Positions 1 through 64,000 are shown, numbered from the stretch's first letter. The stretch is DNA of 64,000 nucleotides from Porphyridium purpureum (GCA_008690995.1 VRMN01000008.1:1-64000); one strand, 5' to 3'. Notes: generated by a model from the letters alone, not told the origin. Numbers and translations are program-made.

Positions 1-3
1 CGG

Positions 4-954
4 CTAAGCCCTTCCGCTAAACATGGCTCCGTAGACCCGTCGTTCTTGGTGGGATTGTGCGGATAGTTTCTTCTCGACGCGGTCCAGCTCTAACCGGATG
101 CCCTTGTTGTCAGGGTTCCGCTGCGCCGCCTCGCGCAAATCGTCACGAGCTTCGCTGAACTTTCCGGACGCGTATCGAGCCCGCCCTCGATAGAAGAAAC
201 CCTTTGCATTTTCGGGATCGATACTGAGCGCCTTGGATGCGATTTCTTCGGCCTGTGCGTGGTCTCCTTCCTTGAAATTGCACAACGCAAGATTATTGAG
301 ACACGCTAGGCGCAATTGCTGCACGTCCTCGTCTGGAATGACCACGCCTTCCATGTCGACCTTGTGATCTACCTCTGCGTCGTTCTTCGCACTCGCATAG
401 TATGAGTCCTGGTCCTGTACGTGCATTCGGACATAGCTGACCGCATTAAGCGCTTGTTCGTAGCACTCGGCCGCCGCGGCATAGTCTGTGCATTTGAACT
501 TTTCGTTGCCGGCCTCCTTTAGCGTCAAGGCAAGCTGGAACCGCTCCTGCGGGCTCATGGCCATGAGGTTCTGGGTCTGATCCCCGCCTTCTGTCTTCAA
601 CAGCCTGATGTCGAGCTTGACTGCTGCGTCGGGTGGAATCACATGCCCCTTGCCGCGCTGTCCAAACGCATAGTCTGGCTCGAGCACAAACTCGCTCGCC
701 TCGCCGACGCTCATCGACATGACCGCGAGCTCCAACCCCCGGATCACAGTCTTGCTCCCAATACGAAACGAGAACGGCCGCCGCCTGTGCTCCGCGGCGG
801 CGTCTGTCTCCTGGCAGCTCTCCAGCACACTGTCGTCCTGCAGGCGCAGCGTGTACCACAACCACACGCGGCTGCCCAATCCCGGCCGCGTGCTGCTCTC
901 GGCCTTGGTCACGACGCTCTTCCGCACGCCCCCATCATTCGTCACGGGAATCAT
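4..954 (-). CDS. FKBP-type peptidyl-prolyl isomerase with C-terminal TPR domain (FKBP62/FKBP4-like co-chaperone)
   Basis: FKBP motifs (PFSFRIGSKTVIRGLELAVMSMSVGE; PDYAFGQRG..IPPDA) followed by TPRs (LKEAGNEKFK, CLNNLALCNFK, NAKGFFYRGRA) and a YGAMF C-terminal motif. First in-frame ATG is at 954; the track ORF starts at GTG 1050. Confidence 0.9.
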   Translation of the reverse strand: MIPVTNDGGVRKSVVTKAESSTRPGLGSRVWLWYTLRLQDDSVLESCQETDAAAEHRRRPFSFRIGSKTVIRGLELAVMSMSVGEASEFVLEPDYAFGQRGKGHVIPPDAAVKLDIRLLKTEGGDQTQNLMAMSPQERFQLALTLKEAGNEKFKCTDYAAAAECYEQALNAVSYVRMHVQDQDSYYASAKNDAEVDHKVDMEGVVIPDEDVQQLRLACLNNLALCNFKEGDHAQAEEIASKALSIDPENAKGFFYRGRARYASGKFSEARDDLREAAQRNPDNKGIRLELDRVEKKLSAQSHQERRVYGAMFSGRA

Positions 955-2818
955 CGCATCCACACACCATCCACCACCAACCCCCAGAACACTCCTCCCG
1001 CCCCTTTCCTCACTCCACTCCCCCGTCCCCGCCCTCCGCTCCACTGCCACCTTCTTCCGCCATGCTTCCTTTTCTGGTCCTCGCGGCCGCGCCGTTGCTT
1101 AGAGACATACACTGTACCTCATGTACAGTGATCCCGTACACACTGTACACCCGGCAATGAATCACTGAAAAAAAAACCGGCTAAAAACCAAACCGGCGCC
1201 GGGAAAGTGGCGGAGCCGTCGAGCTTGATGGTCGATGTGTGTGGATTTGCAACGCGAGCTGAAGGGCGGGAGAGCGGCAGGCTGTGCATCGAGACAGACA
1301 CGCAGAGAGAGTGGGTGTGTCCTGCGAGATGCAGCGGTTGTGATAAGTGCCTGGCGTTGCGAGGCGAGCGGGGTTTGGACGCGGAGTGGTTGGTCGAGCG
1401 GAACTGGATGCTGATGCGGTGTGCTTGTGCTGCTGGTGGCGAGAGAGAGATGAGTGCCCAATTCGCGAGGGTTGGGGTGCACCCGCAGAGGGGTTATGAA
1501 GGATGCATCAGGCCTCTCGGTTGAGATGGCACCGGCAGTGAGGACTTTGCATGCGCAGATCCGACCGCAACTGCGCTTGTCAAAAGTGTCAGTCTCGTGC
1601 GAGGCGCGCTAGGGTCCGGCGGAGTGCATCGCGAGCGTGAGGTAACTTTCAAAGATGGCATGCACCAAGGCCACTGGAATATATGGTGCTCAATTGTAGC
1701 AGCGTTCCGCGCCAGTGAAGACCAGAACCAGCAGGTCCGCGAAATGCTCGTGTCCAACTGTTGTGCTGACCAACCGACAGCTGCTCCATCGGCCAGCTCT
1801 AGATTCCGACGTCGGCCTCGACTCCCGTTTGCATGGGTGATGAGTCGATCCAAGCACGCGGATTGCGGGAGAGTGCACACCAGTGACAGGGTTTGCGCGC
1901 TGCCATGCATCAGAGGTCTTCGCCAGATGCCGTGCGACAAGCCAGACCACGCGACCGAGGTGGAAGCATAGAGTAGTTAAATGCAAGCGCACGCACGCCG
2001 AGGTGCGTACCGAGCGTGACGGCAAGACCAAGTCTGGCCGCTTCAACAGGATGGTGCACTCGGACGTATACTTGCTTCCCGCTCAAGATAGCCATCGTTT
2101 AGCCGCGTCGGCGCACCGTGGCATCACGTGGAGCTTCATCGAGAGCCAGCCCTTGTGGTCTGTGCAGGCGACGCGCTTGGCGCGTGTGAACGGCCTGCCG
2201 GCGTTCTCGCAGCGCCGAATCAGCGCCGAGTATCTTTCTCCGCAGGATGACCAGTAAATGTGATTGCGGCTGATCCAAACGTCACGCGTCTCGCTATCCT
2301 CATGAATTGGCGGGTAACTCATTCAAGCAAGAACTGGTGCTCCAGTAAGAGACTCGGCTGACGGGGGTCAGACCGCATGGCTTGCGGGCCACCTTTGTCC
2401 GCCAGGAAGACCACGTTTTCCAGCTGGGACACCACGTGCGTGCCTATTGGCTGCGGCATAACCTAGCGCGACACCATGATGTTCCACGTCGCTGCCGACG
2501 CCGGCATTTGCCTCGCTCACCATGGCACGCACCACCTCAGTGACCAGCATGGCACCGTGCCTTGTTTCCTGGTGTCGCAGTCGATGTTGGGATCTCAGTA
2601 CAGTGGGTACACTGTATGTGCCTATGCTCAAGCGCAATTTCTGACTTCCTGTCAGCACAACGGGTGGAACTGATGGCGCCGGTCTGTTTCTTTGGTGGGT
2701 GGGGAAGGTTGAGGGGAGGAATGATCGTGGGCGTACGGAGTGGGTGGTTGAGGGGAGGGACGGACGGGGCGGAGGTGGGGTTGAAGCGGGCGGGGTGGTA
2801 AAGCATCCGGTACTCAGC

Positions 2819-3643
2819 ATGGCGGCGACGGAGGATAAGCCGGAAGTGCTGGACGCGCGGCTACAGAAGGGCATGGAGCAATTGGAGATGATGGAGCGCG
2901 GCGTCGATTTCAGCATGTGCGAGGGCAAGGGCAATTGGGCGCTGGCGTGGTGGGCATACTTGCATAATGGCATTCGCCTGGAGCTGCAGGATATGTACCA
3001 TGCCGTCACGGGTTTGCGGCGGATGAAGAAGGACGCCACAGATGAACTCATTCGCGCGTTCTTCGAATGGTTCAAGCATTTCGAGCGCGTCTTTATCCAG
3101 CACCTCGAGTTCGAGGAGATGAACGTGTTTCCAAATCTGAAGAGCAAAATCCAGCCGCGCCCAAAGTCGCTGCCCTCCGAAGATGATCATATACAGGTCG
3201 GCCTAAAGTTGAACAAGGTACGCGCCGTGGAGGCGCTCGTCGGGGCGAAGAAGCCGCACAAGGTGGCGTCCGAGCTCGAGCGCGTCAGCACCAATTTTCT
3301 TTTGCTTGCGCTTGATAATTTACGCTCCGAAGAGCGCAACGAGGCGATGCTTCTGTTTCACCACGGCAAGGAAGATGAGGATTTGAAGCGCCTAGAAAAG
3401 TGTCTGCAGGAATTTTACGGAAAGGACATTGGATTGGTCAATTTCCTAGGCGATAAGGCCATGGCCGACGGAGTGGAGAAAAAGAGGTCTGGTGGTATGC
3501 TGGGCAAGATGAAGACTAACATGGCTTTGAAAACCGCAGAAAAACAGTACGACAAGCAACGCGCAGGGATCCTTCCTTTGATTGAAGCATTTTCCAAGTA
3601 CCCTCCCGTCGTGGACAAAGAAGATGAGATACTGAGCGAATGA
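2819..3643 (+). CDS. Hemerythrin/HHE-like helical domain protein
   Basis: Long ORF with a pattern resembling HHE domains: LHNGIRLEL, FFEWFKHF, HLEFEEMNVFP, DHIQV. First ATG at 2819. Confidence 0.55.
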   Translation: MAATEDKPEVLDARLQKGMEQLEMMERGVDFSMCEGKGNWALAWWAYLHNGIRLELQDMYHAVTGLRRMKKDATDELIRAFFEWFKHFERVFIQHLEFEEMNVFPNLKSKIQPRPKSLPSEDDHIQVGLKLNKVRAVEALVGAKKPHKVASELERVSTNFLLLALDNLRSEERNEAMLLFHHGKEDEDLKRLEKCLQEFYGKDIGLVNFLGDKAMADGVEKKRSGGMLGKMKTNMALKTAEKQYDKQRAGILPLIEAFSKYPPVVDKEDEILSE

Positions 3644-4087
3644 CCAGTGTCCGCGTCGATATATATGCTTGGAGTTCGGCACACTCAGTCTTCCTTCTCA
3701 CACTCGTATGTCTTTCCCGACGTACAATGTCTTGTGCTGAGTGCTCTCCTCTTCTTCCTCTAACAAAACATAAAACACATAATTCAGATCGTCTGAGAGG
3801 TCAATCATGATTTGGATGTATCTTTTTTCCTGTTTGCGTCCTTGGGCATCGAGCCGCTGTATTAGAAGCTTCCGACACTCCGCGTGACCGAAAGTTAAAC
3901 ATTCCTACTGTGCTCTGGCTTGCTTACTAGTCGCTGGTCCTGTCCTTTTCAGAGTTAGACACACACACGTACGCAGATGCGGCTTCCACAAAGGTGCGGA
4001 AAGGCTCACTCGTCATGTCCAAGTCTCCTATTCTCGCGCCGTCACACAACTCTTTTCGTAGCCCGGATGAGAAAGCCCTAGCATACC

Positions 4088-6046
4088 CTAGAGATCTCTC
4101 ACAAGGTCAAAGAACGGGTGCTGCATGGCATCTTTGGCAGTAACACGGTCTTGGTGATCAAACTGAAGCATCATATCCAGCAGATCAAGCCCAGCGTCAG
4201 AAACAAGATGCTCGTTATTTGCCGTCACAAAGCTCTTCCAGGTACGACCAGGGGTATCAGGTATTCTATTCCACTGCTTCTCGCTCATTGCAAGTCCATA
4301 CTTGTCCATGTAATTTTCAAACGCATCTATTCCCTTGACAGCAACAATTTTGACCAACTGGTCATCATTATCTGCACCTTTGAACATGGGATCCCGTCCA
4401 AACATCATTTGCGCCAAAACACAGCCGAGGCTCCACATGTCGAGAGAGTAGTCGTAGTCACGCAAATTTAGAAGCAGCTCAGGTGGCTTGAAGTACCGCG
4501 ACGCGACACGCACGTTGTATTCCTTACCCTCGTGATAAAATTCCGAAAGACCCCAGTCAGCCACGCGCACCTGCTTAGTCGACGAGTCAATCATGATATT
4601 ATGCGGCTTGATATCACGGTGTATGATGCCTTTGGAATGCGCAAATTCGAGCGCTCTCAGGACCTGGTACATGTAGTACTGCAGGTCTCTAAGCTGCATT
4701 TTCGGATAATAGTTGCGGAACGGGTGGTTGTCAACGTACTCAAAAATGAGCACGGGTACCTTTTTCTCCCGATCCATCACCGCGTTGTACAGCTCAATAA
4801 TATTCGGGCCGCCTCTCAGCTCCTCCAGAATGCGAATTTCGCGCTTGTACTTCTTTTTCTTCACAGGCTGCAATATTTTCGCGACCGCCTTGCGATTGTT
4901 GAGCTTATCCCAAACCTCATACACGTCCGAGTACTTCCCGCTGCCAAGCTTGTTCACCACTGTGTACGGCTCCGGACTCGCCCAAATGATCTGCAAGCGA
5001 TCATAATCCCATGTGCTGACGGGTGAACGAGCATGGATGTCCTTATACACTCTGGCCACAGACGCCTGCCCTCCCGATTCGAGCCGCTCTTCCATGTCGG
5101 ATGACGGAGTGCCCTTGGGCCCAGATCCGTGCGGGTCATACATGATGGCCCCTGGCGGGCGTTTGTACACGGTCATTACGCGCACGTCAGGCGCGTCGCC
5201 TTCCAGAAAATCGTTGTCGCCACTTTCTTCATCGCTCCAAAACTCAGACGCATCGCGAAGAACAGATATCACTGACGGGAGAGGGCCTTCCAAGTCTTCG
5301 CCTTCCCTGCCACTCGGCGGCGCGGGCTCTGCTTTGGGTTTCCGCTTTGACTTCTTTTTCTTGGACTTCTTGGTCTTTGCTTTTTTGGCGCCTGCTTCCT
5401 GCCCGCCAAAGCATGGCAGGCAGGCGTCCTTCAAACCCCAACCTATTTTGCTTGTTGCCACGCAGTCGTAGAAGCACGCGGCAAGGGACTTCACGGGTGT
5501 CAGGCGAGGCCCAATTAATTCAAGTGTCAACGGGTACACGCTCTGTGTCCAATAGGCCTCTGCCGATGCCAACGTATGCACGAGCGCAGCACTCAAACGC
5601 TCGTACGTCGTTTCTTCTTCTCCACCCTGTATTGCCCCGGATCCCTGCAAATTTCTTTTCTGATCGGCGCCTGTATCGCTTGTTCCCGACTTGGAGGCGC
5701 CTGCGTCGTTTAACGGGGGTGCTAGGTCAATGTGCGGCGACAACGATTCGACCCCGGCCGACTTTTCATCATCCGAGACACTTCCACCGGACCTCCTGGC
5801 GGCATCCTCTGTGCAGCGCTGAGCACTCGATGCATCGACTGCACAGGTAGCCGCAGTCTCTGCTCCTACTTCTGCTGCTGTTGCTGGCGACGCCGAGGCG
5901 GCGTCGTCGTATGCAGCGGCCGCCGCGGCTGCGTGCACATGCGCCGCGCGACCCGCCCACCCTGCCGCGCACACGGCCGCGACCCACACGCACACAACCA
6001 CCGCACGACGAAGCGACCGGCGACGCGCGTCCGCCACCCCCTTCAT
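4088..6046 (-). CDS. CKA: Casein kinase II alpha subunit with ~320-aa N-terminal extension
   Basis: CK2-specific motifs: LGSGKYSDV, KKKKYKRE basic cluster, HRDIKPHN, DWG(LSEFYH), NVRVASRYFK, YDYSLDMWSLGC. Confidence 0.93.
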   Translation of the reverse strand: MKGVADARRRSLRRAVVVCVWVAAVCAAGWAGRAAHVHAAAAAAAYDDAASASPATAAEVGAETAATCAVDASSAQRCTEDAARRSGGSVSDDEKSAGVESLSPHIDLAPPLNDAGASKSGTSDTGADQKRNLQGSGAIQGGEEETTYERLSAALVHTLASAEAYWTQSVYPLTLELIGPRLTPVKSLAACFYDCVATSKIGWGLKDACLPCFGGQEAGAKKAKTKKSKKKKSKRKPKAEPAPPSGREGEDLEGPLPSVISVLRDASEFWSDEESGDNDFLEGDAPDVRVMTVYKRPPGAIMYDPHGSGPKGTPSSDMEERLESGGQASVARVYKDIHARSPVSTWDYDRLQIIWASPEPYTVVNKLGSGKYSDVYEVWDKLNNRKAVAKILQPVKKKKYKREIRILEELRGGPNIIELYNAVMDREKKVPVLIFEYVDNHPFRNYYPKMQLRDLQYYMYQVLRALEFAHSKGIIHRDIKPHNIMIDSSTKQVRVADWGLSEFYHEGKEYNVRVASRYFKPPELLLNLRDYDYSLDMWSLGCVLAQMMFGRDPMFKGADNDDQLVKIVAVKGIDAFENYMDKYGLAMSEKQWNRIPDTPGRTWKSFVTANNEHLVSDAGLDLLDMMLQFDHQDRVTAKDAMQHPFFDLVRDL

Positions 6047-6595
6047 AGCCCTCTTCCTTTGGTGCGCGAGCCCGCACCACCGTCACCCCGCTTACTGCCT
6101 CGCTGTTCCTTCGCTCTGCTCACACCTTTTTCTCTCCCTACTTTCTCCTAGATACACCCCTTACTGCGATTGTCAGATCACACCGCAACCAAAAGAGCAA
6201 GTCGCTGTTGCTTCGCCTAGAACACAAGCGCGATATCAAAATAATTCGTTTTATTAGGAAACCTACACTTGAAAATAAGGGTAGAGGGGGCCACTGGAGT
6301 AGTAGCAGTGGTGGTGGTGGTGGTGGTGTCCGGTTCATTACTAGCGTTGGTGCGGTGTTGTCAACCCAATGCGAGAGACACCGTAGCGTTTCGAAAGGAC
6401 AAAGGGGTGTGTTGGCTCCACGCCGCACCGCGCACAAACCGCTGCCGATGTGGTGGCTGGTGGGTCTCGCGTGCAGTGACACGACTACGTTCCAGTACAC
6501 CCCATCTCGCACTTGCGCAATAGAAACAGCATTCAGCGCACATCGACCGCGCATTCGTCAACTCAGCGAGTGCAGTGCGGCATCGGTGAAAGTTC

Positions 6596-7462
6596 CTACC
6601 GTTCGCGAGACAGGTACGACACACTGTTCTTGCGCTGCATGTATGCTAGCGCACCGTCGATGTGACGAATGCGCAGCTTTTGTAAGCTCACCACAAGACG
6701 GTTCTCTACGCCGCTCCACCACGTTCCGCGATGGGATACCGTGGTCACGCGCAGCCCGTCCTGGCTTGGCATCATGTGCGCATCCGAGTGCAGCACGCCG
6801 TTGAAGCGCCCGACCTTACTCGTACACTCGCGTTCTGCGCACACTTCCGCATACGTGCGCAGGCTGCCAGACGCCATTTCCAGCACATGATCGGGCGTGC
6901 CGCATGGCAGGTCGCCCAGTGCCGAAATACACAACAGCTTCCCAACACCATCGGAAACGTGCACTTTCTCAAGCCCACGCGCCTCGATCCACTCGGCGTC
7001 CACGCAAACCGGGTCGGGCACGTCGTTCGGAATCCCATCACATGAAAGTCGCACGCAAATTTCTCCAGTCGGCGTCTTGTGACGGGTGAACGCGAATCCG
7101 TTCTCCTCGTCATACCGGCTTCTGCCATCCGAATTGGACTCTCTGCAATTATCGTTGAATGCCGTCCATTCATACTGATAAAAAGCCCTGCTGCTATCGT
7201 TTGCGGACGGGCAGTCATACGCAAGCACCCGAATACTATTTTGGTTCTTCTCCGGTGGCGTCATGCACGCCTTGTTGTCCAAGAACTCTGTCTCCGAGTA
7301 GCACTTTGGTTGGGGTTCCCCTGATCTGGCCACGCAAGACCCGCCATTGTATACACACATTTCCACATCCTGCGCGTCCACCACATTCACCGTCAATAGC
7401 GCGACCAGCAGCGCCGACAGCCACGGGACGCAGCGCCTCGCACGCCTCGTCGTCATTGTCAT
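6596..7462 (-). CDS. Secreted cysteine-rich protein of unknown function
   Basis: Hydrophobic signal peptide (VPWLSALLVALLTVNVVDA|Q) and many Cys. The C-terminal domain begins CVDAEW and contains CGTPDHVL. First ATG at 7462. Confidence 0.7.
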   Translation of the reverse strand: MTMTTRRARRCVPWLSALLVALLTVNVVDAQDVEMCVYNGGSCVARSGEPQPKCYSETEFLDNKACMTPPEKNQNSIRVLAYDCPSANDSSRAFYQYEWTAFNDNCRESNSDGRSRYDEENGFAFTRHKTPTGEICVRLSCDGIPNDVPDPVCVDAEWIEARGLEKVHVSDGVGKLLCISALGDLPCGTPDHVLEMASGSLRTYAEVCAERECTSKVGRFNGVLHSDAHMMPSQDGLRVTTVSHRGTWWSGVENRLVVSLQKLRIRHIDGALAYMQRKNSVSYLSRER

Positions 7463-7924
7463 CCTCGGGTCCTCTCCGCTACCCCACCTTTTCGTCACGT
7501 CACGCGACTGACCCACCCACCCTCCGACACCAGTGTCCCAGATTCTACGCTCCGGCGACTCTGCGGTGGAGAAGAAGCAAGTACAGTAGAGTGTACCTTA
7601 CACACAAGGGTACAGCGAACATCGCAGCAAAAATGACCGTTTCACTTCCCGGCCATCTGGCTCATAAACCTGCAGCGAGAAGCCGGTTGTGTTTGAATTT
7701 TCAAAATAAGAAATGCGCCATGGCGGCAGTGCATGTCGAGCAGAGATGTGCTTTGAGCGGAAGAAGAGCTCGCATGCGAGCGGGTGTAGACCACGTTGGT
7801 AGGGTATAAGCTCGTGGCGGAAGACTGGATCTGTACCGCCGATGACGGCTGCGCCTACGTGAGGCTGGGCAACACACGCGGTCCTGCGACGAGGCATTGA
7901 CGGGCGCTCTGCAGAGCAGGTGAT

Positions 7925-10900
7925 ATGGATAGCCATCAGTGGGAGCTGAGCAAGGAGAATGTGATGCCGCTGGCACGCGGAAGGGACGTGCAGGTGCTGA
8001 ACGAAAAGCTCGCGCCCAATGTAGGAACGCCCGCACAGCACCAGGGCACCGGGAGGTCTGAGGAGAAAGCACGCGCTGCCGCCCGAGCGGCGTTCGAGCA
8101 TCGTATCGATATCGCCACCAGCAGCAGGCAGCCCAGCGAGAGCATTTTGGCCATATGGAGGGAGTACATAAAGTGGTCACAGGACGAGCATCCAGCTGGC
8201 GACATTGCAACCATCAAGCTGCTCGAAAGATGCACCAAGTACTTCGCACATGACGCCCAAGTCGCCAATGATATCCGTTACCTCCGGATTTGGATCTTGT
8301 ACGCTGACCTTGCATCGCCTGATCCTTCGGATATCTTTGCGTACATGTACTCGAATCAGATTGGACTCGACCTTGCGCTGTTCTACGAGGCTTACGCCAT
8401 CGTCCTAGAGAAGAAGCGACAGTATGCCATGGCAGACAAATTATACCAAGAAGGCATTGCGCGCAGCGCCAAGCCGCCTGAGCGCCTCGAGAATCGACAC
8501 AAGGAATTTCAACATCGAATGGCATTGCGCGTGGAGCGGCAGAATGAGCAGAAAAGACTGGCGGCATACGCCGAGCCGCCGGCATCAAGGAACGGTACAA
8601 CGGCATTAGAAGAACTTCAGCGCTCCGCCGGTCGCGGAAGCAGCACTGTGAACAATAGCAATGCGCGCGGAACGGTTGCGTCAGCGAACCACGTCAGGCA
8701 TGCTCAGTCAAGGACCTCAGTGCAACCCGCAGTTTCTGGGCCCCGTGATGGCAGCGCTGGTGGTTTCCAGATCTTTCATGATTCGGCTGCAGCCAGTGAG
8801 GTTCAAATCCCGCAAGTGCACGTAAAGAATCCGCGCGCAGGATTTCCAGCGGTTTCCTTGTCGGCCAAAGAAAATTCTGCATTACCGACAAAGTGGAATG
8901 AGGGCTTTGAAGATGCCGCTACCACCCCAAACCTCTCGTCGAGAGCGGGGTCTGGCGTCCGTAGTGGTCGTGTGGAACCTCCTCCGGCAGCATCCTTCCA
9001 AATTTACACAGACTCGACGGTGCCCTCAAGTTTCTCACAAGGTTCCGGCGCTGGAACGGGAAGTGTGCGGAACACTTCGGTGCTCAAAGTTCGAACCGAA
9101 GAGCCTGAGAAGATTGAAGTCCGGCTACCTGAACCGTCTCCTGCGAGATTGTCAAGTTCACAAAAGACACCCGGTGATGAGCTGGTTGCAGAAGTATCTC
9201 GAATGGGTCTCAAATCACACAGTGAACAAGGTGATCAACTACGACCTGAAGCGTATCCACCCGGACCTGTCGTCGAGACACCAAAAGCAGAGAATGGTCA
9301 CGACTGTCCCGATACGCGTTCACAACCGCCTGCTCCGGGTGTCAAGAACACGCCACTGGCGCGCAAGCTTGCGTTTGATGTCAGCGAGCCGACCATTAAT
9401 ACCAAGGAAGCAATGCAGGAGATCGAGGCCATGTTCAGTTCACCTCTTCCTTTCGAGCATGCCGCAGATGACGTCACGCAGGACGACTTAACGTGGACGG
9501 CAATACCACCACAACAGGCCCCTCAGCAGCTGGAGCGAGAATATCAAGAACGACAGCAAGCGAATTCAGCGCGACCACCTCTGCCACCATCTTCTGCGCG
9601 CAAGGCTCTTATGGAACAGCCGCCTCATTCACAACCCTTTTCGCATGCAGGAAATCCGGCTGTGGCAGGGACCTTTGGTGCGAAGCCCCCGCTTCCGTTC
9701 AGAAACCAGCAACCTTGCAACAATGCGCCGACCATGAGAGCAGCAGAGCAGGCGGCGCTGCCGATGGAGACGAGCAGCAGGAGCAGCAGCGGTAATCCCA
9801 GCCTCGTGAAGACTATTGACCCTCAAAATGAGGAGGTGAGCTATGCAGTGGAGGAAAAAATCACGCCGTGGTTTGCGGAGCAGCACGCGTACAAGCTAAT
9901 TGAAGGCTCACCGGCACTTCTCGTTGGCGAGTTGGTTGTGATGGATCGTGATGACAAGCCGAACTCGACGTACTTTGTGCATCGCAAGTTGGATGAAGCG
10001 GCGTCTGGAGACAAAGCGTCGCACGCGCTCTACGCGGTAGAGAAAGTCGACGACGTCATGATGATGGATGTCGATGCCTCGGTCGACGACCACGGCACGT
10101 CAGGACTGGCGTCAGATGCCTCGCTACGAATGAAGGTGGTGCGAGGTAATTCTGCCTGGGAGTTTTACGTGCTCAGCATGCTTCATAACCGCATGGGAAG
10201 TGGATCGGCCAAGGACGCATTTTCTGCATCGATGGCACAGAGATTTCCTCGTCCCGAGGCGCATTACGACTCGGAGTCTGCGTCATACCTCTTGACGAGC
10301 CTGAGCGGCGAGCAGTGTTCTCTGCAATTCGCACTTGATCTGTACGTGCAAGAACAGCGCCACATGCCACCGGCACTCGTGGCCTTTTATGCCATTGAGA
10401 TGCTGCGCGTGGCTGACACGTTGCAAAGATGTTCCATCATCCACACCGGGCTCAACCTCGGAAGCTTCATTGTAAGAAATCAGTCGATATCCACGCGTGA
10501 ATGGGGTGCATGGGAGCCGCAGGAACGATCAGGCTGGTGGTCAAAGGGTCTGATCTTGGATGACTTCCACCGTGCCATTGACGTGACGTTATTTGACACC
10601 AGCACCCGCTTCAAGTATGCTCGCGAGTCTCACAACTGGTACTTTGATCGTGACGCAAAGGCTCTGGCTCGGATCATGGATGAGATGCTGGAAATCAGTT
10701 GCCTTGGTGAGGGGAGCGACATGGACGACGAAGACGACGAGGAGCAGGTGCAGCTGACCGAGGCTATTCGACAGGTTATCAAGGGTTTGGAAAGGAAACA
10801 GGATAACCCTGCTGATCGTCCGCAAATCGACTACATCTCCATGGCGAATCGCTTGGAAAGCGTGCTCGCAGCGCAAACGTCAAAGACACGCACACTCAAA

Positions 10901-10990
10901 AATACGCTGATGCGCCAGAACATGATGATCTACAATGCGCGTGCGACTGAGAATACGACCACGACTCTCTTTCTACCAAGCAGGAGATGA
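7925..10990 (+). CDS. BUB1: BUB1/MAD3 (MadBub) spindle checkpoint protein with degenerate kinase domain
   Basis: WELSKENVMPLARGR (KEN1), Mad3/Bub1 TPR (NDIRYLRIWILYA, IGLDLALFYEAYA), ABBA-KEN-ABBA, CD1-like EPTINTKEAM, and a C-terminal kinase-like region (WEFYVL). Confidence 0.9.
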   Translation: MDSHQWELSKENVMPLARGRDVQVLNEKLAPNVGTPAQHQGTGRSEEKARAAARAAFEHRIDIATSSRQPSESILAIWREYIKWSQDEHPAGDIATIKLLERCTKYFAHDAQVANDIRYLRIWILYADLASPDPSDIFAYMYSNQIGLDLALFYEAYAIVLEKKRQYAMADKLYQEGIARSAKPPERLENRHKEFQHRMALRVERQNEQKRLAAYAEPPASRNGTTALEELQRSAGRGSSTVNNSNARGTVASANHVRHAQSRTSVQPAVSGPRDGSAGGFQIFHDSAAASEVQIPQVHVKNPRAGFPAVSLSAKENSALPTKWNEGFEDAATTPNLSSRAGSGVRSGRVEPPPAASFQIYTDSTVPSSFSQGSGAGTGSVRNTSVLKVRTEEPEKIEVRLPEPSPARLSSSQKTPGDELVAEVSRMGLKSHSEQGDQLRPEAYPPGPVVETPKAENGHDCPDTRSQPPAPGVKNTPLARKLAFDVSEPTINTKEAMQEIEAMFSSPLPFEHAADDVTQDDLTWTAIPPQQAPQQLEREYQERQQANSARPPLPPSSARKALMEQPPHSQPFSHAGNPAVAGTFGAKPPLPFRNQQPCNNAPTMRAAEQAALPMETSSRSSSGNPSLVKTIDPQNEEVSYAVEEKITPWFAEQHAYKLIEGSPALLVGELVVMDRDDKPNSTYFVHRKLDEAASGDKASHALYAVEKVDDVMMMDVDASVDDHGTSGLASDASLRMKVVRGNSAWEFYVLSMLHNRMGSGSAKDAFSASMAQRFPRPEAHYDSESASYLLTSLSGEQCSLQFALDLYVQEQRHMPPALVAFYAIEMLRVADTLQRCSIIHTGLNLGSFIVRNQSISTREWGAWEPQERSGWWSKGLILDDFHRAIDVTLFDTSTRFKYARESHNWYFDRDAKALARIMDEMLEISCLGEGSDMDDEDDEEQVQLTEAIRQVIKGLERKQDNPADRPQIDYISMANRLESVLAAQTSKTRTLKNTLMRQNMMIYNARATENTTTTLFLPSRR

Positions 10991-11151
10991 GGCTGGAGCA
11001 AGCCGAAGGGAGAACACCTTCACAGATCACGTACGATTCTGTTGATTATAAACGGGAAAAGCTATACGACGCGACATCCTTATGGTACATAAATCTCGGC
11101 ACAACAATCGTAATCACCAATTCGAGGTGCCTTGTTTTCATGCTAGCTCAC

Positions 11152-14025
11152 TCAGTACGTACTCGCGCGGCCAAGCGCAATAATCATGGCCTCAAGTGAT
11201 TTCGTGAACTCGGTGTTCTCAATCAAACTTCGAATGCTGTGGGGCATGCGGTACCGCCAGCACCCGTCCTTCTCGCCCGGTCGATTGATGGCGTCCTTGA
11301 GCGGGTCCTTTGTGCGCAGCGCTGGTTCCATGTCCATCAAGTCCTGGATGGGGAAGATGGCCCACATCGACGAGCTCTTCAGGTGCTGCTCGACGACCTT
11401 GCGCGAAACCCAGCTCTCGCACTGAGCGGGCGGGTTTGACCCAAAAAAGGTACGGTAAAACTCTTCACAACGCCCGCGGTCCTCGGTCCACCATCCCCGT
11501 ACGGTAGAGCAGTCGTGACACGAAGGCGTTGCGATGGTGAGATACGAGTAACGCGCAGGGTCGCCAAAGCTTCCGTCCTTTGGCCAGCGCTGAATGCGCA
11601 GGCCCAAAATCCCGAGCTCGTCCAGAACCTCGTATGCCTCGGGTGGAACAGCGCCAAGATCTTCTGCGCACACCATCATCTTGGCTGCGTCTTGCAAAGC
11701 ACCCAGCCGCGTTTCACCTTCCTTGCGCCAGTTCTGCCGCTCCCAGAAGAAGTTGTGCCACAACCCAGCGAGTCGGTCTTTGGCCTCTTGCGGCCCAAAA
11801 TGGTGGTACGACGACGTGTGATACATGTGGCAGGTCAGATAAAATTCCGTCTTTGGATTCTTCTCTGAAGGAATTGCAATCACATTATCCACCAGACCCC
11901 AAAGCTCATTTCTCCAGTGCTGATTGCGCTTCCCTTCCTCTGTGCGCTCAGGCGGCAGACTGCTCACGGGCAGTGCTTCGCCTATGGCCGCGACCGTGCT
12001 GAACTCTGGCTTAAAATGAAACACGCCAGATCCAGCGTCAACCATGAACATTTTGGCAACCTCAGCCGCCTCGTTGCCAAACGCCTTCTCCAGCATCCAC
12101 CAACGAATATAGGGCTTGGTTATGCGATCCATATCGTGAACACCACAACTGTGAAGCTCCGAAATGTGCACAGGCTTGCAAGGCTCCAGATGACCCAGCA
12201 TGCCTGTCCAATTGTGCGCCGGAATGGCCCATATTCGGAAGAAACCTAGAACGTGATCAATGCGGAACGCCTGGAAATACTGCGCCATGTGGCTGAGTCG
12301 TTTACGCCACCAGGAATACTTGTCCTCTGCCATGGCGTCCCAGTCATACAGCGGAAAGTCCCAGTTCTGCGCGCTGCCCATGAATGCAGGCGCGCCGGCC
12401 GACCAATCCATCAAAAAGTTCTTTGGGTTTGTCCACGTGTCTGCCGAGTAACGCGCAACACCAATTGGAAGGTCGCCCTTGATTGAGATCCCGCGGTCGC
12501 GCGCATAGTCCGAAGCGCGTTTGAGCTGAAGATGCAGATGATACTGCACAAAATAGTGCAAGCAAATCTTGTCATACAACGATGACTTTTCTTCAATCAG
12601 TTCCGGCACGTCCTTGACTGTTTTTGACCACTTGGTGAAATTCCACTCGCCTGTCTGATCCAGCAGAGCCTTCCAAGTTGCATACGCCGGCAGCCAGTCC
12701 ATATTTTTGCTCCACCAGTTTCGAAAGTCCGCAGAGCGCGCCGTTTCTTGCCATGTGTCACGATAAATGCGATGCAAAAGCAAAAGCTTTGTTCGAATCA
12801 CGTCAGTATACTCGACCTCTGGCGCCTGGTTGAGTGTTTGCACGGCTGCTTCAATTTCGGTCACGAGTTCCGGAGGCACGCTACTGAGGTCCGGCTTGTC
12901 CAGATGAGCGAAGCGGTGCACATTGGAAGCGGAGCGCTTCAGCGATCCACCGGTTGGTCCGCCACTGTACGCAACTATCGCTGTCTCAAGAATGCGCATA
13001 TAGATTGGGTGAAGGGCAAACACGGAATTCGCCGAGTATGGGGAAGGGTCGTCACCCGTGTCATTGACTGGGAGGACCTGGATGATCTTGTTGCCTGTGA
13101 GGACGCACCAATCTACCATTTCCTGCAGGTCGAGGAACTCACCGACGCCCATGGAGCGCTCGGAACGCAATGAGAAGACCGGTACTGCGATGCCGGAACC
13201 CTTCCAAGGATGCGCGTACTCGAATGTCTCGTCAATATTGAGACAATTTGTCTTTGGATTCCGAGGCGGCGTCATGTGGCGCGCTGTGCCTCGCTCACGG
13301 AACACGAGCTCGTCCTTTTCGTCGAACACGGCGTACTTGTACTCAAAGTCCATTTCCTCCCGAGGAAAGTACAAAACGCAGCCGTACAGGTGCTGGCCCA
13401 AATTGAGCATGTGTATTTTGAGGTCTGGATTCCAATTACCGACAACGTCGTGCCCTCCTGTGATGTGGACGGTATGCCCATGCATGAGCCGCGGCACGAG
13501 CACCACGAATCGCACCGCGACCACGCCTTCCGGAAATGCACCGCGTTGGCGCCAATGGTTGCCGAGCGACTTGTCCCCGAGCATCGAGTCCATCTTGGGA
13601 ATACCGTGCGGACCGAAAATGGCATCTGTGAAGCATGTGGTTACAAATACATTGGTGTCCGGCGCGCGGAACGAGTCGTGAGACTCGAGCACGTCGCCGT
13701 CCTGCAATCCCTGCAGCGAGGCGTACCGAATTGTCTGCACGGCCTCGTACCGTTTCTTGTGCGGCCACACGACGACGTACTTGTACACGAGCCGGTCATT
13801 GGGCTGCGCGAGAGCGAGCGAAATTTCGGTGGAGCCCTCCCAATACCCTCCCTCCTTGAAGTGCAGCTTGAGCGCCTGGTCTACATCATTCTTCCCGAAC
13901 GCCGGGTGTGGGCCCACGGCGACCAGCGAACTCCCAAACTCTGCATAATAATGAATGCGGAGAATCACGGTCACCTTACCTTGTTGTCCCTTCTGTCCCA
14001 TCAGACCGCGGATCGCTCCAATCAT
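11152..14025 (-). CDS. DPE2: 4-alpha-glucanotransferase DPE2 (CBM20 x2 + GH77)
   Basis: Two N-terminal CBM20-like segments, then GH77 motifs: WKGSGIAVPVFSLRS, IQVLPVNDT, SPYSANSVFALHPIY, KGDLPIGV, FRIDHVLGFFRIW, CAEDLG, IFPIQDL. ATG at 14025. Confidence 0.95.
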   Translation of the reverse strand: MIGAIRGLMGQKGQQGKVTVILRIHYYAEFGSSLVAVGPHPAFGKNDVDQALKLHFKEGGYWEGSTEISLALAQPNDRLVYKYVVVWPHKKRYEAVQTIRYASLQGLQDGDVLESHDSFRAPDTNVFVTTCFTDAIFGPHGIPKMDSMLGDKSLGNHWRQRGAFPEGVVAVRFVVLVPRLMHGHTVHITGGHDVVGNWNPDLKIHMLNLGQHLYGCVLYFPREEMDFEYKYAVFDEKDELVFRERGTARHMTPPRNPKTNCLNIDETFEYAHPWKGSGIAVPVFSLRSERSMGVGEFLDLQEMVDWCVLTGNKIIQVLPVNDTGDDPSPYSANSVFALHPIYMRILETAIVAYSGGPTGGSLKRSASNVHRFAHLDKPDLSSVPPELVTEIEAAVQTLNQAPEVEYTDVIRTKLLLLHRIYRDTWQETARSADFRNWWSKNMDWLPAYATWKALLDQTGEWNFTKWSKTVKDVPELIEEKSSLYDKICLHYFVQYHLHLQLKRASDYARDRGISIKGDLPIGVARYSADTWTNPKNFLMDWSAGAPAFMGSAQNWDFPLYDWDAMAEDKYSWWRKRLSHMAQYFQAFRIDHVLGFFRIWAIPAHNWTGMLGHLEPCKPVHISELHSCGVHDMDRITKPYIRWWMLEKAFGNEAAEVAKMFMVDAGSGVFHFKPEFSTVAAIGEALPVSSLPPERTEEGKRNQHWRNELWGLVDNVIAIPSEKNPKTEFYLTCHMYHTSSYHHFGPQEAKDRLAGLWHNFFWERQNWRKEGETRLGALQDAAKMMVCAEDLGAVPPEAYEVLDELGILGLRIQRWPKDGSFGDPARYSYLTIATPSCHDCSTVRGWWTEDRGRCEEFYRTFFGSNPPAQCESWVSRKVVEQHLKSSSMWAIFPIQDLMDMEPALRTKDPLKDAINRPGEKDGCWRYRMPHSIRSLIENTEFTKSLEAMIIALGRASTY

Positions 14026-14921
14026 CCGGGGCACCCCTTCTCAGTACCCGTGTCACACACAAAATCACAAACACACACCTTGTCGCCGTACCCTACCTCA
14101 GCGCTCCACTCGTGCTACTCCCCTCCCCTCCCTCCCAAACTCCCACTCGCTTCCCGCTTCTCCTCTTCCGGCTCGTTCGCTCTTCTGTTCAAACCCGCCT
14201 CCCTCCTCACATCAAGCCCCACCTTGGTTTTCCCCTTTGACCAACAAACCGCACTCAAAAAGTACAGCAGCGTCCCTTATCAACCACCTCGCCTCATAAC
14301 AAAACCGCTCTGTTTCTGTATCAAAGTCGATCCGGTCGCACAGTTTGGGCATCGAGCGGATCATGCCTCAGAGGGGTGTACAGTGCGTCGTTTTGACCTA
14401 ATCCAGTTGCTGGTTTGTTTTTTTTTCACAGGAAGTGCACAGAATGGAGTGACACAAAGATCGCGCGGTGTTCGGAATGCGGAATGTCTTTTGCATGCCG
14501 CATTGCAGAGACTCCGTGTACTTTTGTGTACTGTTCGTTTTGTGCTTGTATGTTTTTTGAGCTCAGTTTGTGATGTTGGTTACACGCGCTTCCTTCCGTG
14601 CGCCGCAATAAGCGCGTGTGTGGGTGTGAGCTCGTGCGCGCGGCCATGTCGGCTGCGGAGGTGATGCCGCGGTTGATACACACAGACAGGCACGAGATAT
14701 CGCAACGCAGTCACCGCGACGACGTCGACGACGACGACGACAGCGAGGTAGAGGCTTACCGGTCGCGAGTTGGTGACTGGTTCTGCGCTGAAGGGCAAGT
14801 GACGTGTGTGGGTGGGTCCACTTGTCTCTGTGAGATTGGGAGGTGGGGGTGCAGCAGAAACGTGGGGCAAGGGGATTATTCTGTGTGAGCGAGATATTTG
14901 GAAGGAGAGCGATCAGAGAAG

Positions 14922-16145
14922 ATGAAGACGCCAGTTGGGTTTGTGGGCGTGAGCTCTGGTGCGTGCGTCCGCCCGGTGGTTCGCTCGGCGCAAGGTCCAA
15001 GTCAGAATGGCGCCGTGCGTGTCGGCGTGGCCGCCGGTCGGACGTGCAGAAAGGCGGCGGTGCGGGACCTTGCGATGACAATGTCGTCGCCCGCCTCGTC
15101 TGCGGGGAAGCACGCCGACGCGCAGCCAGACGCGAGCAAGAAATCTGCCGCATTCTTCAGCAACCACACCTACTTGGCTCCGCATGAGGTGCCAGAGCTG
15201 CTTGCGAGTGGCTCGGAAGACGCGCAGAGCATGCGCGTGCGCTTCGAGCGTATGATCCGCACCGCGCAGGACGAGATCTGCGCCGCCATTGAAAAGCTCG
15301 ACGGCAAGGCCAAGTTCCGCCAAGACGCGTGGTCGCGCAGCGGCGGCGGCGGCGGAATCGCGCGCGTACTCACCGATGGCGCCGTGTTCGAAAAAGCAGG
15401 AGTCAACGTAAGCGTCGTGTACGGCGTCATGCCGCCAGAGGCCATCAAGGCCGCGACCGAACGTGGCGTTGCGCGCGATGCAGGCTTCAAGGAGGGTGAA
15501 CCAGTGCCCTATTTCGCGTGCGGCATTTCGTCTGTGATGCACCCGCGCAACCCGATGGCGCCGACGGTCCACTTTAATTATCGCTACTTTGAGACCGACG
15601 GCGGAGTGTGGTGGTTTGGCGGTGGAACTGATCTCACGCCGTCGTATTTGTTCGAGGACGATATCAAACATTTCCACGGAACGTACAAGAAGGTGTGCGA
15701 CAAGCATGATCCGGAGCTCTTCCCCAAGTTCAAGGCATGGTGCGACCGATACTTCACCATCACGCATCGCGGTGAAATGCGCGGCATGGGCGGGATTTTC
15801 TTCGACGACTTCAACGACCGCAGCCCGGAGCAGCACCTGGCGTTCTCAACCGACGCTTGCAACGCGTTTCTGGACGCGTATGTTCCCATCGTGCAGCGCC
15901 GCAAGGACTTGGAGTACTCGCCAAAGCAGAAAGAGTGGCAGCAAATACGCCGTGGCCGTTACGTCGAATTCAATCTGGTGTACGATCGCGGTACTATTTT
16001 CGGGCTCAAGACCGGTGGGCGCATTGAATCGATTCTCATGTCGCTCCCCGAAACTGCGCGATGGGAGTACGACCACCATCCCGAGGAGGGCTCGTGGGAA
16101 GCCAAGACGCTCGAGTGCATGAAAAACCCGGTCGACTGGGTGTAG
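14922..16145 (+). CDS. hemF: Oxygen-dependent coproporphyrinogen III oxidase, probably plastid-targeted
   Basis: [65 protein letters not shown]-terminus MKTPVGFVG is transit-peptide-like. Confidence 0.97.
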
Positions 16146-16371
16146 ATTCACAAAGTTACTTAATCTTGAGCTCCCTATTTTTCCTTTGTTGGCCTGACGT
16201 TCCGGCAACACCTCCAACTGTGTAGCAATCGGAGTTGCGAGACTTGCGGCCTGCTTTTCTCTGCCGGAGCTGGAAAGGCCAGCTATCTATCGGTTCCTTC
16301 TACATCATCACGGTCTAGTCCCAAAAATTTCCTTTTGGAGAACATTTAAAGCAGCACGCCCAGCAATCGCA

Positions 16372-17190
16372 ATGGGCGACAGTGTGTCCTACGAAACCGC
16401 CGAATTTTACCCGCCCAGCGAGGACACAGACCTCCTCATCGACGCGCTGCGTGCTGATCTTGCACGCCTGCGCGCCACTTGCCGTGCTCGGCCCGTGGGC
16501 GCGAGCGTGATCGTAGAACTTGGAAGCGGTTCGGGCGCTGTGCTGCATGCGTTGGCGTGTACCCAGCGCACCTGCGGCGCTCCACCGGACGAGTGTCGAG
16601 CGCGCCTGCTCGACGATGAGTTGACGCAGTGCCGCCCCTTGTTTTTCGCCACAGATGTCAATTCGGCCGCCATGGCGAAGCTCCGCGAGATGCAGTGTCG
16701 CTGCCAGCTCACTGACGTAGAGCTTGTGCAGGCTGACCTGCTCGAGTTCTGGGCAGCGCCCCAGTCTGCGGTTGCAAGCGCAGGCGCAGGTTCTGCATCG
16801 TGTGTCTCACTTGAACGTCATGTGCAACTTGATGTGCTGGTCTTCAATCCGCCCTACGTGGCAACAGACCAGCAGGAGTTTGCTCATGCACTGGAGCAGC
16901 GCGACATCTATGCATCATGGGCTGGTGGCGAGAACGGTGCGCAGGTGATCCTGCGCTTCGTCCAACAAATCGCGAACGTTATGGCTGACGGCGGGCTTGT
17001 GTACTTGCTGATGCTCGATGTGAATCGGCCGCTGCAAATTGCAGAACTCATGAAGGCGAATGGCTTCCAAGGTGAGTGCATTGAGACGCGCACGACAGGC
17101 ATCGAGAGGTTGAGTGTGTGGCGTTTTACGTACTCGAGCGTGGAATCCAACGCTTCACACTTCACGCGAGAAATTCTACGATCGCGTTGA
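16372..17190 (+). CDS. N6AMT1: HemK2/N6AMT1 (MTQ2) eRF1 glutamine methyltransferase
   Basis: YPPSEDTDLLIDAL, ELGSGSG (SAM motif I), FNPPYV, SWAGGENG. Confidence 0.9.
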   Translation: MGDSVSYETAEFYPPSEDTDLLIDALRADLARLRATCRARPVGASVIVELGSGSGAVLHALACTQRTCGAPPDECRARLLDDELTQCRPLFFATDVNSAAMAKLREMQCRCQLTDVELVQADLLEFWAAPQSAVASAGAGSASCVSLERHVQLDVLVFNPPYVATDQQEFAHALEQRDIYASWAGGENGAQVILRFVQQIANVMADGGLVYLLMLDVNRPLQIAELMKANGFQGECIETRTTGIERLSVWRFTYSSVESNASHFTREILRSR

Positions 17191-17248
17191 TCTGCGGCGG
17201 TGAAAGTGTACTTCCGCAAAGCTTTTACCATGTCGAGTCTCCTATCGG

Positions 17249-18352
17249 TCAAGGTCTACTGCTCGAGTCCGGCGATTCTGGCGAGTCTCGCGAGTCCGAC
17301 ATGGCATTCACTTGTGGTACACTGTCCACGGTGTCGTCGACTGTCATAGACCCTTGCACTGTCATACGGATGATCTGAGACGGCTCCAGGCGGAGTTTGT
17401 CTTCATTTAAATCAGAGAGCCTCTGCAGAGCATCAACAGCACCGAGACCAAGCGGCGCCATGTCACCAGTCTTCTGGAAGACAAACGTTGTGTACAAATA
17501 AATTGCGTCCCACTCGTCGCAAGGAAAACTGCGGTCATGGCCTAGAACCTTGTTCCGCTCAAAACTTTTCATAGAGGCGTCGACAGTTTGCTGATCCACC
17601 CAAAATTGGTGAAGGTTCTTTGCCTCGATTAGCTTGAGGCCGTATTCCTCGGCAATGCGGGCGAATGCTGGCATGTGGACAACAAACTCTGGGCAATCTT
17701 CAACTTGTTCATCCAACGTGAAGAAATACTTGTGCCCAAACGGCTGATCCTTCCGAAAGCACTTTCTCGCATTTTCATCGGTAAAACGGACCGCGTATAC
17801 CGGATTTCCAAATGTCAGATGTTGCACCGCGTATAGTTTGCGGAGCAGTACATTCGAGTCTGTGGTCGTGCCCAGAAAGTACCCGCCCTTTTTGAGTCGA
17901 GCAGTCGCATTTGTCAGCATTTGGCGTACGCGTGCCTCATTCTCAAACGCATAGTGGATTGCAAACTGGCAGCTCACGAGATCAAAGGTCAGCCCCGGCT
18001 CAAGATACGAGTCCAAATCCACCGCAAAGCAATCACCCCACAATAGCGAGCACGTAAACTTTGGCCCCGTTATCTCGCTATATCTGCCCACTGCTTGTTG
18101 TAGAGACACCAACGCCGTGTCGCAGCCGACATAGTGCAGCGCCATTGCGCGTTGCCATTTGAGCAAGTCGCCGCCCTTGCCACACGCAAAGTCCAGCACC
18201 GTGTAGCCCGGTCGCGAGTATTGCTGGATTAACACGTCCTTCACCCAATTGTTAAATTTCCGCAGCCGGATGATCCGCGATTCACGCCGCTCCCTCAGCC
18301 CGCGCTGCTCCACGCGATTATAGTGCTCTGCCACTCGCTCGTTATCTCCCAT
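17249..18352 (-). CDS. RNMT: mRNA cap guanine-N7 methyltransferase
   Basis: VAEHYN, SRIIRLRKFNNWVK, VLDFACGKGGDLLKW, FDLVSCQFAIHYAFE, LYTTFVFQK. ATG at 18352. Confidence 0.95.
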   Translation of the reverse strand: MGDNERVAEHYNRVEQRGLRERRESRIIRLRKFNNWVKDVLIQQYSRPGYTVLDFACGKGGDLLKWQRAMALHYVGCDTALVSLQQAVGRYSEITGPKFTCSLLWGDCFAVDLDSYLEPGLTFDLVSCQFAIHYAFENEARVRQMLTNATARLKKGGYFLGTTTDSNVLLRKLYAVQHLTFGNPVYAVRFTDENARKCFRKDQPFGHKYFFTLDEQVEDCPEFVVHMPAFARIAEEYGLKLIEAKNLHQFWVDQQTVDASMKSFERNKVLGHDRSFPCDEWDAIYLYTTFVFQKTGDMAPLGLGAVDALQRLSDLNEDKLRLEPSQIIRMTVQGSMTVDDTVDSVPQVNAMSDSRDSPESPDSSSRP

Positions 18353-18490
18353 CGCAACCAATACTCGCGTTTCAACGCTGCCAACTTGCGCCAGCACGCT
18401 CGAGTTCTCCACGACTTCAAACCCTTTGAGGGCAGGGCGGAGTTGTCGAAGGGGTAGAAGTGTGTGTCTGTGCCTGAGTTGCGTGAGACG

Positions 18491-20689
18491 ATGGGGTCAC
18501 CCATAGACGGCGCAATGCGTGCCGCGACGCTTGAGAATATTCTGAACAAGGAAACGCTACGGTGGATTTTCGTCGGAGGGAAGGGCGGGGTCGGCAAGAC
18601 GACGACGTCGTGCTCGCTGGCATATGCCCTCGCAGTTTCAAAGGGGCGCAAGACGTTGTTGATCTCCACCGACCCTGCACACAATGTGTCTGACGCATTT
18701 GCGCAGCGCATGGGCACAACACCTACGCCGGTGGCAGGTGTACCGGGCCTGAGTGCTATGGAGGTGGAGATTGATCGCGCCGGGACTCGTAGCGCGGCTG
18801 CAGGGCTCATGAATGGCAACGCAAATGGCGGCGCGGCGTCTAGTATGACTGCTTCCACATGGTCAGACGTGTCGGACACTCAGAGGCAGCAGATGATGGC
18901 AATCTTGCCCCCAGAGCTGCAGCAGCTGCTCGGTGCAGGCGACCAGGGCGCCGTGTCTATGATGAACCAGTTACTGGACATGGTGCCTGGCATAGACGAG
19001 GCGTTGGCCTTTGCCGGCCTTATGCAGAGTGTGCTCAAGATGGACTTTGAGCGCTTTTTGTTCGACACTGCACCTACTGGCCACACGTTACGCCTACTCG
19101 CTTTCCCGTCGCTTCTTCAGAAGGCTGTCAGAAAGCTGCGCAGTCTGCACGACCAGTACGGACCGATGATGTCGTCTCTTTCGGCGCTTGCTGGTGGAGG
19201 TGCAGGCGGAGCGTCGGGGATACCAAGTATGCAGGAAACGCTCGCATCACGGCTGAATGAGATCTCCGCGCTTGTGGACGAAGTTGTGGGCCAGTTTCGC
19301 GATCCGCAGAAGACCACTTTTGTGGCCGTGGCAATTCCAGAGTATCTCTCTGTTTTTGAAACGGAGCGCATGATTCGGCAGCTCGGCAAGCTCGGTATTG
19401 ATGTGAAGAACATCGTGCTGAATCAGATCCTGGGCGAGTCGATGGAGCTCGTAGCCTCCCGCACAGCGAACGACGCGCGGCAGCGTGATCTGCAGCTCAT
19501 GGCGCTGTGTGACGCCCGCGTTGCTATACAGCAGAAGTACGTCTCGCAGTTGCTCGAATTGTATGGCGAAGACTTTCACGTGACGCAGGTGCCCATTTTC
19601 GACAACGAGGTGCGTGGGATTACGAGCTTACGCGAGTTTGGTACCTGCCTGATGACCGGCGGCACGAATGTGCCGTCTCCAGATGACATCATGTTCGAGC
19701 CATCGCTGCATAACCTTGTCGAGCAAGAGTCACTGCGGTGGATTTTTGTTGGTGGCAAGGGCGGAGTTGGCAAGACCACGACCAGTTGCAGCCTGGCGGT
19801 TGCTCTGCACGATCAGCTGGAGGAAACGCAGGGCAAGGTGCTGATTATCTCAACAGATCCCGCGCACAACCTATCGGACGCCTTTGCGGAAGAAATCGCA
19901 GTGGGTGCGACGCCCAAAAAATTGTCTGGCCTGGACCGACTGTACGCCCTCGAAATCGAAGCCGGGGAGTCGGCTGCCATGCTGATGGCCCAGGTGCTCC
20001 CGCCCCAGCTCGTCGGTGAGGACACGGTGCGTGAAATTGCATCTTCTGTTCCGGGCATTGACGAAGCCATTGCGTTTGCTCATATGCTGCAGTTGGTGGC
20101 AGACATGGAATTCGCGAAGATTGTCTTTGATACTGCGCCGACTGGACATACGCTTCGATTATTGCAGTTCCCGGCCCTGCTCGAACAGGCACTAGACAAG
20201 CTGGAGAGTCTGCGCGCCGCTATGGAGCCTATGGGTCCGATGATAGCCATGATGGCCGGGTCGATGGGAGGTGCGCCCCCGGGCCAGAACGGTGCTGCGT
20301 CTATTGATTTTGCCAGTTCTAAGATCCGCGAGCTCAAGTCCACGGTGGAAGATGTTAGCCGCCAGCTAAGCGATCCGGATAGATGCACCTTCGTGGCAGT
20401 ATCCATCGCCGAACTGCTGTCGGTTTATGAAACTGAGCGCCTGATCCAGCAGCTTGCCGAGCTGGATCTGGATATTCGCAACGTTGTTGTAAATCAATTG
20501 ATGGTCGCCAGAAAAACAGAAGACAAAATCCCATTGCTTGAGACGCGCGCAAAGATGCAGGCCAAGTATTTGCACCAAGTGGACGAATTGTATCCGGGCT
20601 CAGATTTTCACGTTACGCGGGTGCCACTGTTGCCACTCGAAGTGCGTGGTCCAGATCAGATCAAGGAGTTTGCGAAACTGTTGTCCTAA
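18491..20689 (+). CDS. GET3: Tandem (two-domain) GET3/ArsA ATPase
   Basis: Two complete repeats, each with LRWIFVGGKGGVGKTT, ISTDPAHN, PGIDEA, FDTAPTGHTLRLL and ETER(M/L)I. ATG at 18491. Confidence 0.93.
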   Translation: MGSPIDGAMRAATLENILNKETLRWIFVGGKGGVGKTTTSCSLAYALAVSKGRKTLLISTDPAHNVSDAFAQRMGTTPTPVAGVPGLSAMEVEIDRAGTRSAAAGLMNGNANGGAASSMTASTWSDVSDTQRQQMMAILPPELQQLLGAGDQGAVSMMNQLLDMVPGIDEALAFAGLMQSVLKMDFERFLFDTAPTGHTLRLLAFPSLLQKAVRKLRSLHDQYGPMMSSLSALAGGGAGGASGIPSMQETLASRLNEISALVDEVVGQFRDPQKTTFVAVAIPEYLSVFETERMIRQLGKLGIDVKNIVLNQILGESMELVASRTANDARQRDLQLMALCDARVAIQQKYVSQLLELYGEDFHVTQVPIFDNEVRGITSLREFGTCLMTGGTNVPSPDDIMFEPSLHNLVEQESLRWIFVGGKGGVGKTTTSCSLAVALHDQLEETQGKVLIISTDPAHNLSDAFAEEIAVGATPKKLSGLDRLYALEIEAGESAAMLMAQVLPPQLVGEDTVREIASSVPGIDEAIAFAHMLQLVADMEFAKIVFDTAPTGHTLRLLQFPALLEQALDKLESLRAAMEPMGPMIAMMAGSMGGAPPGQNGAASIDFASSKIRELKSTVEDVSRQLSDPDRCTFVAVSIAELLSVYETERLIQQLAELDLDIRNVVVNQLMVARKTEDKIPLLETRAKMQAKYLHQVDELYPGSDFHVTRVPLLPLEVRGPDQIKEFAKLLS

Positions 20690-20930
20690 GTTTTGCACGC
20701 ACACAAAACCGCGTGAGCGGACCATTGTAGTGGAAGACGTTCTGCAATAAACAAAGTTGACTTTACACCGTCCTTCGTCGAGATGGGTTACAGGGTTCAT
20801 AATAGAGTCTGTGAGGCAGAAACGTGCCTTCAAGGCAGCTTGATTTTGATCGTCCAACTTTTGCTCAAAGCCGCTCGTTGCAGGACTATTCGGCCTCGCC
20901 GGCTCTTTCGGTGACGTTCGACGACACGCA

Positions 20931-22628
20931 TCAAATGGGCATGGCTGAATTGGTTACAATCCGCTTCAGTTTCGAGCCCTGCGTGGCAGGACCCAAAATG
21001 GCCTGTTCATCACTTTGTATGAAGTGTTTCAGAAACATGCGGTAAAATTCAAGAAATGAAGCGTATACTGCGTCTTTCCGGCTTTGGGCCATGTTCCGCA
21101 ACTCAACGCGCACAGCATCCACAGCCTCTTCGAAATTCTCTTTCGGACCTTCGCTCCTGGCGCTCATCTTGCGAGATACTGCGCTTGTCACCTTGGCCGC
21201 CTGGGAGGTTTGCGGCTCCGCGCCATGCATAAGCTTTGCCGGCGACATGTAGAAAAGAACGCGCATCTCATGATTGTGGTCATCCACCATAAACGCGGCC
21301 CGTATCATGTTATCCGACGCCAGGAATGCAATATGCAGCTCGCCAAGAATACGCTTGATGTGTTCATGCACTTCCAGTGCGGTCATCCCGGACAGAAACG
21401 AAAATGTGTTTCGCTGCGCCTCATCAATGCTTCGAATCTTAGTCTCCCGCCGCTTCTGCTGTTTTTGCATTTCTTTGAGGGCCAAACTCGCAGAGCTTGG
21501 CTGGTGCGTCGTGCGAGAGGCCAAGTCCTCGTCCGTTTTTGACCGGAAAACCTTGGTCAGTTTGCGCAACCGCGTCGGCGTGCTCGCATCTTTCTCAGCT
21601 GTGTTCTCACGGCTCAAACTTGCTTCCGAACGAGGTTTGCTTTTCGATCGCGGAATCATTGTTTCCTTTTTGTCTCCGGCGGTGCCACCTGCATCGACGT
21701 GCGTCGGAGGATCCGGTACGGGAGAAGCGCTGGACTTAAGCGTTGATGTCGGCACAGCTTCTGGTTTCAAGATGTCTGCTGCCTCTTCAGCAGCTGCTGG
21801 AGGTTGTGTTTCGCTGGTTGCTTGCTCTGTTTCGCCCGCATCTTTATCGATCGACGAGTCCAACGAGCCAGTCGTTGCCTGTGGCCGTGACCTCAGGCCC
21901 GCAAGACTACCCATCTCAGCACGGATGTGTCCAGGTGCAAGCATTTCGACAAAGCGCTCTTCCTTTTCTGCTAGCTGCATACTGGACAGGCTTCTGAGGT
22001 CAAGGCTCACTCGACCGGGCGCCGGAAAGGAAGTTTCTTCGTCGTCTAGCACGCCGTTGAGACTACTTCCGTGACTCTGTGCGTGTGGAGACAGCATCGC
22101 TGCTTGCAACCTCATCCTAGGCTTCGTCTGTCGCTGATACTCTGAGTCCCCTCTATCCGGCGGCCCTTCCTGGTTTGCCGGATTCGATGCCCGCCCTTGC
22201 CCTGGCTTAGGCTCGGGCTTAGGCTCGGGCTTAGGCTCGGGCTTGGGCTCGGGCTTGGGCTCGGGCTGCAGTTCTGGCAGTGGTTTGGTCTCGGGTTCCG
22301 ACGGTGGTTCCGAAGGTGGTTCCGACGGGGGTTCCGACGGTGGTTCCGACGGGGGTTCCGACGGTGGTTCCGACGGTGGTTCCGACGGTGGTTCCGACAT
22401 TCGTCCCGTCAGCGATTCCGCCAACGGTTCCGTCAATGGCTCCATCAGCGGTTCCGTCAGCGGTTCATGCTCCGTCACCGGGTCTGGCACGTCATCATCG
22501 CGGTGCTCTTCCTCAAAGTCTTCATATTCTATGCCTGCCCCTCGATCCGCAAACCGCTTGACCATACCTATCGAGGACGAACTCGCATTCATCGTCGAGG
22601 TGCTCTGGTCCAGAATACTCCTCTCCAT
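20931..22628 (-). CDS. Disordered Pro/Glu-repeat protein with a C-terminal KA1-like domain
   Basis: Long ORF with (PSEP)n and (EPKP)n arrays. The C-terminal alpha/beta segment resembles KA1 (ALEVHEHIKRILGELHI ... VRVELRN ... FLEFYRMF). ATG at 22628. Confidence 0.55.
   Translation of the reverse strand: MERSILDQSTSTMNASSSSIGMVKRFADRGAGIEYEDFEEEHRDDDVPDPVTEHEPLTEPLMEPLTEPLAESLTGRMSEPPSEPPSEPPSEPPSEPPSEPPSEPPSEPPSEPETKPLPELQPEPKPEPKPEPKPEPKPEPKPGQGRASNPANQEGPPDRGDSEYQRQTKPRMRLQAAMLSPHAQSHGSSLNGVLDDEETSFPAPGRVSLDLRSLSSMQLAEKEERFVEMLAPGHIRAEMGSLAGLRSRPQATTGSLDSSIDKDAGETEQATSETQPPAAAEEAADILKPEAVPTSTLKSSASPVPDPPTHVDAGGTAGDKKETMIPRSKSKPRSEASLSRENTAEKDASTPTRLRKLTKVFRSKTDEDLASRTTHQPSSASLALKEMQKQQKRRETKIRSIDEAQRNTFSFLSGMTALEVHEHIKRILGELHIAFLASDNMIRAAFMVDDHNHEMRVLFYMSPAKLMHGAEPQTSQAAKVTSAVSRKMSARSEGPKENFEEAVDAVRVELRNMAQSRKDAVYASFLEFYRMFLKHFIQSDEQAILGPATQGSKLKRIVTNSAMPI
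22204..22398. repeat. Two adjacent 12-bp coding tandem arrays (GGCTTAGGCTCG x~5; GGTTCCGACGGT x~9)
   Basis: Directly visible. They encode EPKP and PSEP repeats on the minus strand. Confidence 0.9.
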
Positions 22629-22957
22629 GTTTTCCGCAGGCGGAGCGCCGGCGCCCCGGTTGCCCGGCAACAACAACCCGCGAGCCGCCTCGCCCTTTGT
22701 CTCAGCCGGCGGGGTACAACGTCGAGAGTGCCCCGCGCGCTCTCCCCCCCGGACAACAGCCGCACACTCCGTCCCCGCTCCCTTGTTCGCCCTGCCGCTC
22801 GTTCGAGAGCAGTCCACTGAGGCCCCACGCTGCTGCGCGCGTGTCGGGCGTTCCTGTCGCGCTTCCAATACCTAAAATAGAACTTGGTGAGGTGTACAGT
22901 GTGTACGGTGCAGGTGCGGGCGCAGATTGGACTATTTAATGTTGGAGCTCGGTCGGA

Positions 22958-25048
22958 CTATTGGGTCTTGCGTTCACGTGCGCTCGTGGCACGCACGACA
23001 CGGGCGTCGCGCCAGGCGAGCACGTTGTGGCGCGTTCGGGAGAGCCAGGTGTAGGCGTCGTGCGACAATCTGCGCAGAGACCGCTGCACAGCAAAGAAGA
23101 GGAAGAATAATGGACCCGCACAGCCGAGCGTCCACCAAAGCAACCAGCGCGGGCTTCCGGCATGGATGCCGTGCAGTTGCCTCGTGCAGACGCGATCCTG
23201 TAATGCGGCTGGAACAGACAAGTGACTTCGGCCCCATGCGTCATGGTCTGGTAAGCGAAGGGACCGATCAGGTTCGTCCAGCAGTTCATCCACTGCACAC
23301 AGAAATGTTCCCACGGGGTCTGCGTTGGTCAGGAGCTGAGCAAGGTCACGCATCGTATCGGCATCAACAGAACGGAGCACATTCAAAGAAGAGATTATTT
23401 CCGCTGACTCTGTACCTTCTTCCACGCGCGCAATCTCCGCAACGCCAGCGTCGTACAGCCGAAACGCCACGTCCAACTGCTCGCTCTCCAGCGGCATGCA
23501 CAGCAGCGGGATGGCCTGCGCGAGCGCTACATGAGCGGCATCCAACCCACAGGATGAGATGAACACGGAAGGAGCGCAGAATTCTAGTCGCGCGCTCAAG
23601 TCTTCCACATGACTCAGCCATTCAAACTGCAGACGGACGTTCGAGGCATCGCATTCAGAACCATCGCGCAAGAGCTCCTCGATCGATCTTTCGAATACTG
23701 ACACCGATGCTGCTAGACTTGAGTTGGACAGCAGCCAGGTGACGACGTGGGGTGCGTCGTTTGCCGTGGAGCGCCAGCTGCAGACTGCCCGACGCACTTT
23801 ACGAATCATAAATTCGGGCATGTCCAATTCACTGTGAAACCACACAATGATGTCGCCGCGCAGACTAGGTGGGTCGATGACGGGCGGCCGTGACGAAGAC
23901 GGCAGCCATGCTCCAGTGATGATCATGTTGTCGAGTCCCGTCTGCGGAAAGCAGTATTCAATCCCAAAGACAGTGTTCAGAAGCAGCGTCGAGTTGCTGT
24001 ACAGCTCGGAGAGCGATGATACAACTGGAGTAGGCGGTACGACAACGGACCCGAACGCGCCCACACTGCCCACCTTGGCTTTCAGGAACGCAGAATTCAA
24101 ATGCCGTCGCAGAGATTGTCGTGCCAGCCACGCAAGCACATGAAAGGTCGGCTGTGCAAACATGAGCCCGATGGGGTATTCACGAAGATGACCGTGAATG
24201 GGTAGATAGCGGGGCAAAAACATGCCCTCCATGGGCTCCCGGAATCCCCCTAATAGTGATGCGTGACTAACAATCACTTGACGGGGCGAAAGCTTCTGAT
24301 GCAATGCGAGGATTGACCCAATGCTCTTTGAGTCCACAAGCGCGAGATGCGGTAGGAGATCCTGTTCGGCTAGGCTTCTGAGTAGATCGTGCAACACCTC
24401 AAATGACCTCACAGCCTCCTTCTCAATCTTGAGTCGCGTATCCGCAGCGTCATCTTGCAGCAGAGTACGAAAGCGTGTGTCACGATGCCATAGACATGTA
24501 TCGAGGGTGATCGCGCCGCCAGGAACGCACTGGACCGCGTGCGCCACTCCGTGTTCGCTCGCAAGTCGCTCGCATTCTCGCGCTTCCTCATCGGCGCCGC
24601 TCACAGCGACCATGGCGCGGAAATGCCGTGTCGACTGAGTGCGCGATTCTGCAGATGTGCAGCCCTTCCGTTCAATTAGTGCTGCGACAAACTCCCAAAG
24701 CGTCCGGTCACGCATGCTTGCCGGCTTGCCCGGCATCACAACAAGCACGCGCACGACATTATCGTCAACGTCCTCGATATCACTGAACACATGCCTTTTG
24801 ATCGCGGCTCTACTTGCATTCGCTAGCTCGTCAATGCAGAGCCCTGCGTCACGTTCCAGTTGGGCAAGCTCTTCGGACGGCGCTGGAAAGGGCCATTGCC
24901 AGCCGTCCACATGGACGACCAAGGACGCGACGATTGCGCCCATCAGGAGCCACCATGGCAAAAGGCCGGAACACGAAGCGCATCTTCGTGCATTGTATCG
25001 CGGCAGGACAAGCGACGAGGCCGTCCTTGACGCCCGTGAAGTCTCCAT
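22958..25048 (-). CDS. Divergent UDP-glycosyltransferase-like (GT1) type-I membrane protein
   Basis: N-terminal hydrophobic signal and C-terminal TM (WLLWWTLGCAGPLFFLFFAV). A degenerate UGT signature, FISSCGLDAAHVALAQAIPLLCMPLESEQLDVAFRL, is present. Confidence 0.55.
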   Translation of the reverse strand: METSRASRTASSLVLPRYNARRCASCSGLLPWWLLMGAIVASLVVHVDGWQWPFPAPSEELAQLERDAGLCIDELANASRAAIKRHVFSDIEDVDDNVVRVLVVMPGKPASMRDRTLWEFVAALIERKGCTSAESRTQSTRHFRAMVAVSGADEEARECERLASEHGVAHAVQCVPGGAITLDTCLWHRDTRFRTLLQDDAADTRLKIEKEAVRSFEVLHDLLRSLAEQDLLPHLALVDSKSIGSILALHQKLSPRQVIVSHASLLGGFREPMEGMFLPRYLPIHGHLREYPIGLMFAQPTFHVLAWLARQSLRRHLNSAFLKAKVGSVGAFGSVVVPPTPVVSSLSELYSNSTLLLNTVFGIEYCFPQTGLDNMIITGAWLPSSSRPPVIDPPSLRGDIIVWFHSELDMPEFMIRKVRRAVCSWRSTANDAPHVVTWLLSNSSLAASVSVFERSIEELLRDGSECDASNVRLQFEWLSHVEDLSARLEFCAPSVFISSCGLDAAHVALAQAIPLLCMPLESEQLDVAFRLYDAGVAEIARVEEGTESAEIISSLNVLRSVDADTMRDLAQLLTNADPVGTFLCAVDELLDEPDRSLRLPDHDAWGRSHLSVPAALQDRVCTRQLHGIHAGSPRWLLWWTLGCAGPLFFLFFAVQRSLRRLSHDAYTWLSRTRHNVLAWRDARVVRATSARERKTQ

Positions 25049-25442
25049 GCCGCATGAGCGCGCTCACACCCGAATCGCATTCCAGGGATCCACTCAGTGG
25101 CGCAGACCCCCAAGTTAGAATGAGGGTTTGATGTTCACACCAATCGGGTTAGATTGAGGGTTTCAAAAGGCGATGGAGCGATTTGAAAATTCGAAAATTT
25201 GAAAGCAGGAGCTGGGAAGGAGCAGAGGGAGGCCATGCACAGAAGAAGCACAGCACCATGTGGAGCTCGGAAAGGTATGCAGCAAGGGACGAAGGAGTCT
25301 TGCAGGGAGGCTCTTATTGAGTACGGAGTTGCACAATCAGGTGCGAAGAAGGGCTGTCGAAGACGCAAGGCAAAGAGGACAAGAACGGGAAAGAAAGTGC
25401 GTCTGTGTGTGACAGATTAGATTGGATTGCGTGGTGCCCAGG

Positions 25443-28400
25443 ATGGAGGCGCTGCATCCAGCGCAGGCTGGCAACTCGAATCAGAACAAGCGGCTCGGGC
25501 CCGGTCAGAATGTGGAAGAGATGTACAAAAAGGTGTCGCAGCTGGAGCACGTGCTGCTGCGTCCAGATACGTACATTGGATCTGCGGAGCGCGTAGCGCA
25601 GACCATGTGGGTTTGGGATGAGCCGGCAGGTAAGATGGTGTACCGCGAGGTGCATTATGTCCCTGGGCTGTATAAGATCTTTGACGAGATTCTGGTGAAT
25701 GCGGCTGATCATAAGCAGCGTGACGCGTCGCTGGATACGATCAAAGTGGACATAGACACGGAGAACAACCTTATCAGCGTGTTTAACAATGGATCTGGCA
25801 TTCCGGTCGAGATGCACAAGAAGGAAGGTGTGTACGTGCCAGAAATGATTTTTGGACAGCTGCTCACGTCCTCCAATTACAATGACAGTGAGAAGAAAGT
25901 GGTGGGCGGGCGCAATGGGTATGGCGCAAAGCTTGCGAATATTTTCTCGACCAAGTTTGTGGTCGAGACGGCCGACTCGGCGCGCGGGCTCAAGTACAGG
26001 CAAGTGTTCCGTGATAACATGCAGCAAAAGGAACCGCCCACGGTCAAGTCCATGGGTGCCAAAAAAGAGGACTGGACCAGGCTGTCGTTTTCGCCTGACC
26101 TTGCCAAGTTTGGCGCGACCCACCTTGACACCGACACGTTCGCATTGTTTAAGAAACGCGTATACGACATTGCTGGTGCGAATCCGGGCATTAAGGTCTG
26201 GTTCAATGGCGAGCGCATTCCAATTCGTACGTTCAAAGACTATGTGAACCTGTACATGCACGAAAAGCCGGACGTTCCGCTTGTACACGAGCGCTGCGGC
26301 GAGCGCTGGGAAGTAGTGGTTACTGCATCTGATGGCCAGTTCAACCAAGTTAGTTTCGTCAACTCAATCTGGACCATCAAAGGTGGAACGCACGTGACGC
26401 ACGTTGCCGACCAGATCGTGGCCAAGTTGTCCGAACATATCGCCAAAAAGAGCAAGACTGTAGCGCCAAAGCCGTTCCAGATCAAGAGCCACCTGTCCAT
26501 TTTCGTGAATTGCTTGGTAGAGAACCCGGCCTTTGACTCACAAACCAAGGAGACACTGACGTCCAAGCCGAGCTCTTTTGGAAGCAAGTGCGTGTTGTCC
26601 GAAGAACTCATGAAGAAGGTCATCAAGAGTGGCGTCGTCGAAAATATCCTGGCATTTGCAAAGTTCAAGCAGGAGAAGGAGCTGTCCAAGACAGACGGCG
26701 GCAAGAAGATCAAGGTTCTTGGCGTGCCTAAACTGGACGATGCAAACAAGGCCGGCTCTCGCGAGTCCTGCAAGTGCACTTTGATTCTGACGGAGGGTGA
26801 CTCTGCCAAAGCGCTCGCGATTTCAGGCCTTTCGGTCATCGGTCGCGATTACTATGGCGTGTTCCCGCTTCGCGGCAAGCTTCTGAACGTGCGCGAAGCC
26901 ACGCACAAGCAGATCATGGACAATGCAGAGCTGTCGAACCTGAAAAAGATTCTCGGGCTCCAGCAAAACAAGACGTATGATGCTGAAAGCGTGAAGCAGT
27001 TGCGGTACGGTCATGTCTTGATCATGACGGACCAAGACCACGATGGTAGTCACATCAAAGGTCTCCTGATCAATTTCCTGGAGCACTTTTGGCCAAGTTT
27101 ACTCGAGGTGCCTGGCTTCCTGCAGGAATTTATTACCCCGATTGTCAAGTGCACTCGGGGGCAGGACCAGAAAATCTTCTTCACTATGCCAGAGTACAAG
27201 ACTTGGTTTGAAGCCGAGATGGGCTCGGGCGCGCGGTCGCGCTGGAACATCAAGTACTACAAGGGTTTGGGTACCTCCACGAGTTCGGAAGCGAAGCAAT
27301 ACTTTGGCGACCTCGACACACATCTGCTGACCTTCAAGCACGCCGGCTCCAATTGCAATCAAATGATTGACCTGGCTTTTTCGAAGCAACGCGTCGCAGA
27401 CCGCAAGGTGTGGCTCGCGGAGTCCGAGCCGAACACATTTCTTGACTACGCACGGGATGAGCTTACCTACTCGAACTTTATCAATAAGGAACTGGTGCTC
27501 TTTTCGCTTGCAGACAACGAGCGCTCCATTCCTAGCGTTGTCGATGGGCTAAAGCCCAGCCAGCGCAAGGTGCTCTTCGCGTGCTTCAAGAGAAAACTCA
27601 AGACTGAAATTAAGGTGGCGCAGCTCGCCGGTTATGTGTCGGAGCATGCGGCTTATCATCACGGCGAGGCTTCACTCATGTCGACGATCGTCGGGCTTGC
27701 GCAGAACTTTGTCGGTGCCAACAACATTAACTTGCTTGTGCCGTCTGGTCAATTCGGAACCCGGCTGCAAGGTGGTAAAGACGCAGCGTCGGCGCGTTAC
27801 ATTTTTACACGATTGGCCAAGGTCACGCGTGCTTTGTTTCCAGAAAAGGACGACCAAATTCTGGAGTACCTCGACGAAGATGGCATGCGCATTGAGCCGA
27901 AATGGTACTGTCCAATTATTCCGCTCGCTCTGGTGAACGGTGCTGATGGGATCGGCACTGGCTGGTCAACGTCTGTGCCTTGCTACAACCCGCGGGATCT
28001 TGTCAAAATCATACGCGCTCTGCTGGCGGTTTCGTCGAGCACTGACGAAACTCAACTTCAGCGAACGATCCATGGGATTGACCTAGTACCCTGGTACCGC
28101 GGCTTCAAGGGCAGCGTGCATGCTGTCGAAAATTCGACGTCATTTGATGTGCATGGCCGCGTCTACCGCGTTGACGCGGACACGCTCCGCGTCGTCGAGT
28201 TGCCCATTCGGTCGTGGACTTCATCGTACAAGGAATGGCTGGAGAGTAATGTTGTGGGCGCACCAAGCGTCGGGGACAATACTCAAGCCAAGAGTGCCTT
28301 TGTTCGAGACATTCGCGACCTGAGCACAGAGGATCAAGTTGATTTCACAGTGACCGTGACTCCTGGCTCGACGGCCGACACTGAGGATCTGTTCAAGAAG

Positions 28401-29882
28401 TTGCGCCTGTCTGGGTCTGTTGCGACAAGCAATATGGTTTTCTTTGATCCGAGCGGCCGCATCCGCAAGTATGACACAACATATGATATTGTATTGGAGC
28501 ACTTTTCACTGCGCCTGAGCATGTACGAGAAGCGCAAGGCCGCGATTCTGGCCGAGCTCGAAATGGAGCAGGCCAAGTTGGAGAACAAGGCGCGCTTCAT
28601 CCTCATGGTTGCCGAAGGTAAACTCAAGGTGTCCAAGCGGAGCAAGGCAGCCATCTTGGATGATTTGGTGAAGCTCAAGTTCAAGCCTTTTCCTCCACGA
28701 AGGGCTCCGGTCGCCGAGCAGACACCGGACGATGAGCAAGATGATGAAGAAGGCGACGGCAACGGCAATGTTGGGGCAGGTGCATACGATTACCTGCTTG
28801 GCATGCAACTCTGGTCGCTGACGCTTGAGAGAGTGAATGCTCTTATCCAGGAGCGTGATGCAAAGATTGCCGAGGCGCAGGCCATGCGCATGCTGTCCCC
28901 GCAAGATCTGTGGAATGCAGACTTGGATGCCTTGATGATAGCCCTAGAGCAGGATGAGCGAGAGTATGAGGAGTCCAAGAAGGCCTCTGAGGCTGCTCCT
29001 TCGAGAGGAAAATCGAAGAAGCCTGCTTCAGGGACGAGCAAGTCTTCGGGGACAGGAAAGGTCGATCTGGAGCGCGAACTGGCGACGCTGGAGCCGATTC
29101 CGGCTCCCTCTGCGCGCATGGCGGCTGTGCGCAAGTCTCGTGCAGTACCCAGCAAGATTGTGGGAGCCAAAATGACAGGCGTCTCTGGTACAGAATTGGA
29201 CATGGACAGCGCATTGGAGATGGGCATTGACGGTGTCCTGGCAGATGATGTGATGTCCATTGCCATTACAGAGAAGCATGCGAAGAAAGCTGCGCCGAAG
29301 AAAGCAGCGGGTGCCGTGTCTGAAGCCGCACCGTCCTCCGGTTTGTCTCTGTCCCAACGTCTAGTGCAACAGGCTCAGGAGAAGCATGTCGGCGTTGTGA
29401 ATCTGGTCGACGACGATGGGCTATTCTCCATGAGTTCGGTGGGCGCGGCGATTCCGATTCCCAAGGCAAAGAAAGGGCCAGGTGCTGCCAAGAAGACGGC
29501 GGCGCAGCCGAAACGGTCGCGCGCCGCTGCTGGCATGACCAAGAAGAAAGCGAATGGAGGGGCGGTCGCCGCGGCGGGGAGCAGCAGCGGCGCCGCGGTG
29601 CACGAGTCGCCATCAACCAAGACACCTGAAGCAAAGCGCACCAAGCTGAAGAAGCGCGTTGAGGTGTCCAGTGATGAAAGCGACGCGGATTTGGACGACG
29701 ACCAGCTGAGCAGCGACGAGGAAGCCAAAGTCTTGGAAGCCATTCAACGGCGCGGGGTGACGCCTGTGCAGCGTAGCAAACGCGAACGTCGCCCCACAAA
29801 GTATGCGCTTGCTCTGGATAGTGAGTCGGACGCAAGCAGCGTGGAGGGTGACGAGGACGAAGATGACTTTGTGCCAGAGTAA
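25443..29882 (+). CDS. TOP2: DNA topoisomerase II
   Basis: EHVLLRPDTYIGS, KIFDEILVNAAD, GGRNGYGAKL, TEGDSA, PLRGK, MTDQDHDGSHIKG, YYKGLGTS, AASARYIFT (catalytic Tyr). ATG at 25443. Confidence 0.98.
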   Translation: MEALHPAQAGNSNQNKRLGPGQNVEEMYKKVSQLEHVLLRPDTYIGSAERVAQTMWVWDEPAGKMVYREVHYVPGLYKIFDEILVNAADHKQRDASLDTIKVDIDTENNLISVFNNGSGIPVEMHKKEGVYVPEMIFGQLLTSSNYNDSEKKVVGGRNGYGAKLANIFSTKFVVETADSARGLKYRQVFRDNMQQKEPPTVKSMGAKKEDWTRLSFSPDLAKFGATHLDTDTFALFKKRVYDIAGANPGIKVWFNGERIPIRTFKDYVNLYMHEKPDVPLVHERCGERWEVVVTASDGQFNQVSFVNSIWTIKGGTHVTHVADQIVAKLSEHIAKKSKTVAPKPFQIKSHLSIFVNCLVENPAFDSQTKETLTSKPSSFGSKCVLSEELMKKVIKSGVVENILAFAKFKQEKELSKTDGGKKIKVLGVPKLDDANKAGSRESCKCTLILTEGDSAKALAISGLSVIGRDYYGVFPLRGKLLNVREATHKQIMDNAELSNLKKILGLQQNKTYDAESVKQLRYGHVLIMTDQDHDGSHIKGLLINFLEHFWPSLLEVPGFLQEFITPIVKCTRGQDQKIFFTMPEYKTWFEAEMGSGARSRWNIKYYKGLGTSTSSEAKQYFGDLDTHLLTFKHAGSNCNQMIDLAFSKQRVADRKVWLAESEPNTFLDYARDELTYSNFINKELVLFSLADNERSIPSVVDGLKPSQRKVLFACFKRKLKTEIKVAQLAGYVSEHAAYHHGEASLMSTIVGLAQNFVGANNINLLVPSGQFGTRLQGGKDAASARYIFTRLAKVTRALFPEKDDQILEYLDEDGMRIEPKWYCPIIPLALVNGADGIGTGWSTSVPCYNPRDLVKIIRALLAVSSSTDETQLQRTIHGIDLVPWYRGFKGSVHAVENSTSFDVHGRVYRVDADTLRVVELPIRSWTSSYKEWLESNVVGAPSVGDNTQAKSAFVRDIRDLSTEDQVDFTVTVTPGSTADTEDLFKKLRLSGSVATSNMVFFDPSGRIRKYDTTYDIVLEHFSLRLSMYEKRKAAILAELEMEQAKLENKARFILMVAEGKLKVSKRSKAAILDDLVKLKFKPFPPRRAPVAEQTPDDEQDDEEGDGNGNVGAGAYDYLLGMQLWSLTLERVNALIQERDAKIAEAQAMRMLSPQDLWNADLDALMIALEQDEREYEESKKASEAAPSRGKSKKPASGTSKSSGTGKVDLERELATLEPIPAPSARMAAVRKSRAVPSKIVGAKMTGVSGTELDMDSALEMGIDGVLADDVMSIAITEKHAKKAAPKKAAGAVSEAAPSSGLSLSQRLVQQAQEKHVGVVNLVDDDGLFSMSSVGAAIPIPKAKKGPGAAKKTAAQPKRSRAAAGMTKKKANGGAVAAAGSSSGAAVHESPSTKTPEAKRTKLKKRVEVSSDESDADLDDDQLSSDEEAKVLEAIQRRGVTPVQRSKRERRPTKYALALDSESDASSVEGDEDEDDFVPE

Positions 29883-30875
29883 AGCAAGATTGCTCGCGCG
29901 CCTATTTCTCCACTTTGTTCAGCGGGGAGTGTACAGATACGGCGCCGTGCCAGCTCGACAAGCCGTTGAATACGAAGCCGTTCAGCCAATTTTCGCATCT
30001 TGTTTCCGCCTTCCAAAACAGCAATGCGTTTCAGCGCGATCGACGCGCGTTCCTCCTTGCAGCAGCGTGCTACGCCCGCAAAAGCACACCGCCTGGTGCT
30101 GCCAGCAACGAGCTGCCGGAGGGTCATTCACGTGGTCATCGTGTCGCGCGAGATGCCGCACGGACGAACGGTACGCCGAGCGTTGTTGACCCGCGTGATG
30201 TCGTTGTGAGTATGCAAGTCGCACTGCATTTCCCCCGCCGACATTCTCGCGCTCACCACCGCCGGTACCGATGCCAGCACCACCGCTGCCCGCCGCGCGT
30301 GACGGCATGATCCTCACTGAATGAATCATCGCGCTCCAGTTCTCACATTCCCACTCACACCACCACCACCATCCATCCATCCACCACGCCTTATCTCAGG
30401 GTCAAGGGTCATTCGCTCGGTTGATTCGCGCGAGGAATCTGTGTTTATATGGCCGGACGCTTACACAATACACAGCTCACTCCACGCTCCCCACCACAAC
30501 CATCCGACCGGCAGAAATTACTCACAAACATGGGCGCAGAAAAGGTCGCCGCACGAAAAACTTGAAAGCCGCGTACAGCGTTTTTTTTTTTGGTTTGGCG
30601 TCTTTCTTTCTTTTCGAGCGACTGCTCCGGCTCCACATCTGTCGGCCCCTCCCCGGGAGCAACAATCTTTTCTTTTTCTGTTCGGTCCTTTAATTTTTCC
30701 TGGATGTGTTTTTAACACTCAAAATCTGATTGATGGGTCATCGTCGTCTTTTGTAATAGAACCGAATCATACGAAGAACAAGAACGACTAGGAGAAGTAC
30801 TGGTGGTGGTGGTTGACTAGAACTGAGCCGGTAGTTGTAGTTAAGAGTAAAGAACAGCACATTGATAATAAGGCA

Positions 30876-31650
30876 TGGATTAAAAGTGTTCCGGTCCGAG
30901 AGACGCCCTGGGTGTACACCCGGAGGTACGGCGTCTCGGAATTGTTTGAGGTACAGGGGCTTTTTCGCCCACGTGGTTTTTTACCCTGTACCTCTGGTTT
31001 GTGCATTGTTGTCTTTCGCCCCGAGGAGCCGGAGTCGCGTGTCCGAGGGAAGCAGGAGCCGCTTGGCGGCCGGCCAGCACCCATTGAGCCGCTTGCTGAC
31101 GTGGCTGGCTGTGGCTTCGTTCTGTGGAACGAACGGAGGAAAGCCCAGCCTTTGGGAGAAATAATTTCTCCCTTCCGCGTCAAGGACAGCAAGGACGGCG
31201 GGGTATATAATGGGCGCGGGCCTGTGCGGTTCCCCGGATTTTCTTTAGAGCGGAAGAAGGAGAGGCAAGGGAGTAGGACACAGAGAATAAAAGAGGAGTT
31301 TGTTCTTTGGTGTCGGGTGCCTGGGCGTGGTCGTCGGAAGGCGTGGGGCCTTTTGCTGAGCCTGTGTAGCAGAGCCAGCAGCACATCGTGTCTGGGGGGT
31401 TTCGGTGCTCTTAGAGCACTGAAGGCAGACGGCGGCTTTGTCCGTTACGACACCCTGCCCCTGTCGAGACCGGTGCTGTCTGTGCCGACGCGAAAGGCAA
31501 TAGTAGAGGCCCTATACGTTGGATTTTCCACGCCCCGGGTATTCGTCGTCTGTGTTGTGTGCGTCGTGTTGCTGGGGTTCGGTCATCTGAGAAGGGTTGT
31601 GTCATCCGGGCTCGTGCGCTTGTCATCATCAAGCGTGCGAGAATTTAAAG
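30876..31650 (+). repeat. 5' LTR of outer element (775 bp)
   Basis: Matches 41521-42327 except for about 4 substitutions, a 1-bp indel and a 31-bp indel (counted by eye). TATATAA at ~31204. Ends are uncertain by 1-3 nt. Confidence 0.9.
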
Positions 31651-31662
31651 TGGTATCATCGC
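31651..31662 (+). other. Primer binding site (tRNA-iMet type) of outer element
   Basis: TGGTATCATCGC immediately after the LTR; the same 12-mer follows the inner element's 5' LTR. Confidence 0.85.
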
Positions 31663-31672
31663 ATCGGCGAAG

Positions 31673-32431
31673 ATGGATTCTGAGGGAATGAACGTGCAGG
31701 GCCTGCAGGGCGGCGCGTCGTGGATTGAAGCTTTCAACCAGCTTCATGCTCGTATCGGAGGACAAGAAATGATGATTGTGCAGCTGCAGGAGGGAAACCG
31801 CCTCTTGCAGGAGATGCTGCAGAGTGTGATGCATCAGGCATCTGTGCCAGCTGGTCCCGGCGAAACGGAAAGGACCGTTGCATCGCTGATTGGACGTAGC
31901 TTGAGGAAATACGACGGACAGCGCGACAAACTCGTTGTGAACGAGTGGTTGTCGAGGATGAAGCAAGACTTGGACATGTGCATGCCAGCTGGGGCGCTGG
32001 AGTCGCAGAAGGTGATCGTAGCGTCGCGCTTCTTTGAGAAGGATGCCGCGCTGTTGTGGGCAGCTCGCCCTGAAGAACAGAGGATGGCATTGGCCGAGTC
32101 CGGTTGGAATGCGTTCGCGAACTTCGTGCGGACGGCATTTGAGCCGCCGCAGGCATACCTGACTGCTCGAACGAACTTGTATCAGCTGAAGCAGGGCAAG
32201 ATGACTGTTGCTGAGTTTGAGCAGCGCCTGAGGATGGTGGCTCTGTCCGTGGATAATGTGACAGATGCCGAGCTCAACACCATCTTCACTCTCGGCCTGA
32301 AGGAGAAGCTTCGCCTTGAGGTGGCGCGTCAGGACACGAAGACGCTGGAAGAGTCGCTGAGGGCGGCGTTGGCTGCGGAGCAGGTTGGTAGGTTTGGAGG
32401 AGACATGAGGGAGGCTTTTCATGGCGCCTCT
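31673..32431 (+). pseudogene. gag: Outer element gag, N-terminal part (interrupted by Gypsy insertion)
   Basis: Retrotransposon capsid motifs (KYDGQRD, WNAFANFVRTAF, LYQLKQG, FTLGLK). The frame resumes after the TSD at 37915. Confidence 0.88.
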
Positions 32432-32734
32432 TGTTATCCGTTCGACCCCAGTCACCTAGAACGGTTCGGTTACTCCGAAACCGGTAAGCCGTTAAACCGG
32501 TAGACCGTTTAACCGTTTCTAGAAGCTTCTAGAGGTTCCAGAACCTTCTAGACGCGCGCAGAAATGCCAATCATTTGCATTGTCATTTCTCTTGGCGCCT
32601 TGCTGTCCCTAGCGGAAGTAAGGGTATAAAAAGGCGACGCGCCTGCCCGGACTAGCCGGTCAGGTCTTGCTCGGAGACAGAAGAGGTAAGAAGAGGAAGA
32701 AGAGAGAGAGAATAAAGGCACAGCATTGGTAACA
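32432..32734 (+). repeat. 5' LTR of inner Gypsy (303 bp)
   Basis: TGTTA...TAACA inverted termini, CCAAT at ~32567, TATAAA at 32625, AATAAA at 32711. Confidence 0.95.
32516..32553. promoter_or_regulatory. Heat-shock-element-like nGAAn inverted arrays in the Gypsy LTR (copy at 37691-37728)
   Basis: TTCtaGAAgcTTCtaGAg and TTCcaGAAccTTCtaGAc, about 70-110 bp upstream of the TATA box. Confidence 0.7.
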
Positions 32735-32736
32735 TT

Positions 32737-32748
32737 TGGTATCATCGC
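32737..32748 (+). other. Primer binding site (tRNA-iMet type) of inner element
   Basis: TGGTATCATCGC, 2 nt after the LTR end. Confidence 0.88.
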
Positions 32749-33301
32749 TGGTTACCTGGGGTTGCTCTAAGGTTCTCTTAGCGCTTCTCTGGGGTTGCCT
32801 GGGTGGGAGAGTCTGCGGGTAAGGGGGTTCGAGTAAGTCGATCCGGAGGGTGCGACGGGTGGAAGCGGGTCTCAGTCTTGGCTGTACGATAGGCCTAGGC
32901 CTTGACGGCGGACTCGCTCTCTGCCTTAGCACGTATTAGTAGGCAAGAGCCGTAACGGTCAGCCTTCACTAGGATTCATCCTAGTGTCGCACGACCACCT
33001 TTGCGAAGGTAGGCGCCGAACACCTCCATACAAGATCGCATCTATAATCCCCGCCCCAGTGCAAAGGCCCGGGCCGCTCCCCATCCAGCGCAACAGAGGA
33101 GGATTGCTGTGTGCTTTGTTGTGCGTGCATGAGAAGATTGCTGTGCGTGTGTGTGCGTGAGAGGACCGCTTCGTGTGTCGGTTTGTGTTCGTGAGGGCGA
33201 CCGAGCCCGTTCGTGGTGCGCGCAGCTGTTGGAGAAAGTGAGCATCGGAGGCTTGCTGTTTGTGTCGTTGTCGTCGTTGAGCGTGCTTTAGTCCAGAAAG
33301 C

Positions 33302-35917
33302 ATGGAGATTGATTCGGAGACGCTGGGACCACGTGGCCCGAAGGAGGCCCGTCTGATGAGGTTCGACGGGAAGCGTGACCTTCTGGTTGTGAAGACGTGG
33401 TTGTTCCAGGCGAGAAAGAAGATCTTGGGCCGGCTGTCGGAGAGCATCCACCCGGACGATTTGGAGAAACGTCTGCTTGCGGAGAGGCGTGCTGTGGACC
33501 TGGCATCAGACTATTTCGAGGGAGAGGCGCTTCATTGGTGGGTTCTGAACTGCGAGCGCTACCCGCAGGAGATCCCCACGACGTGGAATGATTTTGCTGC
33601 CCTCGTGAGTGCTCGGTTCACGCCGCAGGATTCGATCAGGCGTGCAAGGGACAAGTTGACGCGTCTTTCGCAGAAAGGCCCGGCCCATGCGTATGTGGCG
33701 GCTTTTCAGGACGCGGCACTTGTGATTCCGGACTTGTCGGACGCAGAAATGATGGACCGCTTTGTGAGGGGTCTGAAGCCCGAGGTCCGCTTGGAAGTGT
33801 ACAAGCGAGGAGTGAGCACGTTCGCGGAGGCTGCGCAGGTGGCGGTGGTCGTGGACGACGCCATTCATGCGACCCGCGGCGTGCGTGATTCAAGTGTGAG
33901 GACGCCATTTTTCGGTCGTGCAGCGCAGGAAGGACCTGTCCCGATGGAGCTGGGACATGTGCAGGGTCAGAGGCGTGTTCGTACCGAGCTCAAATGCTGG
34001 AATTGTGGAAGGCCGGGACACATCGCGAGGAAGTGTCCCGAGGCAAGGAAGACTATCCAGCAGCTGGAGGGAGACTCGCTGGAGTCAAAAAAACGAGGAG
34101 CTCGAGTAAAGAGGTTCCTCGGACAGTCAGAGGGAAAGGAGGCTCGCAGACGTTACGAGACCTCTAGGGGCGGCAATGAAGACCGCTGTGGTGGCCTTGG
34201 TAAGCCAAGGTCTGGCTGTCCGAAACCTTGTGGGCGAAACTCGAGCGCAAATCAGCCCGTGATCAAGGAACTTGGAGGGATGGGAGCTGCCATGCTTCTT
34301 CGAGTTCGAGGAAAAGTGCACAAGTCCGATGGAGAGGCCACGTTTTTGATTGACAGTGGCGCGACGGACAACTTCATGAGCGTGGACTTTGTGCTGAAAT
34401 CCGACGGCCTGAAGCATAAGGCGTCGTGGAAGAGAGATCATGTGACCCTAGCAGACGGGTCAGTATTGGAAACAGCCGGAGAAGTTTCCAATGTCAAGTT
34501 TGAACTGAGCGATGGGTACTCAGGGACCGCTACCTTTGCCATTTGCCGGATTGCGGGACAAGACGCAATCTTGGGCATGGAGTGGCTGAAGCGGGAGAAC
34601 CCAGTGATTGATTGGCAGTCTGGCATGTTGGCCTACGGAGAGAAGAAGGCCTGGAGCATGACGCAGATGCTGGTGCCACGGAAAGAGCTCCGTCGGCTGT
34701 TGAAGAGTCAGGAGGTAGAAGAGTGCTACCTCGGCGTGCTGAAAGGAAGGGAGGAGCCCTGTTCAGTGGAGCGCAAAGGAGATGACTCTGTGAGAAAGAT
34801 GCTCAAGGATTTCGAAAATCTGTTCGAGGAGCCACGTGGGCTGCCTGAGAGCCGAACAGTGGAGCATGTGATTAGGCTGAAAGATGAAAAGCCTGTGAGA
34901 GTGGGCAGGGTCTACCGACTGAGCCCTGCGGAGTTGAAAGTCCTCCGAGAGACTTTGGACGACTTGCTGGATAAAGGATTCATCCAGCCGAGTCAGAGCC
35001 CGTTTGGAGCACCCGTGCTGTTCGTGAAGAAGAAAGACGGCAGCATGAGGATGTGCGTCGATTATCGGGCGTTGAACGACGCAACTGTGAAGGACCGGTA
35101 TCCGTTGCCAAACATGGATGAGTTGCTGGATCGACTGGGCGCAGCTCATTGTTTTTCAAAGTTGGATTTGGCATCGGGATACCACCAGTTGCGTGTTCGG
35201 AGAGAGGACGTGCCGAAGACCGCGTTCCAGACCAGGTACGGACAGTTCGAGTTCCGTGTGATGCCGTTTGGTCTTTGCAACGCGCCGGCAACTTTTCAGA
35301 GGGCCATGAACGAGCTGTTTGCAGATCTGCTGGACAAGACCGTCATTGTCTACTTGGACGATATTTTGGTCTTTACCAAGGATAGGCAGTCGCATGCTGA
35401 GGTCCTGAAGGAAGTGTTGTCGCGCTTGCAAAAGGCGGGGTATCGGTTGAAGCGCAAGAAGTGCAGCTTCTTCGTTTCTGAAGTCGAATACCTGGGGAAC
35501 ATTGTCGGCAACGGTTGCGTGAAGATGGATCCACGGAAGGTGGAAGCTTTGAGAGATTGGCCAGTGCCAAAGACGGTGACGGAGTTGAGATCCTTTTTGG
35601 GAATGACAAACTGGTTTCGCAGGTTTGTCAAAGGATACTCTACCGTCGTGGCGCCGCTGACTTCGCTGTTGCAGAACGCAAAGTCGAAGAAGCAGCTGAT
35701 CGAACTGGGAGATGAAGGCAAGTCGGCCTTCGAGAAGATTGTGGGGATGTTGACGGAAGCGCCGGTGTTGGCCTTGCCAGACCCTGAAAAGCCATTTGAG
35801 GTGTACACGGACCGCTCCGAAGTCGCGGTGGGGGGGATGGCTGGCACAGGAAGGCAGACCGGTCGCGTTTACGTCAAGGAAGCTGCTGGACCGAGAGACC
35901 AGGTACAGCAGCTATGA
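33302..35917 (+). CDS. gag-pol: Gypsy Gag-PR-RT-(partial RNase H) polyprotein
   Basis: GPVPMELG, CWNCGRPGHIARKC (CCHC), FLIDSGAT, KKKDGSMRMCVDYRALN, MPFGLCNAPATFQ, YLDD. The reading frame is lost at the G-run near 35830. Confidence 0.93.
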   Translation: MEIDSETLGPRGPKEARLMRFDGKRDLLVVKTWLFQARKKILGRLSESIHPDDLEKRLLAERRAVDLASDYFEGEALHWWVLNCERYPQEIPTTWNDFAALVSARFTPQDSIRRARDKLTRLSQKGPAHAYVAAFQDAALVIPDLSDAEMMDRFVRGLKPEVRLEVYKRGVSTFAEAAQVAVVVDDAIHATRGVRDSSVRTPFFGRAAQEGPVPMELGHVQGQRRVRTELKCWNCGRPGHIARKCPEARKTIQQLEGDSLESKKRGARVKRFLGQSEGKEARRRYETSRGGNEDRCGGLGKPRSGCPKPCGRNSSANQPVIKELGGMGAAMLLRVRGKVHKSDGEATFLIDSGATDNFMSVDFVLKSDGLKHKASWKRDHVTLADGSVLETAGEVSNVKFELSDGYSGTATFAICRIAGQDAILGMEWLKRENPVIDWQSGMLAYGEKKAWSMTQMLVPRKELRRLLKSQEVEECYLGVLKGREEPCSVERKGDDSVRKMLKDFENLFEEPRGLPESRTVEHVIRLKDEKPVRVGRVYRLSPAELKVLRETLDDLLDKGFIQPSQSPFGAPVLFVKKKDGSMRMCVDYRALNDATVKDRYPLPNMDELLDRLGAAHCFSKLDLASGYHQLRVRREDVPKTAFQTRYGQFEFRVMPFGLCNAPATFQRAMNELFADLLDKTVIVYLDDILVFTKDRQSHAEVLKEVLSRLQKAGYRLKRKKCSFFVSEVEYLGNIVGNGCVKMDPRKVEALRDWPVPKTVTELRSFLGMTNWFRRFVKGYSTVVAPLTSLLQNAKSKKQLIELGDEGKSAFEKIVGMLTEAPVLALPDPEKPFEVYTDRSEVAVGGMAGTGRQTGRVYVKEAAGPRDQVQQL

Positions 35918-37487
35918 AGGTGAGCTCATGGCCGTCATTCACTGTCTGCGAGAGTTTCGACCTTATCTGTTCGGGGCAAAGTTTGTGCTTCATACGGATC
36001 ATGAGGCGTTGAAACATTTGATGACGCAGAAGGAGCTGAATGGCCGGCAAGCACGGTGGCTGGACTTTTTAGCCGAGTTTGATATCACAATCGACTATGT
36101 GAAGGGAAAGTCGAACGTGGTAGCCGATGCTTTGTCGAGGAAGCCAGAGTTACACGCGCTAGAGTACCAGGTTCGGTGTGATGAATTTGGTGCGGGTTTC
36201 CAGGCATTCGTGGGTTCGTACTCGAGTGACCCAGACTTTGGTCCTTTGATGGGGGATTTACCGACCCACCAAGGTTTTCGAACCGAAGCCGGGCTCTTGT
36301 ACTTGAGGAATCGCGTTTGCGTGCCGAGGAAGTTCAGAGAGCGTGTCATGCAGCTCCACCACGATATCCCGACAGCAGGGCACCGTGGAGCGGACACGAC
36401 TTATGCATCTTTGATAACTCGCTTCTACTGGCCAAAGATGAAGCGAGACGTGAGCCGTTTTGTGAAGACTTGTCACGCATGCCAAGTGACAAAGTCTGAG
36501 AATCGGTCGTTCGGAAAGCTGAAGCCCTTGTCGATCCCAGAAGGACCTTGGGTCGACATTTCGATGGACTTTGTGACAGAGCTGCCTCGGAGCGAAGGCA
36601 GCTGTGATGCAATCATGACTGTGGTGGATCGCTATTCGAAGATGGCGCTGTTTATCCCGACGCGCAAGGACTTGACAGCAAAGCGTTGTGCTGACTTGTT
36701 CGTGAAGCACGTCGTGAGCCGTTTCGGATACCCCAAGTCAATTGTATCGGACCGAGATCCGCTGTTTACGTCCACGTTTTGGCAGCAGTTGAGCAAGCGG
36801 GTGGGCATGAAGTTGGCTATGTCTACCGCCAACCACCCGCAGACTGATGGCCAAACTGAGCGAGTGAACCGCGTGATTCGGGAAATGCTCAAGTTGATGG
36901 CGACGAATAGTGGCTGGGTGCGAGACTTGCCGTTGTACGAGTTTGCGTACAACTCTGCACCAAGCAGTGCCACTGGATTCGCGCCGTTCAAAGTGGTATA
37001 TGGAAGGGATCCTTGGTTTCCACCGAGCGAAGGGTGGAGGCCTGCGCGCGACGGACAGACGAAGGACATGGCGGAGCACTGGTTTCGCCTGTGCAAAGTC
37101 CATGAAGAAGTCCGCGACAATTTGATCGAAGCCCAAGGGAGAATGCAGAAGTTCTTCGATCGAAGCAAGGATGCCCGGGAGTTTCAAGTTGGTGATCAAG
37201 TGTTGGTCACGGCGCCGCAACTGCGGCCGAACAAGAGTGATTTGGCGGCACCAAAGTTTCTTGGTCCGGTGCCTGTCATTGAGAAGGTAAGCTCGCATGC
37301 TTACCGAGTGGTTTTGCCCGAGGGTGTGGCTTGTCATGATGTTTTTCCGATCCAACATCTGAAGCCATACTATGGACGCGAAGACTACATGGCGGGGGAA
37401 AATGATGAAGAAGTACCCGACGAAATGCCGGCGTCCGATTCTGAGCCAGACTTGTTGAAAATTATCGAAGAGTCTGACTCTGAATGA
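35839..37487 (+). CDS. pol: Gypsy RNase H remainder plus integrase (frameshifted continuation of pol)
   Basis: LAQEGRPVAFTSRKL, TDHEAL, NVVADALSR, HHCC (HHD..GH..CHAC), ISMDFV, SIVSDRD, HPQTDGQTERVNR, GPY/F-like PKFLGP, acidic tail, no chromodomain seen. Confidence 0.92.
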
Positions 37488-37606
37488 CTTGGGTACTGTG
37501 AGAAGTTTGCTAGGCAGAGGTTTTCTCCCGGAGCGCGGGTTCCTCGAGCCAAGAATGCAACTTAGTTTGAAGTCTCGCCGAGACGTCGAGCCAAGAGGGG
37601 GGGAGA

Positions 37607-37909
37607 TGTTATCCGTTCGACCCCAGTCACCTAGAACGGTTCGGTTACTCCGAAACCGGTAAGCCGTTAAACCGGTAGACCGTTTAACCGTTTCTAGAAG
37701 CTTCTAGAGGTTCCAGAACCTTCTAGACGCGCGCAGAAATGCCAATCATTTGCATTGTCATTTCTCTTGGCGCCTTGCTGTCCCTAGCGGAAGTAAGGGT
37801 ATAAAAAGGCGACGCGCCTGCCCGGACTAGCCGGTCAGGTCTTGCTCGGAGACAGAAGAGGTAAGAAGAGGAAGAAGAGAGAGAGAATAAAGGCACAGCA
37901 TTGGTAACA
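37607..37909 (+). repeat. 3' LTR of inner Gypsy (303 bp)
   Basis: Identical by eye to 32432-32734 and preceded by the PPT. Confidence 0.95.
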
Positions 37910-37914
37910 CCTCT

Positions 37915-38112
37915 AGTCCAAACTACCGGAACAGCTCGTCGTATGTCGGGACGGCGCCAATGGATTTGGGCGTCGTGGAGAAACGCCAGCCGGAGAAGCG
38001 CAAGCGTGCGGACATGGGCAAAGTCAGATGCTACCATTGCGGGCAGCGCGGCCACATCAAACCCAATTGCCCAAAGAGGAATGGGCACTTGGCGGGAGGC
38101 CCGGAAAACTAA
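37915..38112 (+). pseudogene. gag: Outer element gag, C-terminal part (PMDLG + CCHC knuckle)
   Basis: My translation: SPNYRNSSSYVGTAPMDLGVVEKRQPEKRKRADMGKVRCYHCGQRGHIKPNCPKRNGHLAGGPEN*. It is in frame with 31673-32431 once the inner element and one TSD copy are removed. Confidence 0.9.
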
Positions 38113-41100
38113 AACCTCGAGGGAGAAGTTGGGAGGTGCACTCGAGGGGAACGGAACCTCCCGGGATGGGCTTTGTAGGTGAGGTCTGGCGCGCTGATGC
38201 GGCGTCAAGGTTGCTCTACAAGCGTGGAACTTTAGATGGCGAGTCTGTCCAATTTCTGGTGGACAGCGGAGCATCGCACAATTTTCTTGGATCTCGCTTT
38301 GTCGGCAGATTTGAAGGGCGCGAGAACGGAATGGTCAAGCTTGCGGGTGGGCAAAGTGTCTTAGTGCATGGCCCGGTGTTGCAGCATGTTGATCTTGGGT
38401 TCTGGAAAGGGCCGGTCAAGTTTTATGTCGGACCTCTGCAAATGGATGCAATTCTCGGGTGGGACTGGCTGAGTCGCGTGAACCCGAGGATTGATTGGCA
38501 GAGGGGTTCGATGGACTTGGGACTTGAAAATGTGGAAGATTGTGCGATGGTGAATGTCGTGGACGCTCTTTCCGAGTCAAGCGGAAATCAAGCGTACGAT
38601 GGAGAAGAGGAGAGTGCCAGTGAAGAGGTCGAAGGAAAGATGGCCGGGATGGAACATGCGTTGACTCACATGCCGATGCGGAATGATTGTGAGACGTGTG
38701 TTGTGGCCAAGATCAAGAGCCGACCAGCAAGAAGGCTGGAGAAGGACTTGTCCACTTTGTCGTTCAATGACGAAGTTGGGATCGACCTGGTGGAGCCCGG
38801 ACGTAACGTGGAAGCCATCGATGGGGCGAAGTACATACTGACGCACATCGATAGAGCGACGAGGTGGGCCACACTGGCAGGATTGAGAGCCAAAACGCAT
38901 ACGGCGGTTGCTGAAGCTTGGACAAGCGTGCAAGCCGGGCGAGGATGGCCAAAGGTACTGAGGACAGATGATGGAAACGAGTTCAGGGGAAATGTGAGCA
39001 ATTTGGTACGGGAGAATCTCGTGAAGCATGAGATTGGCGTCCCACATAGACCAAATAGCCACGCTGAACAGGAACGTTTCCATCATACTTTGAATCAGGG
39101 GGTACGAGCAAATCTCCTGCAGTCTGGGCTGGGAAAGCGGTGGTTTTTGCATGCCGCTCAGCATTTCGTCTTCATGTTCAATCGGCTGCACCCAGACAAG
39201 AGGTCTGGGAAGTCTCCGTATGAAATGAGGTACGGTGAGAGATGGAAGCGGGGGAAGGTAGCAGTACCATTTGGATGCAAGGTGGTGTTCAAGAATGATC
39301 AACCTGAGAACAAGTATGCACCCAGAGGAAAGATTGGAGTCCTTGTTGGAGTTGCGGAGCATCCGCTGGCAATCTGGGTCCTTCCTCAGGAGGAGTGGAC
39401 GAGTGCGGCACCGAGGCTGACTCGCACTCAGGACTTCAAGGCGTTCCCTGAAGTGTTTCCAATGCGGACTTTGGAAACAAGGGATGACGAGGAGGTCTCG
39501 GCACGTGAGGGTGAAATCGACTTTCACTCTAGGCAGGAAGAACCGGATAGTCAAGAGACTATGGTGTTGCCTACGAATACGGCCGAGGCGCGTGAATCCG
39601 GGAACTTGGAGGAGGATGTTCCCCTACCTGTTGGAAGAAGGGGGAAACGAAAACCCAGGGTATCTTGGAGCCGGGAAGAGGATCAGGCCATCATGGATGG
39701 CTTACGGCTCTTTGGCTGGGGGAAGTGGGAAAGAACTCTGCAAGAATACAAGGCAGTGTTCCGCGATTCAAGAAACGGAAAGGATGTGCGAGCCCGGGCT
39801 CATAATATGGGCCTCTCGGAGGAAAATTGGAGGCAACGCGCAGGAGTTGCTCCAGAAACACCGCAATTGAACTTGACAACTTTGTTGCAGACGAGCCAAG
39901 CTCTGGCTTCTTCGGCTGGAAGAGAAGCCATGCAAAAAGAAGTGGACTTGATGATTCGATTCAAGGTATGGGATGAGCAACCTATTTCAAGGGAAGAAGC
40001 TCTCAAGGTCCCAGGCGCACGATTTGTGCGGACACACTTTATATTCGGATTGAAGTTCGCTGAGCTTCCGGAGGAGTTTCGCAAGGTCAAGTGTCGGCTT
40101 GTTGCTGGTGGAAATAGGATTTGGGATGCCTCAGGGAAGGTCACTCAGGATGTGTTTGACTATGAGGTGCCCGCGGGCCTGTCTGCAATCAGAATGTTGA
40201 TAGCTTTGGCCGCGATCCTGGGATTGAAAATCGTGTCGTTCGATGTGACGTCGGCGTACTTACACGCTGACTTGTCAGGACCACCGACGTTTGCCATGTT
40301 GCCCCCTCATGTTCCAGGAGGAGGTGATGGACTTCTCGTTCGCTTGAGAAGGGCGCTTTATGGCTTGCCAAGAAGCGGGTCTGACTTTTCCATCGATGCC
40401 CGCAGAAAACTTCAGAAGTTCGGGTGGGATTTGATTCACGGCGAGAAGAATGTATACGTGAAAAAGATGGCGGGAAGTGCATCTGTTGCACTCTTGGCCT
40501 TGTATGTCGATGATGGCCTGCTCGCGTGTGCCGAGAAGGATCGGGGTGAGATATTTCGAGAGTTGAGGTCAGAGTTCCTCATTGAGAAGGAGCCAGAAGT
40601 CCTCTCGGAAGGTACCCCGTTGAGGTTCCTAGGTCTCACGATCTCGGAGTCGGCGGCACGGCTTTCGTTGGATCATGATCACTACCAAGCTTTGGTGGTG
40701 AAGGAATTTGAAGAAGAGCTTGGGCAGGTGCTGCGAGCGGTGAAATCACCGGGTGAGAAGATGAATGCTGACGCTGTATTGGATGTTCAAGTCGAACATG
40801 GGCATCTGAAAATACGCGAGCATGTTGGGCGGCTGCTGTGGTTGGCCAGGACGGTCAGACCGGATATCTCCTATGCAGTTGGAGTGGTGGCTCGGTATGT
40901 GGATAGCTGGAACGTCGCAGCTGAGAGACTCCTGGTTCGCGTCATGCAATACTTGAAGGTGCCTCGTGAGCCACTTGAGTATTTGCGGATGACGTCATTG
41001 AAGATCAGCGACGTAAGCGTCTTGGGTTATGCTGATGCCGACTTTGCTGGATGCCCGGAAACGCGCAAGTCAACGTCTGGGAGAGTGACGTACTTGGTCG

Positions 41101-41528
41101 CGGGTGGAAACAAGTATCTGGTCGATTGGAGCTCCAGAAGGCAACGCTTTGTGAGCTCTTCGACCTCTGAGTCTGAGATGGCCGCTCTGGAAGAAGCGGT
41201 GCAGTTGTCTCTGTTTCCGGCATTGTCGTTTCTTCGAAGCGTGCAAGAGGGGGATTATGCGTTGACCCTGCTCTGTGATAGTCAAGTTGTTCTCCGTGCG
41301 GTCGAGATGGGCTACTCGCCAAAGTTGCATCACATGGCAGTGACCAGAGCCACGGACTTGGCGTGGATACACCAAGTTTGCGAGAAGCAAAAGCTGGTGA
41401 GATTGGAATATGTGAGGACGGGGGAAAACGTGTCCGACTTGATGACAAAACCTTTGTTTCCGGAAGGTCATATCAGGTGTTGGACTATGTTACGCGTCCC
41501 TCAGATCGGAAGGAGGAGCATGGATTAA
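38100..41528 (+). CDS. pol: Outer element Pol: aspartic protease - integrase - Myb - Copia-type RT - RNase H
   Basis: FLVDSGASHNF; HALTH..CETC; D(LV)..RTDDGNEF..QERFH; SWSREEDQAIMDGLRLFGWGKW; KCRLVAGG, FDVTSAYLHA, LRRALYGL, YVDD; GYADADFAG..RKSTSG, SESE, CDSQ, NVSDLMTKPL. The ORF is intact (track 38028-41528). Confidence 0.93.
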   Translation, partial: PGKLKPRGRSWEVHSRGTEPPGMGFVGEVWRADAASRLLYKRGTLDGESVQFLVDSGASHNFLGSRFVGRFEGRENGMVKLAGGQSVLVHGPVLQHVDLGFWKGPVKFYVGPLQMDAILGWDWLSRVNPRIDWQRGSMDLGLENVEDCAMVNVVDALSESSGNQAYDGEEESASEEVEGKMAGMEHALTHMPMRNDCETCVVAKIKSRPARRLEKDLSTLSFNDEVGIDLVEPGRNVEAIDGAKYILTHIDRATRWATLAGLRAKTHTAVAEAWTSVQAGRGWPKVLRTDDGNEFRGNVSNLVRENLVKHEIGVPHRPNSHAEQERFHHTLNQGVRANLLQSGLGKRWFLHAAQHFVFMFNRLHPDKRSGKSPYEMRYGERWKRGKVAVPFGCKVVFKNDQPENKYAPRGKIGVLVGVAEHPLAIWVLPQEEWTSAAPRLTRTQDFKAFPEVFPMRTLETRDDEEVSAREGEIDFHSRQEEPDSQETMVLPTNTAEARESGNLEEDVPLPVGRRGKRKPRVSWSREEDQAIMDGLRLFGWGKWERTLQEYKAVFRDSRNGKDVRARAHNMGLSEENWRQRAGVAPETPQLNLTTLLQTSQALASSAGREAMQKEVDLMIRFKVWDEQPISREEALKVPGARFVRTHFIFGLKFAELPEEFRKVKCRLVAGGNRIWDASGKVTQDVFDYEVPAGLSAIRMLIALAAILGLKIVSFDVTSAYLHADLSGPPTFAMLPPHVPGGGDGLLVRLRRALYGLPRSGSDFSIDARRKLQKFGWDLIHGEKNVYVKKMAGSASVALLALYVDDGLLACAEKDRGEIFRELRSEFLIEKEPEVLSEGTPLRFLGLTISESAARLSLDHDHYQALVVKEFEEELGQVLRAVKSPGEKMNADAVLDVQVEHGHLKIREHVGRLLWLARTVRPDISYAVGVVARYVDSWNVAAERLLVRVMQYLKVPREPLEYLRMTSLKISDVSVLGYADADFAGCPETRKSTSGRVTYLVAGGNKYLVDWSSRRQRFVSSSTSESEMAALEEAVQLSLFPALSFLRSVQEGDYALTLLCDSQVVLRAVEMGYSPKLHHMAVTRATDLAWIHQVCEKQKLVRLEYVRTGENVSDLMTKPLFPEGHIRCWTMLRVPQIGRRSMD
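38103..38162 (+). other. Candidate -1 ribosomal frameshift signal (G_GAA_AAC + H-type pseudoknot)
   Basis: Slippery heptamer at 38103-38109 just before the gag TAA. Stem 1 is CCTCGAG 38115-21 / CTCGAGG 38141-47; stem 2 is GGGAGGT 38131-37 / ACCTCCC 38156-62. Pol is in the -1 frame. Confidence 0.75.
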
Positions 41529-42327
41529 AAGTGTTCCGGTCCGAGAGACGCCCTGGGTGTACACCCGGAGGTACGGCGTCTCGGAATTGTTTGAGGTACA
41601 GGGGCTTTTTCGCCCGCGTGGTTTTTTACCCTGTACCTCTGGTTTTGTGCATTGTTGTCTTTCGCCCCGAGGAGCCGGAGTCGCGTGTCCGAGGGAAGCA
41701 GGAGCCGCTTGGCGGCCGGCCAGCACCCATTGAGCCGCTTGCTGACGTGGCTGGCTGTGGCTTCGTTCTGTGGAACGAACGGAGGAAAGCCCAGCCTTTG
41801 GGAGAAATAATTTCTCCCTTCCGCGTCAAGGACAGCAAGGACGGCGGGGTATATAATGGGCGCGGGCCTGTGCGGTTCCCCGGATTTTCTTTAGAGCGGA
41901 AGAAGGAGAGGCAAGGGAGTAGGACACAGAGAATAAAAGAGGAGTTTGTTCTTTGGTGTCGGGTGCCTGGGCGTGGTCGTCGGAAGGCGTGGGGCCTTTT
42001 GCTGAGCCTGTGTAGCAGAGCCAGCAGCACATCGTGTCTGGGGGGTTTCGGTGCTCTTGGAGCACTGAAGGCAGACGGCGGCTTTGTCCGTTACGACACC
42101 CTGCCCCTGTCGAGACCGGTGCTGTCTGTGCCGACGCGAAAGGCAATAGTAGAGGCCCTATACGTTGGATTTTCCACGCCCCGGGTATTCGTCGTCTGTG
42201 TCGTGTGCGTCGTGTGGTTGTGTTCTCTGTGCTGTGTGCGTCGTGTTGCTGGGGTTCGGTCATCTGAGAAGGGTTGTGTCATCCGGGTTCGTGCGCTTGT
42301 CATCATCAAGCGTGCGAGAATTTAAAG
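41521..42327 (+). repeat. 3' LTR of outer element (807 bp)
   Basis: Direct repeat of 30876-31650, 32 bp longer. The pol stop codon lies inside it. Confidence 0.9.
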
Positions 42328-42445
42328 TTTATGCTTGACCGTCACGATGACCGAAGGATACCGCAAACAACAAAACGCGTGAGGCTGTAGGCGCTCGCTC
42401 GTCTACTGGTCACACTCAGTTTAATCCATCTCACCAAGACACCTA

Positions 42446-43405
42446 TTATGGACAGTCTCCCCAGTGGCGAGTTCGGTCGGCAAAATACATGTTGCGATGA
42501 TCAAACTTGATTTTGAACTCGTGAGTGTGCTTCATCCAGTCGTCCGAGCAGCACATGCAGAAATTTTCAAGCACGACGTTGCGAAGCTCGGACACTTTGC
42601 ACAGCCAGCGGCCACAAATCTGGATTTTGTCGGCGCCATGCCACTCGATGTGTCGGTCATGATTTTCGTCATTTTCGTTTTGGCCTAAGTTCCTGCCGGA
42701 CACGAACAACTCGGTCAAACCAGGCACGCGTGCGAGCTGGCGCAGCAGGGCGTGCGGCAAGTTGAAAGGCTCCATACCGGAACCAAGATGGCAATTGAGC
42801 CACAGGCGGCGAATGGGTTTGGATGCACCGCTCAGCCCATTGCGGACCCAAACCAGAGGGATCAAGTAGTCCTCGATGTTATCGTCGTCACCGTTGCGTA
42901 GGTAGAAGCCGTCGACATGGAGCAGCGCGTAGCGCAGCGCGTGCATGGGCGGGCACTGCAACCTATCTGCGCCTGCACGGCTGGCGGACGCGAGCTCCAT
43001 GGGTACGCGCTGCGCAAGCACCGGGTCATGCTGCACGACTTGCGTACCATACGCGCCGATGAGGGTGGCCAGCCAGCTTGCCTGCGGCTCCATGCGCGCG
43101 AACACAAAATTGATGACGGTCTGCACCAATCGCGAGTTTTTGAAGGCGAGCAGCACGTTCAGCTGCCGCTCCTGCCGATACCGCGGGTTTGACTTGTGCA
43201 GGTCCACGTAAAGCGCGACGCGCACGCGGCGCTCGAAGACACGCATCATTCGACGCGAGGTGCGAGCCAGCTGCATCATGTCGACGAGGTCTGACGTCAG
43301 CGCGGCGCGCTGCCCGTGCCCCGCAAACGGCTCGACGTACATTGACGCGCAGTGCTCGAACACCTTTTCCACGAGCTCATCTGGCAGCGCGTCGATCAAC
43401 GCCAT
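42446..43405 (-). CDS. F-box-like protein
   Basis: N-terminal IDALPDELVEKVFEHC ... LARTSRRM resembles an F-box; weak LRR-like segments follow. ATG at 43405. Confidence 0.5.
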   Translation of the reverse strand: MALIDALPDELVEKVFEHCASMYVEPFAGHGQRAALTSDLVDMMQLARTSRRMMRVFERRVRVALYVDLHKSNPRYRQERQLNVLLAFKNSRLVQTVINFVFARMEPQASWLATLIGAYGTQVVQHDPVLAQRVPMELASASRAGADRLQCPPMHALRYALLHVDGFYLRNGDDDNIEDYLIPLVWVRNGLSGASKPIRRLWLNCHLGSGMEPFNLPHALLRQLARVPGLTELFVSGRNLGQNENDENHDRHIEWHGADKIQICGRWLCKVSELRNVVLENFCMCCSDDWMKHTHEFKIKFDHRNMYFADRTRHWGDCP

Positions 43406-44021
43406 GTTTCCTGCGGTACATCCACCGAGCCCAAGCGGCCAGCTGCTCGCGCCTGAGTTGCCCGCGCGCCACGCTGCAGCTTCGGTGCCACGGGGTCGCG
43501 GTGGGCTACGACATCCACAGGCCTGCGTCGAGTACCTCCGGTGATCGAGCGCCGCGGGGTGCCCGCTAACCACTGCGGCACGCTATATACCGCTGTGTGT
43601 CTGTGCCGCGCCGCGTCACCAGACCACAGGCTGCGCTGACTGCGTTGTGGCGCGCGCGCGCGATCCTGTGCGTGCGCAGTTGCGACAACCCGCCATTGGA
43701 GCCTGTAAGTGCGTTTCTGCGCAAACACCCGCAAATTGGCGCTGTTTGGACTGGTTTTGGGGTTTTTCTTTTTTTAAGGTCGAAAACTCGAAACCGTTTT
43801 TGCCAACTCACGCAGATATTTGTTGAATTTGCATCGTTGGCATCATTGGCAGGCAGTCGCGCGGCATGGCTGGCATCCGGTGTGACGGGAGGGATCCGCA
43901 GCGTGTGGCGCACAGCAGCGGCGCGATGCGGAAACGTGGCTGCATCGCGTGAAAACGTTGGCCCCGTCTTCGCTGCCGCTTTTCGTGCTGCAGGTCGTGC
44001 TGGCGGTGATGATGCTGATGG

Positions 44022-47000
44022 CTAGCGGGATTCGTCGTCCTGGTCGGATGCGTACGGGTCGCCGTACTCGAACAGACGCAAGCGTGCGGAGCGAGCGATG
44101 AGTTCGTCCGCGCCGTACTTGCTCTGCGCGCCGCGCCCGGCAGTCGACTTGGAGCGCAGCACGCGGGCAAAGCCCTGGCGCAGCGCGAGCTGATTCACCG
44201 AGAGCTTGTTGTGAGCCGCAGCCTCGCCGTTTGGCGCTTCCATACCGGACCGTGAGGATTGTCGCGGGGCGTCGCCGGCAAAGTAAAGCTCGGCGTGTGT
44301 CACGTTTCGCGTCTTGTCAACACGCACAGGCACCATATCCATGGTCTGGTTCATGATCTGCTCGCGCAGCCACGCGAGGGCATCATCTGCGTACTGTGCG
44401 TCCGAAAAGGCATTGTCCTCCAGAGACGCTTCCTGATAGCCGCCACCCGCTACGACGACGCCGTCCAGCGTAAGCTCACGCGCAAGCGCATCCATGCTGG
44501 ACAGGCGCGACACGCCCAGTAGCCGCTCCACGTCGGCTGCGGACACTACGTCCTCCAGACCAAAGTCCGAGTACCGCACGCGCAGCTCGTTAGCCGCATT
44601 GTTCTTGCTCAGTACCCGCGCACGGAACACTCCATTCGGATACCTGAGGAGCACCATTTCGCCCACCTTAAACTCGCGCGCGTCTGCGCAGGTCGTGTCG
44701 TCCACCGCTACGGCCGCCAGCGCCGCCGAAATCGCGCCCATGCCGTCGTCGCCAGTCACGTCTAGCTTGCGATAGAAAATGCGCCCGCCAACACCGACCT
44801 CCACCACCCGCACAGCGACAGGAGTTCGATCCACCGGCGCTGTCGCACTTTCTTCCGGTTCAACAGCAACCTTGGCATTGCTCGCGTTCGGATCCTTAAT
44901 CTGCCAGATTCCGCAACGCGCAGCTTTGGCACTCGCCTCTGCACTCTCGTACTGTTTGCTTGCCGCGGCTCCACTGGGCCCTACGGATAGCTCGGCAAAG
45001 CCGTGCTCAAGCAGAAGCGTGGCACAATCGCGCGCCTTTTGACTTGCGGTTGAAGAATGACTTGAGCCCTCTGCCAGACGCAGATCCACAAGATATGTGC
45101 CATTGCGGTCGATGCCGCAAACTGTTACATCCACATCGCGCTGCAGAAACATGCTGCGCGCAAAAAATAAAGCCTCGTCACCCATGGGATCACCACGCTC
45201 TGCTGCGGCAGTACCGGTCGCGCCAGTGGCGTTCCGGCGTGCAGGAGCCGGGGCGCGCGCGGCGCGCAAAGCAACAGGAATGATCATGTGGTCCTTGGGT
45301 ATGTAAACGCGGAACCGTGAGCCCGTCGAGGCGTGCTCAACTACTCCTCGCATGGCGCCAGCTTTCTCCAAGAAGGGAAGCATGTCCCGAGCGCGCTTCT
45401 TGGCATCTGGAGCTCCTAGATCATTCACGCGCCGCGGTGCACCACTGCCGGCCGGGCTTGGCTTGTGAAGGCCGCGCTTTTTTTCAACGGCCTGAGATTC
45501 CTCTTGCAGCAGATCTTCATAGACGCTTGACGTATCCTCTCCTGATCGGTGCTTGATCACGGTAGCATAGCCTGCGCGAACAAGCTCAGTGCTCAGGCAC
45601 ATTCTTGGGCTACCCGAGGACTCGGAACCATTTAGCTTTTCCGAACCATTTGAAGCGGCCGCCGCCGGACGGTCCTGAAAAACGTCAGCAAAAAGCATCG
45701 GAGCGGTTCCTGAAGAAGACGCCTGGCTCTGCTGTGCAGCCTGTGGGACACGCTGATACTGCACATGTACGGATACGCGTTTGCCGATGCATTTCCTGCG
45801 CAAAAACTCGCGAGCATCGGCGCCCATGTACTCCTCCTTTTGCATACCGCGTGCTGGGCGTGGCGCTCGCACTGAAGCCAAGCTAATGCGCACGGGTGAG
45901 AGAGCGTGCGGACCAGACTCCGGAACCACAACTAATGTGTCTCCTGAGACAACTTCCTGAACGGTCGCCTCGAATGGTGCCGACAAGGCTGCGCCAAGCT
46001 GCGCGCCGGCCGGCGGCTCGAATGACACCCATACGCCGCGGCGGGCGTCGCGAGCGGCCTTCTCGGCAAGCCGCATGCGCATCGAGTCGACTCCAGACTC
46101 GCCGAGCGACCAGCTCAAGGTCTTGGCAAATCCTGCCCGAAGCAATTCCTCCCCCAAGTCCAGAGTGGCACTTTCCTTTTCTGCGCCGCTTCCCGCCGGA
46201 GCGGTGACCGACAGTATACGCACATACAGTGGCCAGTCTCCCGTCATGCTCGCCGCATTTCTTTCTCCATGCTCGACGACAAAGTGGATCTCGCGTCCAA
46301 GCACTCGCATTTCGCTGAAAAACTTGGCGTTCAGAGCGAACGGCAGAGGGAGCGGCTTTTCGCTGCCGGCCTCGCGCCGAAAGCCCGGGCACTGTAGTCC
46401 GGCAAGCTGCACGCTCATGGCTCGGTATGTGCCGTCCGGTAACGAAACAAGCACTCGGAAGACAGATCCCGTGATGACATACTCCACTGTCGCGCGAAAC
46501 GCGTGTCCCTTCATGAGGGCTAACAGTTCATTCGACGACATGGCTGGCGCGAGCTGGCGAAGCCGGATGGGGGCATCTGGGCTATATATCCCGATCTGCT
46601 CGGTCTGTGCGGTCTCCTCGAGCGCACGCAGCTCGTCTATGTCCTTTGCGCACGCCTCGCGGTCGTTGAGCGGTGCGCGCACCTTGGCCATGCCCGCGCG
46701 GACGACCGCCTTGGACACCGAGGTCCAAATCTGCGCCGGCTTTGGGTGCGCGTCCGAGGACGCCGTGTCACCACTGGATCCATCGGCCGGCGCGGGCGCG
46801 ACAGGTTCGCAGACGAAAATCGATCCGAACAATCTATCGCCCGCGTGCTCGACCTTGTACTCGATCACGAATTGCACTGCGCGGCCAACGAGGCGCGAGC
46901 GCAGAAATTCGCGGCTGTCGTACGCGCAGGGCTTCTCGTCGGGAAAGAGTGGCGGCGCCTGGAGCGACGCGAGCGTGAGCCGGATCTCCGGGGGCGGCGC

Positions 47001-47114
47001 GGCCACGGGCGCGCCCGGCGCAGGCGGCTTGACCAGCACCACGGTGTCGCCAGACAACACGTGCTTCACCTGCGCGTGCAGCCGCGTATGAAACGGAGGG
47101 AGCGGCGCAGCCAT
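44022..47114 (-). CDS. SND1: Tudor staphylococcal nuclease (Tudor-SN)
   Basis: Repeated SN domains (VKHVLSGDTVV, VEYVITGSVFRV, VQEVVSGDTLV, VEHASTGSRFRV), Tudor (FRARV..VRYSDFG), C-terminal LFEYGD. ATG at 47114. Confidence 0.92.
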   Translation of the reverse strand: MAAPLPPFHTRLHAQVKHVLSGDTVVLVKPPAPGAPVAAPPPEIRLTLASLQAPPLFPDEKPCAYDSREFLRSRLVGRAVQFVIEYKVEHAGDRLFGSIFVCEPVAPAPADGSSGDTASSDAHPKPAQIWTSVSKAVVRAGMAKVRAPLNDREACAKDIDELRALEETAQTEQIGIYSPDAPIRLRQLAPAMSSNELLALMKGHAFRATVEYVITGSVFRVLVSLPDGTYRAMSVQLAGLQCPGFRREAGSEKPLPLPFALNAKFFSEMRVLGREIHFVVEHGERNAASMTGDWPLYVRILSVTAPAGSGAEKESATLDLGEELLRAGFAKTLSWSLGESGVDSMRMRLAEKAARDARRGVWVSFEPPAGAQLGAALSAPFEATVQEVVSGDTLVVVPESGPHALSPVRISLASVRAPRPARGMQKEEYMGADAREFLRRKCIGKRVSVHVQYQRVPQAAQQSQASSSGTAPMLFADVFQDRPAAAASNGSEKLNGSESSGSPRMCLSTELVRAGYATVIKHRSGEDTSSVYEDLLQEESQAVEKKRGLHKPSPAGSGAPRRVNDLGAPDAKKRARDMLPFLEKAGAMRGVVEHASTGSRFRVYIPKDHMIIPVALRAARAPAPARRNATGATGTAAAERGDPMGDEALFFARSMFLQRDVDVTVCGIDRNGTYLVDLRLAEGSSHSSTASQKARDCATLLLEHGFAELSVGPSGAAASKQYESAEASAKAARCGIWQIKDPNASNAKVAVEPEESATAPVDRTPVAVRVVEVGVGGRIFYRKLDVTGDDGMGAISAALAAVAVDDTTCADAREFKVGEMVLLRYPNGVFRARVLSKNNAANELRVRYSDFGLEDVVSAADVERLLGVSRLSSMDALARELTLDGVVVAGGGYQEASLEDNAFSDAQYADDALAWLREQIMNQTMDMVPVRVDKTRNVTHAELYFAGDAPRQSSRSGMEAPNGEAAAHNKLSVNQLALRQGFARVLRSKSTAGRGAQSKYGADELIARSARLRLFEYGDPYASDQDDESR

Positions 47115-47142
47115 CTCTGCTCTTCCTGTCGCTCTGTCTCTC

Positions 47143-47236
47143 GACACACACACACACACACGAACACCCTACCCTCCTCCCACACCTCTCACACCACTAC
47201 CCACACTACCCACACAGCACACACACACACACGCAC
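47143..47236. repeat. CA-rich simple repeat upstream of Tudor-SN
   Basis: (CA)n runs at ~47143-47161 and ~47218-47232. Confidence 0.7.
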
Positions 47237-47912
47237 CCCACCTACACACCCTTTCCCCCTCCTTCCCTCTGCCTCTCTCCCCCCCTCGTACAAACCCTTG
47301 CCACGTACCGCGACCACGCACACTCAGATTTTTCTCTTTCATGAGTTGACGTGGTGCGGTCTCTAGGGTTCCTAGGGTTACTAGGGTGTGGTCACCGTTG
47401 TCATATCAAACTGTGACTCTTTTGGCCATTTTGCGGTCACCCTTTTTCGTGATGCCTCAACTGCGTGCGCAGAAGTACTGTGCCCGTGTACAGTGTTTGA
47501 GTGCAGGAATAAAGTACAGTTGATCACGACGTGGGTACACGTGCTTGGAGCCGATGCGTCGCCGCGGCGAAACGGTTCACGGCTGTGCGGTTCAGTTGAA
47601 ACCGATAAATGGTGGGGCGGGAATGTGGGATGCAAGGGTTGAGCACGGGCACACTCACGCGGCAGTCACAGCAATGGCCCCGGACGAAATGGTGCGTCGG
47701 CACCTGTGCCAACTGGCGCATGAAGCTCCGCGCAGAGCGTGCTGAATGCGGCTATCTTTGGTAAAGGAGGAGTGCCTCGTGGGAAAATCCTGTGTGTTTA
47801 GTATTCATGCGTGTGCCACCCAGGCTTTCGAGCTTGGCGGGTTCTCATCGGTGGAGCGACAGTTCCAGAACAGAACGGAATGAACGGCGGTGGGTCGCCG
47901 TCGTGCGTATAA

Positions 47913-49331
47913 TTAGTCTTGAGTGCCAGGCGGAGGCTGAGTGAGCGTTTCTGGGAATGAGTTTTCGGCCCAGTGTGGCGGCGTGAGAGGCGGAAGGTAG
48001 TCGTGTCGATGCCGCGAGCAGGACTGCATCATCCGCTCGGCCTTGTTGACGTCGCCGTGCGCAAGCGCAATGTACGTGTACCGGCATTCGTCGCATGTCG
48101 CCCCAATCTGCTGGGCGCGCGCCTCCTTGCCGCGCTTGGGCACGTTCACCTTGCGTACACCGACAAGGCGCCGCACGCCGTCTGCAGCTGCTGTACGTGC
48201 ATTAGGGCTTCGAGAGGCTCGGTAGCCCGCTTTACGCGGGCCCGTGAAGATGGGCTCCGCTCCAGGTGCCGCAGTGGATAGGCCGGCCTCTCCCGTCAGC
48301 GCTGAGGGAGCGCCGTCGAATCCTTCGACGTCTTGTGTCTCTCCCCGCGAGCTCGGCTTGGGCGGTGCCGCATTCATCCGAATACGCTCCCGCAGTGTGG
48401 GAGTCTTGGGTCTCTGCAAGACCGCCTGCTTATCTGCAGACCCATGTGTTCCGGTCCCGCTATCTCTACTTGGCAAGGGTCCAGCTGGCGCCGCCACTGC
48501 CGGCGCACCTGTCACATGCTGCTCTTCGGGATGCAGGGACGGTGGCGGTTCTTCTGTTGAGCAGTCGGAATTTTGTGTATACAAAAGCTCATCTCGATTG
48601 ACTGCTGGCCGCCTGTCTGCCGGTGTCAGTCTCAACGGCGATTCTGCCGGAGCGTCCACATGCATGACCGTCTCATCCGCGGCGATCGTTGTGCAGCCCG
48701 CCACGCGGTTCCGCATCGCATCGTCTCCAGGACATCCGGTATTCAAGCGAGCAATCCCGTCAAACTCCAACTTTTGCCGAACCGGATGACCATCCAATTC
48801 ATCCATCGGTACCCGCACGGCACCTCTTGCAAACGACATTGGAGCAGCCGCGCGGTCCGGATGAGCTGCAGGTCGAACGGATGATTTGGGCTCTTCTACC
48901 AAGTTTTCGTTTCGTGCTTCCTTGCTCGCTCGCAGTGAATTCCCTGTTGGAGTCCGAGCGGACGCCACCAAACTGGCCTCTGGCACCGCACATAAGGCCT
49001 CTGTCTCGTTCGCGTTCGTCATATTCCCTGCCTGGTGGACGCGATCGTTCATTCCACACTTTGCGAGCCATTTACCATCTACCTGACGCCATTTTTCCTG
49101 AACATCCAGCGCGCGCCCTGTTCTAGTCTCTGCCTTCTGGCCCTGCCCATGCACAAACTGCTCCAACAGAACGAGCTGCTGAGCGCACAATCTCTCCAGC
49201 GCGTCCATGCGCGCATGCACCTTTGCGAATTCCTCTGTCAGGCTCATGCCCTGCAAAGCTTGTTCCATCATCTTTCGTGCGCAAAATCCGACCAGTGCAT
49301 CTCCATCACGCGGCGCTTTCGCTGCCATCAT
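47913..49331 (-). CDS. COM1: CtIP/Sae2/COM1 DNA-end resection factor
   Basis: C-terminal Sae2/CtIP signature: GATCDECRYTY (CxxC), CSRHRH (RHR), PPLTPPHW..FP. N-terminal coiled-coil-like segment. ATG at 49331. Confidence 0.82.
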   Translation of the reverse strand: MMAAKAPRDGDALVGFCARKMMEQALQGMSLTEEFAKVHARMDALERLCAQQLVLLEQFVHGQGQKAETRTGRALDVQEKWRQVDGKWLAKCGMNDRVHQAGNMTNANETEALCAVPEASLVASARTPTGNSLRASKEARNENLVEEPKSSVRPAAHPDRAAAPMSFARGAVRVPMDELDGHPVRQKLEFDGIARLNTGCPGDDAMRNRVAGCTTIAADETVMHVDAPAESPLRLTPADRRPAVNRDELLYTQNSDCSTEEPPPSLHPEEQHVTGAPAVAAPAGPLPSRDSGTGTHGSADKQAVLQRPKTPTLRERIRMNAAPPKPSSRGETQDVEGFDGAPSALTGEAGLSTAAPGAEPIFTGPRKAGYRASRSPNARTAAADGVRRLVGVRKVNVPKRGKEARAQQIGATCDECRYTYIALAHGDVNKAERMMQSCSRHRHDYLPPLTPPHWAENSFPETLTQPPPGTQD

Positions 49332-49500
49332 TCCTGCGTCCTCGCGCACTCTCTTTCCCTCTCTCCCCGTCTCTCTTTCTCTAGCTTCGACTTGGCCTCT
49401 CCCCGTGAATGCGCCACAGGTTCTCGAGTTAAGACACAACTGGGAGCAGGAGGAGAGGAACAAGACCGGGGCGGAGCACAAGGTTGATGAACGGGGTAAG

Positions 49501-52500
49501 ATGGTCGCATCAAGTCCACAGCCAGCGCCGTTATGCTTCACGGAACTGTACGCGCAAATCCAGCAATGGGTCGTGGCTTGCGCGGATCAAGATGAAGATG
49601 CGGAGCGCGGAAAGCGACTAGACGAGTTGTTCGCGGATCACACGCTGGCGTTGCGTAATCTAGTCGCGAAAAGTGTGCTCGCACTATCGAATCATGTAGA
49701 TCAGCATGCCCGTGAGTCTCCTCCCGCTCGAATCTACTTCCGAGAATCAAGAGGCTCACCGGAGCAGAATCAGCAAAAGTCGCTGGCGCCTGGCGTCCAT
49801 GCTTACGTCGTTGAGATTACGAACGCGTTCAACTTGAAATATCAGGAAGCAACCACCTTGCTGTTTGATTTCTTAGCTTTCGCGTACGCCCCGCAGATCG
49901 ATTTGCTGCGCGGGAAGGTCCATCGACACCTTCGTCAGACGGTCGACCATTTGGACACGAACGAATTGGCGGCGCTGGCGCCCATGTTTAAGCTGGCCGA
50001 GTGGCAAGAGCTGGACACTATTTTTGGATTCAAGTGCTTGGCACTCATCTGCACAACGGCCAGGGAAGAGTCAACGAACAGTGCCGCGGTTGTCGCGTGT
50101 CGCCAGTTTCTGTCCAAAAATGAACGTATCGCAACCGACGCTTCGGAGGCGCTGCGCTCAGTTTCGTGGTCAAAATCCGCTGCAGAGGTGCGTTCAGCTG
50201 GACCCGGTGGACTTTCCCGTACCGGTGTCGCTCAGTTTCTCTTTGAATTTGCTGTCGAGCTATTGCGCAGCAGCGAATGTTCAGGAAATGACCTGGTCTC
50301 ATTTATGCGTGCAGCGCTTACGTACGACCAGACTGCCATGCACTCGTCGGCAGAACCAGATGGCAGTGCATTTGGTCTTGTTTTTGATCTGGTGGTGGCC
50401 GCATGTCTGATCAACGCCATGAATCTCGACCAATTGGTGAGCGCCGCGGATTTGGCATCACGGTCCGATCTGACGGAGGAACCAGATCAAAGCACCATCT
50501 CAAGCGACTCTACTCTTCTGACGCCGGAGATGCAGCAGCAGTTACGGCTCAGCGTCTTTGAGGAAGAGCACATTGCGCAAATCAACTCATTGCTGGATGA
50601 GCACGAGCAAGAAAGCGGCCCGCAAAAAAGCGGCCTGTTTGGTTCACTTTTGCTCGCGTGGGCATCTTATCTGAGAGCTTGCGCCATAGTGCTGCCTGCT
50701 GGTACAAAAGATACCATCAGCCGTGCGCAAAGATATCTGGAAATCGCCATTGACGAGTGCAATGTCTTCGAGTGGCTGGATAGGAGTCTAAATCACCTGT
50801 CGCAGTTGGGTGGGCTCTTCCTTGCGGTTTCTTGTTCGCGTGAGGTGTGTGCGGCATTTGCAGGTTTGGTGTGCTTGTTTGCAGACACGCACCCGCTGCT
50901 AGACCTGTTTCGAGGCGCACGACTCGTTCGGTTGCCCGTTTTCTGCTCAGTCGTGGGTCAGGTCATGAAGGTGGACGCAGCGGCGTGTCAGCTGATGTGG
51001 AGCAGGGAGACGCGTCTCAGCATGCGAATGCGTGGGCTCAATGCTCTTCTGCGGTATGGTATTCTTGTATTTCCGCACAACGCTTTGCCTTTACTCAAGT
51101 TGCTTGCAGGCATTGCGGCGGATTCCTTGACTGCTCAAGTCGCGCAGGAACTTCTTCGCACCGGTCTGACGACGCTCACCACAGTGGCACCAAGTCCGCC
51201 AGATATCTTTCTTGATTCCGCCGTGCCTGAGGATGAGCCGGCCTTTGCAGGCGCCATGGAGTCCGACATTAACTTCAGAGAGGCGGTGAATTTGTTGGGA
51301 GGGCTGTGTGAATCAGAAGTTCAGCAGCGCGTGCTGTTAAAGCAAACATATCGAGTCTTTAGCACCGGAATCGTACCGGGCGCAACAGCAAACGAGAAGG
51401 ACGTGTGGATCATGCGCGGCTCGGCGGGTATGGCGGCCGCAGCTGGGGATGTCGACCTGATTATTTGGCATAGTGTGTGGAATGGGTGGATGATTGTGCT
51501 CGCGATCCTTCACGAGTGGGATAACGTTGTGTCGTCACTCATTGCGACAGGCTTTAACCATGCCAGCGTTGATCCGTCGTGGGTGGTGGCGTCGCTTGAC
51601 CTGGTTGCGCGTGTGGCTCACGAGATTGCCTCCAGTCAACAGTCAACTTCTGGCTTTGTATGTGACGTTGACGACGAGCTCATTCTTCGCCTAATCGTTA
51701 GTACACTGGCGGTGCGTGAATCCGAGTCTGAATCACTGGGTATACCTCTCATCTTGGAAAAGCTGTTTGCTGCGTTGAACAAACTGTTTGACCTCGGCAG
51801 CCGCCTTCGGAAAGAGCGTATTCTTCGTCGTATTTTCGGTTCCGACTTAACGTGGCGTGATCACGTATTGCCAGACTTGCTCGCCCGAGGTTGGAAAGAC
51901 AACACACTACACCAAGTCACGCTCTTGCTATCCATGGTGCGTTCGTACAAAGATATGGTGCGCGATTCCTTTGCAAACAAATCCGATAATGAAAGTGCTC
52001 ATGCGGATCCGATCGTGCGAGGTACGTTGACATTTACTCTGGGTAGTGCTTTGCCATGGTGGCTTCGATTGCTCGACAATCTTCATTTTAAGCAGCAACA
52101 GCACGGCTTGCGTGGCACCTTTGCGACTGGTTTCCATTCTTCAGGGCAGAGTCCATCGCAGAATATATGGGACGTTCCGCACGTAGCATTCGAGCTACTG
52201 GATGGCTTCCGAAGCTACAGTTCGGTTTTAGACCACTCGCACGTGCTCGCATTGTGCTTACATCATACTTTGCACGCATTTCACACCGGTGGTGGTATTC
52301 TGGTTTCATTGCCATCGTTGTCCTTTGTTGGTTGCCTGTTTGCCCTGCTACGGTTCTGGCGAAACGCCTTGAGATGGATTTATACGGGGCTTGTCTTTGG
52401 CACCATATCTCAGCAACGTGCGAATGTCGCTCTGTCGTACTTGCAGCAAAGCTCTGTGGTCTGCCCCGTGCTGGCTCAGATGTGCGCAGGCCTCGGGCGT

Positions 52501-55500
52501 GGCTTTCTGGCCGTGAAAACACAGCATGCTGCGGGAGCTGAGCATAATGATCTGCAGTTCCTGCGAAGTGCGAGTGCCGAATGCTTAACCTTGCTTTGCA
52601 AAATTTTTGCCTTTGGGAGTGAAATTGCGATCGGTCCTGGCCAAAGTTCGTATGGTATTGGCGATAGCGTGAACTCGATGATGCTTATTTCGATCTCTCC
52701 GCATTCGCAGGAAGACTTCATGATGGAACAAATGACAAGAGGGCTTATATTGGTCTTAGAAAATGATTCAGAGAGGTGCGAGTCGGCACCCTTGTTGGAG
52801 TTCTTGGATGCGTCTGTGGCTACAGATCAGAGTGCGATTATGCGTGCGCTCATCCATCCCAAGCTTCTTCAGGTGATGGGGACGCATGTGGAACCCCAGC
52901 ACGGCTTAAAAGTAGAAGAGATGTACGACGGCTCGATTCTCAAGGCCGTATTTGTGCGGGCTAACGTCATCGTGAGTGCTTTTGAAACGATGAATCAAGA
53001 AGAGCTAGTGCGGGCCCACAGGCGCGTAGCTCGGTTGCTAGCGGAATTAGGAGGCATCATGACCTTGGTCCGCAGCGTATGGGACCGCCTCGGTCCCATT
53101 TGGCTGTCAGCCTTGTGGGATGCATGCGGTGTGCGTGCTTTGCTAGCACGCGCCTTGGAGATACTGAGTTCGTTCGCGTGCCACGTTGCTGGTTCATCTT
53201 CTCCTGCCACTTTACACGCAGATTCCTTGGACTTGAACGAGCCTGCGCTTCTCGTCGCCGAGCTTGCGCATGATGTCATGTTCTTGCTTTGCGATTGCGT
53301 GGCTGCTGGTAGTTTCTATGTGAATTCTTCAGAAGCTCTGACTTCATCAACTCAGGAGCCTAATGCTTCGGACGCGAGGAGTGCGTGGCGCCGCATTTGC
53401 AAGTGGTTGGAAGCTAGTGAACCTTCCGCGGCGGGATCTTGGCGCCATTTACTTGATTTCCTCGCCGAATCGCTGGCCTCGGAACTCAAGCTGAAAGATG
53501 CCTTTCAGAGAGGCTTAGTTGATGAGATCGAAGACATTGAGCGTGGCGGTAGCGTACTAGGGCTCCTCGAAGCCGACTCACAGCTTCGAAGCACTGTCGA
53601 AATTTTTCTTTCGGGCAGTGACAGAAACGACACTGTTGGTGCAGAAGTCTCTGCTCCGCTTGATCTCGCAGCGGGCGAGTCGGATCTGCAGTCTTTCTTT
53701 GCAAGTAGGCCATTTCTGTTTTGTGATCGTCGCACGCTTGTTCACATACGCCGTCTCATGACTGTTGAAGGGAAAAGGAAGCATGGCAGCGGAGTGAGGG
53801 AGGGCACGAATGGCTTGCCGCTTCCGTTGATGCTCGGTCCCATGTTCTTTCGAATTCGTTTGCAGTCCTTCGCTTCATGCTCTACGATGTTCCGCGTGTT
53901 CGTCACGGCCATGGCCTGCTTTGACCCGAAAGAAGGCGGTTTGAAGCGAGGCTTAATGGTTCGACTTGACTGTTCCCCTCCTCGCCCGGCTCTTCCTAGC
54001 CGTTTAGCCATAGAAGTGCCTGCATTTTCGCTGGGGGACAGTGGTGCCCCGGCCGCGACAAAGTGTGCGTCCCCAACCAGTGCTTGGCTACGGATCATGG
54101 CACTTCGTTGCATCCATCTGGTGAGTGAGTTTTCCGGCGGTATCGAGCATATAGTACACGCTTCTAATGCACTCAATGAGTGGCTTGAACTAGCTCATTT
54201 ACTTTTGATGAGTAGTCGTGATGTTGATGACAACATCATCGGCGCTGATGCGCGTTTTCCTCGGTCTGCTAGTCAGCTTTCGGTGCCTCTCCGACAAGCG
54301 AGCCGGACGACAACCGAACTTTGTCGCTGGATGTCGGAGCGACGCCGCGTGGGCGCGATTGACTCAGCCGTGGGACGGCCTGAATTATCTACGTTGGAGA
54401 AGCTGGTCGTGCTTATCGGTGCCCTGGTGAATCGTGGCGCTATTGACACTGAAGCACGCCACGCTGTGTCCCTTGCCTTATTTGCAACCATACATGAGCT
54501 TGAAGGCAGGTACATGGACGAAAATGTTTCAATGGTTGGACATCGCGGCCAGATGGATCAGCACGATGCTATTCGAGCGCGCGCATTAGACATCTTATCT
54601 GTCCTTTCTTTGCTTGGGACCAACTCTGGACACGTTTCAGGTAGCGAGGTTGACTTGAAAGCTCAGAGTGAAATAGAAAAGCAGGAAGCTGACCGAACGC
54701 GCAATTTGGCCGCGACGGTGGCGCTGACTGCGGATGTGATGCTGCACGTTGTCAGGCTCATGACTAAGGCGGACAAAACGGTGTTTACGTGTAATGAAGA
54801 AGATGAAAGCAGAAAATTGCTATTGAGCGCTCTCGGATGTCTTGAATGTCTGTTTGCTGGAGATGCTGAGAGTAGCACGGTTGGTCGACGCGCAGGCCTG
54901 CATCTGGTACTCGATTTTTTGTCAAGAACTGGCGACTGTGTGCTAGTGTTTCCAAAGCTTGCACAAGGTGGCGTTGTTTACGATGCCGACACTATGGAGC
55001 GAAGTATTTGGCTGGACATTTGGTGGATGTACTTGCGCATTACAACAGATGCTTTGTTGAGTGTGGGGGAAGGAAACATACATAGACTCTCCCATGGTGT
55101 AGCAGAATCATGCTTTCGTATGGGTACGACGCTTTGCGACTGCACGGACGTGTTTATTCTTCAGCCACAGTTCTCTCTGCGAGCGCTGACTTTAGCTCAG
55201 ATTCAAAACGCGGAGCACGCTAGTGCGTTTTGCTGGGCACTTGTTTCGTGCTTTGGTACTAATGAGACCGGCGCGAAGTTAAGGCGCAAGACCAACAATG
55301 TCAATCTGACGGAGAGTGCAGGCGTTTTTGATCGTATTGGCTCGTGCATGGTTGGTTTGGTGTACCAGACGTATCGCTTGCTGCGCGCGGAGCCGCTAGA
55401 AAGATGGGTCCGGCCAGTATCCGCTCTAGAAATTCAAAGCGCATTGCAGGATGAAGCTGGGCTTGAGGCGGCGTCGGATGTAGACTTTGCGGATGGGACC

Positions 55501-56346
55501 AGGAGTACAGGATACAGGGATGGCGCAAGCGCGAACCGCTTTGCCCAGCAGGCAAGCCCGCTGCCGGCGTCCGTGGTAGCGCCAAAGTTTGGGGTATCGG
55601 CAAATGCACGTTTGGGGAATGCTGGTGAAACGCTGTTGGTGCGGTCGGAAAGAACTTCCGAGTTTAGGACGCCACAGTCAGCGCTGAGACGTGCGCTTGT
55701 TCCGCCGTCACCCGCCATGCCGCCGACGCCGGCTTCGCTGGCCTCTAAGTCAACACCCACAACTGGTCACAATGGATCGAGTATCGGAGATGGCAACCTG
55801 GAAGCCAGCCTTGACGACGATGAGGAGCTTTCCGAGCCGCAACAATCATTCGGAGAATTCCTGTCGCTGAGTACGCTTCGTTGCCTGCGAAACGCGCTGG
55901 TTACCCTGCGGCGTCTACGCGTCGGCAGTGTTGGTGACACCATGACCTCTGCGGGAAATGCGACTTCTCGCTCTGGTGGATCCACATTTTTTGACACAAA
56001 CTCATTGAGCTTGTCTGGCGCACCAACGATAGGCTTGTTGGTCGCCATATTGCTGTATGCTGTGCATGAGTTAAACCTCCAGCGGACAAGCATGTGTTCG
56101 CGGGAAAAGGCTCGCGTTGTACGTGATATTGCGGAATGCGCGGCGTACCTCGTGGCGTCCTCTGTGCATGCCGCGATTCGCGAGGATTCGCCGCCTCCCA
56201 GAAGCGTGCGTGATGAAATGCGAAAGCGACTGATAACAATTCACCGGCATCTCATCAGCTCACCGCTTTTCAATGCGGGAATGTACCGCAGCAGCAGCTT
56301 TATCGGCAGCGCCGAGTTCAGACGATTTGTATTCGAGCAGCTTTGA
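49501..56346 (+). CDS. Large alpha-solenoid protein, probably nucleoporin NUP188-like
   Basis: ~2280-aa Leu/Ala-rich helical ORF. GSLLLAWA, FPHNALPLLKLL and IIWHSVWNGW resemble my recollection of Nup188 N-terminal blocks. The CDS is secure; the identity is less so. ATG at 49501. Confidence 0.6.
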   Translation: MVASSPQPAPLCFTELYAQIQQWVVACADQDEDAERGKRLDELFADHTLALRNLVAKSVLALSNHVDQHARESPPARIYFRESRGSPEQNQQKSLAPGVHAYVVEITNAFNLKYQEATTLLFDFLAFAYAPQIDLLRGKVHRHLRQTVDHLDTNELAALAPMFKLAEWQELDTIFGFKCLALICTTAREESTNSAAVVACRQFLSKNERIATDASEALRSVSWSKSAAEVRSAGPGGLSRTGVAQFLFEFAVELLRSSECSGNDLVSFMRAALTYDQTAMHSSAEPDGSAFGLVFDLVVAACLINAMNLDQLVSAADLASRSDLTEEPDQSTISSDSTLLTPEMQQQLRLSVFEEEHIAQINSLLDEHEQESGPQKSGLFGSLLLAWASYLRACAIVLPAGTKDTISRAQRYLEIAIDECNVFEWLDRSLNHLSQLGGLFLAVSCSREVCAAFAGLVCLFADTHPLLDLFRGARLVRLPVFCSVVGQVMKVDAAACQLMWSRETRLSMRMRGLNALLRYGILVFPHNALPLLKLLAGIAADSLTAQVAQELLRTGLTTLTTVAPSPPDIFLDSAVPEDEPAFAGAMESDINFREAVNLLGGLCESEVQQRVLLKQTYRVFSTGIVPGATANEKDVWIMRGSAGMAAAAGDVDLIIWHSVWNGWMIVLAILHEWDNVVSSLIATGFNHASVDPSWVVASLDLVARVAHEIASSQQSTSGFVCDVDDELILRLIVSTLAVRESESESLGIPLILEKLFAALNKLFDLGSRLRKERILRRIFGSDLTWRDHVLPDLLARGWKDNTLHQVTLLLSMVRSYKDMVRDSFANKSDNESAHADPIVRGTLTFTLGSALPWWLRLLDNLHFKQQQHGLRGTFATGFHSSGQSPSQNIWDVPHVAFELLDGFRSYSSVLDHSHVLALCLHHTLHAFHTGGGILVSLPSLSFVGCLFALLRFWRNALRWIYTGLVFGTISQQRANVALSYLQQSSVVCPVLAQMCAGLGRGFLAVKTQHAAGAEHNDLQFLRSASAECLTLLCKIFAFGSEIAIGPGQSSYGIGDSVNSMMLISISPHSQEDFMMEQMTRGLILVLENDSERCESAPLLEFLDASVATDQSAIMRALIHPKLLQVMGTHVEPQHGLKVEEMYDGSILKAVFVRANVIVSAFETMNQEELVRAHRRVARLLAELGGIMTLVRSVWDRLGPIWLSALWDACGVRALLARALEILSSFACHVAGSSSPATLHADSLDLNEPALLVAELAHDVMFLLCDCVAAGSFYVNSSEALTSSTQEPNASDARSAWRRICKWLEASEPSAAGSWRHLLDFLAESLASELKLKDAFQRGLVDEIEDIERGGSVLGLLEADSQLRSTVEIFLSGSDRNDTVGAEVSAPLDLAAGESDLQSFFASRPFLFCDRRTLVHIRRLMTVEGKRKHGSGVREGTNGLPLPLMLGPMFFRIRLQSFASCSTMFRVFVTAMACFDPKEGGLKRGLMVRLDCSPPRPALPSRLAIEVPAFSLGDSGAPAATKCASPTSAWLRIMALRCIHLVSEFSGGIEHIVHASNALNEWLELAHLLLMSSRDVDDNIIGADARFPRSASQLSVPLRQASRTTTELCRWMSERRRVGAIDSAVGRPELSTLEKLVVLIGALVNRGAIDTEARHAVSLALFATIHELEGRYMDENVSMVGHRGQMDQHDAIRARALDILSVLSLLGTNSGHVSGSEVDLKAQSEIEKQEADRTRNLAATVALTADVMLHVVRLMTKADKTVFTCNEEDESRKLLLSALGCLECLFAGDAESSTVGRRAGLHLVLDFLSRTGDCVLVFPKLAQGGVVYDADTMERSIWLDIWWMYLRITTDALLSVGEGNIHRLSHGVAESCFRMGTTLCDCTDVFILQPQFSLRALTLAQIQNAEHASAFCWALVSCFGTNETGAKLRRKTNNVNLTESAGVFDRIGSCMVGLVYQTYRLLRAEPLERWVRPVSALEIQSALQDEAGLEAASDVDFADGTRSTGYRDGASANRFAQQASPLPASVVAPKFGVSANARLGNAGETLLVRSERTSEFRTPQSALRRALVPPSPAMPPTPASLASKSTPTTGHNGSSIGDGNLEASLDDDEELSEPQQSFGEFLSLSTLRCLRNALVTLRRLRVGSVGDTMTSAGNATSRSGGSTFFDTNSLSLSGAPTIGLLVAILLYAVHELNLQRTSMCSREKARVVRDIAECAAYLVASSVHAAIREDSPPPRSVRDEMRKRLITIHRHLISSPLFNAGMYRSSSFIGSAEFRRFVFEQL

Positions 56347-56376
56347 AAGGGAAGATCTGTAATCCAAAATTTCTAC

Positions 56377-56940
56377 TTATGTCCGGGCCTTCTTGGTGGT
56401 CCCGGGCCCATCCTTCACCTTGTATCGTTTTGCGGACTTCCTGCCAAGAAGAGCTAGGATCTTATTCGACTGCAGCCGATTCAGAATGAGCGGCTGACGG
56501 AGCCGCTGCCGCCTCCGCCGTGACTTTTTGGACATCTTATGCGCCGTATAGGATCTCCCCCGCGTGCGCACTAGCATGCTCGGGAGCACATCAAAGCGAT
56601 CCTTGCACCCCGTGTGCGTCTTCCACTTGCCCTTTCTCCCTATCCCGACTGATCGCACGAACACGCGCTGCACCGGCGTCGCCGCGGTCAAGCTTGTCAT
56701 CAAGCACTGCTGCAAACCCATCGATCTCCCTGGTTGCCGCTCACTCCTCAACACTGTGATCAGTCCTCGGCATCCTCCTGTCGCAAACGCGCTCCCGTCT
56801 CGTCCGGGGGCCGCTCTCCATCTCGGGCCGATCGATTCCACATTTCGCGCGCTCCTCTGCTTCACCAGTTCAAGTGCTTGTCGTGCAGTGGATGCAGCGA
56901 GCGTCGCGCACCTCCTGCGAACCAACAACAAACACAGCAT
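56377..56940 (-). CDS. Organellar (probably mitochondrial) ribosomal protein bL35
   Basis: KWKTHTGCKDRF ... HKMSKKSRRRRQRL matches the bL35 pattern (KxKTHxGxxKRF..H..KK). Arg-rich presequence-like N-terminus. Confidence 0.72.
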   Translation of the reverse strand: MLCLLLVRRRCATLAASTARQALELVKQRSARNVESIGPRWRAAPGRDGSAFATGGCRGLITVLRSERQPGRSMGLQQCLMTSLTAATPVQRVFVRSVGIGRKGKWKTHTGCKDRFDVLPSMLVRTRGRSYTAHKMSKKSRRRRQRLRQPLILNRLQSNKILALLGRKSAKRYKVKDGPGTTKKART

Positions 56941-57656
56941 TGCCGTCTAGCTCGCTCTCCCCGCCGTTCACTGTTCTTTGTCCCACCCGCGCGCGTACGC
57001 TCGACACTGTTTGCTCGTCCCTCAGTGGCTGTGTAGCAATTTTGCGTGTCCGTGTCCGTGGTGCGCGAAATACTTGCTGTCGACGCTGCTGGGTGATCGA
57101 TCAAACCTCCCGCGCGCGCTCTTCTGTCTCCAAGAGTCTAGCCGAGAACCCGCTGCGTGCACCAATATCGCGCGCTCCCTCGCGTGCGATGCGGGCGCGG
57201 AGTCCTTCCAAGGTTGGACCTGCTCGGACCGAAAGAATTGTTTTCGCGCTTTACAGAATTTCAACCATAGGCTCGAGCCAGGCTGTCAGCGTTACTTGTG
57301 TAAGAAGCTCCGCAACGAGCCGCCGCCGCACCCGATGCTGCTCCGGCATTCGGCGCGCTCCTCTCTCTTGACGTGCCTTTTGCAATTGGCTCCCCACGCT
57401 CGCAGCGCTGCGAACATGCGCCCCGAGCCTCGAAACAAACCTGCGTGGTTTCATTTTCTTAATGGTTTCATGGTTTATTGGGTTAACGGGTTAATGGTTA
57501 TAAGCGTTAAACTGGTTTAGCCGAGTGGAGCAGCATGATCAAGAGGACTTGACTGATGTGGGCCGCGGAAGGGCACGAGACGTTTAGCATGAAGGGCAGA
57601 GGAGCTTGACGTTGCGTGCAACTGGGCAGTGATGAGGGCCGGCATCGAGCGGCGAC

Positions 57657-58460
57657 ATGAACGGCAAGGTACAAAAGATGGATGACTCGACATTGTCCGA
57701 AGCAAACGCGATTCGCGTGATAGGAGCTGGGCTTGGACGCACAGGCACAATGTCGTTGAAGGCCGCGCTGGAGATGTTGGGTTACCGCACGTATCACTTT
57801 GTGCGTCCCGAACATGCCGCGCTCTGGGCTGCGTATGCTGACGGCAAGACAAGTAGTGATGACGTCCTGGGCTTGATTGCAGATTCAGGGTACTCGGCCA
57901 CGTGTGACCAACCCACCGCGGACCTGTATGCGGAGCAATTGCGGAAATTTCCCGGAGCCAAAGTTGTGCTGACGGTGCGCGATAGTCCAGAACAGTGGGC
58001 GGCTTCGTGGAAGACGCTTGCGCGGTTTATTGATGTGCAGGAGAGATCCTTCTCGTTGAGCTACCCGACATTTATCCAGTGGATTCCATTCATGCGCCAT
58101 TGGAAGACGATGCGCTCACTCATGGGCACTCATCTTGGTCTACCGCCCGGTGAGCTGATCCGCGGCTGGAAAGCTAAACCAGAAGGTTGGTTGGAAACCC
58201 AATATGAAGCGCACAATGCCCAGGTGTGTGCGACAGTCCCATCAGAGCAGTTGCTGGTTTTCAATGTGAAGGAGGGCGGGGCACCGCTGTGCCCGTTTCT
58301 GGAGAAATGTTTTCCTGAGGAACCCTTTCCCTGCATAAATGAGGCGTCAGACATCGAGTTTGCGACAAACGCAATGATCATGATAAGCTATGCGTGGATT
58401 CCGCTCGTGTGTGTTGCGGTTGGTTCTGTCCATCTGTGCGTCAAGTACCTGAGGCAATAA
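57657..58460 (+). CDS. P-loop sulfotransferase-family protein with C-terminal TM
   Basis: VIGAGLGRTGTMSLKAALEMLGY, FPGAKVVLTVRD..W, YEAHNAQV..VP..LLVFNVKEG, PFPCIN. Confidence 0.8.
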   Translation: MNGKVQKMDDSTLSEANAIRVIGAGLGRTGTMSLKAALEMLGYRTYHFVRPEHAALWAAYADGKTSSDDVLGLIADSGYSATCDQPTADLYAEQLRKFPGAKVVLTVRDSPEQWAASWKTLARFIDVQERSFSLSYPTFIQWIPFMRHWKTMRSLMGTHLGLPPGELIRGWKAKPEGWLETQYEAHNAQVCATVPSEQLLVFNVKEGGAPLCPFLEKCFPEEPFPCINEASDIEFATNAMIMISYAWIPLVCVAVGSVHLCVKYLRQ

Positions 58461-58784
58461 AATCGAGAGTCTGTAGGTCTTGCCGGCTGTGAGCAAAACA
58501 TTCGTAGAGACGGATGTGAAGAGAAGCCAGACGAATGCTAGGTAAGCTGCATTGCCGAAAGCCTATGTTCCTTGTTAACGCGCATAAGTGTTCCGCTGCA
58601 GATAGACCGAGGCATGGACAAGAAGATGAGATCGCCGCGCGATCTGAATGGCTCTTGACGCCGAACATGTACCGGACGAGCTCGTAAAAAAAGTTCCGTG
58701 CATTGAATTAGCCGATTTTGACGTGGAAATCGCGGGATGGTCGCACGAGAGCAAGGGGACTGACGGCGTGTGACGAGCTGCGTG

Positions 58785-59594
58785 ATGGCGTCGCCCTTTT
58801 TCGTGTCTGGAGCGGCAGGGCTGCTGGGAAGAAGTGCGCAAGTGCAGAGGCGCGCGTGCGCCACGAGGAAGGATGTCTATGTCCGGCATGGCGTGCGTGC
58901 CGTGAGGATGTCAGGGTTAGGTGAAGAGGAGCTGGGTATGATGATCCCAGAGGCAACGAAGGAGGAAATGCGGCGTTTGCTTGCCGCGCCTACGCGCGCG
59001 GAGATGATGGCCATCGTTCAAGAGATTGCGAAGCGTACTCGGCGTCACATGAAGACGAAAATTAAGCACACGAGCGACTATCACGATACATTGGCACGGC
59101 CAGCGGCGACGTCGATGCCAAAGTCCGAGGCGGCGAAGCCGTCTTCGCCACCGCCGCCGCGACCTCGACCACCACCACCACCGAGTGGTGACAAACCGGA
59201 GCCAAACTCGACTTCAGCGCCCGCCGCGGTTTCTCGTCCGCCGCCGGCCGCAGCTGAAATCCCCCGTGGAATTCCGTTCACTGCGCATTCGGAGTCGAGT
59301 CAAAGTGCAGAAATCCCAGAAGACCGCCGCGAGCAGCTTGAGCAAAAAATTGAGCAAGTGGAGGCGGCTGCTCGCGCTCTGAGATTCCAATCCTCAAACC
59401 AGGCTGCCAACGCGTACATGGATGACCTCAACCAAAGACCACCTGCCGCTCAGACTCCTTCTGCGAATGGTCGCGCGTCGCACGTTGCTCGTGCCCTTCA
59501 AGATGAGTTCCGCCGCTACTGGCAGGAAAAGGATCTCATCGACAATGCGCATGTGCAGAGGTTGAATGCCATCATTAGCAAACACACTCAGTGA
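58785..59594 (+). CDS. Hypothetical Pro-rich protein with plastid-transit-like N-terminus
   Basis: MASPFFVSGAAG...VRAVRM leader, poly-Pro, coiled-coil-like C-terminus. Confidence 0.6.
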   Translation: MASPFFVSGAAGLLGRSAQVQRRACATRKDVYVRHGVRAVRMSGLGEEELGMMIPEATKEEMRRLLAAPTRAEMMAIVQEIAKRTRRHMKTKIKHTSDYHDTLARPAATSMPKSEAAKPSSPPPPRPRPPPPPSGDKPEPNSTSAPAAVSRPPPAAAEIPRGIPFTAHSESSQSAEIPEDRREQLEQKIEQVEAAARALRFQSSNQAANAYMDDLNQRPPAAQTPSANGRASHVARALQDEFRRYWQEKDLIDNAHVQRLNAIISKHTQ

Positions 59595-59700
59595 CTTAGG
59601 ACTTTCTTCGGAGCCTTTAGGTGGGCCCAATGTGATGGCATTAGTTTCGTGAAAAGTATGTAGCAGCGAATTCTCAGATGCTTTTTCTTTCTTTCCCCTC

Positions 59701-62052
59701 TTACATTTGCATCTCGTCCATTTTCGCGACACGCACGCCCAGTAGGATATCTCTAACAAAAAGCTTCTCGCTCAACTTTTCCATGGCCCACTTGATCATG
59801 TCAAGTGACTGGGTCTGGCCCAAATTTGTTGCCGCCACAAGCTCCCGCTTGAATGCTTCGTTCCATCTTGCGTAAAATGATTCAGTCACATTCACATCCA
59901 GTTTCGCAAGCGCCCACATGATCAACGTGACGTCTTGGAAGTTCGTGTGGTGTGCGAGCTGCTCGAAGCGGGCCATCAGCTTCTCGGTCAATGACGGAGC
60001 AACCGAAACATTCAGCCGAGCCATGGACCAAAGCGAAATGACTACCGCTTGCAGTGAGAATGAGGGAACACACAAGGACACGCGATCGCTCCATTCACGG
60101 AGCACCGCAGGCTCTGGTCGCACTTTGAGTCGCGCAAAGGCCCACATGAAGCTTGCCAGCGTTTGCGAGGACGCGGTTTCCGAACGCTCCAACCTCAAAA
60201 AAGCATGCTGGATCCGAAGTAGAGAAAGGCGCGGCAGCACGTATTGCGTCCTTGCGATCGAGGTAAGAAGACAAGTGAGCTCCTTTCCATTCATGTGAGG
60301 AATTTGACGCAGGGCAGTCGCCATCCAAAACGAGAAGACATTCTCATTCGTGCGAGATATGTTCAGTGCACTCATGCCCCATATTGATGACACCGCGGCT
60401 TGACTGTTAAACTGCTTGACCTGTCGTTTGGCTAATTCATGCCATTTCTGCACAAGCTCACGCGGCATCTGCCATTTCATCTTTCCAAACGACCACATGA
60501 TGGTGGCAAGAGCCGGTGGAGATGCGCTGAGCAAGACTTCGGTACGGGAAAGCGCAGCGAGTAATTCGTTCGCGGGGCGGCCCGTAGGCTTCCAATCCAG
60601 CCTCGCAAACGCCCAAATAGAGTTACTCAGCGACTGAAGACTCATTTCAGACGCCAGGCGTACAAACATGGCGTACCAGCAATTTTGGAAATCGTCGGTC
60701 ACGTTCAAGCGCAACCGCGCGCAGGCCCACAGGATGGTTGAGCATTCCTGGGCCTTCAGATCTACAGAAAGGCGTGGAAACTGCTCGAGGCATACACGTA
60801 CCGAGTCTTTCGTGAAAGCATCCAACTTTTGCGATGACTCCATGTACATGACTGCGAATGCCCACATGGTCATCGATAAGTGCTGAGCCTGAAGTTGATG
60901 GGCCACTTCTTGAAAGTGACAGGTCCAGGACTGGCGAAGAGTGCCTGGGAGATTCAGCTCGAGCTTTGCACATGCCCAAATAATCTGAGCTAGCTCCAAG
61001 CTATTCATGGCGGTCATGTGAGCCTCACATGCACTGCACCAATCGTCCAAAACTTCTGCCCGCGGCCGAATTCCGAATCGCGCAAAACTCCAAATGACGT
61101 TGGCGAGCCCACGCGCGTCAAATCGGCGAAAGGGCATGCAGGCAGATTGCAGGGCGTCCAAAAGCTTTGGTGGGGGAGCTACTTCCAGCTTTCCAAACGC
61201 ATTGAGCAAGGAACACAGTTGCACGGGATGCACCTGCGCGCGGGAATTGTCTAGGCAACAGAGTGCGCCCGTACTCCAATGCTCGAGGAACCCAGACTCA
61301 CGGAGTATTCTGCGCATCTCCTCGTGCTGAGATTTAGCGCGCGTGGAAGCCAACACGTGGCACACCGCGCGCAAGAGAACGATGAGCTCGCTCAGGGAGC
61401 GACCTTGCTGTTTCACTTCTGTGCCATCTCTGTCAGGATCATCTGAACCAAGCGCGAGCTCTGTCGATGACTCACGTTCGTCCATTGATCCGGATAAGAA
61501 ATGTGTTGTATCCGACTGTACGAGCTGCAGCAACGCGCAGAATCGCTGCATGCGCTGATATTTGTCCGGTGCGCTTTTCACGAACGTCTCCATTTGTCGG
61601 ACCCTTTCATGAAAAGCGCGTTTTGTCTCGGTCTTTCTGTACACCTGTCGATGACTTGTCTTCTCCTGCGTCCCTATGAGCCGAGCGTGCTTCCCCAATT
61701 CTGAAACGCACATTCGGACGCCGCGTTTCGATTGTCGCCTGTCGGACCGTCTGCACAGCGCTGCGCGCACCGCATCTGGCGCAGCATTCCTCCAGCCCGC
61801 TCGCGCAGTCGCCACCCTCGACTTGACAGCCACTTGCGCGGCACTCGGAACAACCCAAGCGCCCGCTCTTCCTCTGACCATTGCTTCTATCTCCTCATCT
61901 ACTCCATCCATGTCCACCCCCATTCCCCCTCTCCCGTCTTCTTCCCGCGGGGCGCACCAACCGAAAAAAACTCGACCCGGCGTTTCGTCAACCTCAAACT
62001 GTACACGTAACAGTACACCCGCGCTGTACACATCTCCATCCACCCGCGCCAT
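59701..62052 (-). CDS. Octotricopeptide-repeat (OPR)-like organellar RNA-binding protein
   Basis: About 12 repeats of ~38 aa, e.g. FDARGLANVIWSFARFG, MNSLELAQIIWACAKLE, MSLQSLSNSIWAFARLD, TNFQDVTLIMWALAKLD. The true start may be the ATG at 61881. Confidence 0.8.
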   Translation of the reverse strand: MARVDGDVYSAGVLLRVQFEVDETPGRVFFGWCAPREEDGRGGMGVDMDGVDEEIEAMVRGRAGAWVVPSAAQVAVKSRVATARAGWRNAAPDAVRAALCRRSDRRQSKRGVRMCVSELGKHARLIGTQEKTSHRQVYRKTETKRAFHERVRQMETFVKSAPDKYQRMQRFCALLQLVQSDTTHFLSGSMDERESSTELALGSDDPDRDGTEVKQQGRSLSELIVLLRAVCHVLASTRAKSQHEEMRRILRESGFLEHWSTGALCCLDNSRAQVHPVQLCSLLNAFGKLEVAPPPKLLDALQSACMPFRRFDARGLANVIWSFARFGIRPRAEVLDDWCSACEAHMTAMNSLELAQIIWACAKLELNLPGTLRQSWTCHFQEVAHQLQAQHLSMTMWAFAVMYMESSQKLDAFTKDSVRVCLEQFPRLSVDLKAQECSTILWACARLRLNVTDDFQNCWYAMFVRLASEMSLQSLSNSIWAFARLDWKPTGRPANELLAALSRTEVLLSASPPALATIMWSFGKMKWQMPRELVQKWHELAKRQVKQFNSQAAVSSIWGMSALNISRTNENVFSFWMATALRQIPHMNGKELTCLLTSIARTQYVLPRLSLLRIQHAFLRLERSETASSQTLASFMWAFARLKVRPEPAVLREWSDRVSLCVPSFSLQAVVISLWSMARLNVSVAPSLTEKLMARFEQLAHHTNFQDVTLIMWALAKLDVNVTESFYARWNEAFKRELVAATNLGQTQSLDMIKWAMEKLSEKLFVRDILLGVRVAKMDEMQM

Positions 62053-62489
62053 TATTTAACGCAAACTTAATTAATACGAATTCCCGGAACCGAGCCCCCC
62101 CCCTCTTCTTCAGTGGTGGATTGCGGGAAATGTACAGTGAGTGTACAGTGGGTTTTGGTTTCTGAAGCGCGTGAAGGAGTTGCGGATCAGGATCGATGGA
62201 TGGATGGATGAAGACCGGACGTTTGTATGTGGGAAGCGGTCTTTTGCTATGAACAGGCGGTGACGGGCGTAAGGTGTGTGGATGTTGGGCTGTGGGGATC
62301 GACACGGAAGAGAGAGGGACGGAGAGAGAGAGAGAGGAGGAAGGGGAAGAGCGGGGAGTGCAGGAGGAGGGAAGTGCGCTTGTGGATGGTGCTGGTGGAC
62401 GTGCCATATGGTGAGTGGGAAGCAGCGGTAGTAGGGTCGCGATCGGGGTGCGAGGTGGGAAGGGTGGGGTACGGGGGTGGGGTACGGGG

Positions 62490-64000
62490 ATGAGTGGGAA
62501 AGCTAGGATGAATGGAGGAGCCCGCGGGCACGCGACGACGACGACGACAACGACGACGACGACGACGCGACATGGCGGTGCAACAAGTAGTGTGTTGTAT
62601 GTCGCGTTGCAGTGGGTGACCGTGGTGCTGCAGGTGATGACGCAGATCATGATTCCGCTGGGCTCGGCCGTGATCGATCTGCTCAGGGTGATGGGCGTGT
62701 GGGAGGTTCTGACCGACGTCATCACAAGATATCGCGCGCCCTTTGTGGTGATCTTTGTGCTCCCGCTTTCCCTGATGTTCGACTGCGCGATGCAAATTCG
62801 GTCGTACATCATTTTCAAGCTCTACTCGGCACCAGAGCTTCACGAAGAGCGCGTTCTGGACGTCCAGCGCCAAGTGGCCTTGGCCGTTGCAAATGCAAAA
62901 GCCGGCAAGGGCCCGAAACGGCTATGCACGGCGCGACCGGGCTGGCTATCAATCAGCATGGACTACCGCACATACAAGCAGAGTTCCGCCCAAATCTCGA
63001 TCTCCATGTATGACATCCTGGGCGAGGTGCAGCCCATCACTGGCCCGGGATCGGGCAGTGGCGGACAAGAGACTGCGAGCGCAATGCGCGGCTCCATCTG
63101 GGTGGAGCCCATGGTGAGTATGGGTCAAATAAGCCATTTCCTGAACCCGCGGGGTTGGACGCTACCGATTTTGCCGGAGATGGACGACCTCACTGTCGGT
63201 GGCTTGCTTATGGGTGTTGGCATTGAAACATCATGCCACAAGTACGGCCTGTTCAGTGAAATGGTCGAGGAGTATGAGGTCGTTCTGGGCAACAGCGAGC
63301 GCATATTTGTGCGACGGGACAACGAGTATGCGGACCTTTTCCACGCTCTGCCGTGGTCGTACGGCACGCTTGGCTTCCTTGTGTCAGTCAAGCTTATTGT
63401 TGTGCCGTGCAAGCCGTGGGTCCGGCTTCGGTATCATCCAGCGCGCTCGCTCGAGAAAGGTGTGAGCAAGTTTCGTGCGCTGTGCGATGGCGCGGAGAAG
63501 CCAGACTTTGTCGAGTCGCTAGCGTTCTCCAGAGACACGATGGTTGTGATGGAGGGCGATATGGTAGACGAAGACCAAGTGGTTCCTGGCGCGCGCAACG
63601 AGATTGGACGCTTTTACATGCCGTGGTTCTACAAACACGTCGAGGAAATCCTCGAGTCCGGTGCTGATTTCGCAGAGGAGTTCGTTCCGATCCGGGACTA
63701 TTATCATCGACACACCAAGTCAATCTTTTGGGAACTTGAGCACATCATTCCCGGTGGCAACCATCCTTTCTTTCGGTATTTGTTTGGCTGGCTGGTGCCA
63801 CCCAAGGTCTCGTTTTTGAAGCTAACGCAGACGGAAGGCATGCAGTCTACTTACGAGAGTATGCACGTCGCGCAGGACTTTCTTCTTCCGCTGAAAGGGC
63901 TGCAGGCGCAGCTCGAGTTTCTCGACGACAAAATGGGCATCTATCCGATCTGGCTGTGCCCACATAAACACTACAACAGTGGTGGCACGGCCTTCTTGCG
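62490..64000 (+). CDS. DHCR24: Delta(24)-sterol reductase (DHCR24/DWF1), truncated by the window end
   Basis: Not in the ORF track. My translation gives FVVIFVLPLSLMFD, SAPELHEERV, LCTARPGW, VEPMVSMGQI, PEMDDLTVGGLLMGVGIETSCHKYGLF, LFHALPWSYGTLGFL, DYYHRHTKSIFWE. Start is ATG 62490 or 62508. Confidence 0.93.
   Translation, partial: MSGKARMNGGARGHATTTTTTTTTTTRHGGATSSVLYVALQWVTVVLQVMTQIMIPLGSAVIDLLRVMGVWEVLTDVITRYRAPFVVIFVLPLSLMFDCAMQIRSYIIFKLYSAPELHEERVLDVQRQVALAVANAKAGKGPKRLCTARPGWLSISMDYRTYKQSSAQISISMYDILGEVQPITGPGSGSGGQETASAMRGSIWVEPMVSMGQISHFLNPRGWTLPILPEMDDLTVGGLLMGVGIETSCHKYGLFSEMVEEYEVVLGNSERIFVRRDNEYADLFHALPWSYGTLGFLVSVKLIVVPCKPWVRLRYHPARSLEKGVSKFRALCDGAEKPDFVESLAFSRDTMVVMEGDMVDEDQVVPGARNEIGRFYMPWFYKHVEEILESGADFAEEFVPIRDYYHRHTKSIFWELEHIIPGGNHPFFRYLFGWLVPPKVSFLKLTQTEGMQSTYESMHVAQDFLLPLKGLQAQLEFLDDKMGIYPIWLCPHKHYNSGGTAFL
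62533..62567. repeat. (ACG)n microsatellite encoding poly-Thr
   Basis: About 11 units, directly visible. Confidence 0.8.

Follow-up and report, generated by a model that had tools for sequence, protein, structure and literature searches.

Ty3/Gypsy and Ty1/Copia retrotransposons are regarded as two distinct lineages, each with a Gag, protease (PR) and Pol that travel together, and an element is assigned to a superfamily by its reverse transcriptase (RT) and domain order. Copia proteases carry an LLS motif where others carry ILG; in the table available from PMC2774666, LLS was found in 62 of the 69 Ty1/Copia rows, the motif was lost in 7, and ILG was found in none. Copia-type elements of the GalEa kind are known from red algae, including CoPorcru1/2 from Porphyridium cruentum ESTs (PMC3587641, accessible part). 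According to the accessible part of PMC5445492, GalEa elements have TGT...CA ends, a 5-bp target-site duplication and a single ORF. The accessible parts of PMC2806351, PMC2836005, and PMC5890265 contain nothing decisive on a hybrid build. In a literature search with most subscription journals outside its reach, no paper on a Copia element with a Gypsy gag-protease was found. A 2008 paper reportedly describes, by its title, the copia-like element PyRE10G with a gypsy-like integrase from Porphyra yezoensis, which may bear on novelty.

The DNA analyzed here, herein referred to as the window, is a 64,000-nt stretch of Porphyridium purpureum (GCA_008690995.1 VRMN01000008.1:1-64000). Comparison of the window with itself revealed two long direct repeats, the LTR pairs of two elements, one inside the other (Table 1). 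The outer LTR element occupies positions 30873-42328, and its gag is split by a younger Gypsy insertion. In the first-pass annotation, a chimeric retrotransposon was placed at 31673-41528; this span describes the coding part, and the full element is longer by its two LTRs. Two LTRs, a primer-binding site (PBS), and a polypurine tract, as in an autonomous LTR retrotransposon, are present in the outer element. Aligned over 811 columns, its two LTRs show 3 substitutions, and 32 of the columns contain gaps. The 12-base PBS has two exact copies in the window, each directly after a 5' LTR. The primer is likely initiator tRNA-Met, judging by this sequence; the start TGGTATCA is typical for such a primer. 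No tRNA gene was found within the 64-kb window.

Neither a target-site duplication nor TG...CA ends were found at the repeat limits of this single outer copy (30873-30880 and 42320-42335), despite LTRs only 3 substitutions apart. Close to the outer ends, TTGA occurs as a 4-bp repeat, but it falls beyond the LTR limits and was therefore discounted as a target-site duplication. The missing ends and duplication may reflect unusual end processing by this group of integrases or recombination between copies. Within a GT-rich repeated stretch, about 31 bases are absent from the 5' LTR (31549-31570) and present in the 3' LTR (42195-42240); the same bases also occur in the upstream reading of the gene models of other copies. 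The whole nest (29882-42446) is flanked by convergent genes. The gene for topoisomerase II ends at 29882, and a gene for a 319-aa protein without a Pfam match ends 117 bases from the outer 3' LTR. Elsewhere in the window, an ORF of 2379 aa at 49207-56346 has no Pfam match at E 0.001, and TTAGGG is not in excess (2 found vs. 11 expected).

The nested element is an ordinary Ty3/Gypsy element with the order gag-PR-RT-RNase H (RH)-integrase (IN), encoded in the frames 33302-35917 and 35754-37487. Its LTRs are identical at 303/303 bases; despite this identity, the frame changes inside RNase H (35754-35917), by either mutation or sequencing error. Initial inspection had described an insertion bounded by target-site duplications that splits a gag whose halves rejoin in frame, and a PR in one ORF with IN. 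All of this was confirmed: CCTCT is found on both sides of the inner element, the outer gag resumes in frame behind the right copy and runs to its own stop codon, and the single stop-free frame 37917-41528 spans PR, IN, RT, and RNase H. The six outer/inner pairs of Gag and PR motifs, as well as the six Copia motifs reported downstream (KCRLVA, DVTSAYL, ALYGL, YADADFA, RKSTSG, and DLMTKPL), were likewise all present at their described places. Because the outer gag is interrupted by the later Gypsy element, it would be able to move only if a different copy supplied Gag. By BLAST, the outer and inner elements share 31% identity in Gag (E 1e-14) and 38% identity in PR (E 1e-12), and no similarity was detected between their RT or RNase H. 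An identity of only 31-38% excludes the nested element as the donor of the outer Gag and PR; it is a distant cousin of that donor.

Table 1. Features of the outer element and of the element nested in it (window coordinates).
Feature	Position	Strand	Evidence or remark
Outer 5' LTR	30873..31651	+	Limits from identity to the 3' LTR; last base at each end may be chance
Outer primer-binding site, TGGTATCATCGC	31651..31662	+	Same as that of the inner element
Outer gag, 5' part (Ty3/Gypsy-type capsid)	31673..32431	+	Retrotrans_gag 5.5e-11, Ty3_capsid 5.4e-8
Target-site duplication CCTCT, left copy	32427..32431	+	Flanks the inner element
Nested ordinary Ty3/Gypsy element	32432..37909	+	LTRs 32432-32734 and 37607-37909; PBS 32737-32748
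Target-site duplication CCTCT, right copy	37910..37914	+	Flanks the inner element
Outer gag, 3' part	37915..38112	+	APMDLG motif; CCHC knuckle about 38026-38076; stop TAA 38110-38112
Candidate -1 slippery heptamer, G GAA AAC	38103..38109	+	Directly before the gag stop; putative function
Aspartic protease, ILG (non-Copia) type	38226..38477	+	Pfam, protease tree, AU test, BLAST
Acidic linker holding the Gypsy-to-Copia switch	38510..38654	+	Equal length in uninterrupted copies
Integrase	38655..39362	+	Zinc finger of compact type, H-x3-H-x6-C-x2-C, at 38655-38699; catalytic core; Copia-type SH3 match (weak)
Myb-like domain between integrase and RT	39657..39806	+	E 6e-5, just under the curated cut-off
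Copia-type reverse transcriptase (RVT_2)	40020..40712	+	2.2e-16; no RVT_1
Copia-type RNase H and pol end	41028..41528	+	Stop a few bases into the 3' LTR
Polypurine tract, GGAAGGAGGAG	41508..41518	+	Sequence
Outer 3' LTR	41518..42328	+	Identity to the 5' LTR

No Copia Gag or protease family was found in the outer Gag and PR by Pfam at E up to 0.1. The same scan recovered Retrotran_gag_2, DUF4219, and Pol_BBD in two control elements of the same host, and it thus discriminates between the two types; the outer Gag lacks the Copia-type domains Retrotran_gag_2 and DUF4219. In profile comparisons, three Gags of the hybrid type matched four Gypsy Gags at 99.7% (99.3% without the nested element), with the bias that two of these four had been recovered using a hybrid Gag-protease as the query. 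The corresponding values were 4% against 16 canonical Copia Gags and 0.2% against seven Gags from a Copia-type group in which the integrase zinc finger is compact (see below); the Gag profile of this group itself matched Copia Gag at 93.8%. A structure model of the outer Gag (pLDDT 85), made from an alignment that included Gypsy rows, has the two-lobed fold of retroelement capsids; the single-sequence model had pLDDT 57, and the fold search with it returned nothing. For the former model, the top Foldseek ranks were dArc1, Ty3, and PEG10, and VIA-align placed PEG10 first (Z 13.1) and a Copia capsid second (Z 11.2). Given this second rank, the modeled fold confirms a capsid but does not discriminate between Gypsy and Copia. 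Solved structures searched with the single Gag and PR sequences yielded no match below E 0.069, and the best ESM Atlas scores (0.84-0.89) were used as leads only.

The outer gag and pol are in different frames, pol being -1 relative to gag. Judging from the nucleotide sequence, a -1 frameshift at the candidate site G_GAA_AAC likely connects them. The slippery site of PEG10 is similar to this heptamer. No unusual RNA fold was detected downstream of the candidate site (z -0.55). A minor alternative is splicing of gag-pol. The public gene models deal with the frame change in this way, using an intron or a split, but they are annotation, not evidence of splicing.

The outer PR has weak Pfam matches to gag-asp_proteas, Asp_protease_2, and RVP_2 (3e-5 to 4e-3). 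Its motif is ILG, and neither the LLS motif nor Pol_BBD of Ty1/Copia was found; the combination of a Ty3-type Gag with an ILG protease is that of Ty3/Gypsy elements. When a profile of this PR was compared with solved structures, DDI1 proteases were the best match. The remaining part of pol follows Ty1/Copia in its domain order, PR-IN-RT-RH, and in the types of its RT and RNase H; an RVT_1 RT, a Gypsy RNase H, and an integrase after RNase H, which characterize Ty3/Gypsy, are all absent. Domain-wise BLAST of each outer domain against 10 chosen subjects revealed that similarity flips from Gypsy to Copia between PR and IN. Thus, the best E-values for Gag and PR are 1e-14 and 1e-12 with Gypsy vs. 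6.6 and 0.1 with Copia, and those for RT and RNase H are 3e-42 and 4e-38 with Copia-type subjects vs. 0.58 and 0.03 with Gypsy.

The nearest solved structures to the Myb-like domain are the telobox domains of TRF1 (E 4.6e-4). This domain recurs in the relatives P0131, P0133, P0141, and P0277, and it is lacking in the P0002 family. A telobox-like Myb domain persists in pol across several families that are 30-40% identical. It is a candidate targeting module of the integrase. No description of a Myb domain on retrotransposon integrases was found in a limited literature search.

In total, 198 proteins matched the outer RT-RH region; coverage reached 400 positions or more in 169 of them, and removal of near-identical copies left 136. 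Two groups can be distinguished among these 136 rows, namely canonical Copia and a set characterized by a compact finger in the integrase. Reference rows for the trees were database proteins called canonical Copia or Gypsy by Pfam and motifs, and the set held no GalEa, CoDi, or Ty1 sequences. The tree of RT-RH for 44 hand-picked rows kept the split between the two groups (100/100). The outer element was found there in a mostly Porphyridium clade of 13 rows (99/97), nested with relatives that have LLS proteases (96/90 and 97/98). In the integrase tree (50 rows), six hybrids form one clade (96/82) inside a 96/91 clade with LLS-protease relatives, apart from both canonical Copia (100/99) and Gypsy (100/99). 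The first-pass description of the whole downstream part as Copia therefore stands for the domain order, RT, and RNase H and has to be amended for the integrase, which belongs to the compact-finger group and lies outside the canonical Copia clade. A quick tree of IN+RT+RH with a Gypsy outgroup gave the same nesting of the hybrids (96 and 96), with the base of the Copia side unresolved.

The protease tree contains 43 rows, seven near-duplicate or unclear rows having been omitted. Four hybrids and eight Gypsy proteases were found on one side of this tree (98/87), which is based on 108 columns, with long branches that meet and only eight Gypsy proteases; among the Gypsy protease and Gag rows, two had been found by searching with a hybrid Gag-protease. 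Ten LLS proteases of the compact-finger group fall on the Copia side. The four hybrid proteases did not come out as monophyletic, nor was their monophyly rejected (p=0.2); either one capture or two may have occurred. As proposed at first inspection, Gag and PR fall with Gypsy and IN-RT-RH with a Copia-type group in the Pfam, profile, and separate-tree analyses taken together.

The compact-finger proteins, 25 among 149 RT matches, include 2 with ILG, 11 with LLS, and 12 with no readable protease. This large Copia-type group (P0004-P0041, P0137-P0247) has its own protease clade (100/100), and some of its members have CCCH fingers in Gag. No name for the group was found in the accessible parts of the literature examined. 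In one of its proteins, P0149, an AAA_28 (NTPase) domain is fused after RNase H (residues 1213-1375).

The best protein matches of the outer element are from P. purpureum. Its nearest cluster has 17 members. Among the 15 members listed, 12, located on 8 scaffolds, hold Gag, PR, and RT in one uninterrupted gene model with 91-99% pol identity. The gag gene is present in 14 of these 15 members, and 13 of the 14 read exactly through the insertion point; the remaining member of the 15 is identical to the pol of the outer copy and has no gag start. A second family, P0002, at about 65% identity and with 16 members, has the same protease type without the Myb domain. The families P0133 and P0141, with four members each and 35-38% RT-RH identity, have a Ty3-type Gag, an ILG protease, a compact zinc finger, Myb, and a Copia RT in one ORF. 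Thus, at least four families with the ILG protease type were found in the P. purpureum genome, namely that of the outer element and three more distant ones. P0124 and P0136 are inside the hybrid clade but have no Gag-protease region. Among the relatives scanned, hybrids with a visible Gag-protease were found only in P. purpureum. Metagenome contigs yielded three loci out of 150 candidates (25-26% identity), and the two long ones have a non-hybrid protease; no relatives were found in viral contigs (0/55 and 0/39). The earlier view that the build does not result from nesting is therefore sustained by the uninterrupted copies together with the further families, which point to a lineage.

The outer element belongs to a multi-copy Porphyridium family that combines a Gypsy-type Gag and protease with pol enzymes (IN, RT, and RNase H) from a Copia-type group; we consider it probable that this build arose through an ancient replacement of gag-protease by recombination. 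The mixed build is most likely explained by an ancestor that replaced its own gag-protease with a Gypsy module. The first-pass reading as an inter-superfamily recombinant is supported, with the qualification that the formal tests reject only the RT-predicted placement of the outer protease, with the compact-finger proteases (p=0.016). Three AU tests did not reject an origin without recombination, in which this lineage would have branched off first within Copia and kept an ancestral Gag and ILG protease that changed later in other Copia: hybrid IN may group with Gypsy IN (p=0.21), Gypsy proteases may be monophyletic without the hybrids (p=0.125), and the hybrids may be basal on IN+RT+RH (p=0.133). 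The wide distribution of ILG among non-Copia proteases (PMC2774666, accessible part), the DDI1 match of the protease profile, and the unresolved base of the Copia side are also consistent with such retention. However, the best IN, RT-RH, and IN+RT+RH trees nest the hybrids, with starred support, among LLS elements, and the nearest relatives outside the hybrids have a Copia-type Gag and protease. Recombination is therefore argued for most strongly by the inversion of rates: Gag and protease, which evolve fast, retain 31-38% identity with Gypsy, whereas the slower RT retains none. We regard retention as unlikely.

It is quite improbable that the outer element is a member of the described red-algal Copia clade (GalEa, PyRE10G, CoPorcru1/2), with its mixed build already published. 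Such membership is suggested by the GalEa-like elements from Porphyridium cruentum ESTs and, by its title, the Porphyra paper mentioned above. However, the mixed domain in that paper is the integrase and not Gag-protease, the outer integrase lacks the long HX4HX30CX2C finger, and none of the 150 best RT matches fits a provisional GalEa RT pattern. In addition, GalEa proteases are LLS in 5/5 rows of the table available from PMC2774666, and the ends, duplication, and single ORF of GalEa were not found in the outer copy. The outer copy is nested and has no target-site duplication, but a join produced by the nesting, by recent local recombination with the inner Gypsy element, or by misassembly is scarcely credible, being refuted at the family level by the 12 uninterrupted gene models on 8 scaffolds, by P0133 and P0141 with the whole build in one ORF, and by the low Gag and protease identity of the inner element.

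For the hybrid produced by gag-protease replacement, the following cycle can be proposed. RNA from the 5' LTR would be translated into Gag, and a -1 frameshift at G_GAA_AAC would yield Gag-Pol. The Gypsy/Ty3-type capsid would package the RNA, the Gypsy-type protease would free the Copia-type IN and RT-RH, and RT would be primed by initiator tRNA-Met. The Myb domain on the integrase tail may tether the integrase to DNA and guide integration, as do the chromodomains of chromoviruses. The swap itself could have occurred by template switching between RNAs packaged together and sharing a primer, or by deletion inside a nested Gypsy-in-Copia locus of the kind seen here, with the crossover placed in the linker. 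The primer site common to both elements, together with an insertion into gag on the same strand, illustrates the kind of substrate that could give rise to such a swap.

In three P. purpureum families (P0277, P0280, and P0282/P0138), a canonical Copia Gag, protease, and integrase were found with the RT-RNase H of the hybrid clade. Grouping the RT-RH of P0277, P0280, and P0138 with canonical Copia was not rejected by the AU test (p=0.27), and these reverse mosaics therefore rest on the best trees and Pfam. With about even odds, in our judgment, Porphyridium harbors an old and still-amplifying radiation that has swapped modules across Gypsy and Copia more than once. In four families, a Gypsy gag-protease would have been set before a compact-finger Copia pol, in three others a canonical Copia gag-protease-integrase before RT-RNase H of the same kind, and a telobox-like Myb would be a new module for integrase targeting. 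A thriving natural hybrid would mean that Copia enzymes are compatible with packaging by a Gypsy capsid and processing by a Gypsy protease, and the rules of compatibility between particle and enzymes become testable. Classification by RT only hides such hybrids.

Among known systems, the outer element resembles Ty1/Copia (Pseudoviridae) in its PR-IN-RT-RH order, RVT_2 RT, Copia RNase H, and a weak SH3_retrovirus match after the integrase core. It differs from them in its Ty3-type Gag and ILG protease (0/69 Copia in the table available from PMC2774666), compact integrase zinc finger, Myb domain, and likely -1 frameshift, as well as in the TG...CA ends, which were not found. GalEa and PyRE10G are similar in being Copia-order elements of red algae, Porphyridium included. 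By their descriptions, GalEa elements are set apart by an LLS protease, a long HHCC zinc finger, and a single ORF; none of these was found in the outer copy, and P0133 and P0141 do have a single ORF, together with DTGA. The CoDi-A Copia elements also carry a captured chromatin- or DNA-binding module at the integrase tail, but this module is a chromodomain in CoDi-A and Myb in the outer element, and CoDi-A proteases are LLS or have lost the motif. The likeness to Ty3/Gypsy (Metaviridae), including chromovirus-like elements and the PEG10/Arc capsids, lies in the Retrotrans_gag/Ty3_capsid Gag, PMxLG, CCHC knuckle, and ILG protease; in contrast, the outer RT, RNase H, and integrase are not of Gypsy type, and the integrase is ahead of RT. 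Gmr1-like Ty3/Gypsy elements share both the ILG protease and the integrase before RT. Two Gmr1-like rows (P0049 and P0053) were placed with Gypsy in the integrase tree. In Gmr1 elements the domain order is changed but RT, RNase H, and integrase are all of Gypsy type, whereas those of the outer element are of Copia type.

Follow-up and report, generated by a model that had tools for sequence, protein, structure and literature searches.

A predicted Myb-like domain between integrase and reverse transcriptase in Copia-order LTR retrotransposons of Porphyridium purpureum

Results

A 64,000-nucleotide stretch of the Porphyridium purpureum genome (GCA_008690995.1, VRMN01000008.1:1-64000), hereafter the window, was analysed. 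It contains an LTR retrotransposon with a Myb-like domain in its Pol protein, and this copy is surrounded by housekeeping genes. On the plus strand the window also holds an ArsA/GET3-type ATPase gene with two fused ATPase domains (18458-20689) and an open frame of 2387 codons with no Pfam match (49183-56346). The features of the retrotransposon are listed below, with their basis in brackets where one applies.

30874..31650, plus strand: 5' LTR of the Myb-bearing element, 777 bp, 5'-CATGG...TAAAG-3' (genomic junctions)
30874-30878, 31646-31650, 41519-41523 and 42323-42327: LTR end pentamers, 5'-CA...AG-3'
31651..31658, plus strand: primer-binding site TGGTATCA, abutting the 5' LTR (sequence)
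31673..32431, plus strand: 5' part of gag, Retrotrans_gag/Ty3_capsid, Gypsy-type, interrupted by a nested element (Pfam, local matches)
32432..37909, plus strand: nested Ty3/Gypsy element with a CCTCT target duplication (LTRs, Pfam)
32432-32734 and 37607-37909, plus strand: LTRs of the nested Gypsy element, identical, 303 bp, TG...CA
37915..38112, plus strand: 3' part of gag with MDLG motif, CCHC knuckle and TAA stop (compare P0052)
38103..38109, plus strand: slippery heptamer G GAA AAC, pol in the -1 frame
38208..38516, plus strand: aspartic protease, Gypsy-type, DSG at residue 116 of the Pol ORF (Pfam, local matches)
38655..39464, plus strand: integrase with HHCC finger, core and SH3-like domain (Pfam; matches Copia-type integrases only)
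39465..39632, plus strand: acidic linker, poorly conserved
39633..39815, plus strand: basic arm and single Myb-like three-helix domain (first Trp at 39666, end of helix 3 at about 39809)
39870..41006, plus strand: reverse transcriptase (RT), Copia-type RVT_2, YVDD at residues 863-866 (RVT_2, 60.6 bits)
41007..41528, plus strand: RNase H, the Pol stop codon lying inside the 3' LTR
41508..41518, plus strand: polypurine tract GGAAGGAGGAG (sequence)
41519..42327, plus strand: 3' LTR, 809 bp

The LTR ends at CATGG and TAAAG were defined by three 5' and three 3' junctions, seen in runs X1 and X14 as well as in the window, and they are not the TG...CA bounds typical for Ty1/Copia. The primer-binding site is presumably of the initiator tRNA-Met type. 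The element is a young LTR retrotransposon; its 3' LTR differs from the 5' LTR by 3 substitutions and 2 indels. The Gypsy element nested in gag must be very recent, since its LTRs are identical; its gag-PR-RT and RNase H-IN parts lie in different frames, with the break around 35750-35920. Because this insertion cuts gag, the window copy cannot make Gag, while its pol is still open. The 3' part of gag corresponds to the C-terminus of the uninterrupted Gag of the same family (P0052). The gag stop codon directly follows the slippery heptamer and pol reads in the -1 frame, which points to a likely -1 frameshift between the two genes; no significant RNA structure was detected downstream of the slippery site (z -0.51). 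In terms of word content only, two runs on record as RNA contained 0.64 and 0.59 of the words of the element.

In a local set of 48 proteins, the best matches of Gag and protease outside their own family were to the nested Gypsy element (E 4e-22 and 1e-11, respectively), while integrase, RT and RNase H matched Copia-type proteins only and not the nested Gypsy. The integrase has the finger residues H247, H251, C258 and C261 and a D290-D351-(35)-E386 core. The Pol order is that of Ty1/Copia (PR-IN-RT-RNase H) and not that of Ty3/Gypsy, PR-RT-RNase H-IN with an RVT_1-type RT. Instead of the Copia-type Gag and protease (Retrotran_gag_2, Pol_BBD), Retrotrans_gag, Ty3_capsid and gag-asp_proteas were found. 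Judged by these domain matches, the element is a chimera of a Gypsy-type Gag and protease with a Copia-order IN-RT-RNase H. The initial annotation, in which the element was read as Copia, overlooked the Gypsy-type Gag and protease as well as the Gypsy nested in gag.

No target duplication was found in the flanks of the window copy (30874-42327). Run X5 contains the 3' junction of the window, whereas in run X1 the 3' flank of the window is preceded by sequence absent from the window; the insertion is therefore polymorphic between samples. The two flanks of the window copy probably do not represent one original site. Two insertions have probably been combined in this copy, either by recombination or in the assembly, with the TOP2 side perhaps stemming from one and the F-box side from the other. 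Passages of a diatom study explain intact-looking elements without duplications by recombination or joining of insertions (PMC2806351). Six flanks from three sources (5' TAAGG, AAAAA and CAGGG; 3' TTTAT, GCGAG and TCCTT) displayed no obvious common motif, and six are far too few to decide targeting. No telomere-type array was detected in the window or in these six short flanks, with the reservation that the repeat of the host may differ. A search with the LTR-start pattern gave 0 matches in metagenome contigs and 0 in the genome contigs searched.

The initial annotation had proposed a TRF/telobox-like Myb domain at 39645-39812 (plus strand). The peptide was translated as quoted, plus one residue at each end, and its position, in frame after the acidic linker at the integrase C-terminus and before the RT, was confirmed by the stop-free Pol ORF (37917-41528) and by the Pfam order of aspartic protease, integrase core, SH3-like domain, Myb and RVT_2 RT. 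A single Myb repeat was also borne out: the isolated 56-residue piece matched the Myb_DNA-binding profile PF00249 with 30.2 bits (E 4.8e-7), above the curated cut-off of 24.4 bits. In the context of the whole Pol the score is 23.5 bits, slightly below that cut-off, which is why the domain is unannotated. Among PDB sequences the top match of the Myb piece was human TRF1 (E 4.6e-4), and its top clusters in the Atlas were Myb (0.90-0.91). With a profile made from the other eight retrotransposon Myb domains described below, the slot between integrase and RT of the window element reached 52.8 bits, against at most 1.8 bits for 17 Myb-less slots and at most 2.6 bits for 200 shuffles. A frameshifted or misread host Myb gene was considered as a source of the domain and is ruled out by the open frame and by recurrence in nine Pol families.

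Proteins nearly identical to the window Pol were named Porphyridium purpureum, and gene model P0049 appears to be the window locus. The family cluster has 17 members. Of the 15 listed, probably including the model of the window copy itself, 12 have a whole Myb; the remaining three are a model that consists of Gag alone, one that ends where the Myb starts and one that is missing the first half of the domain. The common substitutions in the Myb region (R581S, S583A and D617N) all lie outside the core. Thirty Pol variants were classified, leaving aside 56 further rows of the variant table; synonymous changes account for 21 of the 30 and nonsynonymous ones for 9, and a single variant, S583A, lies in the Myb. 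The copies are too alike for selection on the Myb to be measurable within the family.

The closest sister family (P0003) is 75% identical to the window family in the integrase and 70% in the RT. In all 14 listed members that reach the slot, a short coiled coil replaces the Myb. The sister family counts 16 + 2 gene models (the 2 in the P0001 cluster) versus 17 + 3 for the Myb family; given this similar copy number, the Myb is optional and mobility does not depend on it. The combination of Gypsy-type Gag and/or protease with a Copia-order IN-RT-RNase H is also seen in this sister family.

A query consisting of the Myb and the RT N-terminus was searched against 1.84 billion representatives. It gave 83 matches, 80 of them new; 50 contain an RT, many of them fragments that end short of the slot, and 30 are Myb only. 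The Myb stands directly before the RT in eight of the 50 (P0079, P0080, P0081, P0084, P0086, P0088, P0093 and P0098), all from P. purpureum. In leave-one-out profiles each of the nine domains scored 11.6-52.8 bits, the weakest being P0098 and P0086/P0171, over a background of at most 3.3 bits for the 17 Myb-less slots and at most 7.5 bits for shuffles. A search with the family profile returned 12 matches, namely the nine Porphyridium Pol proteins and three Myb proteins without RT. Neither this search nor one with the Myb alone revealed a Myb-Pol fusion outside P. purpureum, an absence that is weakly supported because the searches were word-indexed. With the Pol as query, metagenomes gave three distant loci (27-31% identity over the RT) and no retrotransposon Myb match, and viral contigs gave no loci.

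The RT-RNase H of the eight other Myb families is 27-37% identical to that of the window. For the six families with enough length, identity to the window was 25-44% in the Myb, 33-38% in the RT, 29-37% in the RNase H and 8-24% in the linker before the Myb. On these figures the Myb is about as conserved as the RT in the six families compared. Between distant families the Myb domains share 14-45% identity, and 61-70% among three close ones; both Trp residues, the helix spacing and a basic helix 3 are kept while the flanking linkers are barely alignable. This pattern across the alignment indicates that the domain is under constraint in nine families.

A quick RT-RNase H tree, built from 32 rows, put the Myb families at three positions inside a single divergent Copia clade, where Myb-less relatives stand between them; support for the backbone is only 84-94. 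P0109 lies without a Myb inside a Myb-bearing clade. An ancient gain with losses and an exchange of cassettes would both fit this tree. The slot holds a Cys finger in P0004, P0077, P0089, P0091, P0095, P0097, P0099, P0109, P0110 and P0137, both finger and Myb in P0079 (partly), P0093 and P0098, and a bare linker in P0076. The Cys/His pattern of the finger, CxxC...CxxC...H...C...CxC, has no Pfam match and occurs also outside Porphyridium; the finger is a second candidate targeting module. Gag type varies independently of slot content, being Gypsy-type in the window family, P0081, P0098 and P0168, and Copia-type in P0076, P0162 and P0171. The latter three, close relatives by RT, have Copia-type Gag and protease, which amounts to module exchange between superfamilies. 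Other domains were observed in this context as well: the Copia-type Pol P0122 has a strong RNA 2'-phosphotransferase Tpt1/KptA domain (103.6 bits), and the Copia-type Pol P0100 has a weak zf-CW match before the RT.

The origin of the domain was examined in a Myb tree, which included 28 of the 30 Myb-only matches (P0123 and P0153 were left out) and the three proteins from the family-profile search. Eight of the nine retrotransposon domains clustered with five non-telobox, RT-less Myb proteins (support 96). Monophyly of all nine was not rejected (p-AU 0.28, 61 columns).

A structure model predicted from the single sequence was poor (pLDDT 56.7), and Foldseek gave nothing usable with it. A better one was obtained by alignment-guided folding using the nine retrotransposon Myb sequences alone. 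The best of five such models had a pLDDT of 85.2, with helices at residues 14-27, 32-38 and 49-58; the other four had 73, 60, 59 and 58, so that one in five reached 85. With the better model no Foldseek match had E <= 0.001, though the top rows were the TRF1 Myb with probability 1.00. The three-helix model superposed on the TRF1 Myb with Z 8.5 (rmsd 1.3 A over 51 residues), a modest value for a small helical domain, followed by Tbf1 (Z 7.0), c-Myb R2 (Z 5.8) and SANT domains (Z 4.5-5.3). The best single-domain PDB match of the nine-family profile was S. pombe Tbf1 (33.5 bits).

Two Trp residues are invariant across the nine families, and the third-Trp position is Ala in seven of them, as it is in S. 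pombe Tbf1. The replacement is therefore a family trait, and decay of helix 3 is ruled out as its cause. Both caveats of the initial annotation, that the third Trp had diverged and that the window has no telomeric arrays, were correct as descriptions.

In the passages of the TRF1 study on DNA contacts, the bases are read by K421, D422 and R425, and the phosphate contacts include R415 and R423 (PMC2377444). Residue equivalences were taken from an ungapped register of helix 3. The window has R/A/H at the positions of K421, D422 and R425. Over the nine families the K421 equivalent is Arg in six, the D422 equivalent is never Asp (residues A/S/R/Q) and the R425 equivalent is variable (H/V/Q/E/R), with Arg in two. 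The equivalents of R415 and R423 are basic in all nine, an Arg of the R423 type being possibly in part structural. Arm and core are net positive in seven of the nine domains, with a basic arm and helix 3 of net +3, and acidic in two families (P0088/P0162 and P0086/P0171). The telobox label of the initial annotation thus holds for the predicted fold, which is nearest to TRF1 and Tbf1, and not for the function: since the base-reading triad is replaced, the domain is telobox-like in build and yet no telobox. The backbone-contacting arginines are kept, which makes DNA binding likely, with another or a loose specificity. The likely ligand is double-stranded DNA, for which the preference would be loose or directed at something other than telomeric repeats.

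Discussion

The reading that we favour, and to which we give about an even chance, is that the mature integrase ends with the Myb, which would bind DNA and tether the integration complex to target DNA with a preference that is not telomeric. The protease would cleave Pol after the Myb and leave it on the integrase; this cleavage site is suggested by the conserved RT N-terminal block, which begins about 20 residues later. The domain would then contact double-stranded DNA through its basic arm and basic helix 3, and as an optional tether it would help the integration complex to capture target DNA. It may also have a role in target choice, as the chromodomains at integrase C-termini and the Myb of the non-LTR elements R2 and R4 would suggest by analogy. 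The similar copy number of the Myb-less sister family and the lack of a common motif in the six flanks weigh against targeting.

A further step, which we put forward only tentatively, is that the integrase Myb targets by reading DNA sequence directly, as an LTR counterpart of the Myb of R2, and that the slot is an exchangeable addressing cassette, giving each co-resident family its own address within a small and gene-dense genome. The cassette could be a Myb, a Cys finger, a coiled coil or nothing, and the address would come from the family-specific residues of helix 3.

The variability of the D422 and R425 equivalents among families could also be read in another way, namely that the Myb fold acts as a SANT- or TERB1-like module that binds a host protein or histone and so tethers the complex to chromatin indirectly. 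The two acidic families and the SANT matches of the model would agree with it, as would the weak zf-CW match (14.3 bits) in the same slot of P0100, a distant relative. There is a precedent in TERB1, whose TRF-like Myb with a replaced triad is described, in the passages concerned, as able to lose DNA binding wholly (PMC8867601). However, the basic arm and helix 3 in seven of nine domains speak against a protein-binding module, and DNA-binding Myb domains come first in both the structural and the profile comparisons. We regard this explanation as rather unlikely.

Somewhat less probable still is that the domain binds the LTRs or cDNA ends of its own element, where it would aid intasome assembly or regulate transcription with no part in target choice. 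The LTR ends are non-canonical, and family-specific helix-3 residues would suit family-specific LTRs; on the other hand, no 6-8-mer of the LTR is repeated beyond shuffles, and the Myb-less sister manages with a closely related integrase.

We see little chance that the domain was taken from a host Myb and now persists as a neutral passenger or a mere spacer, whose basic arm could be a nuclear localisation signal. Its lack in the sister family and in P0109 fits such an origin, and a recent cassette exchange between co-resident families could mimic conservation, as the Myb domains of the window and P0079 are 45% identical and the RT-RNase H of the same pair 35%. Against this, the Trp pair, the spacing and the basic helix 3 persist between distant families at 14-45% identity, and drift over such a distance would have erased the fold. 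Finally, it is highly improbable that the domain is a true telobox directing insertion to telomeric repeats, for although TRF1 and Tbf1 are the best PDB matches in sequence and structure, the triad is R/A/H, the copy sits among housekeeping genes, none of the six flanks is telomeric and eight of nine domains group with non-telobox Myb proteins.

The favoured reading, a DNA-binding Myb on the integrase, would be of interest for several reasons. To our knowledge, the integrase targeting modules of LTR retrotransposons act by way of host proteins or histone marks; for non-LTR elements, a Myb that reads DNA is described. If true, the conserved Myb would offer an LTR element with a DDE integrase a novel means of selecting its target or keeping hold of it, and would be a natural fusion of a DNA-binding domain with an integrase. 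The sister family provides a built-in control in the same genome, since it lacks the Myb while its integrase is 75% identical and its copy number similar, and for this reason the targeting question can be put to the test from the existing assembly. The mixture of Gypsy-type and Copia-type Gag and protease within one Copia-type Pol clade blurs the boundary between the superfamilies.

The architecture, which was new to the initial annotation, is a conserved Myb-in-Pol arrangement in a known kind of element and apparently undescribed. In the full-text literature searched, which left most subscription journals, Repbase and GyDB outside, no description was found of a Myb or SANT domain in the Pol of a Copia or other LTR retrotransposon, or of a Gypsy-Gag/Copia chimera. 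No title on Porphyridium elements concerned the window family.

Compared with known systems, the element resembles Ty1/Copia (Pseudoviridae) in its PR-IN-RT-RNase H order, RVT_2 RT, Copia-type integrase and RNase H, primer-binding site and polypurine tract. It differs in the Gypsy-type Gag and protease, in its -1 slippery site and separate reading frames for gag and pol, in the 5'-CA...AG-3' LTR ends and in the Myb between IN and RT. Among red-algal Copia elements, passages of an earlier study name the GalEa-like CoPorcru1/2 from Porphyridium cruentum, and PyRE10G from Porphyra yezoensis (PMC3587641). No row of the RT-RNase H tree is labelled GalEa. PyRE10G is said to be a Copia element with a Gypsy-like integrase, whereas the window element has a Copia-type integrase and a Gypsy-type Gag and protease.

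The Ty5 targeting domain and chromodomains tether the integrase to chromatin indirectly. Like Ty5 and the chromoviruses, the window element has a small extra module at the C-terminal end of its integrase, a place where passages of one paper locate the chromodomain of chromoviruses (PMC7998251); in contrast, its module is a predicted Myb helix-turn-helix, internal in Pol, and its targeting role is putative. The same paper ascribes an N-terminal Myb or SANT/Myb-like domain to R2 and R4/Dong, and reports for R2 that the Myb guides insertion to a specific site (PMC7998251). These are likewise retrotransposons that bear a Myb, but they are non-LTR elements with a restriction-like endonuclease, unlike the window element with its LTRs, its DDE integrase and no fixed target seen.

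The likeness to TRF1, TRF2 and the Tbf1 proteins of S. pombe and yeast lies in the predicted fold, the longer loop before helix 3 and the phosphate-contacting arginines, and for Tbf1 also in the Ala at the third Trp. The window Myb differs from them in that the Lys/Asp/Arg triad is replaced, a dimerisation domain is lacking and the domain is fused to Pol.

Capture of a host-type domain in frame in Pol is also known from KnitGypsy-Dnmt3 and SymbioDIRS-Dnmt3, described as having taken a DNMT into Pol in passages which also state that the Copia elements of Symbiodinium lack DNMT (PMC5890265). Among the distant RVT_2 proteins P0029, P0030, P0034 and P0035 of the present search, three have a PPC-containing stretch before the RT that resembles a cytosine-methyltransferase motif but is not called by Pfam. 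At the C-terminus of P0035 there is a weak DNA_methylase match (21.9 bits). The module of the window element differs from those of KnitGypsy-Dnmt3 and SymbioDIRS-Dnmt3 in being a predicted binding module and not an enzyme, carried by an element of Copia order.
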